The notes under the pieces: model-generated | What the model saw: only the letters and a program-made list of their open reading frames with translations | Database searches by the model: none | Told to the model about the DNA's origin: nothing | In this document: positions 1-64,000 of the stretch, piece by piece | Position numbering within the stretch: position 1 is the stretch's first letter | Layout of the letters: each line of letters begins with the position of its first letter | Position numbers and translations under genes: made by a program | IMG/VR virus record: IMGVR_UViG_3300045988_072432 | Length of the DNA: 64,000 bases | Source: a virus | Reading direction: 5' to 3' (one strand)

Positions 1-329
1 ATTTTTTTTTCTGTTAGTCTTATGACTGAATCTCCAATCTTCAATTCCGACTCATACAGTGGTAAGTAGGAATGTCCAATTGCATTAATAAATAGTTTCC
101 TGATATCACCCAAGTGTTGTGAGTAACTAGAATCAGTATAAGTTAGTACTCTAACCTGTAGCCCTGAACAGAAAGATAAATCAAAATATACCTTATATTC
201 ATTAGCCATTACCTGGATTGATTGTATATCTGATATCCATACCAGGGTAATACAGTTAAAAACATGGAGAGGAGTTTGTTCCTCTCCGATTATCTTATCA
301 ATGAATTTCTTATATAACTTAGTAATCAT
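1..329 (-). CDS. hypothetical protein, N-terminal fragment (ORF continues past left window edge)
   Basis: Own translation of minus strand from ATG at 329-327 (MITKLYKKFIDKIIGEEQTPLHVFNCITLVWISD...) stays open to position 1. Missing from the supplied track only because no stop lies in the window. The ATG overlaps the last 11 nt of the upstream 75-aa ORF. Confidence 0.35.
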   Translation of the reverse strand, partial: MITKLYKKFIDKIIGEEQTPLHVFNCITLVWISDIQSIQVMANEYKVYFDLSFCSGLQVRVLTYTDSSYSQHLGDIRKLFINAIGHSYLPLYESELKIGDSVIRLTEKK

Positions 330-546
330 AACTTTTGAGTGTTACATTTTGATATTTACAATGAGGACAAGTCCAATCCTTAGTATGCCAAGGACCTCTT
401 AAATCCTTTATATCGCTTTCCTTGAATTTCTTCTTGCAATGATGACATTTGTATTTATATACATCGTAATCATACTGAGATGAATAGAGATAAAGTATTC
501 CGATTATCACTCCCAGTACTGTTAGTATTAGTAGTAAGTATTCCAT
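319..546 (-). CDS. small membrane-anchored zinc-ribbon protein
   Basis: 75 aa. N-terminal hydrophobic helix (LLLILTVLGVIIGILYLY) followed by two CxxC pairs (CHHC ... CPHC). Confidence 0.5.
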   Translation of the reverse strand: MEYLLLILTVLGVIIGILYLYSSQYDYDVYKYKCHHCKKKFKESDIKDLRGPWHTKDWTCPHCKYQNVTLKSYDY

Positions 547-663
547 ATCTTTTAATTTAATGATTAATAATGCCCTATGTCCCTCTATTAGATTAATTAC
601 TTCCTCCTACCGGAAAAAGTAATTATCCATAGTACTTAATAGAACAGATTAAGTAAGGTATTC

Positions 664-2139
664 TCATAAAGAATGAATAGGATGATTCTTCCATATCTTC
701 TCTAACAGAATAACTTTCAATTCTTGTTTTTGATAATACTGCTTCCTATGTTTACCATGCCTATTAAGATAAGGACCTGGATAATGTAAGTCATCAAGGT
801 AAACCTTTTTCTTTGAGGAATCAGTTCTAACCAAACGACCAAGGAACTGAATAGATTTTTCTTGGCTATCCATACTGGCAGCATTAAGTAAATACCTAAG
901 CTTAGGAAAGTTTTTACCTCGAGCAATGATTGTGGTTGATACTAAGATATCAATCTTACCTTCCCTAAAATCCTTCATTATTTGTTGTCTTATCTTTGAA
1001 GGAGTATCTACATGCACACAGGCAATATTATATTTGCTTCCTAGTTTCTTTTTAAAGTATTTGCATAAATTCTCACAGTGTGCAATAAATTTACATACTA
1101 CGAGTGCAGGATATCTATCTTGTTTAAGATTCCATTTAAGTCGAGAATAAACCATTCTCTTTGCATACTTATTGAAGGTAATAGAATCATCATATACTTC
1201 CTTATAGGATACTTCTTCTGATTCCCAATTACCATACCAGGGTTTACTTGGTACCATCTTTACAATTGTACGAGTTGAATAACCTTTCTTAATAGAATCC
1301 TTAAGTTTAAACTCCGCAAGTACTTTACCAAAAAATACCTCAAGATTCATATTCTTTACTTTATCCTTGGCAAGCTTACTCATATAAATGGTACCAGATA
1401 ATCCTATACGAACTCTGGTATTAAATAAACGAGTAAGTACATTTTGATATTGCTTACTACCTGCTTGGTCAGCCTCATCTACCAAAACCATATCTACCTT
1501 TGCCAATTCATTTTGATAGAATCTCATGTTACGAGAAATAGATTGAACCATACCAATGGTAAAATTACTCCAATTTAATACTTTACCTTGAACAAATGTA
1601 ATCTGTTCTCCTGGTAGGTATTTCTTAAATTCATCTCTAGCTTGATTCAACCAGTCAGAGTCATTAGTTATTAGCAAAGTCTTTAACTGCTTCTTATAGG
1701 ATAAATAAAGAGACGACATGATAAGAGTTTTACCTGCATTAACGGTGTAATCTAAAACACCAATCTGAAAAGGTACCTTACCTACCTTGTTATTGATTAC
1801 TGCTTTAACAGCCTTCTCTTGTTCTGGTCTTAATTTATATTCTCCTATCTTCGTAACAACTTCATTGACTTTAGGTAAGGGTTGTCGCATATCTACAACT
1901 TTAGGTTTAATTCCATACTCAATACACTTTTCATATACTGCAGGAAGTAAACCTATTTTAAATTCACCATGCTTATTAACGTAATGAATTTTACCATCCC
2001 AGTTCTGCATACCTCTTTGCCTTGTACGTAAGTAGAAAGCATTTGGATGACGAATGGCAAACTCTGCATAGAGTTTCTGTGCGAACTTAAGAGGTAAGTC
2101 TAAACTACAAACATTACCGTTTTCTATCAATATTTTCAT
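664..2139 (-). CDS. SF2 DEAD-box type DNA helicase
   Basis: Motif I NAGKTL, motif II VLVDEADQ (literal DEAD), motif III SGT, motif VI QFLGRLVR, in canonical order. Lies in the replication module. Confidence 0.8.
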   Translation of the reverse strand: MKILIENGNVCSLDLPLKFAQKLYAEFAIRHPNAFYLRTRQRGMQNWDGKIHYVNKHGEFKIGLLPAVYEKCIEYGIKPKVVDMRQPLPKVNEVVTKIGEYKLRPEQEKAVKAVINNKVGKVPFQIGVLDYTVNAGKTLIMSSLYLSYKKQLKTLLITNDSDWLNQARDEFKKYLPGEQITFVQGKVLNWSNFTIGMVQSISRNMRFYQNELAKVDMVLVDEADQAGSKQYQNVLTRLFNTRVRIGLSGTIYMSKLAKDKVKNMNLEVFFGKVLAEFKLKDSIKKGYSTRTIVKMVPSKPWYGNWESEEVSYKEVYDDSITFNKYAKRMVYSRLKWNLKQDRYPALVVCKFIAHCENLCKYFKKKLGSKYNIACVHVDTPSKIRQQIMKDFREGKIDILVSTTIIARGKNFPKLRYLLNAASMDSQEKSIQFLGRLVRTDSSKKKVYLDDLHYPGPYLNRHGKHRKQYYQKQELKVILLEKIWKNHPIHSL

Positions 2140-2650
2140 CTCTATAAGATTTTTTATTAATAACTCTTCCTATTGTACCTACTGATACGCCTAACCTTTT
2201 AGCTATGTCCTTATAATATAGGCCTTTAGCCTTTAACTTAAATATAAGGATTAAATCTTTCTTAGATAACTTAGCTCTAGAAGCTTTACAAGAAGACCCT
2301 CTTAATTTACCATTTTTTCTAGCATCTTCCATATTTTGTTTTTGAGTGCCCCATCTAAGATTATCTACATGATTATTCAAAGGGTTATCATCTAAATGTC
2401 TTATAACTAGTTTAGTAGAAGAAGGCTTTGGTAAATAAACCAAAGCCACTAATCTATAAACCCTTTGAGATAAATGATTACCATGATTTGATAGGGTTAC
2501 AGCTGGATCTCCCTTTATTATACCTCCTCTAAGTAACTTCCAATTACCCGATTTTCTGGAATATACCTTACCATCCCTAGAAACATGATAATAAGGCCAA
2601 CCTGGTATATTATCTTTCATATTCCCATTCTGTATAATTATCCTACTCAT
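2114..2650 (-). CDS. free-standing HNH homing endonuclease (NUMOD4-like N-terminus, HNH_3-type core, C-terminal HTH)
   Basis: PGWPYYHVSRDGKVYS N-terminal motif, HLDDNPLNNHVDNLRWGTQKQN HNH core, C-terminal IAKRLGVSVGTIGRVI helix-turn-helix. Paralogue of 4435-4959 and 6029-6556. Confidence 0.8.
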   Translation of the reverse strand: MSRIIIQNGNMKDNIPGWPYYHVSRDGKVYSRKSGNWKLLRGGIIKGDPAVTLSNHGNHLSQRVYRLVALVYLPKPSSTKLVIRHLDDNPLNNHVDNLRWGTQKQNMEDARKNGKLRGSSCKASRAKLSKKDLILIFKLKAKGLYYKDIAKRLGVSVGTIGRVINKKSYRDENIDRKR

Positions 2651-3237
2651 TTGATAATTACAGTTACACCTTTCTTAGTAGAATCATCTACTCCCATAGC
2701 TTCCTTGATAAGCTTAATGTGATGTTCTTCATCGGCAATTAACTTATTCAACAAATACATCACGTCATCATAATCTGCCCGGTCATTGTATAAAGCTACG
2801 TTATTCATAATCTTCTTGTAATGACCGATAGTTTCTATCTCCGAATCTAATGCAATCTTCAAAGCACTCTCAGGAGAAAAACCTACCTCTACCTTTGGAT
2901 AAATATCCATAACTGAATTCTCTTCGTATGGGTCTGCCTTCTGTAAGAAATCAGATAATTTATCGTAGTGTCTCATCTCTACCAAACCAATACCCAACAT
3001 AAGTTCTGCAATAGGTTCAAATCTTGAAGACTGTTGAGTATACATTAAGATAGCACTAATCTCAGAGAAAGGTTTATCCTTCAGAGCATCCTTGAACATA
3101 TTAACAATATCCTCTGGCCAAGGTTCAATGTCCTTGAAATCAGGATAATCTATTGACTGGTCTGAATACTTGAGGACATCAATAAAAGCATTAGCTGCAT
3201 CCTCTACTCTGTTACCTAAAAATTTTAAAGCTTTCAT
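2647..3237 (-). CDS. ferritin-like di-metal carboxylate protein (rubrerythrin / Mn-catalase / CotJC-like pattern)
   Basis: Two E...ExxH half-sites: EISAILMY...LVEMRHYDKL and DSEIETIGHY...ADEEHHIKL. This spacing is typical of four-helix-bundle di-iron/di-manganese proteins. Confidence 0.5.
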   Translation of the reverse strand: MKALKFLGNRVEDAANAFIDVLKYSDQSIDYPDFKDIEPWPEDIVNMFKDALKDKPFSEISAILMYTQQSSRFEPIAELMLGIGLVEMRHYDKLSDFLQKADPYEENSVMDIYPKVEVGFSPESALKIALDSEIETIGHYKKIMNNVALYNDRADYDDVMYLLNKLIADEEHHIKLIKEAMGVDDSTKKGVTVIIK

Positions 3238-3249
3238 AACGTTACGTTT

Positions 3250-4071
3250 TTAATTATTAATCTTTTCCCAGAGAGAACCTTCAACTTCAGGTTCCTCTTC
3301 CAGGGATTTTTTGTTCTTATACTTATATAAATACTTATTGTATCTTTCGATTGCTTTATCCGTATACATCTGTGCAATATCTGGTAACCCATTACACCAT
3401 GCAAGAGATTCAAACTGAGCATCAATGAATGTCTTATAATCCCAACCTTCTTCTTTTAAGAATTCCCCTACCTTTGCAAAGTGTACATATTTCTCTGGTT
3501 TATTTTCATAAGATTCATATATACCAGTTGCCTTAGCAATCTTACCTATGAAATAATCATGTATCTCTTTAGTAAGCTTTGAATCAGAATATTGCAATTC
3601 TATTTCAGCATCTACTTGATTAGTAATGTTGTCCTGCATAGATATCAACCTTTGCATAACATTCCTATAATCAGTCATCCTCTTTAAGCCTGTCTCAATA
3701 TATTTAATAAAACCTTCCCGAGTATCAAATTTAAAATCCTCACAGAAGGTATTACATATCTCGGCAAGCTTTTTACAATTTGCCCATTCCCTTGTATTAC
3801 TTTCGTTTATTTTACGAACTCCTCTATGCTTTAACTTTATACGGGTTGCATATAAAATATCAGCAACTAAGGCAGCATCCCCTTTGGATGCTAGTAACAT
3901 GTTATTTACTTTCTTAGTTGTCCCTTTATTAGAAACAACTACTGCTCTAGTATTTATTGCCGATTTACGAGCAATAACAAAAAAAGCCTCAACTGGGAAG
4001 TTATCTACCTCTAAGGTATTTAATATTTCCTCAAATTGAGACTTAGTAATGTGAATACTGGGTTCTCTCAT
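3250..4071 (-). CDS. hypothetical protein (replication module)
   Basis: 273-aa ORF, start overlaps the stop of the upstream gene. No motif recognised. Confidence 0.55.
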   Translation of the reverse strand: MREPSIHITKSQFEEILNTLEVDNFPVEAFFVIARKSAINTRAVVVSNKGTTKKVNNMLLASKGDAALVADILYATRIKLKHRGVRKINESNTREWANCKKLAEICNTFCEDFKFDTREGFIKYIETGLKRMTDYRNVMQRLISMQDNITNQVDAEIELQYSDSKLTKEIHDYFIGKIAKATGIYESYENKPEKYVHFAKVGEFLKEEGWDYKTFIDAQFESLAWCNGLPDIAQMYTDKAIERYNKYLYKYKNKKSLEEEPEVEGSLWEKINN

Positions 4072-4394
4072 TTTACTCTATTACAAACTAAAACTCCATT
4101 AATACAACCCTCATTATCCTCTACCCAAGCTTTCTTACCAAAAAGATTTATACCTGGTGATTGGAACTGTACATAATATGAACCTCTACTTGTACCAACA
4201 TACCAATTTACATCTTCAGGTAAGTTTAAAGTATAATCTCTAACTTTACCATCAACCATCTCACATCTGAAAACCATATTCTTCCTTGGTTGGGGTTTTT
4301 CAAACCAACTTACAACTGGGAAGAAATATCCCATAATTAAAAGAGCAGCCAAAACTATTGAAGTCTTAACTACATAATCGATTATCTTCATCAT
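4068..4394 (-). CDS. hypothetical membrane-anchored protein
   Basis: 108 aa with N-terminal TM helix (VVKTSIVLAALLIMGYFFPVV). Confidence 0.5.
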   Translation of the reverse strand: MMKIIDYVVKTSIVLAALLIMGYFFPVVSWFEKPQPRKNMVFRCEMVDGKVRDYTLNLPEDVNWYVGTSRGSYYVQFQSPGINLFGKKAWVEDNEGCINGVLVCNRVK

Positions 4395-4434
4395 ATCATT
4401 AATATTTTAAGTTATATAATATAATAGGTAATCC

Positions 4435-4959
4435 TTACTCCAAAGAGTTTCGGAAACTAATAAATCTAGATATCACTTTAGGTTTAATGTTTACCTTAAT
4501 ACCTATATCTTTGTAATTAAAGCCTAACTGATATAATCTCAAAATTCTACGTTGCTTTCTCGGTTGATTACTTAAGATAGACCTTGGACTATTTAACCCT
4601 TTACCATGTTTAGGCATTATCCATCTACCTTTACTAATGGAGTCTCGAGTATTTTCTTTATATGTGCCCCACTTAAGGTTTGTAACTGTATTGTTAGAAC
4701 CCTTATCATCCAAGTGCATTACTACGGGTAAATTTTTAGGGTTAGGTATGTAAGCCATTGCTACTAATCTACTAACCAAAGTACTGTGAAGTCCAGTTGA
4801 ATTATGTAATACAATTCTTTCATGTCCCGTTTTAGTAATATAGGTTTTCCTTAATACCCACGGGCCTCTCTCATTAGAACCGCCCTGGATTAAACAACTA
4901 TATACTTTACCGTCTTTGGTAACGTGATATCCTGGAAAGTCAGTAATATTATCTTTCAT
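4435..4959 (-). CDS. free-standing HNH homing endonuclease
   Basis: FPGYHVTKDGKVYS, HLDDKGSNNTVTNLKWGTYKEN. 4-nt overlap with the primase stop. Paralogue of 2114-2650 and 6029-6556. Confidence 0.8.
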   Translation of the reverse strand: MKDNITDFPGYHVTKDGKVYSCLIQGGSNERGPWVLRKTYITKTGHERIVLHNSTGLHSTLVSRLVAMAYIPNPKNLPVVMHLDDKGSNNTVTNLKWGTYKENTRDSISKGRWIMPKHGKGLNSPRSILSNQPRKQRRILRLYQLGFNYKDIGIKVNIKPKVISRFISFRNSLE

Positions 4960-5906
4960 AACTTATTACGGATTTGAATTAAATCTTGATAACTTTGATA
5001 CCTTGTTTGATATACTAACCTAAGAGTTTCCTTTCTCCCTAAATCGTTTACATCTTTTCCTTCTGGTAAAAACACCACCTTGACTTTTTTATAGGCAACA
5101 AGTTTGAGCGCAAGATTGATTGCGTATTTCTTGGCGTCTGGGTCCAGCAATATAATAAATCTTTCGCATGAGGATTTAAGTAATTCATTGACTTGATATC
5201 CAGATATAGCTTTACCCATTGTGGCAATTCCTCTATCTCCAATAGTAAGGGCATTGAGTGCACCTTCACAGATGTATACCGACCTATACATCTCCAACGC
5301 ATCATAATTAAATATGATAAATTCTTTGCCAACTCCTGTGATATCTTTGTTAGGGTTGTTATACCGAGGACCTTGCCCGATAACATTTCTCGCGTTATAA
5401 TATCTAAGTTGTCCTCTGTAATAAAAGGGTATAATGAGGTACCCAAAGTAAGCCCCCTTTGTCGCATAGCCAATTCCATGCTTAGACAACTCAGAGATGA
5501 CAAAGCCACGGCTCTTGACATATCCTCTAATGCTTTTTGCAACTTGTGACTGGCCAAGGTTAAGGATTCTGAATCCTTCGGGTAGATACAAAGGCTTAGC
5601 TTCTGCAAGTTCAACCTTTTCTTCGTGAAATTCAAGCTCATCAAATTTTCCACTATTTAAGAAATTAATTAGTTCATGGTATGTATCGAATCCTTCTATA
5701 TCCATAACCAATTGAGAAGGATTCGGATGTTCATTACATCTAAAGCAATTGGTTCTATACATTGATAAGTTAACTCCCATTTTTAATTCCCTATGACAGT
5801 ATGGGCATACTGGGAGTTTCATCCAGCCTCTTCGATATTCAAAAGCACCTAACCTCTTAATAAAATAAGTCTTAAGTCTAGACTTAAACTGATTTGTTAT
5901 TTTCAT
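4956..5906 (-). CDS. DNA primase (zinc-ribbon + TOPRIM)
   Basis: CPYC...CFRC zinc ribbon, TOPRIM glutamate in VYICEGALNALT, DxD in ILLDPDAKK. Confidence 0.75.
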   Translation of the reverse strand: MKITNQFKSRLKTYFIKRLGAFEYRRGWMKLPVCPYCHRELKMGVNLSMYRTNCFRCNEHPNPSQLVMDIEGFDTYHELINFLNSGKFDELEFHEEKVELAEAKPLYLPEGFRILNLGQSQVAKSIRGYVKSRGFVISELSKHGIGYATKGAYFGYLIIPFYYRGQLRYYNARNVIGQGPRYNNPNKDITGVGKEFIIFNYDALEMYRSVYICEGALNALTIGDRGIATMGKAISGYQVNELLKSSCERFIILLDPDAKKYAINLALKLVAYKKVKVVFLPEGKDVNDLGRKETLRLVYQTRYQSYQDLIQIRNKL

Positions 5907-6081
5907 GGTTTCTAATTGCTTTACGAATTACTTTTCGTATTCTCTTTAAATCCTCAACATCTAGATTACTAATGGAAGTCGTTTGCCATCCATTATGAGA
6001 TATTTCTAAAGCTAATCCATCAGTCCATTTATCTTTTACTACTTTTACTTTCTTTGTTCTCATGTTTCTTATATTTTTCAA
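5884..6081 (-). CDS. small hypothetical protein
   Basis: 65-aa basic ORF bridging the HNH gene and the primase, overlapping both. Coding status uncertain. Confidence 0.3.
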   Translation of the reverse strand: MKNIRNMRTKKVKVVKDKWTDGLALEISHNGWQTTSISNLDVEDLKRIRKVIRKAIRNHENNKSV

Positions 6082-6556
6082 TAACCCCTTTACTTAGTTG
6101 TAAAGCTATTCGTATGTCTTTCCAAGAATAGCCTAAATCTCTAAGGAATTTAATACATTTCTTAACCATATCTTTGTGAAGACCGGTTCTTAATTTGTAC
6201 CTTGTAATATCTCCCATCTCATACCTACCTTCCCTATCTTTAACATTATCTTCTACTGAGCCCCAATAGAGGTTGTTTACTTTGTTATTTAAGGGATTAT
6301 TATCCTTGTGACATACTAAAGGCAAGTTATCTGGATTAGGTATATAAACCATGGCTACTAACCTATTAAGCCTCCTTTCGTATTTAATGCCATCTTTATA
6401 TAATCCAATCCTATAATATCCATTACCACTTAACCTTGGCTTAAGTTTAAAAGCTTCAGGTCTCTTACCACTTCTACATTTCATAGAATATACATCGCCA
6501 TCTTTAGTTACATGGTAACCTGGAAACCCTGGTACATTGTCTTTAAATTTACTCAT
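6029..6556 (-). CDS. free-standing HNH homing endonuclease
   Basis: PGFPGYHVTKDGDVYS, CHKDNNPLNNKVNNLYWGSVEDN. Third paralogue. Confidence 0.8.
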   Translation of the reverse strand: MSKFKDNVPGFPGYHVTKDGDVYSMKCRSGKRPEAFKLKPRLSGNGYYRIGLYKDGIKYERRLNRLVAMVYIPNPDNLPLVCHKDNNPLNNKVNNLYWGSVEDNVKDREGRYEMGDITRYKLRTGLHKDMVKKCIKFLRDLGYSWKDIRIALQLSKGVIEKYKKHENKESKSSKR

Positions 6557-6558
6557 AT

Positions 6559-7995
6559 CTATATATCTCCACTATTATTAGCCCTTTTCTTAGAATCCGC
6601 ATCTGGATTAGTGCTCTTCTTAAATTGTTCATCCAATTTTTTACCATATACCTCATCATATTGTTTACGTTGTTCTCTTGTAAATTCTGTACATCTTTGT
6701 CTTTCAACATCACATTTAAATAAGGCTCTACCTGAAGAAAGACCGTCCCTTTGTACTACCATCTCAACTCGAAGTATATTATCTTTCTCTTCTTGCTCGG
6801 TAGAATTAAGACCCACAATAACTTGAGCATTACGAACAATAGCAATTGAACCAGAGATATCATTTTCATCATATCTAGTAAGTCTATGCTTCTTACCTTC
6901 ACGAGTAATATGATGTGCAGTCCATATGATATCAAGATGTAACTCTTCTGCCAAGTTTTGCAAATCTACATATACATTAGAAATCCTTTCGAAATCCTCT
7001 CGGTCTCCAGCTATTGAGGCAAGCTTACCTGCATAATCTACCATTAATACTCTAATATCGATGCCTTGATTACGCAATTGAACTATTCTCTCTTTTATAT
7101 AAGTGGTATTGGTAATCATTGCAGGTACCCTCTCAACCACCAATTCAACACCAAATCTTGCAAGCTTTCTTAAATGTTTAGCTTCAAGTTTATCATACTC
7201 ACCCGAGTATAATTCCTTTTTGGTTTTATTGATACTAGATTGAATAAACCTGTCCATGATTTGATCTTTACCATTTTCTGTATCTACGTATAATACAGAC
7301 TTCTTCATTCGAAGATAACCTCGGGCAAGATTTACCATGAAGAAAGTTTTCTTTGCTTTAGGTTTATCCAATATTACATTAATAGAATGTTCGGGATAAC
7401 CTCCTGCATTAGTAAGGTCATTTAATTGCCTAAAGGGACAGGGTATTACCGAGGGTTCTGATTGTCTTTTAAACTGTCTCTCTGTAATATCTCGAATCAT
7501 GTATATAGGTTCGTCCTCTTTCTTTGGTTTACTTTTCTGAAGTACTTTTTCAATCTTCCTTGAATACTCTTCATATTGTTCGAAGTTATCTAAATCAAAA
7601 GAGTCATTCAGGTTCTTCATTTCAACATAGGTAGAGAACTGGTAAATTTTTTCCTTGATATAATCTGCATCCGATAAGGGAATGTGATATAAATTGCTTA
7701 TTAACTTATTGATATTAGGGATGTCATCCTTAGTTACCAAATCAATATATGCCTTTGATTCTAGCAATTCTTTTAATACTTCTTTTAATATATTCTCTGA
7801 AGGCATCTTACCTTGCTTCTTAAAGTATTTTGATATACCCTCAAATATAAGGGCATGCTCAATAAGAACCAGGTAATTAGCTTTAATCCTTTTTAGGACT
7901 AGACCTCCTTCCTTATCTCTTAAAACAAACCGTAGTATCTCAAGTTGGAAATCCGGTGTAAAACTAAATTTGATGTTGTCTTTAAATTTCTTCAT
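6559..7995 (-). CDS. replicative DNA helicase, DnaB / gp4-like RecA-fold
   Basis: Walker-A position DKPKAKKT, H1a-like VLYVDTENG, Walker B VLMVDYAGKL, H3-like IIWTAHHITREG, H4-like DISGSIAIVRNAQVIVGL, in DnaB-family order. Confidence 0.7.
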   Translation of the reverse strand: MKKFKDNIKFSFTPDFQLEILRFVLRDKEGGLVLKRIKANYLVLIEHALIFEGISKYFKKQGKMPSENILKEVLKELLESKAYIDLVTKDDIPNINKLISNLYHIPLSDADYIKEKIYQFSTYVEMKNLNDSFDLDNFEQYEEYSRKIEKVLQKSKPKKEDEPIYMIRDITERQFKRQSEPSVIPCPFRQLNDLTNAGGYPEHSINVILDKPKAKKTFFMVNLARGYLRMKKSVLYVDTENGKDQIMDRFIQSSINKTKKELYSGEYDKLEAKHLRKLARFGVELVVERVPAMITNTTYIKERIVQLRNQGIDIRVLMVDYAGKLASIAGDREDFERISNVYVDLQNLAEELHLDIIWTAHHITREGKKHRLTRYDENDISGSIAIVRNAQVIVGLNSTEQEEKDNILRVEMVVQRDGLSSGRALFKCDVERQRCTEFTREQRKQYDEVYGKKLDEQFKKSTNPDADSKKRANNSGDI

Positions 7996-8141
7996 ATCTA
8001 TATTGCAATATTATATAAACTAATAGATTTTGATAGTACCGAGATAGTTCTGAGTATGTTGACAACTAACTAGAAACTACTAATCCACTACCTTAAGCTC
8101 CCGAATATTTAATATTATTATTTTATATAAGAAAAAATACT

Positions 8142-8149
8142 TATATTTG
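8142..8149 (+). promoter_or_regulatory. Bacteroidota-type -7 promoter element TATATTTG (TAnnTTTG)
   Basis: TTATATTTGCA lies 21 nt upstream of the ATG at 8170. The same 11-mer core recurs at the other early promoters. Confidence 0.5.
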
Positions 8150-8169
8150 CATAACGAATATTTAAAAAC

Positions 8170-8823
8170 ATGGGAAAAAGTAAAGGAAATAATGGCTCAG
8201 AGCTTCATCGATTAAAACCTATGCAAGAATATGATGAAGCTACTTTCAATAGACTTTATAAAGTCTGTAAGCCAGTGATTAGGAATCTTACCAGACAGAT
8301 TGATTATAAAAGGTTTAATCTTACACCAGATATAATTCAGTCTTATTTCTGGGACAAAATGTTATTTGTTTTTAATAAATACTATGGTGAATGTACTGAA
8401 GAACATCTCAAAGCAAGGATTCTTGCTTCCTTGAGTACATTTAAGAATAAATTGCTTCGTTCTGCATACGGAGAACAAGCAGAGTATAATCAAAGCCTCT
8501 TTAAACTAGATGATTTATTCGATAATGACAAAGAACTAGAAGATGATAGTGAAGAAGAGAAAGCTAAATCCGAAATGATAGATATGATGTATACTTATAT
8601 GAAAAATAAACTTTCTCCGGATGCTTATCTTTTATTCGAAGTATTAATTACTCCTCCCCCCTTCATTAAAGAGAGACTCGGAAATAGTACAAGGATTACT
8701 AATATAATGCTCATAGAATTTTTCGAAATGCCTAAGACTAATGAATCCATGAGATATATTTCTGAACTTAGACAGGATATACAGTATTGGGAAGATAGAG
8801 CTAAAGAAGAACTTAGATATTAA
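8170..8823 (+). CDS. hypothetical protein, sigma-factor-like (region 2 / region 4-like segments)
   Basis: FNRLYKVCKPVIRNL...PDIIQSYFWDKMLFVFNKY...HLKARILASLSTFKNKLLRSAY resembles ECF sigma region 2. LSPDAYLLFEVLI...ITNIMLIEFFEMPKTNESMRYISELRQDI resembles region 4. It is the only plus-strand gene between two minus-strand blocks. Confidence 0.4.
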   Translation: MGKSKGNNGSELHRLKPMQEYDEATFNRLYKVCKPVIRNLTRQIDYKRFNLTPDIIQSYFWDKMLFVFNKYYGECTEEHLKARILASLSTFKNKLLRSAYGEQAEYNQSLFKLDDLFDNDKELEDDSEEEKAKSEMIDMMYTYMKNKLSPDAYLLFEVLITPPPFIKERLGNSTRITNIMLIEFFEMPKTNESMRYISELRQDIQYWEDRAKEELRY

Positions 8824-8832
8824 CACAAAAGA

Positions 8833-8858
8833 AAAGGGACGTTTCCCAACGTCCCTTT
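8833..8858. terminator. bidirectional hairpin between convergent genes
   Basis: AAAGGGACG (8833-8841) pairs with CGTCCCTTT (8850-8858). Confidence 0.6.
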
Positions 8859-8962
8859 CCGAGTGTTTACTCTAAACAAACTATGCAAAACAAAAACAAA
8901 ACAAGAGTTTACTTAGACAATACAAATAATACACATGAGTTATATTAACAACTAATTACGAC

Positions 8963-10315
8963 CTATGATATTTTTTGAATATATCTTAAAGTAATAGTCG
9001 GTGGTAACTTTTCGATAGTCAAGGTATCTATCGAAGTCTCTTGTAGGAAAGATTCCCCTATTAAATTCCAACTTACTACAATGGCACCATCTTGAATATC
9101 CTTGGTGGGAGTCCCTCTACCGAAGTCTCCATTTAAACCCGTTTCTCTATTAAAGAAAGATTGGGGTCTAACATTCTCCCAGTTATTGGCATTATCCTGT
9201 TTACCTTTAGATACACCGAGAGCATGCCTATGTCTTGGTAAATCATCGCCTTTCAATTTAATAACAAAGTTACCTTTAGTGGGAGTATAGAAATCCCCAA
9301 TATTCTGTAGCATCATCTCGTCTCCAATTTGAATACCTCCGGCCTGATATCCTATTACTATCCTACCTGAAGCCTTTGTATATTCAGCCCATCCCTCAGG
9401 AATTACATCAGTTTCCCATAAAATTATTGAACCTATGGGTAAACTAGCAGTATTCAAAGAATCAGAGAATTCCTTTCTGAGAGCTTCTAATTGCCCATCG
9501 ATATATTGTTTAATATTTAGTAAATTCCCAGTTTCATCCATCACAGGAAATCCAGTATTTATTTTTTCTACTTGGACTAAAGATTCTTTCATCATACTGT
9601 GAGTAGCAGTAGTATATGGGATCTCCTGGAATTTGCCCTGATATGGTACAATAGAAAAGTTTTCATTTCTCTTAGTCATAGCATCTGTACCCTTACCGTA
9701 TATCCCAATAAGAACAACAGAATTCTTATTATTAGAATAATAAGGGCAAGCAGTCTCTACCATCTCTAGAAGATTACTAAGAGTCATACTATAATCCGAA
9801 TAAATATCATTATTAAGTACATTGGGATTACGATTCTCTTCAGAAATTGGGTAGTATATATCTAGAGATTTTTTATATAACTCATAGAAACTTTCTGAAG
9901 ATTCATTCCAATAAGCTACAAAATCTACTGGATTATCTACGGGTTCGGAGATAGTAGTGTGTACTGCAAACAGTAATACTTCATCGGTGGACCCTTGGGT
10001 TCCCTGAATATTCTCGATGGTCAATGTTTGTTCATCAGAGATAAATATATAGCCATCTCTTGAAATACACCCAAAATTTATATCGGGTAATTCTCCATCT
10101 TCAGAATCTTTAGACATATACCTTGCTGTAATCCTATCCTTAATTACATTAGCAAATTTACTACCAGAAACTCCCTGAGGAGATACAACCAATTTATTAC
10201 CATTTATGGTGGCTGAGCCAAATCCACAGAATGGCCCCAAACCAGAAGGGGCAGCAATTGCTTCGGCTGCTTCCTTAGATTTGATTATACCTTCATACTT
10301 AAAGTACGTTTTCAT
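8963..10315 (-). CDS. tail fibre protein with tail-collar-like C-terminal domain
   Basis: PIGSIILWETDVIPEGWAEY ... LPRHRHAL matches the collar-domain pattern. Last gene of the tail block. Start trimmed to ATG 10315 (MKTYFKYEG); the track start at 10381 lies inside the upstream gene. Confidence 0.65.
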   Translation of the reverse strand: MKTYFKYEGIIKSKEAAEAIAAPSGLGPFCGFGSATINGNKLVVSPQGVSGSKFANVIKDRITARYMSKDSEDGELPDINFGCISRDGYIFISDEQTLTIENIQGTQGSTDEVLLFAVHTTISEPVDNPVDFVAYWNESSESFYELYKKSLDIYYPISEENRNPNVLNNDIYSDYSMTLSNLLEMVETACPYYSNNKNSVVLIGIYGKGTDAMTKRNENFSIVPYQGKFQEIPYTTATHSMMKESLVQVEKINTGFPVMDETGNLLNIKQYIDGQLEALRKEFSDSLNTASLPIGSIILWETDVIPEGWAEYTKASGRIVIGYQAGGIQIGDEMMLQNIGDFYTPTKGNFVIKLKGDDLPRHRHALGVSKGKQDNANNWENVRPQSFFNRETGLNGDFGRGTPTKDIQDGAIVVSWNLIGESFLQETSIDTLTIEKLPPTITLRYIQKIS

Positions 10316-10832
10316 TGTTCTTTGTATTTTTAAAGTTATTCTTTTGTTCTGCCATATCCCTGAAAGCTTCTCCGAGTTCATTAAATTTGAGAGTTAACAT
10401 CTTAAAGATTATCTTCCAGATACTATATTGTTTTTTAATGCCATGTATTTCACATATATGCCCATAGATACTATCTATTTCGAAGCAATAGCATAATATC
10501 ATTATAGTAATGGATACTCCTATGGGATCTACTCCATAGGGTTCTCCAATAGCTTTCCCAATTACAGCCCCAAGTAAGATATAACAAATATAATCAACCA
10601 GCTTATTTAGGGTTCTCCTACCGGCCCTTGACTTTCGAATGACTATATTTTGTACTCTACTTGCAGATATACCAAACCATAAATCTGAAAGTATCAATAT
10701 TATGGCAAGTAATATCATCCACCTAAGGTCATAAATAATTTGGGTACATTCTCCAAATAAACCAATCATTGAAGTCTTGAACAGAGATTGAGCAGTAGTC
10801 TCTGTTACATTGTCTATTGCACTCTTTATCAT
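10299..10832 (-). CDS. holin-like multi-pass membrane protein
   Basis: Three or four hydrophobic helices. LSDLWFGISASR...KSRAGRRTLNKLVDYICYILLGAVIG resembles the phage holin 4_1 family layout. Confidence 0.45.
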   Translation of the reverse strand: MIKSAIDNVTETTAQSLFKTSMIGLFGECTQIIYDLRWMILLAIILILSDLWFGISASRVQNIVIRKSRAGRRTLNKLVDYICYILLGAVIGKAIGEPYGVDPIGVSITIMILCYCFEIDSIYGHICEIHGIKKQYSIWKIIFKMLTLKFNELGEAFRDMAEQKNNFKNTKNNENVL

Positions 10833-13291
10833 ACTTCTTCAATTTTCCACATTTGATTACTATAAGTGGTAATGGTAAATGTCTTCTCAGAAGTGTCATC
10901 TGATTCCCATTCCAACTTTTGAGGATTAACGCTTAATAAGTCAGCATCTACTACCGTAAACTTAGCCCGTACCGAAGTATCGGCAACTGATTCAAAAATG
11001 TATTCTCCAGCGGTAGCCGTAGTAAATTCATATCCGGCTCCACCAGCATCAAAAGTAGTTACTTTGCCAACTTGTCTAACTCTACTATCGAATTCAGCTT
11101 TATTAGAACTACACCTAATTAAACAATATACTTGTTTAATGGTACCCTTTAATTCGGCATAACTTGGGTTAACGGTTAATTCTATAATAGTAGGGTAATC
11201 TTCCAATATTACTTGACACCTTAATGAAGAACCATCATCTGCCACAAAAGTATAAGTACCTGCTTTAGTTAATACAATCTCGGATTCAAGATTATAGGTT
11301 TCCCCAGTTTCATCACAAGTTGCAGTACCACTTACATTGACCCCGTTTTTCATTTCTTCAAGGCTAAATTTACAAGCTGATACTTCATCCAATAACTGAT
11401 ATACTGCATAAGTATCATCAATTTGGCTTTCGGGTAATGACCAGTTAGGTTCTTTCCACTTTGAATCTGAAGGATCTGAAGGAACTATCTTTAGTTTGTT
11501 CTGATATACAACTGGGGTATTCTTAACTACCCAAGTAGTCTTTGCAGTTGGGTAGGCTACAGATTGGAAAGTATAAGTACCTGCTCTATTAGTAGTATAT
11601 ATATACCCATTTTTAGCATTGAAGGTTTCCCCAGTTTCTACTACTTTAACTCGGTAATCATCGCCATTACCTGAAATACATTGTATTATCACGGTAGTTT
11701 TTGCAGACCCGTTATATAGAGTAGATGTAGGTGGATTAATACTGATCCTATATACAGCAGTTTTACCTGAAACTACTTCAAAGATACCTACACCTTCATC
11801 TGTTTCCCTTTTATCTAAAGTACATTTGAATTTATAAGTACCATAACTGTTAGCAATAAATTTATCGCCATTCTTGAAAGTCTTAGGGTTACCTATTAAT
11901 CTACAATATAATTCTCCAGTAAATGACTCTGGGTAATTTGAAGTTATGGTTAAGGTAGTAACTGCATCCCTCATGGTTTGATTATTTCCAACTCTAAATT
12001 CGGAAGGGGTACATCTTACCTTATAAGTAACTTCTTCTTGGGTTACTACAAATGAAGTTTGTTTTACAGGAAATTCCACAATCTCAAAAAAGTAAGTACC
12101 GGGTTTTGTAAATTCCCAAGTTGAGCCCGATATTTTTACTTGATCGGTACCCACTAATCGAACATTACAAAGTTTCTCTGTCCCTTTATAGGATACTCTA
12201 GCTATCACCCTTGTACTAACCTTTAAAGTAGTTGGGGTTATTTTACCAGTTATGGGCTCACAAGAAATAGTATATGAACGGTTATAAGTTTCCTGCCTTA
12301 CGGTAATTTGGGTTATCTTAGAATTATCCCCAACGCTTCGAAAGTAATAAGTACCAGCCCTTGGAATATTAAATACCGAACCACTTTCATGTTTAGTATA
12401 ACCCCAGTTAATTCTATCACTCGATATTTGATATCTCAAATCTGCATTCACCCAATCTGAGGTTACAGTTACCAATACTGGTACTTCATATACTTCTGAA
12501 GTAACTAAGTTGGGTTGGTCTGGGTTTACCAACTCGGCCTTAATCGAATACCCATCATTTACTACAAAACCATAATCTATAGTGAAGGATACGTGATAAG
12601 GTATGAATCTAGTAAAGAAACTTTCTACGGCTTCCCTAAATTTTTTAAAAGCCTCAGAATTAGAAGTATACCCATGACCAGTAAGTTTAAAACTTACGGA
12701 AATACATTGAGAACAATCAAAGGTGTTATCAAAGGTATATTTACTATCGTACTGATAGTATTGGTCAAAGTGGGGATGACCTTTTATCCAACCATCATAC
12801 CCATCGGCTTTTGCTGGGTCTGTTATTACACAGGTTAACCCATATAACCTCATCATGATCTCGAAAAATTCTGATGTACCCCTTATTTTGAAAAGAGATA
12901 CCGAATATCTCAAGATGTTTCTTACCTGAGTACTGGTTAAAGTAAAAGGTCCCTCTTTGGGTATTATCCAAAGCTTTGATAACTCCTGGAGTTTACTATC
13001 CGAGTAGAACCCATTAAAGTACTCTGCCCATTTCTGTGCATCTATCGTGTTCCCATAAGCAAAGGGCATTTCTCCAAGAAATTGCCAAAGGAAATTGAGA
13101 TACATATCTGGGGTTTTATCTATATCGATAATATCCAATATATTCTCAATATCCTTTGTAATATAATCTTCAAAATGCTCTCCACAAATTTCTAGAAACC
13201 TCTCTAAGATGCCTTTACCATTTACCTTATAAGTATCTTGGTCCTTATATTCAAAAGGTAAAAAGTCGATTAAATTTTTGAGGTTTATCAT
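10829..13291 (-). CDS. baseplate-distal / tail-fibre protein (gpI-like N-terminus + about 7 tandem Ig-like domains)
   Basis: Follows the J-like gene. Recurrent strand motif AGTYYFRSV, PGTYFFEIV, YGTYKFKCT, AGTYTFQSV, AGTYTFVAD, AGEYIFESV at roughly 85-95 aa spacing. Confidence 0.6.
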   Translation of the reverse strand: MINLKNLIDFLPFEYKDQDTYKVNGKGILERFLEICGEHFEDYITKDIENILDIIDIDKTPDMYLNFLWQFLGEMPFAYGNTIDAQKWAEYFNGFYSDSKLQELSKLWIIPKEGPFTLTSTQVRNILRYSVSLFKIRGTSEFFEIMMRLYGLTCVITDPAKADGYDGWIKGHPHFDQYYQYDSKYTFDNTFDCSQCISVSFKLTGHGYTSNSEAFKKFREAVESFFTRFIPYHVSFTIDYGFVVNDGYSIKAELVNPDQPNLVTSEVYEVPVLVTVTSDWVNADLRYQISSDRINWGYTKHESGSVFNIPRAGTYYFRSVGDNSKITQITVRQETYNRSYTISCEPITGKITPTTLKVSTRVIARVSYKGTEKLCNVRLVGTDQVKISGSTWEFTKPGTYFFEIVEFPVKQTSFVVTQEEVTYKVRCTPSEFRVGNNQTMRDAVTTLTITSNYPESFTGELYCRLIGNPKTFKNGDKFIANSYGTYKFKCTLDKRETDEGVGIFEVVSGKTAVYRISINPPTSTLYNGSAKTTVIIQCISGNGDDYRVKVVETGETFNAKNGYIYTTNRAGTYTFQSVAYPTAKTTWVVKNTPVVYQNKLKIVPSDPSDSKWKEPNWSLPESQIDDTYAVYQLLDEVSACKFSLEEMKNGVNVSGTATCDETGETYNLESEIVLTKAGTYTFVADDGSSLRCQVILEDYPTIIELTVNPSYAELKGTIKQVYCLIRCSSNKAEFDSRVRQVGKVTTFDAGGAGYEFTTATAGEYIFESVADTSVRAKFTVVDADLLSVNPQKLEWESDDTSEKTFTITTYSNQMWKIEEV

Positions 13292-15009
13292 ACGATTTCG
13301 TTAACGGTTAATGTTAATTGTGAAGCATTCTCGAATACTGGCAAATTAAAGCCAGGGTCTTCATAATCATGGTTTGGTTCAGATACTGTAATAGAATATC
13401 GATAACCTGATTGATAGCTATTGTTTTGGATATCCAATGAGAAATCAAAACCATTAGCTTTATCTATAATCTGAATAGAGCTACCGACTGAGCCAGTAGT
13501 TACATAACCATTAGATACTGAACGTACTGTAAAAGTAGTTGAGGAATTGAAGGTTATGTAGTAAGTCATAGAACCCTTTGCCTTGTTCAATTTAAATTGG
13601 CCAAGGTTTAATTCCTTATTACCATAAATGGTAGTAGGCCAGGGTTTAATATAGAACTTAGTAAGGTGAAGGTAATCTACAGTTGATAGGTTATCTATTA
13701 GGGCATAGATGTCTGATACCCTTACGCTTCCACCTATCTGAGCTTGCTCTGGAGAATAGGCATTGTATAAAGCTGTAAGAATTTGAGTTTGTATCTCGTC
13801 AGTCTTATAAGACTTCTTACCAGTAACATCCATCTCCAGAATAATCTGAACCTTACCTGCAGACTTAACCTTTAACCAAGTAGTCATAGGTGCCCTTTGA
13901 GATAATAGGTTGTATACCCTATTTATTAATTCGGAAGAAGCAACAGCTCCACCATCGGGGCTAATGTATACTGTAAGCTTTCTACCGCATTCATAATCGG
14001 CTTTAGCCTTGTTTACACCATCTACTAACATAGCTAAGCTTTCAAAGTCCTCCTTAGTAATTGCTACTCCCAGAGTCTTTACACTCAAAGGTATATGTTC
14101 CTTGAGCATTGTAAAGTTCTCATAGTTTGAACCTCCTCCAGCATCATAAGCATTACTTACAGTAGCATCAGTGATTGAAGAAGAAATGATTGATGGTACG
14201 GATGTAATAGTATTACTCTTTACGTTACCCTGAGAACCATTGGTTAAATAGAATACTACATTGGTTATCTTTGCACCTGCTGCAGGTTTCTTACCGAAGG
14301 TTCCATCCCCAAACATTATGTAAGGGTTAAGAGCTTCATCTATTGAAACCATAAAGTGTTTATCCGTTGGCTTTGATTTTGCAAAGGTATCTACCAATAC
14401 CCAAGTTTCTCCACCTATCTGTAAAGACATAGAGCCCTGTTCATAGTACTTACCATTAGGCAATGTACCAAGGTGAACTATTACCCTGTCTCCAGTAGGT
14501 ATTAGCATATTATTAAGAGCACTTGCAGTATATTTCTCATGTTGAATTATAGGTACTTTACATGTGGTTACATTTGAATACCAAGTTACATCTCTAGCAG
14601 ATAACCAAGAGTTACCACTGGAATCCGTAAATAGAGTTCCTTGAGGTATGGTTAATTTAGCACCGATAGAATTACCAGTAATACTTCTAGATAAGATTAC
14701 ATCTACCGTAGCAGCAATCGCTGCTCGAGCATGGTAATCTACCAGAGCTCCGTGTTTAACTACCGAATCATACCTTCTTGCAGTAGATAGGAAGGTTTCC
14801 CTTGCCATATTATCTACATAATAGTGGAGTACTTCGGCAATTGCCGCAAACAAAGAGAGGATGATAATTAAGATATTCCCCTCCGAATAATCCGTTATGA
14901 GTTTCTGACCCTGAGGGTCCTTAAGCCCCATAAGGGATTCAACCAGCTTGGCCTTAATCTGTTGATAAGACCTCTGGTATGGGTTAAGCCATTTATTTGT
15001 GATTCCCAT
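13288..15009 (-). CDS. baseplate J-like protein (P2 gpJ / T4 gp6 family)
   Basis: N-terminal YSEGNILIIILSLFAAIAEVLHYYVDNMARETFLSTA pattern typical of Baseplate_J. Position directly after the gp25-like gene. Confidence 0.75.
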   Translation of the reverse strand: MGITNKWLNPYQRSYQQIKAKLVESLMGLKDPQGQKLITDYSEGNILIIILSLFAAIAEVLHYYVDNMARETFLSTARRYDSVVKHGALVDYHARAAIAATVDVILSRSITGNSIGAKLTIPQGTLFTDSSGNSWLSARDVTWYSNVTTCKVPIIQHEKYTASALNNMLIPTGDRVIVHLGTLPNGKYYEQGSMSLQIGGETWVLVDTFAKSKPTDKHFMVSIDEALNPYIMFGDGTFGKKPAAGAKITNVVFYLTNGSQGNVKSNTITSVPSIISSSITDATVSNAYDAGGGSNYENFTMLKEHIPLSVKTLGVAITKEDFESLAMLVDGVNKAKADYECGRKLTVYISPDGGAVASSELINRVYNLLSQRAPMTTWLKVKSAGKVQIILEMDVTGKKSYKTDEIQTQILTALYNAYSPEQAQIGGSVRVSDIYALIDNLSTVDYLHLTKFYIKPWPTTIYGNKELNLGQFKLNKAKGSMTYYITFNSSTTFTVRSVSNGYVTTGSVGSSIQIIDKANGFDFSLDIQNNSYQSGYRYSITVSEPNHDYEDPGFNLPVFENASQLTLTVNEIV

Positions 15010-15010
15010 A

Positions 15011-15436
15011 TTATTGTGTATTTAATGAATTATCTGACTTATCATAGGTGATATCGAGGTACTGACTAGAATTTGTTCCATTTATTACATAAGCTACTTC
15101 TATGTGTATTTTTGCATCAACTCTAGTAACTGTGATATTTTGGAAGGTTATTCTCTGTTCCCATGCACCTATGGCTTGTTTTAAAAACTCTTTAATTATA
15201 AAACTTAGGGCTTGTGAGTTTGGTTCCTCAATACATTGCCATAGTTTACTACCAAAGTTTTCCTGTCGGAATCTTTGACCTATCATGTAATATAATATCG
15301 AACTTATATTATCCCGGATAAGTTTAAAATCCCCGTTTACTGGGTACCAACCTCTTTCCCCATTTTCATTAGTTGTAAGTTGGATAGGATAAGTTACACC
15401 TATACCAACTAAGTCTGTAAAGTAATTCTTTTCCAT
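15011..15436 (-). CDS. baseplate wedge protein gp25 / gpW-like
   Basis: IRDNISSILYYMIGQRFRQENFGSKLWQCIEEPN matches the GPW_gp25 signature. Confidence 0.7.
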   Translation of the reverse strand: MEKNYFTDLVGIGVTYPIQLTTNENGERGWYPVNGDFKLIRDNISSILYYMIGQRFRQENFGSKLWQCIEEPNSQALSFIIKEFLKQAIGAWEQRITFQNITVTRVDAKIHIEVAYVINGTNSSQYLDITYDKSDNSLNTQ

Positions 15437-16158
15437 TAGTGTATGCAGGTTTTATCCTCATAATCGTCTACGACGAATTGTGAGAAAGGTTTAGTTATTT
15501 GAGTTGGGGTTGGGCCTGATGAACCAGGTCCCGTAGTTACACCAGAGTGTACATGAGAATTGAACATATTTCGAAGTTGTTCTAGTTCCTTAACCGTTTG
15601 ATTTAATTTCTCGGTTAATTGGAATATATTGATTACTCCACCATTCTCACCCGTATTTAATATTACTGAATCCCCAGAAGATACATTAATATCCTTTTCA
15701 GATGATATCACTATATTAGCTTCGGAAGATACAACTATGTTACCATTGAAATAAAGGTTTAATGTACCATTATCATCATCTATTACAATGAGATTGCCCT
15801 CAGGAGTAACTATACCCATTTTGTTTGGGCCATCTAACGGTTGTGGTACTTGGTTAATTCCCCAACCATGATATTCCCATAGAGGTTTAGTGGGGTCACC
15901 GTATTCAAAGGTAATAAATACTATATCTCCTATTTTGGGAGTTAAAAATTTGAACCCGCCACTAATAGAACCATGTTGACCTTTTGGGTAAGCCCATGCA
16001 GTAGTACCACCCATCACTTCGGGGATACATACCTCAACCCGATTCATTTTCTTTTCGGTATCACTGTTATTAACAACTATACCTCGATATACAGAGTAAT
16101 ATCTACCGATGCCCTCTATACCTTCTTCTGTTATTATCTTTGCAGTTTCATAACCCAT
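15436..16158 (-). CDS. baseplate central spike / gpV-like (gp5 OB-fold)
   Basis: YRGIVVNNSD...RVEVCIPEVMGG..WAYP...IGDIVFITFEYGDPTKPLW, plus a repetitive C-terminal beta-helix-like segment (NIVVSSEANIVISSEKDINVSSGDSVILN). Confidence 0.7.
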   Translation of the reverse strand: MGYETAKIITEEGIEGIGRYYSVYRGIVVNNSDTEKKMNRVEVCIPEVMGGTTAWAYPKGQHGSISGGFKFLTPKIGDIVFITFEYGDPTKPLWEYHGWGINQVPQPLDGPNKMGIVTPEGNLIVIDDDNGTLNLYFNGNIVVSSEANIVISSEKDINVSSGDSVILNTGENGGVINIFQLTEKLNQTVKELEQLRNMFNSHVHSGVTTGPGSSGPTPTQITKPFSQFVVDDYEDKTCIH

Positions 16159-16160
16159 AA

Positions 16161-18062
16161 CTACTTCACCTCCTTATTTTTAATATATTCTTTAAATCTC
16201 CTTAAGGCTACTTCCATGTAATCAAACTTAACCCAATAATCATCTGGTACTTGAATATCTTTAATAGTTATCTTACCTGGTAATACCTTACCCGAAGAAG
16301 TAGTTAAACTACCAGAGGTTATAGCTATACCCTCAGCTTTTTCTATTGGAGTCTTAGCTAATACTTCCGTATAATAAGCTTTCTTTCTAAGAAGTTCATC
16401 CTTACGCTTATGGTCGAGTACATTGCCTTCTTTATCCATAATACCGGATTCTATGAAGTAAGCTACCTCATTATAAGTCCAGCTTAAATCTAATTCTCTG
16501 GAATTACTCAAAGCTTTCTTATCCTGGCCCTTAGAAGTTTTAGCATTAGCTTTAGCATCATTAGCTACTACCGATTGAGTAGATAATCCAAGTTTAGCAG
16601 TAGTAGAACCTGCTCTACTAGAATTTCTAACTAATTCTAAACTAGTTATATACCCTTGACCTGGATCCATTGAATGAGTACACTGTTTTATATACCAGGG
16701 CCCAGACCATCGTTTACCAACATTTTCAAGAATAATTACTTGAGAAGTGGCTAATAAAGGTCTTCCCACTACCTGCATCTGACATATGAGTTTACTCTCA
16801 GTATGTTTCAAACCACCATTGGCATTTGCATTAGCTGCCCAAGCCCATTTATCAATTCCTCCATATCTACTGAATAGATTGCTATACAGTTTATATAAGG
16901 GTACCTCTACATCGGCTTTCTTCCAATGCTGGACTTTTACAGTAACACTGTATATACCTAAGCTCTTATTTAAGGGGTTCTTATATTTGATGACCGGAGT
17001 ATCATCTATGACCATAGTATAAGGGCCTTTCTTTAAAGCTGAGATACCACGATAGACACTTTCCTCATCTTCCAATCCCCAAGCAGTAGCTCCTCCTTTA
17101 GGTGTATGCTCTGGGTCATAATCTCTTGGGTCAACATCCTCTATTACCATATACTCCATCTGTTCCTTACCTTCAAATAAGTATCTGGTATCTTTAAGGA
17201 TATTGTATAAATCCTCTTTTAAATTCTGGCCGTTAGTAACATTCTTAAGAGCAGCATTCAATGCAGCTCTCCTGTCAGAAGGAAACTCTTCCTTCTGTAT
17301 AGTCTTATTAATAATGCTACGTACCTGATCTGTACTGAGTTCATTAAGGAATTTCTCTTTACCTTGCCGATAAGCTTCAGCAGGATTAGCTGCTGAATAC
17401 TCTGCTACATCTGAATTCCATTCATCATTCAACTGCCTTCTAGCTTCTATAGCAGCAATAAGGTTTGGATCCGTCTTTAGAGCATGGTTGATTTGCATTT
17501 GCCTAATCGTGGGGATATCAGCTGGGTTATTCTCAGCACCATATTTGCCAACGGAGGTATGCCAATTCTTATAATAAACTCCATTGTTCTCATTAGCTTT
17601 TATCTCAGGTAATTTTTCCTCATCATCAATTCCCGTACTTAGTACTTCGAGGTCTTTACTTTCTGGATTCACTACTGGAGATAGGGTAGCTTTAACTCGT
17701 TTAGTTACCTTTTGAGTAGAAAAATGGACACTTAATACTTCTCCATTCTCTCCCTGATAGGTATAAGTAGTTACCGGCTCTTCATGAAACTTCCTATTAT
17801 GAATATAAATAACCCCATCTCTAGAATCTATATACCATGGTCCATTAGTATACCCTTTCATCTTTTGTTCTAATTGAACCAAGATATTTTTACCGATTAA
17901 CCCAAAGTCACTATCTATTAAAGCTTTTAAATCTTCTGGCATTGCTACTTCTGCTACTCCACTGTAACGGTTAGCATAGAGTACTTTTCCAGTAGTAGTA
18001 CGTACATGTTCTGTAGGCACTTGTAGTGACTCATATACTTTATTACTAATTTGTTGTTCCAT
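16161..18062 (-). CDS. baseplate hub-position protein (gpD / gp27-like by position)
   Basis: 633 aa from ATG 18062 (MEQQISNKVY), which shares one nt with the upstream stop (TAATG). Lies between the LysM/X gene and the spike. No diagnostic motif. Confidence 0.45.
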   Translation of the reverse strand: MEQQISNKVYESLQVPTEHVRTTTGKVLYANRYSGVAEVAMPEDLKALIDSDFGLIGKNILVQLEQKMKGYTNGPWYIDSRDGVIYIHNRKFHEEPVTTYTYQGENGEVLSVHFSTQKVTKRVKATLSPVVNPESKDLEVLSTGIDDEEKLPEIKANENNGVYYKNWHTSVGKYGAENNPADIPTIRQMQINHALKTDPNLIAAIEARRQLNDEWNSDVAEYSAANPAEAYRQGKEKFLNELSTDQVRSIINKTIQKEEFPSDRRAALNAALKNVTNGQNLKEDLYNILKDTRYLFEGKEQMEYMVIEDVDPRDYDPEHTPKGGATAWGLEDEESVYRGISALKKGPYTMVIDDTPVIKYKNPLNKSLGIYSVTVKVQHWKKADVEVPLYKLYSNLFSRYGGIDKWAWAANANANGGLKHTESKLICQMQVVGRPLLATSQVIILENVGKRWSGPWYIKQCTHSMDPGQGYITSLELVRNSSRAGSTTAKLGLSTQSVVANDAKANAKTSKGQDKKALSNSRELDLSWTYNEVAYFIESGIMDKEGNVLDHKRKDELLRKKAYYTEVLAKTPIEKAEGIAITSGSLTTSSGKVLPGKITIKDIQVPDDYWVKFDYMEVALRRFKEYIKNKEVK

Positions 18063-18553
18063 TATTGAAATATTTCTATGATTACCCCAGTTCCATTCTC
18101 GCATCCCTTATCTAGATAAGCCGATAAACTATTTCCTGGAGATTCAGAAAAATTGTATGGCGGCTGAAATCTTAAATCTCCGATAGAATCAATACACTTA
18201 ATAGTTACATGAGTACCTGTGGAATCAAATCTAGCTTCAAAATCTCTAACCTTGATTGTTTTGATGGGCCCAGATATAAATTGCCCATCTGGATATATAT
18301 ATCCCCACTGTAGACATATTACACTACCCTCTTGTAAAGAGTCTATATCTACAGTATCTGGGTCACCAGTATCAAAGGTTATAGTAGCTAAATTTTCCTT
18401 TTCTTCATCATACCTATAATTCCATGTACTAATATAAGCTCCAAGAGGTATGCCAGTAATGGGATTCACTATTGGCATACCTCTAAAATCAAACAAAGCC
18501 AGGTAGGGTTGTCCCATACCATTATATAAGATGGGTTTCTGTTTAGCTGCCAT
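18062..18553 (-). CDS. tail/baseplate protein, unknown role
   Basis: 163-aa ORF translationally coupled to both neighbours. Confidence 0.45.
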   Translation of the reverse strand: MAAKQKPILYNGMGQPYLALFDFRGMPIVNPITGIPLGAYISTWNYRYDEEKENLATITFDTGDPDTVDIDSLQEGSVICLQWGYIYPDGQFISGPIKTIKVRDFEARFDSTGTHVTIKCIDSIGDLRFQPPYNFSESPGNSLSAYLDKGCENGTGVIIEIFQ

Positions 18554-18833
18554 AAGAAGGTATTCTTATAAGGGTTCCACTTTCTAATTCTTTAAAAGGA
18601 TTTAGTATACCATTAGCCTCAGCAATAATATACCATTTCCCAGAATCTCCGTAATACCTAAAAGCTATATTCTGAAGAGTTTCTCCATCCTTAACCGTAT
18701 GCTGAATATCATTTGAGGATGAAGGAACTGAGGGGATAGGAGCTTCTAGGGAATAATCTCCATCTCCATAGTTTAGAGCATAGGCATTTTTATAAGGGCT
18801 ATCTCCAACCAGATATTGATTAACATCTATCAT
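18543..18833 (-). CDS. LysM-domain tail protein (P2 gpX-like)
   Basis: HTVKDGETLQNIAFRYYGDSGKWYIIAEANGILNP...GTLIRIP is a LysM motif. Size and position match gpX. Confidence 0.75.
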   Translation of the reverse strand: MIDVNQYLVGDSPYKNAYALNYGDGDYSLEAPIPSVPSSSNDIQHTVKDGETLQNIAFRYYGDSGKWYIIAEANGILNPFKELESGTLIRIPSYGS

Positions 18834-19744
18834 AATTTAATACCCTCCGTCTTTTTAAGTGAATCTGAATTTATAAAGTCTCCATAGGATAAGTTATATG
18901 CACTTACTCTCTTGAATATTAATTCTTGAGTAGCTGCTGCAGGTAATAACCTACCATTTCCAAAAGTAGCGGGTTTCCCAGGAACCCTAATCCTACTGCC
19001 ATTCTGAAAATTTTTCAAAGTATAAGTAGCCGAAGTAATAATGTAGTAGTGATTATTGAATATACCCGAATCCCCCCATTCTATCTTAACAATCGGAGGA
19101 GCCGATTGATAGCCATTAGATTTAGACCAAGCTTCCAATAACCTACATTTATTTAATACCTCTTCTGGATTATTAGGGTCATTACAGTACCAAGATACAT
19201 TAAATTGGATTATATCCTCAGACCCAGTATAATGATACATAGGAGTATTACGTCCCATGGACTTAATAGTTGCCCATGTGGTTTCACCCCGAAAGTCCAA
19301 TTCTGGAGGTCTATTCTGTAGAGTAATATACTGTGTAGGATTAGCGATCAAATTATATATCCTTACCTGATTCTGATATTTAATATCTGATTTGACTTCG
19401 AAGTTCCTATAATTGGTTGTGTTCTTATTCCCTTTTGCTGGGTCTACTCCTTCCCCCTCTTCCATTCGGGGGAATTGTAATTCCATCCTCCACTTAGCTT
19501 GAAGCTGTTTATTTAATGTAGGATTCTTTGAAGATATCTGAGCCTCTCCCACAACCCCATTAGGGTCATAGAGTTTACCCTTTAGAGCATCATCTTTTGG
19601 AAGTGTGGATGTAGTCCTATTGAGTAATATCCTGGCTCTCCATAGTTTATTTAGGGGACCCGTAAGAACCCCTGCGGTATCCCTCGTAAGATCATTATAT
19701 TTTTCAACAACCTTACCTGCTGCTTTATTTAATATCCTAGCCAT
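18830..19744 (-). CDS. tail protein directly downstream of tape measure (DNA-circulation / gpU-position)
   Basis: Position only. Confidence 0.4.
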   Translation of the reverse strand: MARILNKAAGKVVEKYNDLTRDTAGVLTGPLNKLWRARILLNRTTSTLPKDDALKGKLYDPNGVVGEAQISSKNPTLNKQLQAKWRMELQFPRMEEGEGVDPAKGNKNTTNYRNFEVKSDIKYQNQVRIYNLIANPTQYITLQNRPPELDFRGETTWATIKSMGRNTPMYHYTGSEDIIQFNVSWYCNDPNNPEEVLNKCRLLEAWSKSNGYQSAPPIVKIEWGDSGIFNNHYYIITSATYTLKNFQNGSRIRVPGKPATFGNGRLLPAAATQELIFKRVSAYNLSYGDFINSDSLKKTEGIKL

Positions 19745-19756
19745 AGTATCTTAATT

Positions 19757-21682
19757 TTAAAGTCCTAATGCCACACCTGTATAATCTTGCTGAGAGCCCA
19801 AGGAGTAATCTCCTAATATTTCCCCATTTACACTGACGTTAATCTTACCATCTTTTAATCCATCTCTAATAGCTGCTCTCATAGCATTTAAAAACCTTTC
19901 TTCATTTTGAGCCCTGATAGCAGAGGGGTCTTCTTTAGATTGAGCATCGGTATTCCTATCAACAGAACTTATAAGTCTACTACCTACTTCTATTAGTAAA
20001 GGTAAACCTACGGTAATAGCTAATCCCCAGGGTCCCCCAATTAACCCTAATAACCTACCACCTACCGAAGCTAAACTTCTAGTAGCAACAGTCTTAGCAG
20101 CTTGTTTACCAGCTTGATTAGCTACAGTACCTCCAACTACACCTCCAATGAGTGAAGTGGCTGGAGACATCCCTGGATTGGGTGTTTTAACATATCTACC
20201 GGTTTTGGTATTATAAAATCTACCAGCTTTGTTCATACTAACTCCCCCCATCATCATCTGCAATTGAACCATAGTCCTCATGAGATTTACCATACTTATC
20301 ATATGAGCTTCCATAATAGCAAATTGGGTGTTCGTCTTAATAGCTGCTGCAGACATACCCTCAGTAGAAGCCGTGGCAATAGTTTGTAAATATCCAACCG
20401 ACCTTATAATACCTCTCACAGTATTAAACCCTGCAACGATGGTACCAACTACTACTGCTGTAGCCCCTACTCTAAGAGCAAAGCTACCAGCCCAAGTTTC
20501 AGAGATAGAATTTATTACTTCGATGATAGAAGTACCCACATTAAGTACTGGGGTAAATATTCTACCCAAAGCCGCTCCTGCAGTAACGGTTAAGTTTTCT
20601 AAACTTGATTCGAATTGGTCAATAACACCCGCATCAGTTTTAAGACGTTCTTCATTAAGTCGATTTACTGCTCCCATGTTTTGATCATAGGTTGCAAGTA
20701 TCTTACCCATCTTATCTCTACCAGAAGCAATATCTCTAAGTACTGGAAGCATGCCTCGATTACCACGAACACCAAAGATATTGAAGAAGGTTGGTGTTTC
20801 TATCCGTGAAGGTAAGTCTACTGCCGCCTTGGCAAATTTCTGATAGATAGTGTAAAGATCTATAAGGTTACCCTGAGCATCGAAAAACTCATCCGGACTT
20901 AAGCCCAAGTCTGCTAAAGCGTTATAGCCTTTCTTTTTTTGATTAACAAGGGAGAGTTGTAAGTAACGAATCATATTAGCCAGAGAGGTACCTGCCATAG
21001 AACCTTGTATACCCATATCTCCCAATACACCGATGGCAGCAGCCGTTTGCCGAAGGTCTACTCCAGCAGTTGCCATATCTGCTCCTGCATAAGATATGGA
21101 CTGGGCTAAGTCTGTCAAAGATATATTTGCATTAGTAACTGCAGTATATAAGTCATCGGTTACTCTAGCGGCTTCTCCCATTGGGATTTGGTACATTGAC
21201 ATGATATTAGTCATCAAGTCAGCTACACCACCTTTCTGTCCCACTGGCATAGTAAAGATTGAAGCCAGCTTAGATGCTGGCCCAATCATTTCCTTAATAG
21301 CATCGAATTTATTACCTGCCATAGCCAGGTACCTTTGTCCTGATGCAACATCCGAAGCAGTAAGGGGAGTTATCTCATTGACGTCTTTTGCCAATTGTAA
21401 CATTTCCCTTTGTTCTGCAATGGTAGCACCAGCAATTTTCGAAGCAGTCCAAACTTCATTCTGAACACCCGCAGAGTATTTATAGGCCCTTGCCATTCCC
21501 CCTACGAGCTGCATTCCGAAGTCCATTGTATTAGAAGCTGACATCTGTATACCTCTATTCCAGGTACTCATGTCATTCATCATAGTTCTGAATGACCCAG
21601 ATATCTTGCCAGCCTCCTGAGAGAATCGGTCTTTTAATACCATGGCAACACCGACCTCTACTATACTCCTACTGGTATTCAT
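19757..21682 (-). CDS. tail tape measure protein
   Basis: 641 aa. Gly/Ala/Met-rich hydrophobic stretches. Position between the chaperone ORFs and the baseplate genes. Confidence 0.75.
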   Translation of the reverse strand: MNTSRSIVEVGVAMVLKDRFSQEAGKISGSFRTMMNDMSTWNRGIQMSASNTMDFGMQLVGGMARAYKYSAGVQNEVWTASKIAGATIAEQREMLQLAKDVNEITPLTASDVASGQRYLAMAGNKFDAIKEMIGPASKLASIFTMPVGQKGGVADLMTNIMSMYQIPMGEAARVTDDLYTAVTNANISLTDLAQSISYAGADMATAGVDLRQTAAAIGVLGDMGIQGSMAGTSLANMIRYLQLSLVNQKKKGYNALADLGLSPDEFFDAQGNLIDLYTIYQKFAKAAVDLPSRIETPTFFNIFGVRGNRGMLPVLRDIASGRDKMGKILATYDQNMGAVNRLNEERLKTDAGVIDQFESSLENLTVTAGAALGRIFTPVLNVGTSIIEVINSISETWAGSFALRVGATAVVVGTIVAGFNTVRGIIRSVGYLQTIATASTEGMSAAAIKTNTQFAIMEAHMISMVNLMRTMVQLQMMMGGVSMNKAGRFYNTKTGRYVKTPNPGMSPATSLIGGVVGGTVANQAGKQAAKTVATRSLASVGGRLLGLIGGPWGLAITVGLPLLIEVGSRLISSVDRNTDAQSKEDPSAIRAQNEERFLNAMRAAIRDGLKDGKINVSVNGEILGDYSLGSQQDYTGVALGL

Positions 21683-21685
21683 AAT

Positions 21686-21829
21686 TTATTTTCTTTTCTT
21701 TAGTTGTTTATAATATTGTTCGGCCATTTCCTTAAATATTTTCCTGATTCTATACGGAAGACGTAAAAAGCCGAAATAGTCTAAGGCTATCTCGGCTCTG
21801 GTGATATAAACAAAATCACTCTCTAACAT
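21686..21829 (-). CDS. small ORF in tail-chaperone position (not in supplied track)
   Basis: Own translation MLESDFVYITRAEIALDYFGFLRLPYRIRKIFKEMAEQYYKQLKKRK* (47 aa). Its ATG shares one nt with the stop of the 254-aa ORF (TAATG), and it ends 3 nt before the tape-measure ATG. Confidence 0.4.
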   Translation of the reverse strand: MLESDFVYITRAEIALDYFGFLRLPYRIRKIFKEMAEQYYKQLKKRK

Positions 21830-22593
21830 TACTCTTCCGTCAGGTAGAAAAAATTGGGTGCCCAAACTATAGGATAAGTTCTTTCTTCTCCAGTTAAGGG
21901 ATTAGTAATATGGGACTCTCCCTTAAAGATAGGGTCAATAGAGATTATATACTTTCTCATCTCAGCCATATCTTTTGCTGTAAATGGAGTAAAGTTTTCT
22001 ACCTTCTCCCAATTACCGTCTACTTCTAAGTAAAGATTCCGACAAAGTAAGGGGGCATTCTTAGTTTGTTTATCCAAGGGTAACTTCATGAACTCTTGTT
22101 CTCCCTTACCAGTCATACAATCAAATTTGATTTTCTTGCCCGATGAAAGAAGATATTCATGACCGGTTAATTGAATACCCTTTGGATAATAAGGGATGGC
22201 ATCTGGTTTTTCATCAAATACCCTATTATCAGTGGGTACTTCTGAATAATCGAAAAGGAACTCATGAAGGTCTTGGCCATAAGTAACTTTACCACCGTTC
22301 TCTTTACCCCAGTCATATTCAAATTCTACTTCCTCTCCCAATGAGAATATACGAGAATTGAAAATAATTGCATAGCGGTCATTGACTGGTAGATTGAGAG
22401 CATCATCAACGGTTAGCTTACCGTTAGGAGTGGCATTAGTTCTAATTATGATTGCTGCAATGAACTTGGTAAGGTTCATTAAAGTTTTCATGTCTGAAAG
22501 GTTACTGAGAATGTCTTCATCAGCTCCATTCTGTTCTCTAATTTCATATTCGAAACCAGAGGGTCCGGTAAATCTAAATGTTCTAAATTCCAT
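21829..22593 (-). CDS. tail assembly chaperone-position protein
   Basis: 254 aa between tube and tape measure. Assigned by position only. Confidence 0.45.
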   Translation of the reverse strand: MEFRTFRFTGPSGFEYEIREQNGADEDILSNLSDMKTLMNLTKFIAAIIIRTNATPNGKLTVDDALNLPVNDRYAIIFNSRIFSLGEEVEFEYDWGKENGGKVTYGQDLHEFLFDYSEVPTDNRVFDEKPDAIPYYPKGIQLTGHEYLLSSGKKIKFDCMTGKGEQEFMKLPLDKQTKNAPLLCRNLYLEVDGNWEKVENFTPFTAKDMAEMRKYIISIDPIFKGESHITNPLTGEERTYPIVWAPNFFYLTEE

Positions 22594-22650
22594 AACTTTG
22601 ATATATTTAATGTTTACAAATGTTCATAGTACTCCGTATAACAACAAGAA

Positions 22651-22685
22651 AGGGGTGAGCTCCTATCCACAGGAATCCCACCCCT
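22651..22685 (-). terminator. hairpin terminator after the sheath-tube genes
   Basis: AGGGGTG (22651-22657) pairs with CACCCCT (22679-22685). On the transcribed strand it is followed by TTCTTGTTGTT. Confidence 0.5.
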
Positions 22686-22717
22686 CCACCGAATCTTAGT
22701 GAAAATAGACTAAGGAA

Positions 22718-23182
22718 TTAGTATTTGTCTGCAGTACCCACCGAGAACTCTATGGACTCTAGGGTATTCTCTGAAGCCATTCTGTCCAAGTCTAAGCCGG
22801 TAATCTTACATGGCCATACCTCTTCGAAGACGTGGGTATTAAGAACCGAAACTCCATCTTCGGCAAGTTCGTTTACAATAGCCGTTTCCCAATATTGGCT
22901 TGGTACTAAGCCACCACCAACTATATGGTCTTGGCAAGAATAAAGCCAGTCATGAAGCCAGGTATCTGAACCTGCAGTAGTCATAAGTTTCTCTACGATA
23001 AGATTACCTATAGTAACCCTACCAGCAGTTTTAACATCTCTATTGACATCCCCATGAGCCACCTGGTCAATCTCAATATCAGGCAAAGTACAACTTTGGA
23101 ATAGATAAGTATTGATAGGGTGTTTGGGGAACATGATACTCCACAGGAATTTCTTTCGTGGATTTTTTACTTTTGCTCCCAT
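22718..23182 (-). CDS. tail tube protein (T4 gp19-like)
   Basis: 154 aa immediately after the sheath gene. N-terminal FLWSIMFPKHP...CTLPDIEID resembles the gp19 family. Confidence 0.7.
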   Translation of the reverse strand: MGAKVKNPRKKFLWSIMFPKHPINTYLFQSCTLPDIEIDQVAHGDVNRDVKTAGRVTIGNLIVEKLMTTAGSDTWLHDWLYSCQDHIVGGGLVPSQYWETAIVNELAEDGVSVLNTHVFEEVWPCKITGLDLDRMASENTLESIEFSVGTADKY

Positions 23183-23192
23183 CGTTATATGT

Positions 23193-24962
23193 TTATAGGT
23201 TATTACTTGTTTCTACGACTGATACAGCCTTAGAAGCTGCATCAATTACAATCTCCATAGTTACCTCTTGCATAGGAACTACATCCTTATACTTAAGGAT
23301 AGCACGGTACTTACCTTGACGGGCATCTGCTTCGTTATTTACGGAAAGATCATCCCAAGAAGTTGCATCCTGGTCACCCATCCAAGTATATTCGGTCATG
23401 GCATCTTCGTCTACCAAAGAATCTAATGTAGGTTTAACTTCCAACCAAATTCTTTTCCAAGTTCCCCAAACGTTTGGTTCTTCCAAATACTTATTAAGTA
23501 CTGGACGAAGGAACTTCTTCAAATACAAATTCAATCTTACGATTGAAAGGAATCTTTCTGAATCCTGTTTTACCTGAGAAGAGAAGCAATGCCATAGCAT
23601 GGTTTGTTTACCGGCATCGGGAGTATCTTTGATTACCATCTCATTGATATAATTCTGAGCAAGTGTGTTCAGTTCATTATATCGAGAAGGAGAACCATAA
23701 TTTGGACATACGGGCCCAACTGCATCTCCAATAACTCCTCGGTTCATACCAGCAAAGGATTTCCAAGGACCATATTGAGTAGCAGAAGCATCTCCCAAAC
23801 CTGCAATGGTACCTACTACATCAGAATCTTGAAGATTGCCGTTCTCATTGTAGTACTTAAGGCCACCTCCAAAGTAAGCAATGTACTTGGAATTACCCAC
23901 GGTACCAAGACAAGCCTGTACCCAAGTAACCTGAGCTTTATAGTCTCTTGGTTGAGTACCCTGGGTGTAATGGGTTAAGTGTTTTGGGACTTCTATGTAC
24001 AGTACCCATTCCATCAATTCTTTTGCCATATCTGCAGCAGCCTTATATACCTTGAGTACGTCAGCATCAGTAGTAAGATGTTGAGAGATATGAGAAATGA
24101 ATAATTGGTAAAAGTCAGTGTAGTCCCTTACTAAATCCAATGAAGCGATCCATTCATCAGCAGTAGGGTTAGAACCAGCACTACCTACGGTACCGGTAAA
24201 TAGTTTCTCGGTATCGGAAGGAGCTGCTCCCCCAACTGTTACAGTAACGGCATTTTTTGTACCATCTACACTATCGGTAAGCCATTTTATTAAGTTCTCA
24301 AAAGATGAACCAGCAACTACTACCGGTTTAATATACTCTGAGTTCTTAGCAAAGGCACTAAGAGCAAGGTAATCTACCGAAGTATTATTGTTATCATCGG
24401 CAGTTTTATAAGTTACTACCGGACCTTGTTCAAGTACCTGGCCATTGCCCGAATAGATTCTATAATACAAGGTATTGGATTGTTTATAGAAACCTACCTG
24501 AAAGGTATCAGTACTACCGATGGGGTCTCCATAACCTTTGGTTACCAATCCCAAACTATAAGTAGTTCCCCCAGAAGCAATGGTTATCAATGCTGCAGGA
24601 GTAGCAGGGTCTGGAGTAGCAGAAGCAGGTACTATACCTTCCTCTTCTGATTTAGCAACTGTTTTAGCTTTACCTGCAGTTGCAGCTACTGTACCTTGAG
24701 TAGCTCCATTACCAAGCACTCGAATAACACGAAGCTTAGAACCACCTTGCAAAGCCTTTTCGATATTTGATACAGAACCATCGGGTACAATTTCAGAACC
24801 ATAGATTCTTTGGAACTGAGAGAATGTAGAGATGATTTCTGAGGGGTCATCATAAGGGCCCTTAGTAGTTCTAGCCAATACACAAGAAACTCCTAACATA
24901 GGAGTAGTTTGAAGAACATTGTTGTTCTTAAACTTAAAATCAACATGAGGTGAAGTTGGCAT
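23193..24962 (-). CDS. contractile tail sheath protein
   Basis: 589 aa. N-terminus GVSCVLARTTKGPYDDPSEIISTFSQFQRIYG is typical of sheath proteins. Followed directly by the tube gene. Confidence 0.8.
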   Translation of the reverse strand: MPTSPHVDFKFKNNNVLQTTPMLGVSCVLARTTKGPYDDPSEIISTFSQFQRIYGSEIVPDGSVSNIEKALQGGSKLRVIRVLGNGATQGTVAATAGKAKTVAKSEEEGIVPASATPDPATPAALITIASGGTTYSLGLVTKGYGDPIGSTDTFQVGFYKQSNTLYYRIYSGNGQVLEQGPVVTYKTADDNNNTSVDYLALSAFAKNSEYIKPVVVAGSSFENLIKWLTDSVDGTKNAVTVTVGGAAPSDTEKLFTGTVGSAGSNPTADEWIASLDLVRDYTDFYQLFISHISQHLTTDADVLKVYKAAADMAKELMEWVLYIEVPKHLTHYTQGTQPRDYKAQVTWVQACLGTVGNSKYIAYFGGGLKYYNENGNLQDSDVVGTIAGLGDASATQYGPWKSFAGMNRGVIGDAVGPVCPNYGSPSRYNELNTLAQNYINEMVIKDTPDAGKQTMLWHCFSSQVKQDSERFLSIVRLNLYLKKFLRPVLNKYLEEPNVWGTWKRIWLEVKPTLDSLVDEDAMTEYTWMGDQDATSWDDLSVNNEADARQGKYRAILKYKDVVPMQEVTMEIVIDAASKAVSVVETSNNL

Positions 24963-24995
24963 AATTCTATTGTGATTAAAGTTAATTACTTGTTT

Positions 24996-25003
24996 AATTT
25001 ATA
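24996..25003 (-). promoter_or_regulatory. TATAAATT, T4-late-promoter-like motif upstream of sheath gene
   Basis: Minus strand reads GGGTATAAATTAAAC, 33 nt upstream of the sheath ATG, in a 57-nt intergenic gap. Confidence 0.3.
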
Positions 25004-25019
25004 CCCTAGAGTATTGTAC

Positions 25020-25724
25020 CTATACCTTAGGTACTTTTAACTCTAACATTTCATTTTCTTTTTGTTCTAACAACCCGATGAGAACTGATATATCCTGGAT
25101 AGGTGTAAGTATACCTTCTTCCAGGGGTTTTTCTGGAAGAATACCATCTTTACATAGGTAAGTATATACCTTTTCAAGTATTCCATGTTCTACATCTGGA
25201 TGATCATAATAATTACCAATTTCAATGAATAGGTTTCCGGTTGATGCAAGCCTGCCCTTGTCCCATTCCTCTAAATCATTGAAATAAGGTTTTATGTATC
25301 CTCTAGCAGGTAAGCCAGTATATAAGATTGTATGTAGTAATCTCATATCTGCTTGAGTTTGAGAAACTAGATGTACATCTATGGTAATATCTTTGGTTTC
25401 ATAAGGAAACTCTGAAGCTTGGTAATTACCATCTTCAAGTCTATCACCAATAATGTATTTGTTCACACCAATATCCCCAGCATAATAACCCTGTAATTCT
25501 AGGGTTATTCTTGGGAGAGTTTTAGGGCCTTTCACTTGATTATTCCCGATACCAAATAGAGGTATAAACTTCTTCATATTCTTAATTGCCTCTTGAAATC
25601 TTTTTTCGTTTTCTTGAGACAAAGGTAAGAAGTCTTCTGGATTCAAAGTTAGACCCATTTCTAACATTGTACTTAGTAAAGAGATATAAAAAGTTCTCTC
25701 TACTATCTCTTCTGAATTTACCAT
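25020..25724 (-). CDS. hypothetical virion protein (tail-completion position)
   Basis: Position immediately upstream of the sheath gene. Confidence 0.4.
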   Translation of the reverse strand: MVNSEEIVERTFYISLLSTMLEMGLTLNPEDFLPLSQENEKRFQEAIKNMKKFIPLFGIGNNQVKGPKTLPRITLELQGYYAGDIGVNKYIIGDRLEDGNYQASEFPYETKDITIDVHLVSQTQADMRLLHTILYTGLPARGYIKPYFNDLEEWDKGRLASTGNLFIEIGNYYDHPDVEHGILEKVYTYLCKDGILPEKPLEEGILTPIQDISVLIGLLEQKENEMLELKVPKV

Positions 25725-26653
25725 TAATTTCCTAATCTAATTTTTAGTTGAACTTCATGGCTACCAGTATCATTTATAATTCCGTTATAAGTTACAATTA
25801 TACCCCCCATCGAGAATATATTGGTTTCAAGATGGCCAGTACAATTTAATTCACTAACCCAAGTAGTACTTATATTAGAGGGGTAATCAGTAAGCCATAC
25901 TTTATAGGGAAAGGGATTTGCCCCAGGAGCAGAAAAAGTACCTTCTATAGTTTTACTAATGTCTGTTATCTTAAATTGTTTTACAAACTTAGCCACTTCA
26001 TAACCATTGATATGGTAGTATTGGTATCCCTTTACACCCCTAATAGAAGCAGTACTACTGCCTTGTCCAACACCGGGGAATGGTATATTGGGAGTTGGTT
26101 CAAAACCATACTCAGTAGTTCTTTTACCAGGAGATTGTTTTATAGTTATATCTTTCGTACCAGCCCGAGATACTATTCGTATAACACCGCTTCTTTCCTT
26201 TGGATTATAAGTGCTTGCCTCATACTCGTTGTTATAAGAGAGCGTCTTAACTGTTAATTTTCCAGCATTATTACCTTCCCCAATCTCTTTGGTTATATTT
26301 AACCAATCCAAAGAATTTTCAACAGTCCAATCTAAGGCTCTATATTCTTCTTGAGGTTCACCACCAATATATTTTTGTTCATAACTATAAACTAATATTT
26401 CCCAAATCTCAAGCCTTTTGGTACCATCAAAAGTATAACTATCACTGTCAGGTGAAATAGTAAGGAAGGGCTTCCAAGTTTCTACTACTTGGGGTTTTCC
26501 CTTTTGTGTAAAAGTAACTTCCCTTTCTACTCCCTGAACTATCACTTTTATTACTTGTTCTTTATTAGATTCTGATTCATTAGCTGCTTTAGGCTTCACT
26601 CTAATAGTAGCAGGACCAGTCCCTGATAAAGAAGATATTTCGAAATCCGACAT
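25724..26653 (-). CDS. virion protein with BACON/Ig-like segments
   Basis: GPATIRVKPKA...QVIKVIVQG...VTFTQKG and RSGVIRIVSRAGTKDITIKQSPG resemble BACON-type strand patterns. Confidence 0.4.
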   Translation of the reverse strand: MSDFEISSLSGTGPATIRVKPKAANESESNKEQVIKVIVQGVEREVTFTQKGKPQVVETWKPFLTISPDSDSYTFDGTKRLEIWEILVYSYEQKYIGGEPQEEYRALDWTVENSLDWLNITKEIGEGNNAGKLTVKTLSYNNEYEASTYNPKERSGVIRIVSRAGTKDITIKQSPGKRTTEYGFEPTPNIPFPGVGQGSSTASIRGVKGYQYYHINGYEVAKFVKQFKITDISKTIEGTFSAPGANPFPYKVWLTDYPSNISTTWVSELNCTGHLETNIFSMGGIIVTYNGIINDTGSHEVQLKIRLGN

Positions 26654-26654
26654 A

Positions 26655-27212
26655 TTATTTTACTTTCCTTAATTCATTTCTAACCGCATTACGTATCTCC
26701 TTTTGTAAAGCTGCTTTTCCACCAGCAGCTTTATAAGCAGGACCCCATAGAGGACGAGGTGGTAAATTACCATCCCTGCTACCATATTCTAACATGATAG
26801 CTATCTGGTTCAAGGTTTTTCTAGAAGTCTTACCAGTATAAGTAATCTTCTTGATTCTAATTGGTAATCCAACAAAAGTCCGTTTTTTACCCTTTACTAA
26901 AGTAACTGATCTAGCATACTGACCAGTAAGGTGTAACATAGTGTGATCCCCATACTTTTTAATGGTTCCTGGAGCATGGGGTGGCCATGATACTTCTGAA
27001 CCTCTTGGTGGAACACCCTTATTCAAACTTCGTCTTACTATACGAAGAAGTTGATTACCAAACTTTTCTGTACCCTTCGCATAGCCTTTGGTTAAGATAC
27101 TTGGAGTTTTGGCAATCAACCTTTCTGCACGAGCTTGTTCTCGTTTGTCTACGTATATTTCTAGAGGGCCAACTGGAATCAATAGTGTAATATTAACCGA
27201 CTTACTTGGCAT
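26655..27212 (-). CDS. head-tail joining protein (HK97 gp10-like, tentative)
   Basis: Size and position. ...HLTGQYARSVTL... resembles the family weakly. Confidence 0.35.
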   Translation of the reverse strand: MPSKSVNITLLIPVGPLEIYVDKREQARAERLIAKTPSILTKGYAKGTEKFGNQLLRIVRRSLNKGVPPRGSEVSWPPHAPGTIKKYGDHTMLHLTGQYARSVTLVKGKKRTFVGLPIRIKKITYTGKTSRKTLNQIAIMLEYGSRDGNLPPRPLWGPAYKAAGGKAALQKEIRNAVRNELRKVK

Positions 27213-27217
27213 AATTC

Positions 27218-27751
27218 TTACTGTTGTTTAGGTTTATCCAATCCCAGCTCCTGAGCAATTCTCTGTAACAGAGTCTCTTGAGTGGAGATTCGTTGGTCCA
27301 TGTATTGACGGAACTCCTCAAACCCTGGAGCAGGTTTACTTGGAGCAGAAGGTGATTGGTTAATTGAATTGAGAATGTTATCGCATTCAGAAACAATTGC
27401 CTCAAACTTTGGTCGATTGTTAAGTATATTCAAGGCATTCTGTTTCTGCATAGTAACCTCATTAATTATATTCACTACATCGGTAGTATAATATACACCA
27501 TTATAAATACCTTCATCAGATTGTGATGGCAAGTATATGGTGAGTTGTGATACCGAATCTTGGATTACCAATTCGACACTGTTAACAAAGCCGTCTTTAG
27601 CACCAGAGGCCATTGGTTTACTTTCTCCTACCTTTACGATTCTTGCTGTATCAAAAATAGGATAACCAGACCGTCTGTCTTTTTCTAATGTGAAAATCAC
27701 TTCACCCTTTTGTAACTTTTGGAAAATCAATGTTCTTTCGTCCATAATCAT
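27218..27751 (-). CDS. hypothetical head-tail connector-region protein
   Basis: 177-aa ORF coupled to its neighbours. Confidence 0.45.
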   Translation of the reverse strand: MIMDERTLIFQKLQKGEVIFTLEKDRRSGYPIFDTARIVKVGESKPMASGAKDGFVNSVELVIQDSVSQLTIYLPSQSDEGIYNGVYYTTDVVNIINEVTMQKQNALNILNNRPKFEAIVSECDNILNSINQSPSAPSKPAPGFEEFRQYMDQRISTQETLLQRIAQELGLDKPKQQ

Positions 27752-27948
27752 TTTCTATTTATTAAATTTAAACCAAATGAAACTGCACCCGGATTCTTTT
27801 GCATGAAGTCTACCAGGTTTAAGAATTGATAGTATCCAAATTGATCGATGAATACCTGAGCTTTGTTTGCTACTTCTTGTGCAATCTCTATATTGGGAGC
27901 CGGTAGAGCTAACTGTATCTTAAATTCGGTGAGTTGTTCTTTTTCCAT
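27748..27948 (-). CDS. small hypothetical protein
   Basis: 66-aa ORF, ATGA overlap with the downstream gene. Confidence 0.4.
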   Translation of the reverse strand: MEKEQLTEFKIQLALPAPNIEIAQEVANKAQVFIDQFGYYQFLNLVDFMQKNPGAVSFGLNLINRK

Positions 27949-27970
27949 AATTCCTTAGTTCAAGTGGTTA

Positions 27971-28012
27971 AAACGAAAAAAGGAGTACACCCCTGATAGA
28001 TGTACTCCTTTC
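27971..28012 (-). terminator. strong rho-independent terminator
   Basis: AGGAGTACA (27981-27989) pairs with TGTACTCCT (28001-28009) around an 11-nt loop. On the minus strand it is followed by TTTTTCGTTTT. Confidence 0.75.
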
Positions 28013-28036
28013 TAATCATCCTGGTATGACAATTGG

Positions 28037-28750
28037 TTATGCCGTTATAGTACCTCCAGTAGCCTTCAGAGCTGCAACCACTTGGTTGATAATGTTCTGG
28101 TCTCTCTGGGCATCTACCACTCGATTCAGACGGGCAATCTCCTGGTCCTTTGCAGTGTTCTCAATGAGACATTTGATTTCCTGTTGTCCATTCTTGAGGT
28201 CACAGCAGCAACGTTCCAGCTGAAGAGCCAAGTCTGATTTTACTTCTTTAATCAAGCCTTTAGTTTCGCAGCAGCAATTCTGTTGTTCAAACCCCATTTG
28301 GCAAAGGCGGTCCATAACCCGGTTGAAGCCTGCTCCCATTTGGTCACGGGAATCACGGATATCCGAATTCGTTTTGTAACCCAGATCACAAAGACCTCTT
28401 TCGGTTGTGAAACGGTTGTTAAGAATTTCTCTACCAACACCAGCAACATCTTTTGCTACTCCACCGATTTCTTGGGTTACCCCACGGGCAGCATCAGAGA
28501 TATCCTTGTAGATACCTGCTTTTGCTTCCTGAACAGTAGATTCTACTTTCTGGATGTCAGCCTTGGTGTCATTGATTTTGTCCCATACAGAAACTGCAGC
28601 CGCACCAAAGCCACCACCTACCAATGCACCCCCAACAGCACCCCAACCGGAGCCCCAGCCAGAATTACGATTACCACAGCAACAATTATCATTGCAGCCT
28701 CTGTCCGCGATTACAACGCCATCGCCAGCACCTTTTACTTCTACTCCCAT
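28037..28750 (-). CDS. Gly-rich / triple-Cys (CCC x3) protein of unknown function
   Basis: 237 aa. NCCCG, NCCCE and RCCCD motifs, a glycine-zipper-like segment GWGSGWGAVGGALVGGGFGAAAV and an amphipathic repeat region. Visibly more GC-rich than its neighbours. Confidence 0.6.
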   Translation of the reverse strand: MGVEVKGAGDGVVIADRGCNDNCCCGNRNSGWGSGWGAVGGALVGGGFGAAAVSVWDKINDTKADIQKVESTVQEAKAGIYKDISDAARGVTQEIGGVAKDVAGVGREILNNRFTTERGLCDLGYKTNSDIRDSRDQMGAGFNRVMDRLCQMGFEQQNCCCETKGLIKEVKSDLALQLERCCCDLKNGQQEIKCLIENTAKDQEIARLNRVVDAQRDQNIINQVVAALKATGGTITA

Positions 28751-28815
28751 AATGTTTTAATTAATAATAAAGTTAATTATCTCATATAAAAATATCCTGG
28801 TGTTGTAAATTAAAT

Positions 28816-30603
28816 CTATGATAGTTCGAATACGTATTCATAGGTAATCGTCGCAGCAGATTGATTAATGGAGAGTGTAATCTTCTCACCTGATTCATTT
28901 TGTGTAACTGTAACCGTAGCAGATCTTGAGGATTCTTCGACGTTCTCTGAAGCTTTACTAGTTACCTTACCACTACTAGCTGAAACGGTAGCCCAAGACG
29001 GAGTACCAGATAAGCTTACACCCACCTCATAAATATCTTCAGATTCAGACCCGTTAATTACTTTTGTCTTATAGGATGAGAAATATCGATATAAAGTATC
29101 TCCAACAGCATCATGATAAACGGATTCACTTGTAACCATACCATTCCAATAAAAGTGGTAATTATAACTTACACTAGCTCCACCTTGGGTAATATCCACA
29201 TAATCAGAAGCCCCCTCATAGTTAGCAAAGACTCTAACAGTTCTAGAACTGGTACTACTGTTTGAAGAAGCAGTAAGGGTAGTCCCAGATAATGTAAAAC
29301 CCGAAATACCATTGGTACTTAGGGAAGGATCTGCAGTATCATAGCCAACCCTTACTGTATAACCAGAAGTATAATTTGAATATCGATCTCTACTTGCACT
29401 TGGGTATAAAGTTACACTCCCCCCAGTATTAGAGATAGTGTATGAACTAGCAGTTAGAGTTACAGACCATGAACCATAAGAATAGCTCAACCATTTATTT
29501 GCCTCTTGATATACAGGTATACTTACAGATTTAGTTTTACCATTGAGTGATAAGGTACCAGTAAGTGTACCTACTTGGGTTCTAGATTTTACTGTATCTT
29601 CCAGATTACTTGCACTAACTGCAGTACCATAACTAATACTAGCACCACTTGTAATCGTACCTCCTCCCGTTGTAGAACCATTCCATCCCCAGGTCTGGGA
29701 ATAAGTTGGCAAAGTAGTAAATGAACTTCTTGTACCTCCACTTGCAGGTATATCTGTTACAGCTCCACCACTTGCAGTAATTTCACTATAAGTCTTATAA
29801 CCTGCAGATTGAGAACAAGATATGGTTACTTTCTTATTGGTTTCTGCTTGGGTTAAAGTTACGGTACCACTACGAGTACTGGTAGAAGTATTATTACCCA
29901 TAGTTACTGAAGTACCGGTACCGGATATACTTCCTCCATTAGCTCTAGTATAAGTTAAAGAAATTTGGTTACCATAGTTATGACCATTTCTTAATTCTTG
30001 CTTGTATGAAGTTACCGTGAAAGTTTTAGTACCTCCTGTAGCCCCAAATGACATAGAAGTGGGGTTTACACTAAACCCATAACTCCAAGATTGAGAAGCT
30101 GCAGCTTGGACAAAAGCAACAGTTACTATCTTACCTGTTATATTTTGTGTAAAAACTAAATTGACCGAACGTTGACTTAATGCAGTATTTTCGGTAGCTA
30201 CCCAATTACCCATACTACTATCGTTTAACCAATCTGGTACAGTGGTGGAGACCTCATAGGATATACCCTCTGAAGAACCAGAAGTAACTCCATCCAAGTA
30301 CTTCTGCCGAGTAGAGGTTAAGCTTACATAAATTGGGGTAGGTCTCCCACCTAATGCTGGAAAGTTAAGGGTAGTATTTTGAGCAACAAAAGTATACTTA
30401 TAAGTTACCTTGTGTATATCTTCCAGCTTTACACATTCATTATTTCCATAGGAACTGGCATTGGATAGTTCCAACCCCACATAATTCTCCCCTGTTCCTG
30501 TCGAGGAGAGTGCTAACAATTCAGCCTTGGTAGGGCAGTCATTTCCTGTCTTACCAAGGCCTACTTTAGTTTTGACAGCACTCCAGGTTGCTATCTCTCC
30601 CAT
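28816..30603 (-). CDS. BACON-repeat surface-display protein
   Basis: Several BACON-like units ending in ..R.a.v.v.Q: RSVNLVFTQNITGKIVTVAFVQAAA, RSGTVTLTQAETNKKVTISCSQSAG and SWATVSASSGKV...SRSATVTVTQNESGEKITLSINQSAA. Ser/Thr/Gly-rich. Confidence 0.55.
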   Translation of the reverse strand: MGEIATWSAVKTKVGLGKTGNDCPTKAELLALSSTGTGENYVGLELSNASSYGNNECVKLEDIHKVTYKYTFVAQNTTLNFPALGGRPTPIYVSLTSTRQKYLDGVTSGSSEGISYEVSTTVPDWLNDSSMGNWVATENTALSQRSVNLVFTQNITGKIVTVAFVQAAASQSWSYGFSVNPTSMSFGATGGTKTFTVTSYKQELRNGHNYGNQISLTYTRANGGSISGTGTSVTMGNNTSTSTRSGTVTLTQAETNKKVTISCSQSAGYKTYSEITASGGAVTDIPASGGTRSSFTTLPTYSQTWGWNGSTTGGGTITSGASISYGTAVSASNLEDTVKSRTQVGTLTGTLSLNGKTKSVSIPVYQEANKWLSYSYGSWSVTLTASSYTISNTGGSVTLYPSASRDRYSNYTSGYTVRVGYDTADPSLSTNGISGFTLSGTTLTASSNSSTSSRTVRVFANYEGASDYVDITQGGASVSYNYHFYWNGMVTSESVYHDAVGDTLYRYFSSYKTKVINGSESEDIYEVGVSLSGTPSWATVSASSGKVTSKASENVEESSRSATVTVTQNESGEKITLSINQSAATITYEYVFELS

Positions 30604-30605
30604 GA

Positions 30606-33600
30606 TTATTTATTTTTAAGTTCTTGAATCTCAGCCTTCAAAGCCTTAATCTCATCGTAGAGAAGTTTAACACCCTCGATTGCCAAAGTTGACATCTTGT
30701 GATATTTAACTTGTTTTACGAGTACATATTCTTCTCCATTGATTTCCAAAGTTTCGAATTCCTCTGGATTAGGTACTGTAGATTTCTCTACTGGAACTTC
30801 CTCTACATATTTACCAAATCCCAATCCCTCAAGATTCTGAGCAATAGTTCCCTCGTCCTCTTTACCAAGCATTTCGAATGACTTGGTTGGTATCTGGCAA
30901 ATCTGTTCCAGAGTATGATTCAAATCCTTGATATTAGATTTGAGTCGAACATCTGAGGATTCTTTGAAGAAACCAGAAGGAGCCGTGGTCTTAGCAAATA
31001 CTACCTGGTCGGTAGTTGCCAAACTCAATTGAGCTCTAGTTACTACGTGAGGATTATCTCTTCTACCAGCATGGCTATTGATAGAAGTCTGAGCAGCAGT
31101 ACCTGCAGCCTTAGCATCAGCAATAGCAGTAGCTTGAGCAGTAGATACTGGCTTATCAGCATCAGAAGTATTATTAACATTACCCAATCCAACCTGAGTT
31201 TTAGTAACTGCATGCGGATTAGATTTATTGGCAATGTGATTATTTACCTTAGTTTCTAAGGCAGTTACATCTGAACCAGTATCGGCAATCAAATCGTCAA
31301 CGTAAGTTTTCAATTCTGTACGAAGAGCATTGATAGCATTAGTTCTATTGGTAATCTCATTTGCCAACCCCTGTACGGTATTATCCAAGTTAGTCTTATC
31401 AGCTGCAGTCATTACACCTGCAGTAGTCTTAGTTGCTGCTGGTATAGTGACATTTACATCTGTACCTCTACTATATGAGCCCTCTTCGGTATTCTTTACC
31501 CATCTAAAATACTTTAATCCGAGATTATTCGTATTTTGGGTAATACCGTTTATTACCGTCATTATCTCCTGAGGTAAACTATTGATTAGTTTATCATGCT
31601 CATTATCTTTTGCAATACGAGCTTCCTCTTCTGTTTGGATTGCATTGGGTAATGTGGTATGAAGTTTGGAGTAATCACCCGCAGTCATTACACCAGCATA
31701 CGTACTGTTAACATTAGGTATAGTAATTGATTTATTTACGATAGTCTCATAAATCTCACTGAGTCTATCTTTTTCTGTATAATCAAAGGGTATAGTTACA
31801 TTCAAAGAAGTACAAGTAGGCTTTTTAATGTCGACAACAATTTCTGTTGATAAACTATCTATGATATCCTCAAGATGTTTACCTCTCTTACCATCGAAGG
31901 CAGTCCCTTGAACTTGCCCAATGATGAGAGAAGAAGTATTACTATCTACAAATTGATTACCTGACCAACGGAATTGATATGATGGCTCGCCCTCACTTAC
32001 ATTGACATATATCTTACCTGATTCTCCAACTATTGGAGTTTGATAATTGGGATCAGAAAACAATTCTATGTCGGATAATTGACCCGTATTGCTCATCTGG
32101 TAACTAGCATATACTTCGATAATATCATCTACATATGAAGGCAAATGGTTAGCTGGTACCAATCCATTACCATCCAATGGAGCAAACCCATCAGGTTGTC
32201 CCTTAGTTGCTACAAAAGCATCATGCTTAGCCTCTAGAGCATTAATATTATTCTGGAGTTTAGTATCAAGGGCTGTATCTGCTGCAGTTCTATCGCTAAT
32301 CTCCTTATCAATCCTTGCACCCAAAGCAGTGTCTGCAGAAGTACGAGCAGTTGCTTCATCATTTACTGCTTTAGTAAATTTTGTGTCGAGAGCGGTATCT
32401 GCATCTTTACGGGCTTGAACTTCTTCAGCAAGAGCTGCCTCCGATTTACCATCCAAAGCTTCAATAGCATCCTTTCTATCCTGGATTTCTTGAGCTATTG
32501 CATTGGGTAAGGTCTCATCCAGGTTTGTCTTATCTACGGCAGTCATAACTCCGGCATTTTCTTTAGTTGCCTTTGATATACTGATATTATCAGTGCCCTT
32601 TAATTCATATACTCCAGTATCTCTATTAAAAGTTGAGGGTAGAGATACTAAGTCTACATGGTCTGAATAAGGAACTGGATTCCTATGATAACTTATAAAC
32701 TTCTCAGGAAGAGAATCAAACAGCTTCTTATCTGCAGCAGATTGTACACCAGCTTTTTCTGCAGTAGAAGCAGGTAAAGTAATTGGATTCTGTTCTACAG
32801 TACCATCCTCAATTACAGTTTTAGTAGCAGCAATGCCTACTGAAGTCTCATTTGGGGTTACATCCCCAAGAGCAAAGTTAACAGTAGTAATTCTATCTAA
32901 CTCTACTTTATCCTTAGCAGTCATCGTACCCGCCTTAGTATCAGATACCTGAGGCAAATCAAAGGTTTCTGTAGTATCAAGATTCAAACCATTATCTTTA
33001 GTTACTGTAACAGTAACTTTTTCAGCATCTGAATCAGCAGAGAGACCGGTAATAGAATTTTCATCTAGCCCATCCAACTTAATCTTATCTGCTGCAGTCA
33101 TAACTCCTGCAAGAGATTGGGTTACCGGAAGAAGTTCTTTAATGGCCTCATTAGATTCTCCATATTGGTTGTTAGAAACGTCCTTAGTAGAAGTATTTAC
33201 CTTGAAAGTAAGTTTAGAGTCATCTCTACTTATTTCACTTACACCAGTAACCATGGTATTGGGTAAAGCATCAGAAGTTGCTTCCTCGGCTACCAACCTT
33301 TCTTCGTGGTCATCAGTAATATTAGTAAACTTATTATCCAAAGCGGTATCTGCATCGGTTCGGTCTTGGATTTCCTTATCGATACGTTTACCCAAAGCAG
33401 TGTCTGCAGAAGTACGAGCAGCCTCTTCTGCATCTATGTTATCTTGAAGAACTTTATCAGCAGCCTTTCTCTCTTCACTCTCGGTATTAAGGTCAGAAGT
33501 ATTCTGGTCAATCTTTGCTTCCAACCGAATATCCTCAGCTTTACGAGCGGCAATTTCGTTATTTAACAGATCGGTAATGGCAGTATAATTACCATTAATA

Positions 33601-36600
33601 TTATCTTGAATACCCTGGATTAATTCCAGGTTACGTTGGATATTAGCAGTATTCTGAGTTACCAGAGCATTAGTAGCATTCAGAGAAGTTAACAACTCTG
33701 TACGAGTTTCACTTACAAAAGTTCTCAGCTCATTTACTGTGGTAGTAAGTGTAGTACTTAAGTTAGTAAAGGACTGTTGTAGAGTATTATCACCTTGTTC
33801 TCGTAAGTTCTTTTCGGCTTCAAGCTTATTCTCCAACTCGGTAAGCTTAGCAGTAATGGTTGCTGCAAAGTTGGGGTCATCACCAAGAGCCTTAGCAATC
33901 TCTGCCAAAGTGTCCAATACTTCGGGAGCTGAACCAATAATATTTTGGATTGCAGCCTCTACTTGTTCTGCATTCTGAAAATCAGAATCGTTTAATAACT
34001 CAGATACCTTAGTGATGTAGTTTGCATGTTCTTCAATGCCATCAAGTTTTGCATATAGCAAATCCGTGAAGTCATTAGAAGAAAGTACTTTACCATCTAC
34101 TTTATCTACCTTCTTATTATCCAGTGCTTGGTCAGCAGCAATCCTATCTGCCTTCTCTTGAGCAAGAGCATTACTGATAAGTGTATCTTGATTAGCTCTA
34201 TCAGTTGCTTCTTTATCAATATTGGTTTGAAGTAGAGTGTCTCCAGCCAAACGTTCATTTTTCTCTGTAAGCATATCTCGAGTGATACCGGCCATATCAT
34301 CCCTGTGATTCTGAAGATTGGTATCTATCTTTGCCTCCAGAGTGGTCTCTTTTGCAATAGCTCGGTCTTTCTCGGCATTAATAGCAGTGGTATTAGCATT
34401 TACCTTTGCTTTTAGTTCATTCATAGCATCGGTATTACCTACCTCTAGAGAATCAATACGAGTTCCTAAAGCATTATCACCTGCAATTCTATCTTCCTTC
34501 TCTTGATCTAACTTGAGGTTAAGTTTATCTACCTCGGATTCTAAAGCCTGTTTAGTATTATCCAATTTAGCAGTAAACTCCGTACTCAAAGCATTATCTG
34601 CAGCAGTACGATCTGCTATCTCTTTGTCAAGATTTACTTGAAGAACTTGGTCGGCAGCAATCCTCTCTACTCTCTCAGTATTAAGGTCTATATTAAGATT
34701 ATCAATCCTAGAACTTAAGGCAGTATCGGCATTGGTACGGTCAACGATTTCCTCGTTAATCATATCCTTAACTTCCTTGTAGTTATCACTTACGGTTTTA
34801 GTTAAGTTTGTGATTAACTCAGAATTTCTTTCGATATTGTGAGTATTCGTAGCAATAGCCGTTGTATTAGCATTTACTTGCTCAGTAAGCTCATTACGTA
34901 AGGTATTGATAGAATCTTGAATACTTAAAGCCAACTCGGCTATACGTCTATTAACGTTAGTCAAACTAACATTATAAGCATCATCTGCAGTCTTTCTGTC
35001 AGCAATCTCTTTATCTAAAGAAGCCTTAATAGCGGCATCGGCATCCTTTCTATCCTGGATTTCCTTGTTAAGATTATCCCTTACAACTCCAATTGCAGCA
35101 TCGCCAGTTGCAGACTTATTGTCTATATATTCTTTTAACTTAGCCTCAAGAGCAATGTCTGCATCTTTACGGGCTTGGGTTTCTGTAGCTACTTCAGCAC
35201 TATTTGCTTCATCACCTGCAATACGGTCCTCTATTTCCTGATTAACCTGTTCAGTAATAGCCGCCAATTTCTTGGTGATAGTTGTAGCAAAATTTGGATC
35301 ATTACCCAAAGCATCGGCAATTTCCTTAAGAGTATCAAGTACTTCAGGGGCAGCACCTACAATTTCTTGAATAGCTGCTTTTACTTCGTCCTCAGTTTGG
35401 AAACCTGAATCGTTGATAAGCTGAGATAAATGGGTAATATAGTTGGCATGTTCTTCAATACCGTCCAACTTAGCTTTGAGTATATCTGTAAAGTCATTCT
35501 TAGTTAATGAATAACCCTCTCGTTTATCCACCTTTTGATTATCGAGATCGATATCGGCATTTTCACGAGCCATAGCCTCTGCAGCAATTGCCTCGAGTAA
35601 TTGGGCTTTATCTGCTTGGCCCTGTAATTTTATATCCTCAATTTTATGATCAAGGACTAAATCCTGAGCAGCTCTTGTAGTTGCTTCTGAATCGATATTA
35701 TTCTGTAATACCTGGTCAGCAGAAGTACGAGCTTGTGCTTCTTTATCGATGTTACTCTGAAGAAGGTTATCGGCATTTGTACGATCTGCTACCTCTTTAG
35801 AAATATCATTGTGAAGAACTTGGTCCTCCGAATGACGGTCTACTCTTTCCTGATCTATCTTACTCTGAAGAGCCTGGGTATCAGATTGGCGATTAGTAAT
35901 TTCCTCGTTAATCTTAGAATCCAAGACAGTATCAGCATTGGTACGGTTGGCAGTCTCTTCAGCAATTTTAGCTTCGAGTGTGGCCTTATCATTGATATGA
36001 AGGGTCTTAAGTTCATTTACACTTTCCTTAATCTCAGCATCAGCAGCGATACGTTCTTCTCTTTCCTGTTGAATGAGTCCCTTGAGTTCATTCTCAAGTT
36101 TATTATTATTATTATTTATTTTATCGTTAAGGTCTTTGATGTCATCGGTATTCTTGTCTACCTTTCTTTCAACTCGATCAATTTCTGCCTTTAAATCTGA
36201 CTTTACAGTATCAATCTTCTTGTTAATCTGATCTAGCCCATATTCAAGATTATCCTGAACTGCTGCTACTGCTGCACCCAAAGCGGCTTCTGCCTCTTTA
36301 GCTCGATTAACCTCTTCTGTTAAAGCAGTACGTAATTCGGTTAGCTTATTGGTAATAGTTGTAGCAAAATTTGGATCATTACCCAAAGCTTCTGCTAACT
36401 CTTTAAGAGTATCAAGAGCATCATCTGCACCATCAACCAAATCACTAATCATCTGTTTAACTTCTTCCTCAGTTTGATACTTTAAGTCATTTTCAAGCTG
36501 AGATACCTTAGTGATGTAGTTTGCATGTTCTTCAATGCCATCAAGTTTAGCTTTTAACTCATCAGTGAAGTCATTCTTAGATAAGTCATATCCTTCCTTC

Positions 36601-36746
36601 TTATCTACCTTATTTTTGATAGAAAGTACGAAAGCCCAGAACTCATTTATAGTTCCCCCAAAGCCAGCACGAACAAAGTCATCATAGTAACCCTGTAACA
36701 ACCGCTGGTCAATCTCTTCGCAGGTGTAATATTTACTTACATACAT
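30606..36746 (-). CDS. giant (2046 aa) coiled-coil fibre protein with C-terminal S74 intramolecular chaperone domain
   Basis: Three copies of a roughly 95-aa module (KVDKxEGYxLSKNDFTDxLKAKLDGIEEHANYIT...LDTLKEIAxALGNDPNFATTIT). Six AGVMTAADKxxLD-type repeats. Long heptad-like stretches. C-terminal SDVRLKSNIKDL...LEQICQIP is the S74 autocleavage signature. Confidence 0.8.
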   Translation of the reverse strand: MYVSKYYTCEEIDQRLLQGYYDDFVRAGFGGTINEFWAFVLSIKNKVDKKEGYDLSKNDFTDELKAKLDGIEEHANYITKVSQLENDLKYQTEEEVKQMISDLVDGADDALDTLKELAEALGNDPNFATTITNKLTELRTALTEEVNRAKEAEAALGAAVAAVQDNLEYGLDQINKKIDTVKSDLKAEIDRVERKVDKNTDDIKDLNDKINNNNNKLENELKGLIQQEREERIAADAEIKESVNELKTLHINDKATLEAKIAEETANRTNADTVLDSKINEEITNRQSDTQALQSKIDQERVDRHSEDQVLHNDISKEVADRTNADNLLQSNIDKEAQARTSADQVLQNNIDSEATTRAAQDLVLDHKIEDIKLQGQADKAQLLEAIAAEAMARENADIDLDNQKVDKREGYSLTKNDFTDILKAKLDGIEEHANYITHLSQLINDSGFQTEDEVKAAIQEIVGAAPEVLDTLKEIADALGNDPNFATTITKKLAAITEQVNQEIEDRIAGDEANSAEVATETQARKDADIALEAKLKEYIDNKSATGDAAIGVVRDNLNKEIQDRKDADAAIKASLDKEIADRKTADDAYNVSLTNVNRRIAELALSIQDSINTLRNELTEQVNANTTAIATNTHNIERNSELITNLTKTVSDNYKEVKDMINEEIVDRTNADTALSSRIDNLNIDLNTERVERIAADQVLQVNLDKEIADRTAADNALSTEFTAKLDNTKQALESEVDKLNLKLDQEKEDRIAGDNALGTRIDSLEVGNTDAMNELKAKVNANTTAINAEKDRAIAKETTLEAKIDTNLQNHRDDMAGITRDMLTEKNERLAGDTLLQTNIDKEATDRANQDTLISNALAQEKADRIAADQALDNKKVDKVDGKVLSSNDFTDLLYAKLDGIEEHANYITKVSELLNDSDFQNAEQVEAAIQNIIGSAPEVLDTLAEIAKALGDDPNFAATITAKLTELENKLEAEKNLREQGDNTLQQSFTNLSTTLTTTVNELRTFVSETRTELLTSLNATNALVTQNTANIQRNLELIQGIQDNINGNYTAITDLLNNEIAARKAEDIRLEAKIDQNTSDLNTESEERKAADKVLQDNIDAEEAARTSADTALGKRIDKEIQDRTDADTALDNKFTNITDDHEERLVAEEATSDALPNTMVTGVSEISRDDSKLTFKVNTSTKDVSNNQYGESNEAIKELLPVTQSLAGVMTAADKIKLDGLDENSITGLSADSDAEKVTVTVTKDNGLNLDTTETFDLPQVSDTKAGTMTAKDKVELDRITTVNFALGDVTPNETSVGIAATKTVIEDGTVEQNPITLPASTAEKAGVQSAADKKLFDSLPEKFISYHRNPVPYSDHVDLVSLPSTFNRDTGVYELKGTDNISISKATKENAGVMTAVDKTNLDETLPNAIAQEIQDRKDAIEALDGKSEAALAEEVQARKDADTALDTKFTKAVNDEATARTSADTALGARIDKEISDRTAADTALDTKLQNNINALEAKHDAFVATKGQPDGFAPLDGNGLVPANHLPSYVDDIIEVYASYQMSNTGQLSDIELFSDPNYQTPIVGESGKIYVNVSEGEPSYQFRWSGNQFVDSNTSSLIIGQVQGTAFDGKRGKHLEDIIDSLSTEIVVDIKKPTCTSLNVTIPFDYTEKDRLSEIYETIVNKSITIPNVNSTYAGVMTAGDYSKLHTTLPNAIQTEEEARIAKDNEHDKLINSLPQEIMTVINGITQNTNNLGLKYFRWVKNTEEGSYSRGTDVNVTIPAATKTTAGVMTAADKTNLDNTVQGLANEITNRTNAINALRTELKTYVDDLIADTGSDVTALETKVNNHIANKSNPHAVTKTQVGLGNVNNTSDADKPVSTAQATAIADAKAAGTAAQTSINSHAGRRDNPHVVTRAQLSLATTDQVVFAKTTAPSGFFKESSDVRLKSNIKDLNHTLEQICQIPTKSFEMLGKEDEGTIAQNLEGLGFGKYVEEVPVEKSTVPNPEEFETLEINGEEYVLVKQVKYHKMSTLAIEGVKLLYDEIKALKAEIQELKNK
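34002..34049. repeat. 48-nt exact intragenic repeat, copy B
   Basis: Identical to 36501-36548. A diverged third copy lies near 35441-35490. Confidence 0.9.
36501..36548. repeat. 48-nt exact intragenic repeat, copy A
   Basis: agataccttagtgatgtagtttgcatgttcttcaatgccatcaagttt is identical to 34002-34049. Confidence 0.9.
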
Positions 36747-36757
36747 ATTTATAAAAT

Positions 36758-37183
36758 TTAAGGATTAATTACTGAACGTTGACGACCCAGTAAGAATTCC
36801 GAATCTATATCCCTGAATGGTTCTCCCTCTGAACCACAGAAGGCATTCATTGGTATATTCGGATTTTCTGGATCTACATCTCCACCGTCTTCTATATCCC
36901 CCCGTATGCAAGCATAATCGGGAAGCTTATTTACACGGAATTTCATTACCTGGCCTATACCAGGATGAGGTATTATTTTATCCCAGATATCACCGAAGTA
37001 ATCTTGAAAGCAGGTGACAAATTTGTTTCCGGTCATCGATTGAAATGCCGTTACATCGTTGCCATTACCTTTCATTTCAATATGAACTCCAGATGTACCA
37101 TTAAGGATAACCAGATTACTATCAAACCAGATTCCACTGGAGGTAGTAATTGGGGTCCACCTCAGTACTAACATCTTTGCCAT
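36758..37183 (-). CDS. hypothetical virion protein
   Basis: 141-aa ORF in the connector region. Confidence 0.5.
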   Translation of the reverse strand: MAKMLVLRWTPITTSSGIWFDSNLVILNGTSGVHIEMKGNGNDVTAFQSMTGNKFVTCFQDYFGDIWDKIIPHPGIGQVMKFRVNKLPDYACIRGDIEDGGDVDPENPNIPMNAFCGSEGEPFRDIDSEFLLGRQRSVINP

Positions 37184-37195
37184 ACACTTAATGTT

Positions 37196-37672
37196 TTATT
37201 CTACAAATTCAATTTTGGTATCTCGGTCTCTCTTTAGGATAACCATGAAAACTAGAGCCTCATCCTTTGCCTGAGCAGTTTGAGTGTCACCGGATGGTTT
37301 ATACGTTATGCCATTGATTACGAACCTATCTTGTTCCCAATTAAAATCCCAATATCCCTCAGAGGTAAGATAACCAATCTGTTCTATATAAGATTTAGAA
37401 ATTAGTATTGATAAGTTTTCATCGTCCAATTCTCCAGTTACTGTAGCCTTATTAATTGGCCAGTTTCTGAAAGCATTGTAGTAACATAATGCCTCGATTT
37501 GGATATTGTAATACTTGGGTATACTATCTTCGGCATGACTGAGAAGTTGGTTAACATTTTTTGCCCAAGTTATGGTTTGTCTACCAGCATCCCAATCCAA
37601 GAAATCGGTGATAATTTTCTTGTATCTATCCCAAGAGCGGTTCTTTACCATTCTCCATGGTTCTTTTGTCAT
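37196..37672 (-). CDS. hypothetical virion protein
   Basis: 158-aa ORF, ATGA overlap with the upstream gene. Confidence 0.5.
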   Translation of the reverse strand: MTKEPWRMVKNRSWDRYKKIITDFLDWDAGRQTITWAKNVNQLLSHAEDSIPKYYNIQIEALCYYNAFRNWPINKATVTGELDDENLSILISKSYIEQIGYLTSEGYWDFNWEQDRFVINGITYKPSGDTQTAQAKDEALVFMVILKRDRDTKIEFVE

Positions 37673-38565
37673 AGTTTAGTTAAAATTGAGTCATTACCAC
37701 CCTTTACTGGTGCACTTGGGTTAGGCCCATCTAATATACCAGGTTTTCTTCGGTTAACTACCCTTGGTATTACAGTTCTGAATACTTCATCACAGAACGG
37801 TAAGTAGATTTCCAATCGTGAAGCTAACATGCAAAGGTTCTTTCTTAATTCATCTATTAATCCACCCGGTTGCATTGCTTGAGAAAGTGTTTTCCATAGG
37901 GAACTTGTAGCATCTGCCAAGGTATCATAATATTGCACTTCAGTAGGCCCAGTAGTGATTTGTTTAATTCTATCACCTCGGGCAAGTTCTGGTTTAGAGG
38001 TACCATCACCGGTTTGTTCTTTGTTAGAAGTTAATTGACTTAAATATTCAGAAGTACTCGTTAATAAGTTAAGTATCTTCACATTAAGAAAATCCCATGC
38101 TGCCAATTCCATTATTAATTGGTTTTCTAGTGCTTCATACCATAATTCGTCAGTATATTTATCTGGTGGAATTGTATGATTTACTAGAGGTCCAATATAA
38201 TATTGCCACTTGGTGATGTAAATGGATTTATCCTCTCGTGTCATACCATCGGAGATTTCTGATGGAATATAATGGTCAATTAAATTATATATTGTATCGG
38301 CTAATGCCGTATGCCCATAATCACAAACTACCAGAGTCTTATCTACGGTGATATCTAAACCGCTAGAGTTAGTTACATGTAATGTTACGGTATAGAAACC
38401 GGGAGCTTCATAAGAATAGGAAACATGTCTTCCACCATTGAAAACCTCTCCCTTATCATCGCCAAAGTCCCAGTCAAAAATAGATTTGGCCGGGACTTTG
38501 GATATGACTCTGAATGAAACTTCCAGACCTGACGTAACGTACAAAAAGTCCAGATTATTTTTCAT
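37669..38565 (-). CDS. PKD-domain virion protein
   Basis: N-terminal FDWDFGDDKGEVFNGGRHVSYSYEAPGFYTVTLHVTNSSG is a PKD signature. Confidence 0.6.
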   Translation of the reverse strand: MKNNLDFLYVTSGLEVSFRVISKVPAKSIFDWDFGDDKGEVFNGGRHVSYSYEAPGFYTVTLHVTNSSGLDITVDKTLVVCDYGHTALADTIYNLIDHYIPSEISDGMTREDKSIYITKWQYYIGPLVNHTIPPDKYTDELWYEALENQLIMELAAWDFLNVKILNLLTSTSEYLSQLTSNKEQTGDGTSKPELARGDRIKQITTGPTEVQYYDTLADATSSLWKTLSQAMQPGGLIDELRKNLCMLASRLEIYLPFCDEVFRTVIPRVVNRRKPGILDGPNPSAPVKGGNDSILTKL

Positions 38566-38594
38566 ATTAGTCTGTCTTATGTAATTTTCATATA

Positions 38595-38999
38595 TTAACC
38601 TTTAGAAGAAGATTCAAATTCTTCCAGCAAAGCCTGGAGAAGTGTTTCTACTGTATCATCTTTCTCGGCAACGATTTCATGTAAACCAGCTACCAGCTTC
38701 AGTTCTTCAAGAGAATATCCCTTTGAAAGCTTTTCCAAAGTCATGCCCTTTTTAAACTGGGCATTTAACCTCTTGTCCAACTTTTCGATGTCAGCCTCAG
38801 AATACTTTTCGATTTCCGATTTATCAGCAATGATAATCAGATGACCCGAAGCAACAGCCTTCTGAATTTTCGGTGTACGGAATTGACGACGAGTGAGTTC
38901 TTTTTCTTCTCCTCTACAAATGGTAATACCAGTTGATTGGTCATGAAAACTGTAAGCTCTTGGTCCCACAGTTAATGTGTATTTATTATCTTTAGCCAT
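38595..38999 (-). CDS. hypothetical protein downstream of MCP
   Basis: 134-aa ORF. Confidence 0.5.
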   Translation of the reverse strand: MAKDNKYTLTVGPRAYSFHDQSTGITICRGEEKELTRRQFRTPKIQKAVASGHLIIIADKSEIEKYSEADIEKLDKRLNAQFKKGMTLEKLSKGYSLEELKLVAGLHEIVAEKDDTVETLLQALLEEFESSSKG

Positions 39000-39030
39000 A
39001 TTTCCTAAGATTAAAATAAAAGTTGATTAA

Positions 39031-39065
39031 AGAGGGGGATGGGTCTTTTTAGTTACCCACCCTCT
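39031..39065 (-). terminator. imperfect hairpin terminator after MCP gene
   Basis: Minus strand AGAGGGTGGGT...ACCCATCCCCCTCT followed by TTTAATCAACTTTTATTTT. Confidence 0.5.
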
Positions 39066-39097
39066 CTGGGAATTTATATAGATGAAACCGGACGTTC

Positions 39098-40219
39098 TTA
39101 TTCAAGATTAACCATCAGGTAAGGATCTACGTTCATGAATTCTGGGAATCCGAATTCGGAGAACTTCTTATCTGCAGCCAGCAACAGAGCAGCATCTTGG
39201 TACATCTTGGAGAAGCCAGTAGTTAAGCTTGCATAAACAGCCTCAGTTTGGTTAGAAACGATTCTTTCAGATTCCAACATCAATTGACGAGCGGTAAGCT
39301 TAATCAAGGCAGCAGATGTATCAATTAACAATAATTGCTGATCTGGAGTGCCCGGGTGAATATAGAAGTCAGCATTCTTGGGAACCGGAGACTTCACATT
39401 CAGTGTAGCTTCAGTTGTACCAGAATGACGATCTTTGAATTCTGGCAAGTTCAACATTTCAATTGCCTGATCTTCACCACCAATCATAGTAGTAAAGTTA
39501 CGTCCCATACGAGCAGCACGAACCCAAATATGCAATAGATCCTTGTAAGTAATGCCATTGGTTGTTTCGTATACACCAATTACTGGGGCAGACTCAGAGC
39601 CATCAGGGTTGTTACCATTGATAGCCACGTCCATAGCCAGAGTATCCAAAGCATAACCCAACTGAACACCAAAGTCACGAAGATAGATCCCCAAGACATC
39701 GAGTGAAACATAGTTACGAACTTCATCAGTAAGTTTGAAACCCTTTCCGATTTTGAAGAGGCTAACTGATTTTTGTCCGAAACTAACATCACCCAAGGGA
39801 ATAGTTTCTGCTTCGTTAACCTTTGCAGGAGCAGCATCCGACATATTAACCATCGGCATAATTGCTTGCAATCCGTTAATGGATTGGTCTGAAGCGATGA
39901 TGTTCGGATAGAACGGTGCTTGACGCATGCCCAGAGTGATAGCAGCACGGATAATCTCCGGAACAATCCAACGGATATTCTGCTGAGGCATAGTAAAGAT
40001 GTTCTGCATGGTATCAACCTTTGGATTGATGCCCACCTTTTCGAAGAGTTCATCCTGTGAAATTCCCCATTTACCTGTAACCAATTCTTCAAAGGTTACT
40101 TCTACAGGCTTCTTATCCTGTGAACCGGAACGAACAGCTTCCAAGCTTCTTACCATTTCCGGCAGCTCATTCATAAAGTCCTGAGCCTTCATTTTTGTAA
40201 TATCAATCTTATTTTCCAT
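39098..40219 (-). CDS. major capsid protein (HK97-fold type)
   Basis: 373 aa. Position after the protease/scaffold and decoration genes, followed by a terminator. C-terminal ...LMLESERIVSNQTEAVYASLTTGF... is typical of HK97-like MCPs. Confidence 0.7.
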   Translation of the reverse strand: MENKIDITKMKAQDFMNELPEMVRSLEAVRSGSQDKKPVEVTFEELVTGKWGISQDELFEKVGINPKVDTMQNIFTMPQQNIRWIVPEIIRAAITLGMRQAPFYPNIIASDQSINGLQAIMPMVNMSDAAPAKVNEAETIPLGDVSFGQKSVSLFKIGKGFKLTDEVRNYVSLDVLGIYLRDFGVQLGYALDTLAMDVAINGNNPDGSESAPVIGVYETTNGITYKDLLHIWVRAARMGRNFTTMIGGEDQAIEMLNLPEFKDRHSGTTEATLNVKSPVPKNADFYIHPGTPDQQLLLIDTSAALIKLTARQLMLESERIVSNQTEAVYASLTTGFSKMYQDAALLLAADKKFSEFGFPEFMNVDPYLMVNLE

Positions 40220-40233
40220 AACTTTCTTTTCTC

Positions 40234-40704
40234 TTATTTAATGAGTACTTGGATTACCTCATTTGCCTCCTCTGCAGGATTGAGGGCAATGAACGGAGTT
40301 GAAATACCTTGATTAGCCTTAACGAAACGGTCGTTAAGCAATGCTCCATCGGGAGTTACATAGCCAGCTTCGATAGTTCCGTTTGATACCCAGTTACAAA
40401 TCATATAACCTTCTACAGCCACGGTTACTTCTACTGGGAAGTTTCTTTGAGGCTGATAAGCCGGGTTAACGTTATCCGTTACTGCCACACCCAAGTAAAC
40501 TTGAGTAGACGGGTCAGTACAAGGGTAGATCAAACCGTCTTCATTTAAAGCTACCGGCATACCTTGTACAATTTTCTCTCCAGCTTTAACATTGAAAGCC
40601 TGATGCAATTTGTGGGATTCACTCTTGTAAATCACCGCTCTCGGAGTTCTTTCCCCAAAGAGAGTAAGTTGCTGAGGATCGTTTACGATTTTCGTTGTTT
40701 CCAT
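40234..40704 (-). CDS. head decoration-type protein (DUF2190-like, tentative)
   Basis: 156 aa immediately upstream of the MCP. Beta-rich, ...GMPVALNEDG...VAVTDN... pattern. Confidence 0.45.
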   Translation of the reverse strand: METTKIVNDPQQLTLFGERTPRAVIYKSESHKLHQAFNVKAGEKIVQGMPVALNEDGLIYPCTDPSTQVYLGVAVTDNVNPAYQPQRNFPVEVTVAVEGYMICNWVSNGTIEAGYVTPDGALLNDRFVKANQGISTPFIALNPAEEANEVIQVLIK

Positions 40705-40713
40705 AATGCGGAT

Positions 40714-40721
40714 ATTTATAT
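40714..40721 (-). promoter_or_regulatory. exact TATAAATA (T4 late-promoter-like) upstream of decoration-MCP genes
   Basis: Minus strand TTATTATATAAATATCCGCATT followed by ATG. The motif ends 9 nt before the ATG at 40704. Confidence 0.3.
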
Positions 40722-40727
40722 AATAAC

Positions 40728-42245
40728 TTATTTAATTTTGTTTCGATACAAATTATCGATCACATTCTTAGTACTCGGTAATTCGGAATTCTTGGTTGTG
40801 TCTGCACCGTCGGTAGTTTTTTTACCTTGAGTATCATCTTCAGTAACTGAAGAAGCACGGTTAACATCCTTAGAACCACACTTAGAGCAGGTGAGAGGGA
40901 ACTTCTCTTCCAAGCGAGCTTGGTAATCCTTAGTCAAGGAAACAAGAGTAGTAATACCAGTTGTTTCTGCATTAAGCATTGTAACAATGGTTTCATCAGC
41001 ATTATCACCCATCAACTTTTTGTAGGTTGCTACTGCATCTTCACGAAGAGAAGCAATATGATTCTTTCCTACAGTTGCCATCTCTTTCAGATTAGCCACT
41101 TCTGCATTCAGGTTAGTAACCTGTTCCGTAAGAGAATTTTTCTCTGTAGTAAGGTTATCTACTGAAGTTTGCAGTTCATTTCTGGATGATACCAAACTTT
41201 GAATGCAGGCAACTACTGTTTCCTGATTCATTTCTTTACCTTCCTCAAGGGTAAGCAGATTATCCCCGAAGAGGCTCTCTAGAAATTTTTGTAATTCGTT
41301 CATACTATTTTTTTCGTTTGATTGATTATCCTTGGCATCATTATCATTAAAAGAACCTTGAGTATCGTCCTTTTCTTGATAAGAAGTTAGGTCAGATTTA
41401 TAATCGGTAAAGAAGTATTGCTTCGATTTATCGTCTCTGTATTCTTCATAAGATGCCCAAGTTCTTTTAGCAAAGGTAGGATTAATAATCTTACCATCAG
41501 AACCGATTTTTTGAGCAAAAGAATCAGCTCCATGAGATACCAATGAAGTCTCCAGGTAACGAACTATCTCAGTAACCATTCTACGTACCATCACTCCCTT
41601 AGAATCATAGGTACCGAGTTTCTGATAGAATTCGTTGTCCTCCATTTGGGGATGTGATTTATCCCACTTGAATTGTACTGTGACAGAGTTACTGTGAATT
41701 GAGGGTGGTTCCATAAGTATACCTCTAGCAATCCTTGGATTGGCTTTACCATCAATTTTCAGAATACCGTTGATACCTGCAGGTATAGTGAAACTTCCAT
41801 CTTTGTAAGACTCTTGCCACATTACCTGAGATACAGCACCAATAGCATTACCTATGTTAGTTTCATGGTCACAGTTTACTGTTTGACCAAGTAACATTTT
41901 CATAGAAGCTTTCAATACTCCATTTTGACCAAAGTCTGTAGGATTCCAATTCTTAGATACAATCGTTTCCGAAAGTAATCTGAACATAGGTTCAATGAAC
42001 TCTTCATCCTTAGGAGTTAATTCCGATTTATCCAGGTTAGGATAATAGGTATTATAATCTATATCCCCTCCCCAAAATCCAAATTGAGCAATGGAGTCCG
42101 GTGTAGGATTCTTCCATTTATAGTAATTCTCTGAGAAAGTCTGGGCTCCCACTGCTTCTGGTATATAACCAGCCATAATGGTATGGCCTTGACCTATCAC
42201 CATAGAATCAAGATGCTCTTTGTTTTTCTTTGTAAATTTACTCAT
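40728..42245 (-). CDS. prohead protease / scaffolding-type protein
   Basis: Lies between portal and capsid genes. C-terminal third is coiled coil (ELQTSVDNLTTEKNSLTEQVTNLNAEVANLKEM) followed by a CSKCGS motif. Confidence 0.45.
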   Translation of the reverse strand: MSKFTKKNKEHLDSMVIGQGHTIMAGYIPEAVGAQTFSENYYKWKNPTPDSIAQFGFWGGDIDYNTYYPNLDKSELTPKDEEFIEPMFRLLSETIVSKNWNPTDFGQNGVLKASMKMLLGQTVNCDHETNIGNAIGAVSQVMWQESYKDGSFTIPAGINGILKIDGKANPRIARGILMEPPSIHSNSVTVQFKWDKSHPQMEDNEFYQKLGTYDSKGVMVRRMVTEIVRYLETSLVSHGADSFAQKIGSDGKIINPTFAKRTWASYEEYRDDKSKQYFFTDYKSDLTSYQEKDDTQGSFNDNDAKDNQSNEKNSMNELQKFLESLFGDNLLTLEEGKEMNQETVVACIQSLVSSRNELQTSVDNLTTEKNSLTEQVTNLNAEVANLKEMATVGKNHIASLREDAVATYKKLMGDNADETIVTMLNAETTGITTLVSLTKDYQARLEEKFPLTCSKCGSKDVNRASSVTEDDTQGKKTTDGADTTKNSELPSTKNVIDNLYRNKIK

Positions 42246-43732
42246 CTTGGTTTAGTATTTTGGTCTCCTCGAGAAGGAGCCGGGTTATTCTTATCTCTTG
42301 ACCTACGAGCAGATTGGTTTTTATCATCCTGCCTTTGTTTCTTTTTAGTTCCCTCTTGAGGATCTGAATTACCACCTTTAGCAAATTGATCTTCCAATGA
42401 AACTCTTGGTTCTTTCTCATCCGGGGAATCATAGCCCATTGCCCAAGCATACTGTTCTTGGCTAATAATACCAGCCTTATACAGTAAGTCAAGGTTCTGT
42501 ATCTTATACTGAAGACCCTGTTGGATTTTAACTTCATCAGAAACTGTAGAAGTTCCCCAATCAATCTTCATTCCCTTATTATTAAATCCTGCCAGACGCA
42601 GTTCTAGAGAATAAAGTCGATCTAATACATAAGCTACAAGCATTTGGATATTTTTTAACTGGCTAATCATCTTAGACAGCATTATACCCGTTGCCCCTTC
42701 ACCAGTAGTAGCAGATACTCCAATGATAGAGCCATTAACTCCCAAACCATTAGCCACGGATTGTTGATTCATATTCCAAGGCTTTTCGATATTACCAAGT
42801 TCTTTGGTAGTAGAGTTGAGTTTAAATTCGTGGTCATCAATATAACCCGCAACAACCCCATCCTTCATGCCATCCTTAACATTACGTTTTAAAAGATTGA
42901 GCTCTCGGTTTAGTCTAGATTCGTAGGCATTTATACTTTCGTTAGCCCTTTGAGGGGATTTCTGCATTTTAGCTTCAAGAAAACCCACCATACCACAAAT
43001 CTCCATGATATGTTTGAAATTAATCTTCATATCATTTTGACCCTTGAGAGAATCTAAGGCAGGCATAAAGGGAGGAACTCCATAGGGTTCATCTGTATCA
43101 TTGAACATACCAACATAGAAATAAGTTTCTGGGTTAAGCTTAATGTAATCTTGTTGCTTGTTCCAGTAATTATGATTCTTTTGATAAGGATGATACACCC
43201 CATTTAATTCACGTTTAAACTTGATATATTCTGGTTTAAGGAATAATACCGTAGCCAAACCATCTAGTTTATCATTGGGAACTCCCTCTACAGATATTGC
43301 TCCACTTACAAGAAGTTGAACAATCATTTTGTTAACTAAACCATCTATACCGGCAGTATATCTGGTCCATCCTTTGGTTGCTTTTTTAAGATGGTCTCTC
43401 ATCTTAGAAGCCTCTTCATCGGTATTGTTTGGAAAGGTTACTGTATGACTGGTGTTAGCTAACTTAAACATATCTTGCAATGCAATGCCCATATCCGGAT
43501 TTACTTTATATAAATCTCGGATTAAAGGTATTACATCAACACGAAAAGAGGGCTCGACTAATTTAGTCAACCCATGTAATGATGTGATTAAGTTATCGCT
43601 ATCATCGTCAACTGAAACTCTACCAGGTGATATCGGAGTGGTAGGCTTTTGCTCTTTATTAGAGGAGGTACCATCTTTGGGAGGGTCCTTCTTACGTCCC
43701 CAAACCCAATTAAAATTGAAGTACTTTTTCAT
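42242..43732 (-). CDS. portal protein
   Basis: 496 aa directly downstream of TerL with a 4-nt overlap. Basic C-terminal tail. Assigned by position and size. Confidence 0.65.
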   Translation of the reverse strand: MKKYFNFNWVWGRKKDPPKDGTSSNKEQKPTTPISPGRVSVDDDSDNLITSLHGLTKLVEPSFRVDVIPLIRDLYKVNPDMGIALQDMFKLANTSHTVTFPNNTDEEASKMRDHLKKATKGWTRYTAGIDGLVNKMIVQLLVSGAISVEGVPNDKLDGLATVLFLKPEYIKFKRELNGVYHPYQKNHNYWNKQQDYIKLNPETYFYVGMFNDTDEPYGVPPFMPALDSLKGQNDMKINFKHIMEICGMVGFLEAKMQKSPQRANESINAYESRLNRELNLLKRNVKDGMKDGVVAGYIDDHEFKLNSTTKELGNIEKPWNMNQQSVANGLGVNGSIIGVSATTGEGATGIMLSKMISQLKNIQMLVAYVLDRLYSLELRLAGFNNKGMKIDWGTSTVSDEVKIQQGLQYKIQNLDLLYKAGIISQEQYAWAMGYDSPDEKEPRVSLEDQFAKGGNSDPQEGTKKKQRQDDKNQSARRSRDKNNPAPSRGDQNTKPR

Positions 43733-45231
43733 CTTGGTTGTACGATTACGTTAGTTTTTCCTTTCCTTATGTGATTGCATATTGCTTTTCCAAATATATC
43801 ATCATCTGAGTATACGTCTCCTTCAAGGTCTACATCAACAGCAGAATTATTTGCTCTATGTTTACCCATTGCAACAGGCCTACCTAAACCATCATAGATG
43901 AAAGTATAAGCTTCCTGAACAAAAAATGGGTCCTTTATGATTACGTTATCATTTCTGATATCTTCTTCTAAGTTTTCTATTATCACTGAACGATTCTTTT
44001 GTGTAGTTAACCAACCAGGAGATTGGTCCATTTCTGGTCTACTCTTTCCCTTTTTCTTAAGCATTTTTTGGTAGTAGTACAGCTTTGGATAACCTTCATC
44101 TTGAAGTTTAGAGGTTACTGCTAAACCCACATCATTAGATTCCGGAGCTATAGTAGCCCAATTATACAATTGCCCGGTATCTCCAAGTAATTTAGCATAA
44201 GCCCCTACTGCCATTCTTCCCTTATATATTGCTTGTTCTTCTCCTAGCTTATCCATACAAGTGAATGAGGAATAGTCAGAAGCTCTACCAGTTGCAACGT
44301 CAGCACCAATGAAATATTCTTTGTCAGATTCTGGTTCACAGAATTGCCTGTATTGACCATTGAATCTTTTCTTTATTACTGGATAATCACTAAGGCAGTC
44401 TTCGATAGCCTTAATATCAGCTAAATCGAAGACTGTATTACCTGATGACAAGAAGTCACCGTCTATTTCTTGTGCTGTTCGTTTTGCACCCAAAGCAGAA
44501 GACATTTGGTTATACCAATTTATATCTCGTTCCGGGTGCATCTGCCAGTATAATCGAATGGGATTGAAGGGGTTACCTCCAGCAATGGCATCTACCCAAG
44601 TTGAATGATAAAAGTTACCAACTCCATAAGGAGTGGAATTGACGATGGCAGCTCCACCAGTGGAAAGAGTAGGAAAAGCAGCAGCCCAAATTTGAGCAGC
44701 CCATCTAACTACTGCTGCCTCGTCAATTACCAAAAGGGAAAGAGATTCCGAACGACCGGCTTCGGATGATGTCGGAATTGATTCAATAAAAGACCCATTA
44801 TCAAATTCTATCATGGATGCTGATCCGTATTCACCAGCCCTACCGTTTATAATGGGAGTTTGAAGGTACCAGGGTAGATTTTTGTACATGAACTTAATCT
44901 TCTTAAGTACTTTTTTAGCAGTGGTATCCTTGATAGAAATAATGTTTATCTTTTTGTTGGGATGGTACATCGCCAACCAAAGACAGTACATAGAAATCAA
45001 TTCTGTAATACCTGCCTGACGAAATTTCAAAATGATATTGAAACGTTGAGCAATAAAATTATACAAAACCGATTTTTGAAATGGGTAAAGTTCGAACCTT
45101 ACCTTTCCCCTTACTGGATGTATCACATAACAGAAAAGACTGAAAAAGAAAACATCTACTGTAACCCTTGAAAGATTTGATAACTCTTCTCGAGTTAAAG
45201 TAGTTCTAGTTTCTGAGATAGTCTTTGCCAT
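43729..45231 (-). CDS. terL: terminase large subunit
   Basis: Deviant Walker A KFRQAGIT (KxxxxGx[ST], as in lambda gpA), Walker B LLVIDEAA, C-terminal RNaseH-like nuclease motifs (IGADVATG, ESNDVG). Confidence 0.85.
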   Translation of the reverse strand: MAKTISETRTTLTREELSNLSRVTVDVFFFSLFCYVIHPVRGKVRFELYPFQKSVLYNFIAQRFNIILKFRQAGITELISMYCLWLAMYHPNKKINIISIKDTTAKKVLKKIKFMYKNLPWYLQTPIINGRAGEYGSASMIEFDNGSFIESIPTSSEAGRSESLSLLVIDEAAVVRWAAQIWAAAFPTLSTGGAAIVNSTPYGVGNFYHSTWVDAIAGGNPFNPIRLYWQMHPERDINWYNQMSSALGAKRTAQEIDGDFLSSGNTVFDLADIKAIEDCLSDYPVIKKRFNGQYRQFCEPESDKEYFIGADVATGRASDYSSFTCMDKLGEEQAIYKGRMAVGAYAKLLGDTGQLYNWATIAPESNDVGLAVTSKLQDEGYPKLYYYQKMLKKKGKSRPEMDQSPGWLTTQKNRSVIIENLEEDIRNDNVIIKDPFFVQEAYTFIYDGLGRPVAMGKHRANNSAVDVDLEGDVYSDDDIFGKAICNHIRKGKTNVIVQPR

Positions 45232-45233
45232 AT

Positions 45234-45857
45234 CTAAAAGTTATAGGTTATTTGAAATTCGATGTCAGTACCTATCCCAGATTTTACCTTCGGATAGTAA
45301 AAGGTATTGACTCCGAATTTGTAATTAAATCTCTTAGTCTTGATTGAAAGACCAGCTCCCATATCGAATAGATTATTGAAAGGTCTATATTTGCCATAAA
45401 CGTATGGACTAAGTAATAACTTTGCAACTTTCTTCCGAGTTAATTGACCTTCATACCAGTTATAGTTGTACTTATCTAAGTCAATTTTGAACAGCTTAGT
45501 TGAATAAGTTCCAGTCTGTTGATTGAATAGACTCAAATTCAACTTATCTTTCTTCAAAACAATTTGAACCAGGGAATCTTGTTTACTGATAGCTGGCTGC
45601 CTTAGCATGGAATCAGGAAAGAGAGTTGGCTGCCTATTGTCGTAACTATTATCGTAAACTAAGATTTTACCTGGTTCAATTTCTTTAGAATACTTCTTCT
45701 CTGGTTTGAAAGGTTTGTCTTTGTATACTGTATCTGGGATTTCATTGACCGCTAGTTCCAGGGAATCAACTTCTCGAGAAAGTTTGTAATTCCTGAAGCA
45801 AAGGTAAATAGTAAATCCTAGAAGTACAATAAACAAGGCCCTCTTTAAATTCTTCAT
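45234..45857 (-). CDS. membrane-anchored beta-rich protein ending in aromatic residue
   Basis: Start trimmed to ATG 45857 (MKNLKRALFIVLLGFTIYLCF); the track start at 45917 is a TTG. C-terminus ...TDIEFQITYNF resembles an OMP beta-barrel terminal signature. Confidence 0.45.
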   Translation of the reverse strand: MKNLKRALFIVLLGFTIYLCFRNYKLSREVDSLELAVNEIPDTVYKDKPFKPEKKYSKEIEPGKILVYDNSYDNRQPTLFPDSMLRQPAISKQDSLVQIVLKKDKLNLSLFNQQTGTYSTKLFKIDLDKYNYNWYEGQLTRKKVAKLLLSPYVYGKYRPFNNLFDMGAGLSIKTKRFNYKFGVNTFYYPKVKSGIGTDIEFQITYNF

Positions 45858-46031
45858 TGTAATTTCGCTTTTAGTGAAACTCTGGTACTCACTCGTTTCC
45901 TTGTTTTCCCTTAACAATCCCTTTCTTACCTTCAGAATTGATTTATAGGTTATAGCTTTCTTTACCAGAAAGCACTTTCCTAAAAAAGAAAAACTTAATA
46001 AAAAGAAAAAAGGGTTTTCAAACAGCTCAAT

Positions 46032-47090
46032 TTAGCTCAGTTTTGATGAATCAATTTTCTTGAGGCATTTTTTGAACCAAATACCTATTTCCCCTACTGC
46101 CCCTTTGGCAATTGTATACCTTGCCTTGTTAAGCCAGTAATGGTAATCCTTAAAATCACCTTCGAAGGTATCACCATTCTTGTGAAGGTAAATTTCGAAT
46201 TTATCAGGGAATCCCATAATTGCCTTGAAGTCTTCGATTCCCAAGGGGTATCCATCTGGTCTAAATTGCCTATCTGCAGGTCTGAGAGTTAATGGTGGTT
46301 TATCATACTCCAATCGATATACTCCTGGGAGAGTACTCATCTTTGCAGTTTTGATAGGCCACTTCTTTTCACCCTTGAAATCTCTAACCCAGAGCCTATG
46401 TATCTTTGCTACAGTAAGGTTTTTCTTCTCGGGAAGCTTTCGATAGTCATACATTGCCAGAGTTTTACTCATAAATGGAATCTGATTAGTATTATTTTCC
46501 TGAGAGAATGTGAGCGGTTTAAGTAGATTTCTAGTAGTTGTTGGAGTTTTTACTTGAAATACTTCATCAAAAGCATTCAAGTATTTCTTACCGGTCTTTT
46601 TATGTACTCCAATGATGAGTAGTCGCTTCCTTGATTCTTGAGAATTTCCGTAGTCTAAAACTGACCTTTCGTGAAAAACTAATTTATAGTCTTTGAAGGT
46701 TTCCTCAAAGAAATCCTTGGGAAGCAAGGTTAGCAATCTTGGTAGATTTTCTATAAGAAATATCTTGGGTTTATACTCGAGTATTGATGCAATTACTAGA
46801 TTAAGACTACGGTTATCTTTGGGATTACCTAATTCTTTTACCTTGGATAACCTCATAATACTAGAACTACCGCAATCAGGGCTTGATATAATTATGTCTA
46901 CTTTCTCATCAAATTCTTGTAAACAAAAGCCCTTATAGAACGGTATATCTCCAAAATTTAATTTCCATTGTTCTTCGCCTGGAGTGTGGAATACTCCCCT
47001 TATCTCTATGTTCCCTAACAAATTCTTCTTAAAAGGGAACAGGAGTGCACCCTGTCCAGCGCACACTCCCAATACCATTAGTTTCTTCAT
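46032..47090 (-). CDS. DNA (cytosine-5) methyltransferase-like protein
   Basis: Motif I LGVCAGQG, motif IV-like SSPDCGSS (PDC instead of PCQ), motif VI FLIENLPRL, motif VIII QESRKRLLIIG, in canonical order. Confidence 0.6.
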   Translation of the reverse strand: MKKLMVLGVCAGQGALLFPFKKNLLGNIEIRGVFHTPGEEQWKLNFGDIPFYKGFCLQEFDEKVDIIISSPDCGSSSIMRLSKVKELGNPKDNRSLNLVIASILEYKPKIFLIENLPRLLTLLPKDFFEETFKDYKLVFHERSVLDYGNSQESRKRLLIIGVHKKTGKKYLNAFDEVFQVKTPTTTRNLLKPLTFSQENNTNQIPFMSKTLAMYDYRKLPEKKNLTVAKIHRLWVRDFKGEKKWPIKTAKMSTLPGVYRLEYDKPPLTLRPADRQFRPDGYPLGIEDFKAIMGFPDKFEIYLHKNGDTFEGDFKDYHYWLNKARYTIAKGAVGEIGIWFKKCLKKIDSSKLS

Positions 47091-47530
47091 TTCTTGTAGC
47101 TTCTCAATTTAATGTATTTAATCCAAGCAAATGGCTTACGGTCTTCCAAATAACTCAGATTCTTATCATTATTGTGAGCTTCCTCTTCGAAACTTACATC
47201 ATGATATCTTTCATTCTGTTTATTCCACTTGGCAAAGCACATGATAATTAGGTATTCAATAACATACCAAAGGTAAAAGAATCCAAAAGTCAGAGCCACT
47301 ACCCACCAAAAGGACATACCAAATGATAACCAGAGTATGATACCAAGTATCAAACCGACTATACTACACTCAATCTGTTGTACCTGATGGATTCTCTCAT
47401 GGTTGATATCATCCGGTTTACACTCCTCTACTCTATGCTTGAAAAAGGAGTTGTACAACATGGTTATTGCCTTGTAACTGGGGAAAAGGAATACTTTTAC
47501 TACCCAGCTGTTAAAATGACATCTTTTCAT
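47087..47530 (-). CDS. multi-pass membrane protein with HExxH motif (lysis-cassette position)
   Basis: NHERIHQ followed by two or three TM helices. ATGA-type overlaps with the endolysin and the methyltransferase. Confidence 0.45.
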   Translation of the reverse strand: MKRCHFNSWVVKVFLFPSYKAITMLYNSFFKHRVEECKPDDINHERIHQVQQIECSIVGLILGIILWLSFGMSFWWVVALTFGFFYLWYVIEYLIIMCFAKWNKQNERYHDVSFEEEAHNNDKNLSYLEDRKPFAWIKYIKLRSYKK

Positions 47531-48123
47531 AACTTATCTTTGAAATTTTCGTAAGCATTTCTTAACTTTTGATCATAGGCATTCTGGGCATACCCGGGAC
47601 CATTATACTTTTTGGCAAAGCCAGCCCAGTCTTTTGCTTTGAGTTCTTTCAAACAACCAGAGTTATTCATGAAATAATACATGAGTTCCAATTGTTTCTC
47701 ATGAGATTCAGACATCTTGTGAACAAATTCGAAGACATCTTTACATCCACAAAGGTGGTGATTGAAGCCCATAATTTGGAACATACCCCAACTTGCAGAC
47801 TTTAATGCACATTCCTCATCAATTTCTTTGGCTAATTCGAGTCTCTTATACTCGTGTACACCTCCCAAATACTTCGATTTATCCCATTTAGGGAAGAAAA
47901 TCGTAGAATATCTTTTACAAAGGTAAGCTAAATCTCTGTCAGGGAATTTCTTATGTACTTCTTTGTACATAATGTGACCCTCAAAGAGAATTTGAGGCCT
48001 ACCGTCAGCTAAAAACCCATCTCTACCGGCAGCTTCCACCAATTGGACAGCTTTCAATAGGGCAGGTTCTAAACCTAAGCGAATAGCAAGGTCTTTAATC
48101 ATTTCATTTGTTAGTTTATCCAT
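47527..48123 (-). CDS. endolysin, N-acetylmuramidase (DUF3380/PF11860-type)
   Basis: GRDGFLADGRPQILFEGHIMYK, SASWGMFQIMGFNH, WAGFAKKYNGPGYAQNAYDQKLRNAY. Confidence 0.8.
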   Translation of the reverse strand: MDKLTNEMIKDLAIRLGLEPALLKAVQLVEAAGRDGFLADGRPQILFEGHIMYKEVHKKFPDRDLAYLCKRYSTIFFPKWDKSKYLGGVHEYKRLELAKEIDEECALKSASWGMFQIMGFNHHLCGCKDVFEFVHKMSESHEKQLELMYYFMNNSGCLKELKAKDWAGFAKKYNGPGYAQNAYDQKLRNAYENFKDKL

Positions 48124-48156
48124 AACTTATCAGTTTTAATGGTTCAATTTTAGTAA

Positions 48157-48164
48157 CAAAAGTA
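48157..48164 (-). promoter_or_regulatory. TAnnTTTG promoter element (TACTTTTG) for the lysis operon
   Basis: Minus strand AATACTTTTGTTAC, 34 nt upstream of the endolysin ATG. Confidence 0.4.
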
Positions 48165-48233
48165 TTGCTTATAACCCATTTTTAGGATGTTTCGAGGTTC
48201 TATTATCATATATAACTTATAAAATAATGCAAT

Positions 48234-48731
48234 ATGGGCAAGAAAAATGAATGCCAGATATGTGGCAAACCAATTAATTTAGAGGAATTCGATGAAACTA
48301 GAGAGATTCCCCAACTTATGGCAAGAAAACAAGTTTGTTTTAAATGTGCTTTTTGGTTTAATCGATTAGCTTATGATAAAGAACTTGAAAAAGAGAAGAA
48401 AATTGCCGTAATTACTCCCGATTATTCCCATTGGATAACTAGAATACCAGGAAGTATTCTAATGGTTCCTTCGGCTTTCGGGGGAATTTACCAAACTAAA
48501 CTCCAACCAGTAAACACTCTGGGAGTTATTGATGAAGACCGAAAGAAACTTTTCATCATCCGTTATAATAACATCACTCACCAGGGCACTATACCGGAGC
48601 ATCTAAGAGATGCTTTTAAAGTAAACGGAATATTTCTATCTCCACAGGAATACAAAATGCTAGAGGATTACCGGGGCAATGCCTATGAATTTATAAAAAA
48701 TAAAATAGATAATGCAATAAATAAAGAATAA
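48234..48731 (+). CDS. hypothetical zinc-ribbon protein
   Basis: CQICGK ... CFKCAFW. Confidence 0.55.
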   Translation: MGKKNECQICGKPINLEEFDETREIPQLMARKQVCFKCAFWFNRLAYDKELEKEKKIAVITPDYSHWITRIPGSILMVPSAFGGIYQTKLQPVNTLGVIDEDRKKLFIIRYNNITHQGTIPEHLRDAFKVNGIFLSPQEYKMLEDYRGNAYEFIKNKIDNAINKE

Positions 48732-48736
48732 TTTCG

Positions 48737-48744
48737 TATATTTG
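48737..48744 (+). promoter_or_regulatory. TATATTTG promoter element
   Basis: GTATATTTGCATAAAG, 30 nt upstream of the ATG at 48774. Confidence 0.5.
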
Positions 48745-48773
48745 CATAAAGAAAATTTCTAAATAAAATAGAT

Positions 48774-49169
48774 ATGAAAAAAGAAAAGAAAGAAGCTAAA
48801 AAGCTCAAAGAAGGTGATGAAGTTATCTTCGTATTATCAGGAAGACCCATCACAGAGAAAGTAACAGTAGAATCCATCGATAAGAAAGGTGGATTTGCAA
48901 TGCTCAGTAACCGGGTAAAAGTTGCAAGAACCTTGGGTCCTGATGATACATATCCAAGATTGGATGGGCAAAAGGGAGAAGTTCGTCCGCTTACCGAAGA
49001 AAATGAAAGAGTATTCCTTGCATATAAGGCCTATTCCTCAATTAAGAGAAACATAGAATTACTTGATAAGGAAATTAGAAGTATGAAAGATTCGAAAGCT
49101 TTCGATATGATGATTGAATTTGATAAGAAGCTTACCAAGGTTATTAACAAATACCTCAAAGAACAATGA
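48774..49169 (+). CDS. hypothetical protein
   Basis: 131-aa Lys/Glu-rich ORF. Confidence 0.55.
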   Translation: MKKEKKEAKKLKEGDEVIFVLSGRPITEKVTVESIDKKGGFAMLSNRVKVARTLGPDDTYPRLDGQKGEVRPLTEENERVFLAYKAYSSIKRNIELLDKEIRSMKDSKAFDMMIEFDKKLTKVINKYLKEQ

Positions 49170-49357
49170 CTACAGTATTAGCAATAATTTATTTGGTATG
49201 CTTACCGTTCACTGTATTTTTTGTAAGGGCTTGCTTGGATTATTTACCCTATACTCACAAAATACACTCTCTCGTTTTATTCATCTCGGTATGGATAGTA
49301 TTACCTCTATTTCCGATTTATCTATTAATCAGATACATAAAATACAAATTACTATGA
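49166..49357 (+). CDS. small two-TM membrane protein
   Basis: 63 aa. ATGA overlaps at both ends. Confidence 0.5.
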   Translation: MTTVLAIIYLVCLPFTVFFVRACLDYLPYTHKIHSLVLFISVWIVLPLFPIYLLIRYIKYKLL

Positions 49358-49653
49358 GATACTTTTTTGACAGAGATGGTAATTATGCTGGGACATCAAT
49401 GCAAGGGTGGGAGATTCTTCTCCTACTCTTGTTCCCAGTTGCTTTAATAATTTTCCTCGTATTCTTACCTTTCTATGTATTTTATAAATACAGTTCTAGA
49501 GAAGAGGATAAAAAATACGAGGAAGAACATCCAGAAATACTAAAAGTAGATTCTTATATTACTTGCTGGTATCCCTGGCATAGGTATTCTGTTGCATATA
49601 CACTGGCTCTTATATTCTGGGTAATTGCTTTTATAATTGGGATATTATCTTGA
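49354..49653 (+). CDS. small membrane protein
   Basis: Start taken at ATG 49354 (MRYFFDRDG), coupled to the previous stop. Two TM helices. The longer track version from 49114 overlaps two genes. Confidence 0.5.
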   Translation: MRYFFDRDGNYAGTSMQGWEILLLLLFPVALIIFLVFLPFYVFYKYSSREEDKKYEEEHPEILKVDSYITCWYPWHRYSVAYTLALIFWVIAFIIGILS

Positions 49654-49667
49654 TCTCAATATAAGTC

Positions 49668-50339
49668 TTAGGTTGGAACTCCCCAATAAAAGTTCAAATC
49701 TAATGGATATTTTTTAGTGGGGTTAAAACTACTAGAGAGTATAAGAGTACCACTGCTAACAGAGGGGGTTGAAACTTTTGTAAGAGTATAGGAACCTAAG
49801 CCAGTTGTTTTTGTTGTAAAGTATGAATTACTTGGTAAATTGTAGTTAGGGCTAAAAGCATTACCATTCTTATCAAGGCAGGACCAAGACAACATGTCGT
49901 AATCCCCTGGGTACATAGGAGAAATATAGACATTAATCATATTTCTATTTTGATTTACTATCCAATTCTTATATAGGGTACCATCGGCCATTGATCCATA
50001 TTCACCACTAATATTGGTATCTGCAGCAAAAAAACTATCCATTGTAATCCCAAAGAGAATTAGGGGAGAGAAACGTATTTCCCAGTATTCTTTTTTTCCA
50101 GGAGTAGTAATATTAATATTTATTTTATTGCCAGATTCTTCTTGTACCAGATTCAATACACCGGTATACCCACCGGCACTATCTATGGGAGTAATGAGTA
50201 CTTGGTTATCTATATTTATATCTCTTTCTAAGAGATACTTAGATGGATTACTAATAGAAGCAGAAAAGCCTACCGAAGTATTACCAGTAGGCTTCCCATT
50301 TATTAGTTTTCTCTTATAAGACTCTATTATCCAATCCAT
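49668..50339 (-). CDS. BACON-like paralogue 1 (conserved frame extends to 50390 without an ATG)
   Basis: N-terminus ..DWIIESYKRKLINGKPTG. GVLNLVQEESGNKININITTPG. See the finding for this region. Confidence 0.6.
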   Translation of the reverse strand: MDWIIESYKRKLINGKPTGNTSVGFSASISNPSKYLLERDINIDNQVLITPIDSAGGYTGVLNLVQEESGNKININITTPGKKEYWEIRFSPLILFGITMDSFFAADTNISGEYGSMADGTLYKNWIVNQNRNMINVYISPMYPGDYDMLSWSCLDKNGNAFSPNYNLPSNSYFTTKTTGLGSYTLTKVSTPSVSSGTLILSSSFNPTKKYPLDLNFYWGVPT

Positions 50340-50404
50340 AGTTTCACCATAGGGGATTTCTTGATTAATCTCGGTGGATCCCCCCCTCCCCTAATTTAAG
50401 AACT

Positions 50405-50986
50405 TTATTTTCCATATTCTTTTAAGTTTTGAGGTAAATAATTGTATTTATCATCTTTAGAAGGTTCTACAGAAAAATCTGCGAGATATGGTAAATCATT
50501 ACCAGATGTTCTTCTTACTCTAACTAAGTTAGATGTTCTAGAACCATTAGCCATGGTAGTGATACCAGTTACATTCCCATTTTCTAAAGTAAACCCAGAT
50601 CCCAATACAAAGTTGATTGTCAACTTAGATGTTACCGAATAGGCCGCCATCCATTGGATATCATAGAGTTGATATGAACCAGAAGTCCCAGCCTCCCCGT
50701 ATATACTGAAAGAGATTGGGTTGTTTAATTTATTTGCTTCTTGTTTTACAATAATTTCAATTGTATTTCCAGAATCCTCTTGGTCTAAAGTTACTCGGAT
50801 CTGTCTATCTGAGTTACCTGGGTTTGCTGATTTAGTGGTAAAAGTTACATCATACTTAGGGACATCGGTATTAAGATATGGTGCAACACTTACATCCAAC
50901 CAGGTAGCTACATTATGTACTGTAAAGGGTACTCTTTCTTTAGAAGCTTCATTCCCATTTACTAGTTTTTTCTTATAAGAAGTCAC
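50405..50986 (-). CDS. BACON-like paralogue 2 (GTG start in track; conserved frame extends to 51091 without an ATG)
   Basis: TSYKKKLVNG. WLDVSV...SDRQIRVTLDQEDSGNTIEIIVKQEAN. Confidence 0.6.
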   Translation of the reverse strand: MTSYKKKLVNGNEASKERVPFTVHNVATWLDVSVAPYLNTDVPKYDVTFTTKSANPGNSDRQIRVTLDQEDSGNTIEIIVKQEANKLNNPISFSIYGEAGTSGSYQLYDIQWMAAYSVTSKLTINFVLGSGFTLENGNVTGITTMANGSRTSNLVRVRRTSGNDLPYLADFSVEPSKDDKYNYLPQNLKEYGK

Positions 50987-51118
50987 AAGAATAGGACTTG
51001 AAGCTCCACTACTACCATTCAGGGTTATAGTACTTGACTCTACTATCCCCCTACTACTGATTCTGAATTCTGTTTTTCTTCCATAATCACTTTAAATATT
51101 AGATTAGTTACTACTTAC

Positions 51119-51868
51119 TCATTCAATGAGTAAGTTCCAATTTGCTCTCCTTGAGATTTGGGGATATATATCGAGAAGATCTATGATGGTCATACTGTCT
51201 AAACGATCGAAAAAGTTTATATCGGCACTATAGATAATTTGTGGACTCGGGTAGTTGAAGTCTGCAACCATTACATAAGTACCAGCGGGTATCTTGATTC
51301 CAGAGGGCTGAGCTGCAACCCAGGCATCATCCTTATATTGTAAATTTGGACCAGATACTACTTCATCGTTTGCTGTAGCCCAGGGAGAATACCTATACTT
51401 ACGATGAATATCATAGATAAGGGCTTTTGTAGTATTATCCCCAGTATTATCTTCATAAGTTATCCATACAAAGCATCTATCCACATTAGATGCTTTCAAG
51501 GTTTGTACATTCAGCACTAGCTTTTGAGGAGCTGCAGCTTGAGTGAAGCCAACATAGATTATATTACCTGATTCAGATTGAATAAATCTATTGCTAGCAT
51601 TTCTCTCAGAGCTTGTAGTATTTTCTTGGCATACTGCTTTTACGTAATATCCCAATTCTGTGACTCCAAGCTGGTTAGCAATTCCCCAATCTGTGACCTC
51701 TATCAGGGAAGTAGTAAACCAGCTAAGGTTAGAATAATCCCCAGTGAAGCTTACTCCTATCCTCTCTGCCAGATCCCAATTTATCAGTTTTCTCTTATAA
51801 GACTCGAGGAGATAATAGAAAGTCCCCTCCCCCGAAGGCAATTTAAAAGTTTTAGTTATAGTACTCAT
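51119..51868 (-). CDS. BACON-like paralogue 3 (intact ATG start)
   Basis: MSTITKTFKLPSGEGTFYYLLESYKRKLINW. SWFTTS...ERNASNRFIQSESGNIIYVGFTQAAA. Confidence 0.65.
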   Translation of the reverse strand: MSTITKTFKLPSGEGTFYYLLESYKRKLINWDLAERIGVSFTGDYSNLSWFTTSLIEVTDWGIANQLGVTELGYYVKAVCQENTTSSERNASNRFIQSESGNIIYVGFTQAAAPQKLVLNVQTLKASNVDRCFVWITYEDNTGDNTTKALIYDIHRKYRYSPWATANDEVVSGPNLQYKDDAWVAAQPSGIKIPAGTYVMVADFNYPSPQIIYSADINFFDRLDSMTIIDLLDIYPQISRRANWNLLIE

Positions 51869-51964
51869 TGTTTTTTGATTTGGTTTATAGAAAGAACTTT
51901 GATATCGCCATTACCAAAGGGATAATCCGAAGTCTATGATATTATATAATCAATATAAAGAATT

Positions 51965-52240
51965 ATGAGAAAGTATCAGTATCAGATTTACTACCATACA
52001 AGCAGAGGAAGGTACTTCATTAAGATTAGGTATTCCTTCCTGGGATTGGTGTTTTGGCTTACACTTAGAGATAAGAATTCGAGTAATATAGAAACCTTCC
52101 TTGATAAGGATAAGGCAATTGAAAGGGCAGAAGATTATTTAAGGTATTTATACCTAAAGAGAAAAAATAGTAGGGTGTTAAAGGTTACTGGGAGAATAGA
52201 TATTACCAGTAGGTTAAAATCAGTGAGGGAGGATTATTAA
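51965..52240 (+). CDS. hypothetical protein
   Basis: 91-aa basic ORF. Confidence 0.45.
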   Translation: MRKYQYQIYYHTSRGRYFIKIRYSFLGLVFWLTLRDKNSSNIETFLDKDKAIERAEDYLRYLYLKRKNSRVLKVTGRIDITSRLKSVREDY

Positions 52241-52241
52241 G

Positions 52242-52508
52242 ATGGTGAAGGTTGAAACCATTAGGGATGATAATGAAAAGAGAATCCTAAAGTGTTCTGA
52301 GGATAATAGGGTTTGGTATCAGATATGGATTACCCAATTGGATATGAATTGTATAGAAAGGTACTTTGATGGGTATGGTGAAGTTAAGAGGTGGTGGTTA
52401 AGGAATCTTCAACAGTATTATGTTTTCTTTTATGAGAAGAAAGGTGGTAAGGTTCGAGGAGTTCTTGGGAAAGATAGGACTAAGGATTTAATTCGTGCTA
52501 TACTTTAA
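52242..52508 (+). CDS. hypothetical protein
   Basis: 88-aa ORF starting 1 nt after the previous stop. Confidence 0.45.
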   Translation: MVKVETIRDDNEKRILKCSEDNRVWYQIWITQLDMNCIERYFDGYGEVKRWWLRNLQQYYVFFYEKKGGKVRGVLGKDRTKDLIRAIL

Positions 52509-52513
52509 TTAGT

Positions 52514-52536
52514 TGCCAGGGATGTTAGGTCTCTGG
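52514..52536 (+). terminator. hairpin after the plus-strand gene pair
   Basis: GCCAGGGA...TCTCTGGC (one mismatch) followed by TTCTTTGTGTG. Confidence 0.4.
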
Positions 52537-52605
52537 CTTCTTTGTGTGTTATGGGGGCATGTGTGGTGTGGGATATCTTGGCATGCCTCTAATACGAGGT
52601 GTCAA

Positions 52606-52623
52606 AAAGTTGTGGTACTAAAA
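52606..52623 (+). repeat. 18-nt direct repeat, copy 1 (aaagttgtggtactaaaa)
   Basis: Exact copy at 52666-52683, 60 bp away, in a non-coding GT-rich stretch. Confidence 0.85.
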
Positions 52624-52665
52624 TGTGTATTTGCCTTCAAGGTACCCCTTAATGTGAGGGCTTCG

Positions 52666-52683
52666 AAAGTTGTGGTACTAAAA
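52666..52683 (+). repeat. 18-nt direct repeat, copy 2
   Basis: Identical to 52606-52623. Confidence 0.85.
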
Positions 52684-52728
52684 GGGGAGTACGGTTACGT
52701 TAAATTTAACATTTGAAAATAAAAATTA

Positions 52729-52756
52729 AGGGACAAACATTTTTATTTAGTCCTTT
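52729..52756 (-). terminator. hairpin + T-tract ending the AT-rich island
   Basis: Minus strand AAGGAC...GTCCCTT followed by AATTTTTATTTT. Confidence 0.45.
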
Positions 52757-52764
52757 GCTTTCTT

Positions 52765-52893
52765 TTAGTCCTCAAAAGTTTCGTTATCGTCTTTTAAAAT
52801 TTCTTTTATATCCTTATAGCATTGAATAACTAAATAAGCTATAATTACAAACAATGCTATATTAATAATTAAATATTGTGTAAATACTACCAT
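52765..52893 (-). CDS. 42-aa hydrophobic peptide (not in supplied track)
   Basis: Own translation MVVFTQYLIINIALFVIIAYLVIQCYKDIKEILKDDNETFED*: one TM helix and an acidic tail. Confidence 0.35.
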   Translation of the reverse strand: MVVFTQYLIINIALFVIIAYLVIQCYKDIKEILKDDNETFED

Positions 52894-52920
52894 ATCTTTA
52901 TAAATGATTTATTTTAGTTA

Positions 52921-52942
52921 GTAGGGGAAATATTTCCCCTAC
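52921..52942. terminator. perfect 22-bp palindrome GTAGGGGAAATATTTCCCCTAC
   Basis: Lies 13 nt downstream of the stop at 52955. Confidence 0.55.
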
Positions 52943-52954
52943 TTTAATTTTGTT

Positions 52955-53365
52955 TTACTTCAAAGATTTTTTTACTATTTCGAGACCTTTTATTAAAATT
53001 TCTTTCTTTTCTTCTTTTGTGTTTTCGCTTGCAATCGAAGAAAAAGAAAAATCATTTAAAACATAGACTTGTTTATAAAAGTCTATAAAGCCCTCGATTA
53101 GTTTTTTATCTGCATTTGTTGCGATAGTTGAAAGAAAATTAAATGTAACATTTCTAAACTTTTTTCGCAAAGATTTGATTTGCTTTTCGTTTGCTCCCAA
53201 AAACAACTCTTTTTTATAAATTTCTGTTTTTGTCCCTAAAGCTGTTTTAAAAAGTCCTTGATTTTTTTCTTTCACAGACTTTAAAACGTCTAAAGCAATT
53301 AAACTATTTGCTTTGCTGTTTGCTACTGCTTTTTCTACACTCACTTTGTTAATTTGATTTTTCAT
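52955..53365 (-). CDS. hypothetical protein in AT-rich island
   Basis: Start trimmed to ATG 53365 (MKNQINKVSVEK); the track start at 53425 is a TTG in a T-rich leader. Lys-rich, helical-looking. Confidence 0.5.
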   Translation of the reverse strand: MKNQINKVSVEKAVANSKANSLIALDVLKSVKEKNQGLFKTALGTKTEIYKKELFLGANEKQIKSLRKKFRNVTFNFLSTIATNADKKLIEGFIDFYKQVYVLNDFSFSSIASENTKEEKKEILIKGLEIVKKSLK

Positions 53366-53467
53366 AATAAAAACGCTTGAATATTTTATTATTATTATTT
53401 TATAACCTTTTTGATAGATATTCAAGACTTATTAAACTATCTAATAAGGTTTTTCATTTCTGTATTA

Positions 53468-53475
53468 CAAAGATA
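53468..53475 (-). promoter_or_regulatory. TATCTTTG promoter element
   Basis: Minus strand GTTCTTATCTTTGTAATAC. Confidence 0.4.
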
Positions 53476-53573
53476 AGAACTATTTTTTAATTAGCAAAAT
53501 TTTTAAAGAAATAATTTCTTAAAAAGTTTTAATTAAAAATTTATTCAAATATCGCTTTATCTTTTTGACATTG

Positions 53574-53581
53574 CAAAGATA
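53574..53581 (-). promoter_or_regulatory. TATCTTTG promoter element (second copy)
   Basis: Minus strand CCGTATCTTTGCAATG, 106 bp upstream of the first copy. Confidence 0.35.
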
Positions 53582-53792
53582 CGGACTTTATTTTAATCTA
53601 CAAACATTTTCAAGAAAATTTTTTGAGAAAATGAATATTTTTATTTTTAAAATTATTTTTGTGAAAAATCTATAAATTCAAAAATTTATTGCACCCTAAA
53701 AAGGACTTAATTTTTGCACTTAATTTTGGGGGTTCACAAGGGGAATCTTCGCACGCCTTGTAGTGGGCATATATGATATGTATATGGATATT

Positions 53793-53990
53793 CCTATATG
53801 GCCTATGCCTGTCCTCTTGAGAGTGTATTATATACCTGTATATTGATAGGGCCATTAATGGACTAAGGTGATAAAGAATTAAGGCCCATTAGCTATATCC
53901 CTATTATTGCCCTCTATAAACCTATTAGGTCCTAATTCAATAAGGCCATATAGGGACTATGGTAAGCCTATAGAGATTAGGATAGCCTAT
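53793..53990. repeat. iteron-like cluster of CCTAT motifs
   Basis: Exact CCTAT at 53793, 53802, 53900, 53921, 53967 and 53986. Inverted ATAGG at 53846 and 53950. Variant CTCTAT at 53912. Confidence 0.7.
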
Positions 53991-54018
53991 AAGGGCTTAC
54001 TAAGTTAGCGTAAGTAAA

Positions 54019-54047
54019 AACCCAGGTACCTAAGTTAGGCCTGGGTT
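54019..54047 (-). terminator. rho-independent terminator ending the early transcription block
   Basis: AACCCAGG (54019-54026) pairs with CCTGGGTT (54040-54047). The minus strand reads ...CCTGGGTTTTTAC. Confidence 0.7.
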
Positions 54048-54053
54048 AAGGTA

Positions 54054-54347
54054 TTAATCGAAGTATGCCTTGAATGTAATATCGTCAGCATTAAAGGTAA
54101 TATCTGGTTCAAGATCCTCTGGGTCTGGTTGCTCAAGTTCGAATTCGATTAGGCAATCGTCTGTATTGATATAGATGGTGATTTCCTTGTGTTGGGAGGT
54201 AATTAATTTAGGTAAGACCCGTTCGAAATGTTTTTGTGAACCCCAGATATAAAGATGCCATGGGTAATCAGGAGTGTAAGCAATAAGATTTATGATTACT
54301 GTGTTAGAGATACGATCTGTACTCCAGTTGTTTTTTGTTGTTGCCAT
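54054..54347 (-). CDS. hypothetical early protein
   Basis: 97-aa acidic ORF. Confidence 0.55.
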   Translation of the reverse strand: MATTKNNWSTDRISNTVIINLIAYTPDYPWHLYIWGSQKHFERVLPKLITSQHKEITIYINTDDCLIEFELEQPDPEDLEPDITFNADDITFKAYFD

Positions 54348-54363
54348 AATGATATGTATTTAT

Positions 54364-54389
54364 AGGGGTACCTTGTTATGGGTACCCCT
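54364..54389 (-). promoter_or_regulatory. 9-bp-stem hairpin AGGGGTACC/GGTACCCCT 17 nt upstream of the 54347 start
   Basis: Perfect inverted repeat with an 8-nt loop. Could be an attenuator, a terminator or a protein-binding site. Confidence 0.5.
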
Positions 54390-54418
54390 TAAGTTAATTT
54401 AGCAAGTGAAAGGAACCG

Positions 54419-54577
54419 TTACTGTGTAACTGTGTAAAGGTTTTCGAATTCGTTTACCTTGGGTGCTTGACCGAAGCATGCCTCAGGGTAAGAAGGATAG
54501 GCATCGGGTGCAGCAATTAATGAAAGATTAATACTCTTTGCAAAATTAAAATCAGTTGTTAAAATACTTGTTTTCAT
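54419..54577 (-). CDS. 52-aa ORF (not in supplied track)
   Basis: Own translation MKTSILTTDFNFAKSINLSLIAAPDAYPSYPEACFGQAPKVNEFENLYTVTQ*. Its ATG lies 33 nt downstream of the promoter element at 54610. Confidence 0.4.
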   Translation of the reverse strand: MKTSILTTDFNFAKSINLSLIAAPDAYPSYPEACFGQAPKVNEFENLYTVTQ

Positions 54578-54609
54578 ACGTTTATATTTAATTAGTTATT
54601 ATTACAATG

Positions 54610-54617
54610 CAAATATA
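54610..54617 (-). promoter_or_regulatory. early promoter cassette, TATATTTG
   Basis: Minus strand ATTG-N20-TATATTTGCATTG. The spacer is nearly identical to that of the 57822 cassette. Confidence 0.55.
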
Positions 54618-54639
54618 AATATAATATATTATATATGCA

Positions 54640-55340
54640 ATAACCCTAATTGCCTTCGTAGGTTATTAAGGGCCTTGAATTATATTTGCCTAAATCTCCG
54701 AGGCCATGAATGGAGATTGCCATTTACCTTCCCTACCTATAACTAATATTATATAATACCTAATGGCTCTAGGCAATCTAGGTACCACTAAATCACAAAA
54801 TTGTCCTAGAGTTCTGCAAATATCCATAATATAAATACTAAGCAAATTACTTACAGAGTTACTAGGAATATTGCCTAAATATTACCTATAAAGGCCTTAA
54901 ATCCTATAAACCTTTTAGCCTTGAAACCTAATAATTTTAATTGCCTAATCACAAATCCTATTGCCTAATCCCAGTACTTATTATATAATATATACTAATA
55001 TAAATGGCTCTTAGGGGTAGGGGATTTAGGGGCCCCTAATGGTCGGATTTTGTGTACCTTTTTAGCCTTTTTGTGATTGCCTTTAAAGTGTGGGGTAGTA
55101 GAGCTAGAGAGCTATATAGTATAGTGGCTATAGTGTAGTTGTATAGTGGTAGGTAGGTACCCATACCTGGTTCACCAAAGGCAAATACCCCCGGCGAGGT
55201 ACCTTGATATATGTATTTGGTATTATTATATTAGTAGATGGTATATTGGTTATAGATGGGATAGGTATTATATTATGTACCTTAGTTAGCGTTAGTATGA
55301 TTTTGTTTTGTTTTTGGGTGGTGTGGGAGGTACCCGGTAT
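54640..55340. repeat. about 700-bp non-coding repeat-dense region
   Basis: TTGCCTAA exact at 54686, 54871, 54941 and 54961, plus degenerate ATTGCC copies. GGTACC at 54781, 55156, 55198 and 55329. TATAGTG(G/T) x3 at 55126-55165. No ORF with a credible start. Confidence 0.7.
55026..55039. repeat. perfect 14-bp palindrome TTAGGGGCCCCTAA
   Basis: Preceded by TTAGGGGTAGGGGAT. Sits where plus-strand composition flips from G-poor to G+T-rich. Confidence 0.8.
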
Positions 55341-55487
55341 TTATTCGATTAGGTATACCTGTATGAAGGCATATACTAAAAGGATTACGATTAGATTCAT
55401 TCTGTAGATGAATTTCTTTGTTAGGTAGGCTTCTTCATTTAGGATTAGGAGCCAGGTTGTTACGATGAGTAGGATTAGTGATTTCAT
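55341..55487 (-). CDS. 48-aa two-TM peptide (not in supplied track)
   Basis: Own translation MKSLILLIVTTWLLILNEEAYLTKKFIYRMNLIVILLVYAFIQVYLIE*. Starts 37 nt after the stop of 55525-55734. Confidence 0.35.
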   Translation of the reverse strand: MKSLILLIVTTWLLILNEEAYLTKKFIYRMNLIVILLVYAFIQVYLIE

Positions 55488-55524
55488 AATTTTTTAGTAT
55501 TATTGTATGTACCTTGATATAATC

Positions 55525-55734
55525 CTATATGTATAGGATACCAGGATTAGTGATGAGGTGTATAGGGTTAGGATTATTAGCTGTGAGATGATATACCTTA
55601 TTTACGTCATTTATGATTTCCTTTTTAGCCTTCTCTATGTCTTCAAAGAATGAATGATAGCATATACTTTTCTCAGGTACAGATAAATCTGTAGTATCCT
55701 CAATGATTACTAGAGTTGTTATTGTTAGTTTCAT
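55525..55734 (-). CDS. hypothetical early protein
   Basis: 69-aa ORF in a tightly packed same-strand array. Confidence 0.5.
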   Translation of the reverse strand: MKLTITTLVIIEDTTDLSVPEKSICYHSFFEDIEKAKKEIINDVNKVYHLTANNPNPIHLITNPGILYI

Positions 55735-55738
55735 GATG

Positions 55739-56065
55739 TTAATTGAGTTGAGGGTTAAACATTTGTTTTGGTTGGACTAATAGGCAGCAATGAGGATAAC
55801 CTGCTTCATCGAGGATTCCCAGTATAAGATATCGATTGGTATCTCTGGGAATTTCGAAATAGAAAGCTGGTTTCATGTCGCCATCTATGAATGTAAAAAC
55901 TATCTGAGTGTTTTCTAGTAACCCATTTAGTTGTACATGAGAAAGGTAGTTATAAATAGCTTCCCTTTGATTTCTTGGGTTTTTATCCCATGAGATGAGC
56001 ATATCGTCATACCAATTTGGATTATCGCATAGCTTTTTAAGTTGTTGTTGAATATACGGTGTCAT
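55739..56065 (-). CDS. hypothetical early protein
   Basis: 108 aa, coupled to its neighbours. Confidence 0.55.
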   Translation of the reverse strand: MTPYIQQQLKKLCDNPNWYDDMLISWDKNPRNQREAIYNYLSHVQLNGLLENTQIVFTFIDGDMKPAFYFEIPRDTNRYLILGILDEAGYPHCCLLVQPKQMFNPQLN

Positions 56066-56355
56066 GATTTGAAGTAATAATATAAGTCCTCGATTAGTTT
56101 ATCCTGTTCTTCCCATATAGTATCTGATACTACGTATTCTGATACGAAATAGTTATAGAAAGGCCCAAATAGTATTTTTAATACTATGTCCTTGAGTTCG
56201 ATATTGAGTTGTTCCTCTTCTTCGGTAGAACTGGGTTTGATTGCCTGAAGTTCTGCCTTATAGGATGCCATTACGGCATCCTTTAGGGTTTGAATATATT
56301 CTGGGTTAGTTTCCTTGAGAATACTTAATTGTGATTTGAGTTCTTTACTTATCAT
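56062..56355 (-). CDS. hypothetical early protein
   Basis: 97 aa, acidic, ATGA overlap. Confidence 0.55.
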   Translation of the reverse strand: MISKELKSQLSILKETNPEYIQTLKDAVMASYKAELQAIKPSSTEEEEQLNIELKDIVLKILFGPFYNYFVSEYVVSDTIWEEQDKLIEDLYYYFKS

Positions 56356-56707
56356 GGGGCTTAGCGATTATGGATATGAATCCTTGTGGATATTGAGTAT
56401 AGAATAATTGATAGTTCCCTGTGGGCAAGAAGACTTGCATTATGTTTGCAAGTAATGGGTAGATTTTCCATTGGTTTTCCTCTAGAAACTTGTCCCAGGC
56501 TTCTGATTCTTCGGGATAATTTCCAGAAAGTTGAATGTGATATTCCTTTTGTTCCGGAATAAATAAATTGGTTACTATCTGAATTTCGTCTGATTCCTTT
56601 TTGTATTGAGTAATAGGATACCAGATGCCTTCGGTTTTCCATTTATTGAGTTGGAACAAGGACATGCCCTGTTCCAGTACGTTTAAAAGTTTATATAAGT
56701 TTACCAT
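56345..56707 (-). CDS. hypothetical early protein
   Basis: 120 aa. Confidence 0.55.
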   Translation of the reverse strand: MVNLYKLLNVLEQGMSLFQLNKWKTEGIWYPITQYKKESDEIQIVTNLFIPEQKEYHIQLSGNYPEESEAWDKFLEENQWKIYPLLANIMQVFLPTGNYQLFYTQYPQGFISIIAKPHDK

Positions 56708-56712
56708 AGTGA

Positions 56713-57234
56713 TTATTTATTAAGTTGTCTAATGAGTTCTGATGCAGCCAGGGAATCAAAGAGTTGGGTTTCTCTTTTGTCGGATTCCCATTTTTCGAGA
56801 GCATTATATGTTGCCGTATATTGATATATCATGTCCTCATCTTGTTCCTCGTCCTGGATGAATTCCCGGAGATGTTTTTTGAGTCCAGTAATTATGTAAT
56901 CCTGATGTTCTGGAGTTAATTGAGGAATACCAAATATGATAGCTTCTACCTGTGATGGAGAATAATCATAGTATTGGTCGTCAGCACCCTTTGTTAGATC
57001 CATGTGGGAGATGATGTTTTCCTTTAAGTTTTCGAATAAGTCTTCCTCTGAGGAGTATACCATTATGTAACCAGAGATATAAGAAGCAAGTGGATCATCA
57101 TCCAGATCAATTGAGTAGACCCAGATATGTTTTGAATCCTTGTTAATATGGAGACCATCAGCATAGTCGTAAGTAAAAAATGGGTGGGCAGCAAGCAAGT
57201 TGCGGATTTCGCTTAAATTTTTTAAATCATTCAT
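56713..57234 (-). CDS. hypothetical early protein
   Basis: 173 aa, very acidic. First gene after the promoter at 57277. Confidence 0.6.
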   Translation of the reverse strand: MNDLKNLSEIRNLLAAHPFFTYDYADGLHINKDSKHIWVYSIDLDDDPLASYISGYIMVYSSEEDLFENLKENIISHMDLTKGADDQYYDYSPSQVEAIIFGIPQLTPEHQDYIITGLKKHLREFIQDEEQDEDMIYQYTATYNALEKWESDKRETQLFDSLAASELIRQLNK

Positions 57235-57258
57235 AACGTCTATATTTAAAAATTATTT

Positions 57259-57272
57259 GAGAAATATTTCTC
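57259..57272. promoter_or_regulatory. 14-bp palindrome GAGAAATATTTCTC (operator-like)
   Basis: Lies between the promoter element (57277-57284) and the ATG at 57234. Shares the core GAAATATTTC with 52921-52942. Confidence 0.4.
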
Positions 57273-57276
57273 ACTG

Positions 57277-57284
57277 CAAATATA
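57277..57284 (-). promoter_or_regulatory. early promoter, TATATTTG
   Basis: Minus strand TTTATATTTGCAGTG, 43 nt upstream of the ATG at 57234. Confidence 0.55.
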
Positions 57285-57324
57285 AATATAATATTTGAAT
57301 TATATACTATATTTCTATTTCTTT

Positions 57325-57750
57325 TTATAAATACGGGAGTTCTAGGATGTGTTTGAGATGCATCCTAGAATTATTTTGATTAGTACTGCCCCGTAAAATT
57401 GTAAAATTGATAATGATAAATAATGAAGTATCATTGAAATGAACCGAGATAGTATCTCCATCGGAGTTTGCCATATAATGACCGTTATCGTTGAGTTCCT
57501 TCAGAGGAGTTTCCCAATTAGAATTGATATACTGAATGACCTTGTTTTCGAATGATTTGGATTCTTCGACGTAGATATCAGAATCGGCATCATCATCGGG
57601 GTAATTTGAAAAGTTGAGATTAAGAGTTCCCAAATAAGATTCATCCGGATTCGAGATTTCCTGATAGAAATCGTGTCTGTAGAAGAATTGCTTTTGAGTT
57701 CCATCGAATTGTTCTTTGATAAAATCCCTGATTTCTGTAATCGTTATCAT
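57325..57750 (-). CDS. hypothetical early protein
   Basis: 141 aa, acidic. Confidence 0.55.
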   Translation of the reverse strand: MITITEIRDFIKEQFDGTQKQFFYRHDFYQEISNPDESYLGTLNLNFSNYPDDDADSDIYVEESKSFENKVIQYINSNWETPLKELNDNGHYMANSDGDTISVHFNDTSLFIIINFTILRGSTNQNNSRMHLKHILELPYL

Positions 57751-57821
57751 AATGATTGAGTTTTGTGACCCGTTGCGGGGTCGGATTAATAATAATAATA
57801 ATATTATTTCTTTTCTCTTTG

Positions 57822-57829
57822 CAAATATA
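57822..57829 (-). promoter_or_regulatory. early promoter cassette, TTTG-N20-TATATTTG
   Basis: Minus strand TTATTTGCATATATAATATATTATTCTTATATTTGCAAAG. Both the -33-like and -7-like elements are present. Confidence 0.6.
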
Positions 57830-57863
57830 AGAATAATATATTATATATGCAAATAAATTTAAA

Positions 57864-57908
57864 GGAGTCCAGGTTCTAGGTTTCGATAGGGATTTGTACC
57901 TGGACTCC
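57864..57908 (-). terminator. 11-bp-stem hairpin after gene 57936-58322
   Basis: GGAGTCCAGGT (57864-57874) pairs with ACCTGGACTCC (57898-57908). Confidence 0.5.
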
Positions 57909-57935
57909 CTGGGGATATATTAACGGATTTAGGGA

Positions 57936-58322
57936 TTAGTATAACTCATCGGCCAATAACGGTTCATTATTTGGCTTATTTAGTTTCTCCTTTGAACGTC
58001 TAGTAGCCCAATTCTCGTAGGGTTTGTAACTAAATGTACGCATTGTTTCATCGTATGCAGCATATACCATTCGTTTACGAGAGATTCTCCTTCCGTAAGT
58101 TTTCTTAAGATTAGCAAACCAATCTAGATACTCCTGTAAAGAGTTAAAAGTTTCTTTATGCCCGTCTAAATTACTTTTGGGACGGGTTTTCCATGTTGCT
58201 TCTATATAGCATTGGTGTAAGGTGATTGATATAAAGTATCTGCACCAGGTAGCACTAATGATAGTGCCCGTGGAGATTTCGATCTCCTGGGCAACTAATG
58301 GTCTAACGTTATACTTTGTCAT
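57936..58322 (-). CDS. hypothetical early protein
   Basis: 128 aa, basic. Confidence 0.55.
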   Translation of the reverse strand: MTKYNVRPLVAQEIEISTGTIISATWCRYFISITLHQCYIEATWKTRPKSNLDGHKETFNSLQEYLDWFANLKKTYGRRISRKRMVYAAYDETMRTFSYKPYENWATRRSKEKLNKPNNEPLLADELY

Positions 58323-58705
58323 GATATTGAGAAATTAAGTTGGAAAATCCAGTTGTTTCTATCGAGTTGATTGAATGATATGAACATCCCATCATTATCG
58401 GTGAATTCATTCATGAACCGAATTGCAGCATCCGCTAATTGTCCCTTATAGGGATTGGTATCTGCAGTTATCACTGATTCGAATGTAAATGTATAATAGG
58501 TAGTCTCATATATTTGGATTTGGTTGATATCCAAGCAATTGAGTTTGTAATCCTCTTCCAGTTGAATGAGGAGTCCCATTAGAAGATTTAAGAGATGACC
58601 CTGTTCATCAGAGTCGAGTTCAAATGTAGATTTCTTGTCTAAGAAATTGCGAACTACCTTAGTTAGTTGTTCGTCTTGATTGTAAGTTACTGAGTTGGTT
58701 TTCAT
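58319..58705 (-). CDS. hypothetical early protein
   Basis: Start trimmed to ATG 58705 (MKTNSVTYNQ). The track extension MHINFKIDKN is a translation of the promoter cassette. Confidence 0.55.
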   Translation of the reverse strand: MKTNSVTYNQDEQLTKVVRNFLDKKSTFELDSDEQGHLLNLLMGLLIQLEEDYKLNCLDINQIQIYETTYYTFTFESVITADTNPYKGQLADAAIRFMNEFTDNDGMFISFNQLDRNNWIFQLNFSIS

Positions 58706-58732
58706 ATTTTTGTCTATTTTAAAATTGATATG

Positions 58733-58740
58733 CAAATATA
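58733..58740 (-). promoter_or_regulatory. early promoter cassette (about 40-bp repeat, copy 1)
   Basis: Plus strand 58703-58742 catatttttgtctattttaaaattgatatgcaaatataat differs at one position from 60842-60881. Confidence 0.6.
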
Positions 58741-58810
58741 ATCATTTTTATTTTAATACTAAAATATATCCCTTTTATTTTTAAAGTGGCTGAGGATGTG
58801 TACACGCTAT

Positions 58811-58837
58811 GAAAGGCAGTGGATTAGACTGCCTTTC
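58811..58837 (-). terminator. 10-bp-stem hairpin after gene 58842-59348
   Basis: GAAAGGCAGT (58811-58820) pairs with ACTGCCTTTC (58828-58837). Confidence 0.5.
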
Positions 58838-58841
58838 AAAT

Positions 58842-59348
58842 TTAGAGAACCAGGGTATTCTTGGCATAATTGCAAGCATCCTCAAGGATATATGGAGCAG
58901 AAGAGCATAAAGCAGCATAGCCAACTCGATTCAAATCATGATTTTTCTTTTCTAATTCCTCTTTGATTATCTTTTTAAGAGATTCCCCAATCTTCTGAGA
59001 TAACTCTTGAGATTGATAATAGATTCTCAATTGGTTGATAAGGTCTTTTAGGGCTTCATCACTGGGTGTTAAACATTCAGCCTTATCAAGATCTAGGATT
59101 CCATCCCCAAGGTCTTTCCAAATCTCAAACCCAATATGAATTATCTCTTCGGTAAATCCCCCGAACTCTTCATATTCGAGTTTAGTACCCTTATCAAATC
59201 CCCAATAATATCTGGCTAAAGGTATCAGATATCCCGTTAACCTTTGGGGAACTAGATTCTCTATATAATGATCCAAAGTAATTATATAGACCTTATTAGG
59301 CCTCAGTGTTACTGCTATCCTGCATATTCGCTTTGTTGTCTGGCTCAT
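58842..59348 (-). CDS. hypothetical early protein
   Basis: 168 aa. Confidence 0.55.
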   Translation of the reverse strand: MSQTTKRICRIAVTLRPNKVYIITLDHYIENLVPQRLTGYLIPLARYYWGFDKGTKLEYEEFGGFTEEIIHIGFEIWKDLGDGILDLDKAECLTPSDEALKDLINQLRIYYQSQELSQKIGESLKKIIKEELEKKNHDLNRVGYAALCSSAPYILEDACNYAKNTLVL

Positions 59349-59664
59349 AGTAGTGTAGTTTTTGAATTACAGCTTGAATATATGTATTCTTCTCACGGTA
59401 TTGAAAGATAATTGAGATAAGCACCTCATCCTTGGGTAGTAACATTTGAATTAGATTCCCTGGTACTACTAAAGTAGGTATACATTTGCATTCTTCTCGA
59501 GAAAAATTCTCGATTATCATTTCGGCTCTTTTTATGGGTTCTGGCTTAGTTGGGTCCAAAGTTAGGATTGGAGCAGTTACGCATTCCTTTAAGCCTTTTG
59601 TTAAGGCCTCATGTAACCATTCATCTTGAATAGTTTCGGCATTTAGCATAGTCATTTTAATCAT
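59296..59664 (-). CDS. hypothetical early protein
   Basis: 122 aa. 53-nt overlap with the downstream gene. Confidence 0.5.
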   Translation of the reverse strand: MIKMTMLNAETIQDEWLHEALTKGLKECVTAPILTLDPTKPEPIKRAEMIIENFSREECKCIPTLVVPGNLIQMLLPKDEVLISIIFQYREKNTYIQAVIQKLHYYEPDNKANMQDSSNTEA

Positions 59665-60008
59665 ATCCGGAATCTATTTAATGTCCATGTTTCGTATAAA
59701 CAGTTTGCTTCTTTGTTCAAGTTTAGGGTTTTAGCCTTACTAAACACCCAAATCTCATAATCTCTATATTCTAAAGCCAATCTACTGAACTTAGAAGTTT
59801 GAAAGATTATTAGACTTGAGGTTCTTGATAGCATATCAGAATGGCAAGTCACCTTATCTGAAGTAATCTTATCCTTAAAAGCCATTAATAAACTCTCATC
59901 TGACTTTTCTTGATTCTCCGTTAGAAGTTTGATAAACTCTACTTCTACATCCTGATTCATGTGTACCTTTCTAAAGGCGAATTTTTCTTTATTTTCCATA
60001 CGTATCAT
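59661..60008 (-). CDS. hypothetical early protein
   Basis: 115 aa. Confidence 0.5.
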   Translation of the reverse strand: MIRMENKEKFAFRKVHMNQDVEVEFIKLLTENQEKSDESLLMAFKDKITSDKVTCHSDMLSRTSSLIIFQTSKFSRLALEYRDYEIWVFSKAKTLNLNKEANCLYETWTLNRFRI

Positions 60009-60624
60009 TTTTAGATAAGAACTCTTGAGCTAGTTCATCTTGAGTTCTTTCGATTATATTCTTTACTATAGTTTTATTCTCTACTCTAGCCCAGTGTATG
60101 AGCATACCAAGTTGATTCTCCATATAAGCATCTATGAGATCTGGATTTTTATAAAATAAGTCCCATTGTTTAAGGAAATTAGCCCGTATTAATCTGAGGT
60201 ATTTAATGTCATTGATATCAGACATATCTATATATGGTGATACTCTTTCTTTAGTTTTGACCAATATACCCTCCAGTTGGGATGGGAGGCAAAAACAAGA
60301 TGGCACTCTAAGATAAGTATTCTCACTTGGTACCAAGTGAGTAAAGGTAAACTTATTGTTAAAAACCGAAAAAGTCGAAAATCTCTTATTGAATATGATA
60401 GGTAGTTTGTACAGTAAGAGTACCGGAACAATATCATATATTATGTAATGTTTTCGATATTCCCGATATAAGTCAAAGTAAAGCCTTTCATCAAATTTAC
60501 CCGATTCTTTCATGATTTTCTGCATAGAAGTATAAACGGATCTCATAGCTTCTTTGAATTCTAAGTTATCGCCCCTAAGTTTGATAAGCTCCTTGGAGCA
60601 CCGGTTTCTTTTAAATAAACTCAT
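59989..60624 (-). CDS. hypothetical early protein
   Basis: Start trimmed to ATG 60624 (MSLFKRNRC), 4 nt after the stop of the upstream ORF. Confidence 0.55.
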   Translation of the reverse strand: MSLFKRNRCSKELIKLRGDNLEFKEAMRSVYTSMQKIMKESGKFDERLYFDLYREYRKHYIIYDIVPVLLLYKLPIIFNKRFSTFSVFNNKFTFTHLVPSENTYLRVPSCFCLPSQLEGILVKTKERVSPYIDMSDINDIKYLRLIRANFLKQWDLFYKNPDLIDAYMENQLGMLIHWARVENKTIVKNIIERTQDELAQEFLSKNDTYGK

Positions 60625-60628
60625 GTGA

Positions 60629-60844
60629 TTAAAATGTAAAGTTAATGTATATGTCTCGATTTCCCTTGAAGAATTTTTCATGATTAGAGTCATAATACTT
60701 ATGGCAAGCATAAGATTGAGAATTTCTATCATAATGATTTCTTACCCATACCGGAGCAGTTTCCGTTGGCTTTAATTTAAAGTAAGTACCTTGATTAACC
60801 TTGTTAATCTTGGTTTTCTTGTAACAATTGGTCTGTACTTCCAT
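60629..60844 (-). CDS. hypothetical early protein
   Basis: Start trimmed to ATG 60844 (MEVQTNCYKK). The track extension MYINFKIDKN is the promoter cassette. Confidence 0.5.
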   Translation of the reverse strand: MEVQTNCYKKTKINKVNQGTYFKLKPTETAPVWVRNHYDRNSQSYACHKYYDSNHEKFFKGNRDIYINFTF

Positions 60845-60871
60845 ATTTTTGTCTATTTTAAAATTGATATA

Positions 60872-60879
60872 CAAATATA
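60872..60879 (-). promoter_or_regulatory. early promoter cassette (about 40-bp repeat, copy 2), TATATTTG
   Basis: See 58733-58740. Confidence 0.6.
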
Positions 60880-60915
60880 ATTCTTTCTTTTTAAATATGC
60901 AATAATCCCATATAA

Positions 60916-61869
60916 CTACGGTAGCTTATTATTCCGGAGAAATTGAGATGCAAAAGAGCTATTGTCTTCCTCTTCTGGTAATTCTTCTTCGTAAGTATAG
61001 AGTTCTGGATCTTCTTCATCTGGGTCTATATTCATTTCTATCTCTCTCCTTAATTCATGATGTTCTTTTGAGAATGAAGACATTGCTCCCTTATAGTCAT
61101 CCGTGATTTGCATTAGCTCAGCTTTATTCAAGTTAAGCCCCTCCTTACTGGTATCTACTCCCTCTTGTTTAGTAGCAACAACTTCTGGTAAACTACTGAG
61201 GTCATATCTTGACTCTAACAGTTTAGCTTCTTCGGTTTTATCCATTACCCTTTGGGATTCCAATACAATTTGACGGGCTTCTTCAACTGTGATAGCATTT
61301 TGCTGAGTCACATTGTTCTGTTGATTAAATTGAGCAAATATATTAGTAGTGCTCCCTCCAGTAAGATTACGTACAATTGATTGAAGTGAAGTAGAAGATT
61401 CAAGTTTTAATTTAAGTGCTTTTCCTAATTCAGAAGATATGAAAGGTACATATTTTCCACCCTGAGACTCTCTCAAGATGTTAACCTGATGGGCAATCTC
61501 CATACGATCTTCCAAGACCCATGCTAGTTGTTCTCCCATTAAAGCTTGCAATAAATCTTCTGCCTTATCTTTATCCCATATTCTAGAGCTTAATAGCCTA
61601 TCCCTCATAAATACACGTATGTAATTAATATCTATGCCCATACGGTATGAGAAGGTATTAATATCATAGGTAATACCACATAATACACCATTACCCATCA
61701 ACCATTGATTGATAATGTAATTATGTATCTTCATCAAAAGACTATCATCAGGATTCTTTTGATATTCTAATGCCATAGCTGTAGTTCCCATGGGTCTTGG
61801 GAACCTTACTATCTTACTTTCTTTTTCTGACATACAAATGAGATTTTCGGATATCGGAACTTTCACCAT
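60916..61869 (-). CDS. hypothetical protein with acidic C-terminus
   Basis: 317 aa. C-terminus DPDEEDPELYTYEEELPEEEDN. Confidence 0.6.
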   Translation of the reverse strand: MVKVPISENLICMSEKESKIVRFPRPMGTTAMALEYQKNPDDSLLMKIHNYIINQWLMGNGVLCGITYDINTFSYRMGIDINYIRVFMRDRLLSSRIWDKDKAEDLLQALMGEQLAWVLEDRMEIAHQVNILRESQGGKYVPFISSELGKALKLKLESSTSLQSIVRNLTGGSTTNIFAQFNQQNNVTQQNAITVEEARQIVLESQRVMDKTEEAKLLESRYDLSSLPEVVATKQEGVDTSKEGLNLNKAELMQITDDYKGAMSSFSKEHHELRREIEMNIDPDEEDPELYTYEEELPEEEDNSSFASQFLRNNKLP

Positions 61870-62092
61870 AACCTCTATACTCTAAATCATATCTTACATA
61901 CAAATTCAAAGATAGGTTATAGAAATATCCCCTATACTTTTTCTTATTCACTGATAAATTAAAAGGTTCACCAGAGATTAAGTCCCTGGTGAATATCAAA
62001 TTACCTTTCCCCGTTGTTGGGATTTTAAGGCAAAGTTTATAATCCCCTACCTTAAATTTATTGCCATGAAGGTCTAGGATTTCCTTTGCCAT
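61814..62092 (-). CDS. hypothetical early protein
   Basis: 92 aa. Confidence 0.5.
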   Translation of the reverse strand: MAKEILDLHGNKFKVGDYKLCLKIPTTGKGNLIFTRDLISGEPFNLSVNKKKYRGYFYNLSLNLYVRYDLEYRGYGESSDIRKSHLYVRKRK

Positions 62093-62508
62093 ATTTTTAC
62101 CTTTTTAGGGTTCGAAGGTTTTTTGTCTTGTTTACTACGGTAAGGATTATTAGGCCTTGGGTCATTTTGGATAATCCCCTTCTGTTCTTCGATTAACTTT
62201 TGTACCTCAGGGAATAATTTTTTCCTCAATGGTACTACCTGCGTAGCGAAAAAGGCATTCCATAATTTCTGAGTAAATGGTTCCCCTACCTTAAGTTTCG
62301 AAATTGCCCAGAATTTAGTTTCGAAATTCTTTATTATTTCCTTAAACCGATAGTAATAGATATATCCACACTTTGGATTTATACCTATGGTGGTGTTTTG
62401 GCAATAATCTAGAAAATCTTTACCTAATTCGGATATAAACTCTTCCCTTTTGAAATCATAATTCTCTTGATCGAGTTTAAATAGTTTGACATAATCTATT
62501 GCTTCCAT
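62074..62508 (-). CDS. hypothetical early protein
   Basis: 144 aa, basic C-terminus. Confidence 0.55.
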   Translation of the reverse strand: MEAIDYVKLFKLDQENYDFKREEFISELGKDFLDYCQNTTIGINPKCGYIYYYRFKEIIKNFETKFWAISKLKVGEPFTQKLWNAFFATQVVPLRKKLFPEVQKLIEEQKGIIQNDPRPNNPYRSKQDKKPSNPKKVKIWQRKS

Positions 62509-62514
62509 ATAACT

Positions 62515-62928
62515 TTACTTTGTGATTATTAACTTGGGATATTCATCAGTTATCTGAAATAAATATCCCCTTATATCATCCTCATAGTATGAGGACCAAT
62601 AAACCCTTCTAATTCGAAAATTATCAAGGATTGCCCCTTTCGGTATACCCGTAACATAAAGCCTATGCTTAGGCATCATTGGAGTTATTTCAAATTCACC
62701 AGTAGTAAGTAAATTACCATAGGTACCATAATCTGGCATATTACCAGTAAAACCTGTAGGTTGTAATACATCCATTACTAAGGTGGTTTGTGGTAATTCT
62801 CTTTGATTACATTTTATTATCAATTTCGATTTACCTATATATAGGTCTTTTACTATTGTCCCAAACATTTGTATATAATTATGTGAGTGATACCATTCTT
62901 CTTGAAGTAGAATTGGTTCTGTGAACAT
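62515..62928 (-). CDS. hypothetical early protein
   Basis: 137 aa. Confidence 0.55.
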   Translation of the reverse strand: MFTEPILLQEEWYHSHNYIQMFGTIVKDLYIGKSKLIIKCNQRELPQTTLVMDVLQPTGFTGNMPDYGTYGNLLTTGEFEITPMMPKHRLYVTGIPKGAILDNFRIRRVYWSSYYEDDIRGYLFQITDEYPKLIITK

Positions 62929-63152
62929 TCTTCTAACTTCTTTAATTCTCGACGAGATTCAGTACAAACCCTTTCTGACTTCCGAAGTATATCAGAAATA
63001 TTATCCCAGATTGGTGCCATTGGTTCTACTGGACCTGCATAAACAATTTTGTGTTTAGCATCAATCTGAGGATATTTGGATTTATACTGGTATTTACCTT
63101 TGCAGTAAAGTACGTTATATCTTTCGATTCCGTTTCTTTTTTCGTTTTCCAT
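62853..63152 (-). CDS. hypothetical early protein
   Basis: 99 aa. 76-nt overlap with the downstream gene, so the boundaries are uncertain. Confidence 0.4.
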   Translation of the reverse strand: MENEKRNGIERYNVLYCKGKYQYKSKYPQIDAKHKIVYAGPVEPMAPIWDNISDILRKSERVCTESRRELKKLEECSQNQFYFKKNGITHIIIYKCLGQ

Positions 63153-63414
63153 TTTTGTTATTGTCTATGTAATCGGATATATCATCAAGCTGCCCTAATA
63201 GCAATGCTTGAATAAAGATGTGTATAGGCCTAAAAAAGAAGCTCCTTACGTTATGAGGGTTAATATACCAATCATAAACTATGAAGAACTTCTTTATCTT
63301 AGAATGCTTAAGTGAATGCTGAACTAGCCAAGACTTACAACAACGTTTATGTAATTCGACAAGTTCTTTATCCTGTTTAAGCATCTCCTTATCAGAGAAG
63401 ATAGTGTAATCCAT
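63115..63414 (-). CDS. hypothetical early protein
   Basis: 99 aa. Confidence 0.5.
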   Translation of the reverse strand: MDYTIFSDKEMLKQDKELVELHKRCCKSWLVQHSLKHSKIKKFFIVYDWYINPHNVRSFFFRPIHIFIQALLLGQLDDISDYIDNNKNGKRKKKRNRKI

Positions 63415-63470
63415 TTTGTATGAATTAAAGTGCCCAGGTTATTTATCCCAGGCACTTGGTTAGTAAAGGG

Positions 63471-63965
63471 TTATGCAACTTGTTCTGGTTTGAGAACCTT
63501 TTTCTTAAAGTCCTCGTATGCCTTAGCCGCTGCCTTGAATTCCTTTGAGTTAGAATCTTTGATACGAGCCATGGCAAGTTCCAATCGATGGAGTTCATTA
63601 CGGGTTTGTTGTCTCCATTTCTTCCGGGCAAGTGTGTCTACTACATCCTCGGGATATACATATTTTACTTCTCGGTTGGAGATTACCTGTTCAATGATGG
63701 AGGGTTTCTGTTGTTCTTTTACCTCCTTGACTACCTGTTCTTTTTTAGATTTGGCAAGCTTTGCATTTGGGGTAAGTTCTACCAATTTAGCATTGGCAAA
63801 AGATTTGGCAGCTTCTTGAGCATTTTCTACCAATTCCTTTTTAGTCTTTTTGGCCTTTTCTTTAGAAGCCTTAGAAGTTGTGGACTTTGCATTCTTAATG
63901 CCTTCAAGTTGTTCTGCAACCTTGTTGCTGATAAGGTTAGTAACCTTGTTTTCATTCTTTTTCAT
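63471..63965 (-). CDS. Lys/Ala/Glu-rich protein (possible nucleic-acid-binding)
   Basis: 164 aa. The N-terminal 100 aa are low-complexity and K-rich (KASKEKAKKTKKEL, AKLAKSKKEQVVKEVKEQQK). An imperfect hairpin follows at about 63433-63462. Confidence 0.55.
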   Translation of the reverse strand: MKKNENKVTNLISNKVAEQLEGIKNAKSTTSKASKEKAKKTKKELVENAQEAAKSFANAKLVELTPNAKLAKSKKEQVVKEVKEQQKPSIIEQVISNREVKYVYPEDVVDTLARKKWRQQTRNELHRLELAMARIKDSNSKEFKAAAKAYEDFKKKVLKPEQVA

Positions 63966-64000
63966 AATGTCTATATTAAAATGTTAGTAAATTGATTTCT

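What the first reader, a model, noticed from the sequence alone, without database searches (positions are those of the whole stretch)
49668..51868. Tandem triplet of BACON-like paralogues in which two conserved N-termini are thrown out of frame at G-runs (candidate phase-variable or frameshift-dependent cassette)
Three adjacent minus-strand genes share an N-terminal block (ESYKRKLING / TSYKKKLVNG / ESYKRKLINW) and a BACON-like segment. Their C-terminal halves are unrelated.

Only the upstream copy has an ATG in front of the whole conserved N-terminus (51868: MSTITKTFKLPSGEGTFYYLLESYKRKL).

In the other two copies the homologous coding frame continues upstream of the annotated start with no in-frame ATG:
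- Copy 2 is open for 35 codons above its GTG (..IVESSTITLNGSSGASSPILV-TSYKKKL). The 11 nt AGTACTATAAC are identical to codons 2-5 of copy 3, but the ancestral ATG position reads TCA.
- Copy 1 is open for 17 codons (GRGGSTEINQEIPYGET-MDWIIESYKRKL).

In both copies a short ATG-initiated ORF in another frame runs into a G-run and stops just after it:
- ATG 51084: MEEKQNSESVVGG*, ending at the G5 run (C5 on the plus strand at 51047-51051).
- ATG 50415: MENKVLKLGEGGIHRD*, crossing G4-A-G7 (50380-50391). This is the longest G/C homopolymer I saw in the window.

Adding one G to the G5 run, or deleting one G from the G7 run, fuses each ATG-ORF to the conserved frame. Copy 3 carries the homologous GGGGGAGGGG in frame (SGEG).

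This is the architecture of slipped-strand contingency loci, as reported for polyG tracts in Campylobacter phage receptor-binding genes. It is also compatible with programmed -1/+1 frameshifting. Either would give a one-ON, two-OFF set of alternative surface or receptor-binding modules. I do not know of this being described for phages of Bacteroidota-type hosts. The trivial alternatives are homopolymer sequencing errors or decaying duplicates that use internal starts.
Basis: partly seen in the sequence, partly recalled or inferred. Interest (0 to 1): 0.8.

Follow-up and report, generated by a model that had tools for sequence, protein, structure and literature searches.

The report
Variable polyG switch in gut-phage genes
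A widespread human-gut phage carries a small cassette of related immunoglobulin-like genes, and one of them is thrown in or out of frame by the length of a run of Gs near its start; this is a known kind of genetic on/off switch that I could not find reported for this phage group.

Summary
The sequence facts hold. There are three minus-strand paralogues. Two have upstream ATG mini-ORFs in another frame. C7 at 50380-50386 is the only G/C run of 7 or more in 64 kb.

Copy 1 (49668-50415) sits at a real length-variable polyG site:
- Independent assemblies that match the window exactly over up to 10.75 kb differ only here (G6, intact 248 aa). The G6 protein is on six contigs and the window's G7 form on one.
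- Relatives carry G5 to G11 at the same codons. Of 43 unique IMG/VR 5' ends with a run of 6 or more, 13 are in frame and 30 are not. Of 119 gut-metagenome contigs, 55 are in frame and 64 are not.
- Of 26 unique 5' ends with shorter runs, 23 are in frame.
- Out-of-frame alleles mostly keep an intact downstream ORF (dN/dS about 0.4).

Copy 3-type genes carry the same tract in relatives (G7, G8, G10).

Copy 2 is different. Its break is a fixed 1-nt deletion in codons 4-5, not at the G5 run. It looks like ordinary inactivation.

The phage is a Flandersviridae-like myovirus. The proteins have an Ig/BACON-like N-domain, and their function is inferred only.

PolyG switching is already known in Campylobacter phages and proposed for T-even phages. 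This is a new member of a known kind. Read-level proof is missing.

The parts
49668..50415 (-). Copy 1: the full gene as read in sibling assemblies (248 aa, MENKVLKLGEGGSTEINQ...). In the window it is split by G7 into a 16-codon mini-ORF (ATG 50415) and a 223-aa ORF (ATG 50339).
   Evidence: L001, L002 and L005 are identical to the window except for G6 in place of G7. The 248-aa product P0001 (DAO89958.1) is on 6 contigs. The 223-aa form is on 1.
50380..50391 (-). PolyG tract of copy 1 (gene strand GGGG-A-GGGGGGG, codons 9-12). This is the length-variable switch site.
   Evidence: The homologous site in relatives carries G5-G11, pure or interrupted. There are 53 tract variants in 119 metagenome contigs.
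50028..50034 (-). PolyT run (T7 on the gene strand, encoding Phe-Phe in MDSFFA) in the middle of copy 1. It is in frame here and is a second frameshift hot spot in relatives (T7-T9).
   Evidence: L061, L063/64, L065, L066 and L071 change frame exactly at this run.
50405..51084 (-). Copy 2: the ancestral gene extent (ATG 51084 to stop 50405). In the window only the GTG-initiated 193-aa ORF (50986-50405) is open. Probably inactivated or N-terminally truncated.
   Evidence: Intact 220-aa and 218-aa versions exist in L003, L004 and P0178 (29 contigs).
51072..51078 (-). Site of the copy 2 frameshift: gene strand GAAAAAC (A5), where intact relatives have GAAAAAAC (A6) or GAAAAACT.
   Evidence: All five window-type assemblies carry the same 1-nt deletion.
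51047..51051 (-). G5 run of copy 2. It is homologous to the polyG region but has the same length in intact and broken relatives, so it is not the site of the shift.
51119..51868 (-). Copy 3: the first gene of the cassette, intact (249 aa). The block 51088-51871 is absent from strains L003 and L004.
51824..51833 (-). Interrupted G tract of copy 3 (GGGGGAGGGG, in frame, codons 12-15). It is homologous to pure G7, G8 and G10 runs in relatives.
   Evidence: L083 has G10 and is ON. L082 has G8 and is OFF. L084 has GGA-G8 and is OFF. L081 has the non-slippery TGTAAGGAGGGG and is ON.
51882..51900 (-). Conserved upstream motif AAAGTTCTTTCTATAAACC, 33-37 nt before the first cassette gene in the loci examined. 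Presumed shared expression signal (inferred).

Best explanation
**What it is.** The window comes from an ~88.8-kb human-gut myovirus that matches the description of the proposed 'Flandersviridae'. Between an unannotated early-type region and the lysis/packaging genes, these phages carry a cassette of one to three paralogous genes of about 220-320 aa. Each has an Ig-like (BACON-like) N-terminal beta-sandwich and a variable C-terminal domain.

**How the cassette is organised.** The first gene, behind a conserved upstream motif, is nearly always intact and usually has a non-slippery 5' end. Later genes, and sometimes the first, carry a run of Gs at codons ~9-13. This run encodes a Gly-Gly-Gly linker using GGG, a rare Gly codon in this genome.

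**How the switch works.** The run changes length by slipped-strand mispairing during phage DNA replication (inferred mechanism). The start codon therefore moves in and out of frame with an otherwise intact gene body.

**State of this window.**
- Copy 3 is ON. Its tract is interrupted.
- Copy 1 is an OFF variant (G7) of a gene that is ON (G6) in six sibling contigs.
- Copy 2 was knocked out separately by a 1-nt deletion in codons 4-5 and is not part of the switch.

**Likely consequence (inferred, not shown).** Phage populations would be mixed in which accessory Ig-like surface protein (adhesin or receptor-binding type) they make. That is bet-hedging of the kind described for polyG tracts in Campylobacter phages.
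For: **The tract is the only difference between otherwise identical genomes.**
- Window vs L001, L002 and L005: 0 mismatches over 10.75, 4.39 and about 2.3 kb respectively, with a single indel, G7 vs G6. Over 9.9 kb L005 differs from the window by 3 mismatches and the same single indel.
- In a second lineage, eight independent ENA/Logan assemblies are 98.6-100% identical. Six carry G10 and two carry G9. Those two each show a single gap against L073, and the other five compared with L073 show none.

**The site is conserved while its length is not.**
- The leader ATGGAAAATAAAGTTCTTAAATTA is followed by G5-G11 in 42 window, sibling and IMG/VR loci, of which 14 are in frame and 28 are not.
- In 119 further gut-metagenome contigs, 55 are in frame and 64 are not, with 53 tract variants. 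G9 is the commonest in-frame length, flanked by G10, G8 and G7 out-of-frame alleles.
- Full-length proteins in public data carry 2, 3 or 4 glycines at this point.

**Frame breaks track the tract.** Among 69 unique cassette 5' ends, a run of 6 or more gives 30 OFF and 13 ON. A run shorter than 6 gives 3 OFF and 23 ON (Fisher p=3.6e-6). All 13 unique MEIINFRAVERST-type ends (15 loci) are ON. All 15 listed members of the MEEKTEFRISSSRGGERST cluster (20 members) are full length.

**It is not general sequencing noise.** In the same loci, 504 flanking-gene instances are intact. They contain 90 A/T7 and 566 A/T6 runs, all in frame.

**OFF alleles are not decaying faster than ON alleles.** The body ORF is intact in 40 of 58 OFF and 37 of 49 ON alleles. 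Median dN/dS is 0.40 for OFF-OFF pairs.

**The tract runs against the genome's habits.** GGG makes up 12% of Gly codons. G/C runs are depleted about 2- to 4-fold across the window.

**A paralogue has the same tract at the homologous codons**.

**Every complete cassette keeps at least one intact gene**.

**Protein and phage identity.**
- The AF2 N-domain is an all-beta fold with pLDDT 66-89. It resembles Bacteroides BVU_0925 (TM 0.60) and viral BACON-annotated proteins.
- Sheath, tape measure, portal, major capsid protein, terminase, Baseplate_J, DnaB and a BACON-bearing structural gene are present. This matches Benler 2021 (PMC8008677).
Against: - No reads were available, so heterogeneity within one population is not shown. 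All the evidence compares assembly consensus sequences.
- The window's G7 is seen in one assembly against six with G6. It could be a consensus error.
- Near-identical genome pairs mostly share the tract length. Switching is therefore not extremely fast at the consensus level.
- About a quarter of alleles carry further disruptions: at the polyT run, at an A-run in the KKK motif, and elsewhere. This also fits relaxed selection on a dispensable gene.
- There are no equal-length control homopolymers elsewhere in these genomes to calibrate assembly error at G8-G11.
- The proteins have no significant family assignment.
- Their peptides were not found in the supplements of the adhesin paper.
- The C-terminal domain model is unreliable (pLDDT below 50).
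- Virion location and adhesin function are inferred only.
Confidence: 0.65

Rival explanations
1. Relaxed selection, not a switch. The second and third cassette genes are dispensable duplicates. They break at whatever sites mutate fastest (polyG, polyT, polyA). The polyG tract is a tolerated mutational hot spot with no adaptive on/off role, and OFF alleles are on the way to loss.
For: - Copy 2 in this lineage is broken by a fixed 1-nt deletion. In L072 it is broken by a nonsense codon.
- About 25% of polyG-type alleles have extra disruptions, in ON and OFF alleles alike.
- Cassette size varies from 1 to 3 genes and whole genes come and go. Copy 3 is absent in L003 and L004.
- In the IMG/VR set the ON fraction (13 of 43) is what random phase would give.
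Against: - OFF alleles keep intact ~235-codon bodies about as often as ON alleles (40 of 58 vs 37 of 49).
- dN/dS of OFF-OFF pairs is about 0.4, not about 1.
- In the larger set ON exceeds one third (55 of 119, p=0.0035), with G9 (ON) the modal length.
- Long pure G runs built from a rare codon persist at the same codons in two paralogues, in a genome that otherwise avoids G runs.
Confidence: 0.2
2. Homopolymer sequencing or assembly error. The window's G7, and much of the tract-length scatter, are consensus mistakes at long G runs. The genes are simply intact.
For: - G7 is seen in one assembly, against six contigs with G6 in an otherwise identical sequence.
- Long mononucleotide runs are known to be error-prone in library PCR and base calling (general knowledge).
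- No control runs of 8 or more exist in the flanking genes.
Against: - Independent assemblies of the same strain reproduce the same length: three with G6 fetched here, six with G10, and several identical pairs.
- OFF forms recur across many samples. The 200-aa OFF product is on 16 contigs.
- In-frame alleles differ by whole glycine codons.
- 504 flanking genes with 90 A/T7 runs show essentially no frameshifts.
- Most sources are short-read SPAdes or MEGAHIT-style assemblies, judging by contig names. The sequencing platforms were not verified.
Confidence: 0.1
3. Recoding at the G run. RNA polymerase slippage or ribosomal frameshifting on the G tract restores the frame in a fraction of products. 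The gene would then be expressed whatever the DNA length, and the tract tunes dosage rather than switching the gene off.
For: - More than half of natural alleles are out of frame yet keep intact bodies under purifying selection.
- Long homopolymers are known sites of transcriptional slippage. This is established mainly for A/T runs (general knowledge).
Against: - All three phases occur (55, 39 and 25), so no single programmed shift is conserved.
- G runs do not fit the canonical -1 heptamer X XXY YYZ with YYY = AAA or UUU (established knowledge).
- No Rfam frameshift element is present.
- Non-slippery in-frame alleles exist and are always ON.
- Nothing here measures RNA or protein.
Confidence: 0.05

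Closest known systems
Hypermutable polyG tracts in Campylobacter phages (Sorensen et al. 2021, Cell Rep 35:109214; cited in PMC12823448, seen; the paper itself was not read here)
   Same: Both are phage-encoded G homopolymers inside coding sequence whose length changes put a gene in or out of frame. In both cases this is proposed to create phenotypic diversity in host interaction.
   Different: - The host phylum and phage family differ: a Flandersviridae-like gut myovirus with a presumed Bacteroidota host.
- Here the tract sits at a fixed position (codons ~9-13) at the 5' end of paralogous ~245-aa Ig-like genes in a 1-3 gene cassette.
- It is conserved across hundreds of metagenomic genomes and coexists with non-slippery alleles.
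- Receptor-binding function and population heterogeneity are demonstrated experimentally for the Campylobacter phages. Here they are only inferred.
Contingency loci (simple-sequence repeats) in T2/T4 and other phages (Gomez, Barrick and Waters, bioRxiv 10.1101/2025.10.21.683753)
   Same: Both involve reversible frameshifts at short repeats during phage replication, generating mixed progeny as bet-hedging. In both, several hot spots can lie in one region.
   Different: The T-even sites are many short repeats spread over all gene classes, detected at read level. Here there is one long, evolutionarily conserved G tract (plus polyT and polyA secondary sites), concentrated in a single accessory cassette of a genome that otherwise avoids G/C runs.
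Bacterial contingency loci with polyG/polyC tracts (Campylobacter, Neisseria, Haemophilus surface-structure genes)
   Same: Both have a homopolymer near the 5' end of a surface-interaction gene. Both show many tract lengths among close relatives, with ON and OFF alleles in nature and an intact downstream ORF.
   Different: Here the switch is encoded by a lytic-type phage genome and copied by a phage replication module. DnaB is in the window. PolA is reported for the family, and I did not look for a polymerase gene here.
BACON/Ig-like modular adhesins of prevalent gut phages (Apjok et al. 2026, PMC13370021) and BACON-bearing structural genes of 'Flandersviridae' (Benler et al. 2021, PMC8008677)
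   Same: The phage group is the same or closely similar. The N-domain is Ig/BACON-like. The domain make-up is modular and highly variable. A role in adhesion is proposed.
   Different: The cassette proteins do not reach the Pfam BACON threshold. Their signature peptides are absent from that paper's supplementary files. They lie outside the structural block. Neither paper, as far as I read or searched it, mentions homopolymer switching: term searches in PMC13370021 found no 'polyG', 'homopolymer' or 'slippage'.

Membership tests
Homopolymer (slipped-strand) contingency locus | A mononucleotide tract long enough to slip (about 7 or more) lies inside the 5' coding region, so that +/-1 nt changes the reading frame | tested here: met
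   G4-A-G7 at 50380-50391, codons 9-12 of copy 1. Relatives have G5-G11 at the same site.
Homopolymer (slipped-strand) contingency locus | Tract length differs between otherwise identical or near-identical genomes | tested here: met
   Window G7 vs L001, L002 and L005 G6, with 0 mismatches over up to 10.75 kb. L073-L078 carry G10 and L079-L080 carry G9. Most other near-identical pairs share the tract.
Homopolymer (slipped-strand) contingency locus | Both ON and OFF alleles occur in nature and the downstream ORF is kept intact in OFF alleles | tested here: met
   55 ON and 64 OFF in 119 contigs. The body is intact in 40 of 58 OFF and 37 of 49 ON alleles. dN/dS is about 0.40 for OFF-OFF pairs.
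Homopolymer (slipped-strand) contingency locus | The tract is over-represented relative to the genome background or codon usage | tested here: met
   It is the only G/C run of 7 or more in 64 kb, against 3.7 expected. GGG is 12% of Gly codons. Nearly all G/C runs of 7 or more in ~500 kb of related loci are at cassette 5' ends.
Homopolymer (slipped-strand) contingency locus | Length heterogeneity within a single population, and reversible switching at high rate | not testable with these tools
   No raw reads or cultures were available. Only assembly consensus sequences were compared.
Homopolymer (slipped-strand) contingency locus | A phenotypic consequence of ON vs OFF (host range, adsorption, adhesion) | not testable with these tools
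   The phage is uncultured and the protein function is unknown.
Homopolymer contingency locus: copy 2 specifically | The frame break lies in a variable homopolymer tract | tested here: not met
   The break is a fixed 1-nt deletion in codons 4-5 (A5 vs A6, or loss of T). It is identical in five assemblies. The G5 run is invariant. L072 has a nonsense codon instead.
Programmed ribosomal frameshift / recoding site | The same direction of shift is required and conserved among relatives | tested here: not met
   Phases 0, 1 and 2 occur in 55, 39 and 25 contigs. In-frame non-slippery alleles exist.
Programmed ribosomal frameshift / recoding site | A known frameshift RNA element or stimulatory structure is present | tested here: not met
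   There is no Rfam match at E<=0.1 in 48000-54000. I did not fold the sequence downstream of the tract.
BACON domain (Pfam PF13004) | The Pfam score reaches the gathering threshold (25 bits) | tested here: not met
   Copy 2 scores 16.9 bits (E 0.006). Copies 1 and 3 have no hit. None of the 50 copy 1 homologues matched BACON at E<=1.
BACON domain (Pfam PF13004) | An Ig-like beta-sandwich fold resembling BACON structures | tested here: inconclusive
   The AF2 N-domain (residues 1-107) has pLDDT 66-89. Foldseek finds 2mqc BVU_0925 at TM 0.60. It also finds viral proteins annotated BACON or 'Binding domain, N-terminal' at E 6e-4 to 5e-3, with low whole-chain TM.
'Flandersviridae' (proposed gut phage family, Benler 2021) | Genome of ~85 kb. 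Contractile sheath, major capsid protein, portal, protease and TerL block with a BACON-bearing structural gene, followed by a DnaB-type replication module. Human-gut origin. | tested here: met
   The source contig is 88,846 nt and relatives are 84-90 kb. PHROG and Pfam hits cover the named genes. Contigs are labelled as human gut metagenome.
'Flandersviridae' (proposed gut phage family, Benler 2021) | Placement inside the TerL and PolA clades of the family; CRISPR-spacer link to Bacteroides or Parabacteroides | not tested
   No reference Flandersviridae sequences or spacer sets were compared. No relative of the cassette protein was found in 185,579 species genomes.

The most novel reading that the evidence does not exclude
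One of the most prevalent phage families of the human gut carries a conserved, family-wide polyG contingency switch, with secondary polyT and polyA hot spots. The switch turns accessory members of a hyperdiverse Ig-like adhesin or receptor-binding cassette on and off, while one paralogue stays constitutive. Every phage population would then be a mixture of virion surface types. This would be phage-side phase variation mirroring the well-known phase variation of Bacteroides capsules.
Probability: 0.4. Interest if true: 0.75.

Novelty: new member of a known kind. Interest (0 to 1): 0.62.

Why it matters
Gut Bacteroidota escape phages by phase-varying their capsules and surface proteins. Whether their phages carry a matching stochastic switch is largely unexplored.

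This locus offers a concrete case that can be tested with data already public. It is a conserved polyG tract in a hyperdiverse Ig-like gene cassette: 5,921 protein clusters at 90% identity. The phage group is reported to be as frequently detected as crAss-like phages.

If ON and OFF variants coexist within individuals, this would help explain long-term coexistence of phage and host. It would also be a source of virion heterogeneity in mucus or host binding.

There is a practical consequence too. Gene callers currently annotate roughly half of these genes as truncated ~200-aa proteins. Homopolymer 'polishing' of assemblies would erase real biology at this site.

Tried and rejected
- Megablast and tblastn against the GenBank phage collection found nothing for the cassette. 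The portal protein found only two unannotated metagenomic phages.
- The exact window-type tract pattern was absent from IMG/VR and the metagenome collection. The window's own contig seems not to be searchable there.
- No relative of the cassette protein exists in 185,579 species-representative genomes. This gives no prophage-based host call.
- Pfam, PHROGs, a PDB sequence profile and Pfam scans of 50 homologues gave no significant family. The sub-threshold DUF3244 and MucBP hits were not used.
- The AF2 C-terminal domain was unreliable (pLDDT below 50). Whole-chain Foldseek hits were therefore ignored, apart from the N-domain match.
- Sigma-70 promoter and terminator scans were at or below shuffle expectation.
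- Rfam found nothing.
- Stop-codon reassignment was considered and rejected. The mini-ORFs end in mixed TAG, TAA and TGA stops, and the window's long ORFs read normally in table 11.
- An internal start as a conserved alternative was rejected. The window's ATG 50339 is lineage-specific and relatives read GAGAGATGG (ERW) there. Gene callers fall back on a start ~43 codons in, which would delete the first 3-4 strands of the predicted N-domain.
- Signature peptides of the cassette were not in the supplements of the gut-phage adhesin paper.


Full report
**1. What is in the window**

- There are three adjacent ORFs: 51868-51119 (copy 3, 249 aa, ATG), 50986-50405 (copy 2, 193 aa, GTG) and 50339-49668 (copy 1, 223 aa, ATG).
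- The body frames stay open 35 and 17 codons above the called starts of copies 2 and 1.
- ATG 51084 opens MEEKQNSESVVGG*. ATG 50415 opens MENKVLKLGEGGIHRD*.
- ATG 50415 overlaps the stop of copy 2 (ATGGAAAATAA). This is typical phage gene packing.
- C7 at 50380-50386 is the only G/C homopolymer of 7 or more in the 64 kb.
- A first-order Markov simulation expects 3.7 runs of 7 or more and 15 runs of 6 or more. The window has 1 and 7. The genome therefore avoids such runs.
- The three proteins are paralogous over the first ~110 residues only (E = 3e-7, 3e-4, 7e-4).

**2. Copy 1: the same genome with one G fewer**

An exact-protein look-up with copy 3 returned independent ENA assemblies.

- L001 (75.7-kb scaffold) and L002 (4.4 kb) match the window with 0 mismatches over 10,750 and 4,389 nt. 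The single difference is one gap.
- That gap is the copy 1 run. They have GGGGAGGGGGG (G6) where the window has G7.
- With G6, ATG 50415 opens an intact 248-aa gene.
- L005 (ERZ652648) also has G6.
- In the 15-billion-protein collection the 248-aa form (also NCBI DAO89958.1) is on six contigs. The 223-aa form is on one contig, of 88,846 nt, which is evidently the window's source.
- The copy 2 G5 run and the copy 3 tract are identical in all of these assemblies.

**3. The tract is conserved across the phage group, but its length is not**

A search of IMG/VR with the 248-aa protein gave 65 related loci from phages of about 45-90 kb.

- In 42 loci (including the window and its siblings), the gene starts with the same 24 nt, ATGGAAAATAAAGTTCTTAAATTA. 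A G tract follows, then (A)GATCYACC (..RST..).
- The tract ranges from G5 to G10, pure or interrupted. Fourteen loci are in frame with the ATG and 28 are not.
- Strains L003 and L004 have a different leader (MKKLTLTKQ) but an uninterrupted G10 at the same place, in frame.
- Other alleles encode the same Gly-rich linker without a slippery run. Examples are AGGGGTGGTGAAAGA, GGAGGTGGTGAA, and the leader MEIINFRAVERST. These are in frame.

Pooling the 69 unique cassette 5' ends gives a clear association:

| Longest G/C run in first 66 nt | OFF | ON |
|---|---|---|
| 6 or more | 30 | 13 |
| less than 6 | 3 | 23 |

Fisher p = 3.6e-6.

A second, independent census used a pattern scan of public metagenome contigs. 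Most are labelled human gut.

- It returned 119 contigs: 55 in frame and 64 out of frame, in phases 0, 1 and 2 at 55, 39 and 25.
- There are 53 distinct tract variants.
- G9 is the commonest allele (23, ON). It is flanked by G10 (15, OFF), G8 (7, OFF) and G7 (10, OFF).
- The ON share exceeds one third (binomial p = 0.0035).
- Full-length proteins in the big protein database show 2, 3 or 4 glycines at this point.
- Gene callers there often report ~200-204-aa truncated forms. In contrast, all 15 listed members of the non-slippery MEEKTEFRISSSRGGERST cluster (20 members) are full length.

**4. A second strain with a tract-only difference**

The 200-aa truncated product P0167 sits on 16 contigs. 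Eight places were fetched, from eight different samples, and they are 98.6-100% identical.

Six carry G10 and two carry G9. Those two each show a single gap against L073. The five other G10 loci compared with L073 show none. Both lengths are out of frame, because the look-up selected for the truncated product.

**5. Controls against sequencing noise and against decay**

- In the same loci, 504 instances of nine flanking genes are intact. One or two are possible exceptions.
- These flanking genes contain 566 A/T6 and 90 A/T7 runs, all in frame. They contain no run of 8 or more and no G/C run of 7 or more.
- General homopolymer error is therefore excluded. Error specific to G8-G11 cannot be calibrated, because there are no such runs elsewhere.
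- Reproducibility argues against error. Independent assemblies repeat the same length: three fetched with G6, six with G10, and several identical pairs.
- Out-of-frame alleles keep an intact body about as often as in-frame ones: 40 of 58 vs 37 of 49.
- Pairwise dN/dS (Nei-Gojobori, not tree-corrected) of the post-tract body has a median of 0.40 for OFF-OFF pairs.
- GGG makes up only 12% of glycine codons in 15 large ORFs of the window.

**6. Copy 3-type genes carry the same tract**

The window's GGGGGAGGGG (51824-51833, in frame) corresponds to the following in relatives:

| Locus | Tract | State |
|---|---|---|
| L083 | G10 | ON |
| L082 / L070 | G8 | OFF |
| L084 / L008 | GGA-G8 | OFF |
| L085 | G7 | in frame at the tract, but broken by A5 instead of A6 in the KKK motif |
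| L081 / L010 | TGTAAGGAGGGG (non-slippery) | ON |

**7. Copy 2 is a different story**

- The body frame above its GTG reads ..KTEFRISSRGIVESSTITLNG...
- Intact relatives read MEEKTEFRISSRG.. (L003, L004, 220 aa) and MEEKTEFKISRG.. (P0178, 218 aa, 29 contigs).
- Their DNA has GAAGAAAAAACAG. L072 has GAAGAAAAACTAG. The window and all four sibling assemblies have GAAGAAAAACAG.
- The G5 run is unchanged throughout.
- The break is therefore a 1-nt deletion in codons 4-5, fixed in this lineage.
- In L072 the same gene is instead interrupted by a TCA-to-TGA nonsense codon at codon 28.
- Copy 2-type genes are rare, with only two clusters in the protein database.
- I read this as ordinary inactivation, with a possible N-truncated product from the GTG. 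It is not a switch.

**8. Further hot spots**

A polyT run encoding Phe-Phe in the middle of the gene is T7 to T9 in relatives. In the window it is A7 on the plus strand at 50028-50034.

It is the exact point of frame change in L061, L063/64, L065, L066 and L071. About 9 of the ~105 metagenome alleles long enough to score change frame near that site. Around a quarter of alleles carry some second disruption. This also fits relaxed constraint.

**9. Cassette architecture**

- In about 51 unique complete cassettes, the conserved motif AAAGTTCTTTCTATAAACC (window 51900-51882) lies 33-37 nt before the first gene.
- The first gene is nearly always intact and mostly non-slippery.
- The polyG 'MENKVLKL' gene sits second or third.
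- Every cassette keeps at least one intact gene. The three apparent exceptions in that table are an artefact of my boundary, since those ORFs are intact.
- Relative to L003 and L004, the window lineage has an extra block, 51088-51871 (copy 3), placed exactly at the start codon.

**10. What the proteins and the phage are**

- There is no significant Pfam, PHROG or PDB-sequence match. BACON is sub-threshold in copy 2 only.
- An AlphaFold model built on 50 homologues gives a confident all-beta N-domain (residues 1-107, pLDDT 66-89). The leader forms the first strand. The C-domain is unreliable.
- Foldseek matches the N-domain to Bacteroides vulgatus BVU_0925 (TM 0.60). It also matches viral proteins annotated BACON or 'Binding domain, N-terminal'.
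- The family is hyperdiverse: 5,921 clusters at 90% identity.
- The window encodes terminase, portal, protease, major capsid protein, sheath, tape measure, Baseplate_J, a 2,046-aa fibre-like protein, a BACON-bearing 595-aa protein and a DnaB helicase.
That family is assigned to Bacteroides and Parabacteroides by CRISPR spacers (PMC8008677).
- A 2026 paper shows that Flanders-like myoviruses encode BACON/Ig-like adhesins that bind epithelium (PMC13370021).
- The cassette's signature peptides are not in that paper's supplements. Term searches there found no polyG, homopolymer or slippage.
- A surface or adhesin role for the cassette is therefore an inference. It rests on the fold, the conserved-N/variable-C layout, the lack of a signal peptide (by inspection) and the hyperdiversity.

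**11. Mechanism and rivals**

The best-supported reading is a DNA-level homopolymer switch. The polyG tract slips during replication and sets the frame of accessory paralogues, while one paralogue stays constitutive.

- Shown: the tract is the sole difference between identical genomes in two lineages; the site is conserved while its length varies; frame breaks are tightly associated with the tract; OFF bodies stay intact under purifying selection.
- Inferred: slippage as the cause; coexistence of variants within a population; reversibility; a phenotypic effect.

The rivals are:
- non-adaptive decay of dispensable duplicates (0.2);
- consensus error at long G runs (0.1 overall, but perhaps 0.3-0.4 for the window's single G7 call taken alone);
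- RNA or ribosome slippage making expression independent of frame (0.05).

Programmed frameshifting in a fixed direction is not supported, because all three phases occur.

**12. Comparison and novelty**

PolyG-driven phase variation of phage genes is established for Campylobacter phages (Sorensen 2021; seen only as a citation). Simple-repeat contingency loci have been proposed for T2, T4 and other phages (bioRxiv 10.1101/2025.10.21.683753).

My literature searches found no report of such a switch in gut Bacteroidota-type phages or Flandersviridae. These searches cover open-access text only.

I therefore rate this a new member of a known kind. It is of good interest because of the prevalence of the phage group and because it can be tested on public reads.

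Noticed in passing
window 50028-50034 (A7 on + strand; T7 on the gene strand in copy 1); L061, L063-L066, L071 at the homologous site: A second homopolymer hot spot: a polyT run encoding the Phe-Phe of the D-x-F-F motif. It is T7-T9 in relatives and is the exact point of frame change in at least five IMG/VR loci.
   Followed up: partly
L085:1201-1290; window copy 2 'TATAAGAAAAAACTA' about 50966-50980: The A6 run inside the conserved SYKKKL motif is A5 in L085. This breaks a copy 3-type gene whose G7 tract is in frame. It is a third frameshift-prone run in the family.
   Followed up: no
window 51088-51871 vs L003:5998-6001 and L004:5998-6001: The whole copy 3 gene plus its downstream spacer is present or absent between strains. 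The junction lies exactly at the start codon of the next gene. Cassettes range from one to three genes across relatives.
   Followed up: partly
window 51805-51776 and 50324-50295: A 30-nt patch is 93% identical between copy 3 and copy 1 (encoding ESYKRKLIN). Typical copy 1-type relatives read ERWTIQSQKSKYVNG there. This looks like gene conversion between paralogues in this lineage.
   Followed up: no
leader ATGGAAAATAAAGTTCTTAAATTA, window 50415-50392, and about 150 related loci: The 24-nt leader before the G tract is essentially invariant in loci that differ by 2-10% elsewhere. This suggests a constrained initiation region or a recombination handle for cassette shuffling.
   Followed up: no
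L024:3957-3974: One allele has two abutting homopolymers, G7-ATC-C9, at the switch site and is out of frame. Related proteins read ..FRSGGDPPP...
   Followed up: no
window 50263-50297 (minus strand): A 14-bp-stem inverted repeat (GGGAAGCCTACTGG...CGGTAGGCTTTTC) lies inside the copy 1 coding sequence, just after the ESYKRKLING block. It is lineage-specific and may be chance.
   Followed up: no
whole window: The genome is depleted in homopolymers. G/C runs of 6 or more number 7 against 15 expected. There are no A runs of 8 or more and only one T run of 8 or more, despite about 36% G+C.
   Followed up: partly
window 28816-30603 and 30606-36746 (minus strand): The structural block holds a 595-aa protein with a C-terminal BACON domain above the Pfam threshold (29.5 bits). 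It also holds a 2,046-aa protein with repeated tail-fibre-type PHROG matches. These are the more conventional candidates for adhesion or receptor binding.
   Followed up: no
L007:1378-1640: The homologue of the 88-aa gene upstream of the cassette appears frameshifted in one IMG/VR contig. It is the only clear break among about 504 flanking-gene instances.
   Followed up: no
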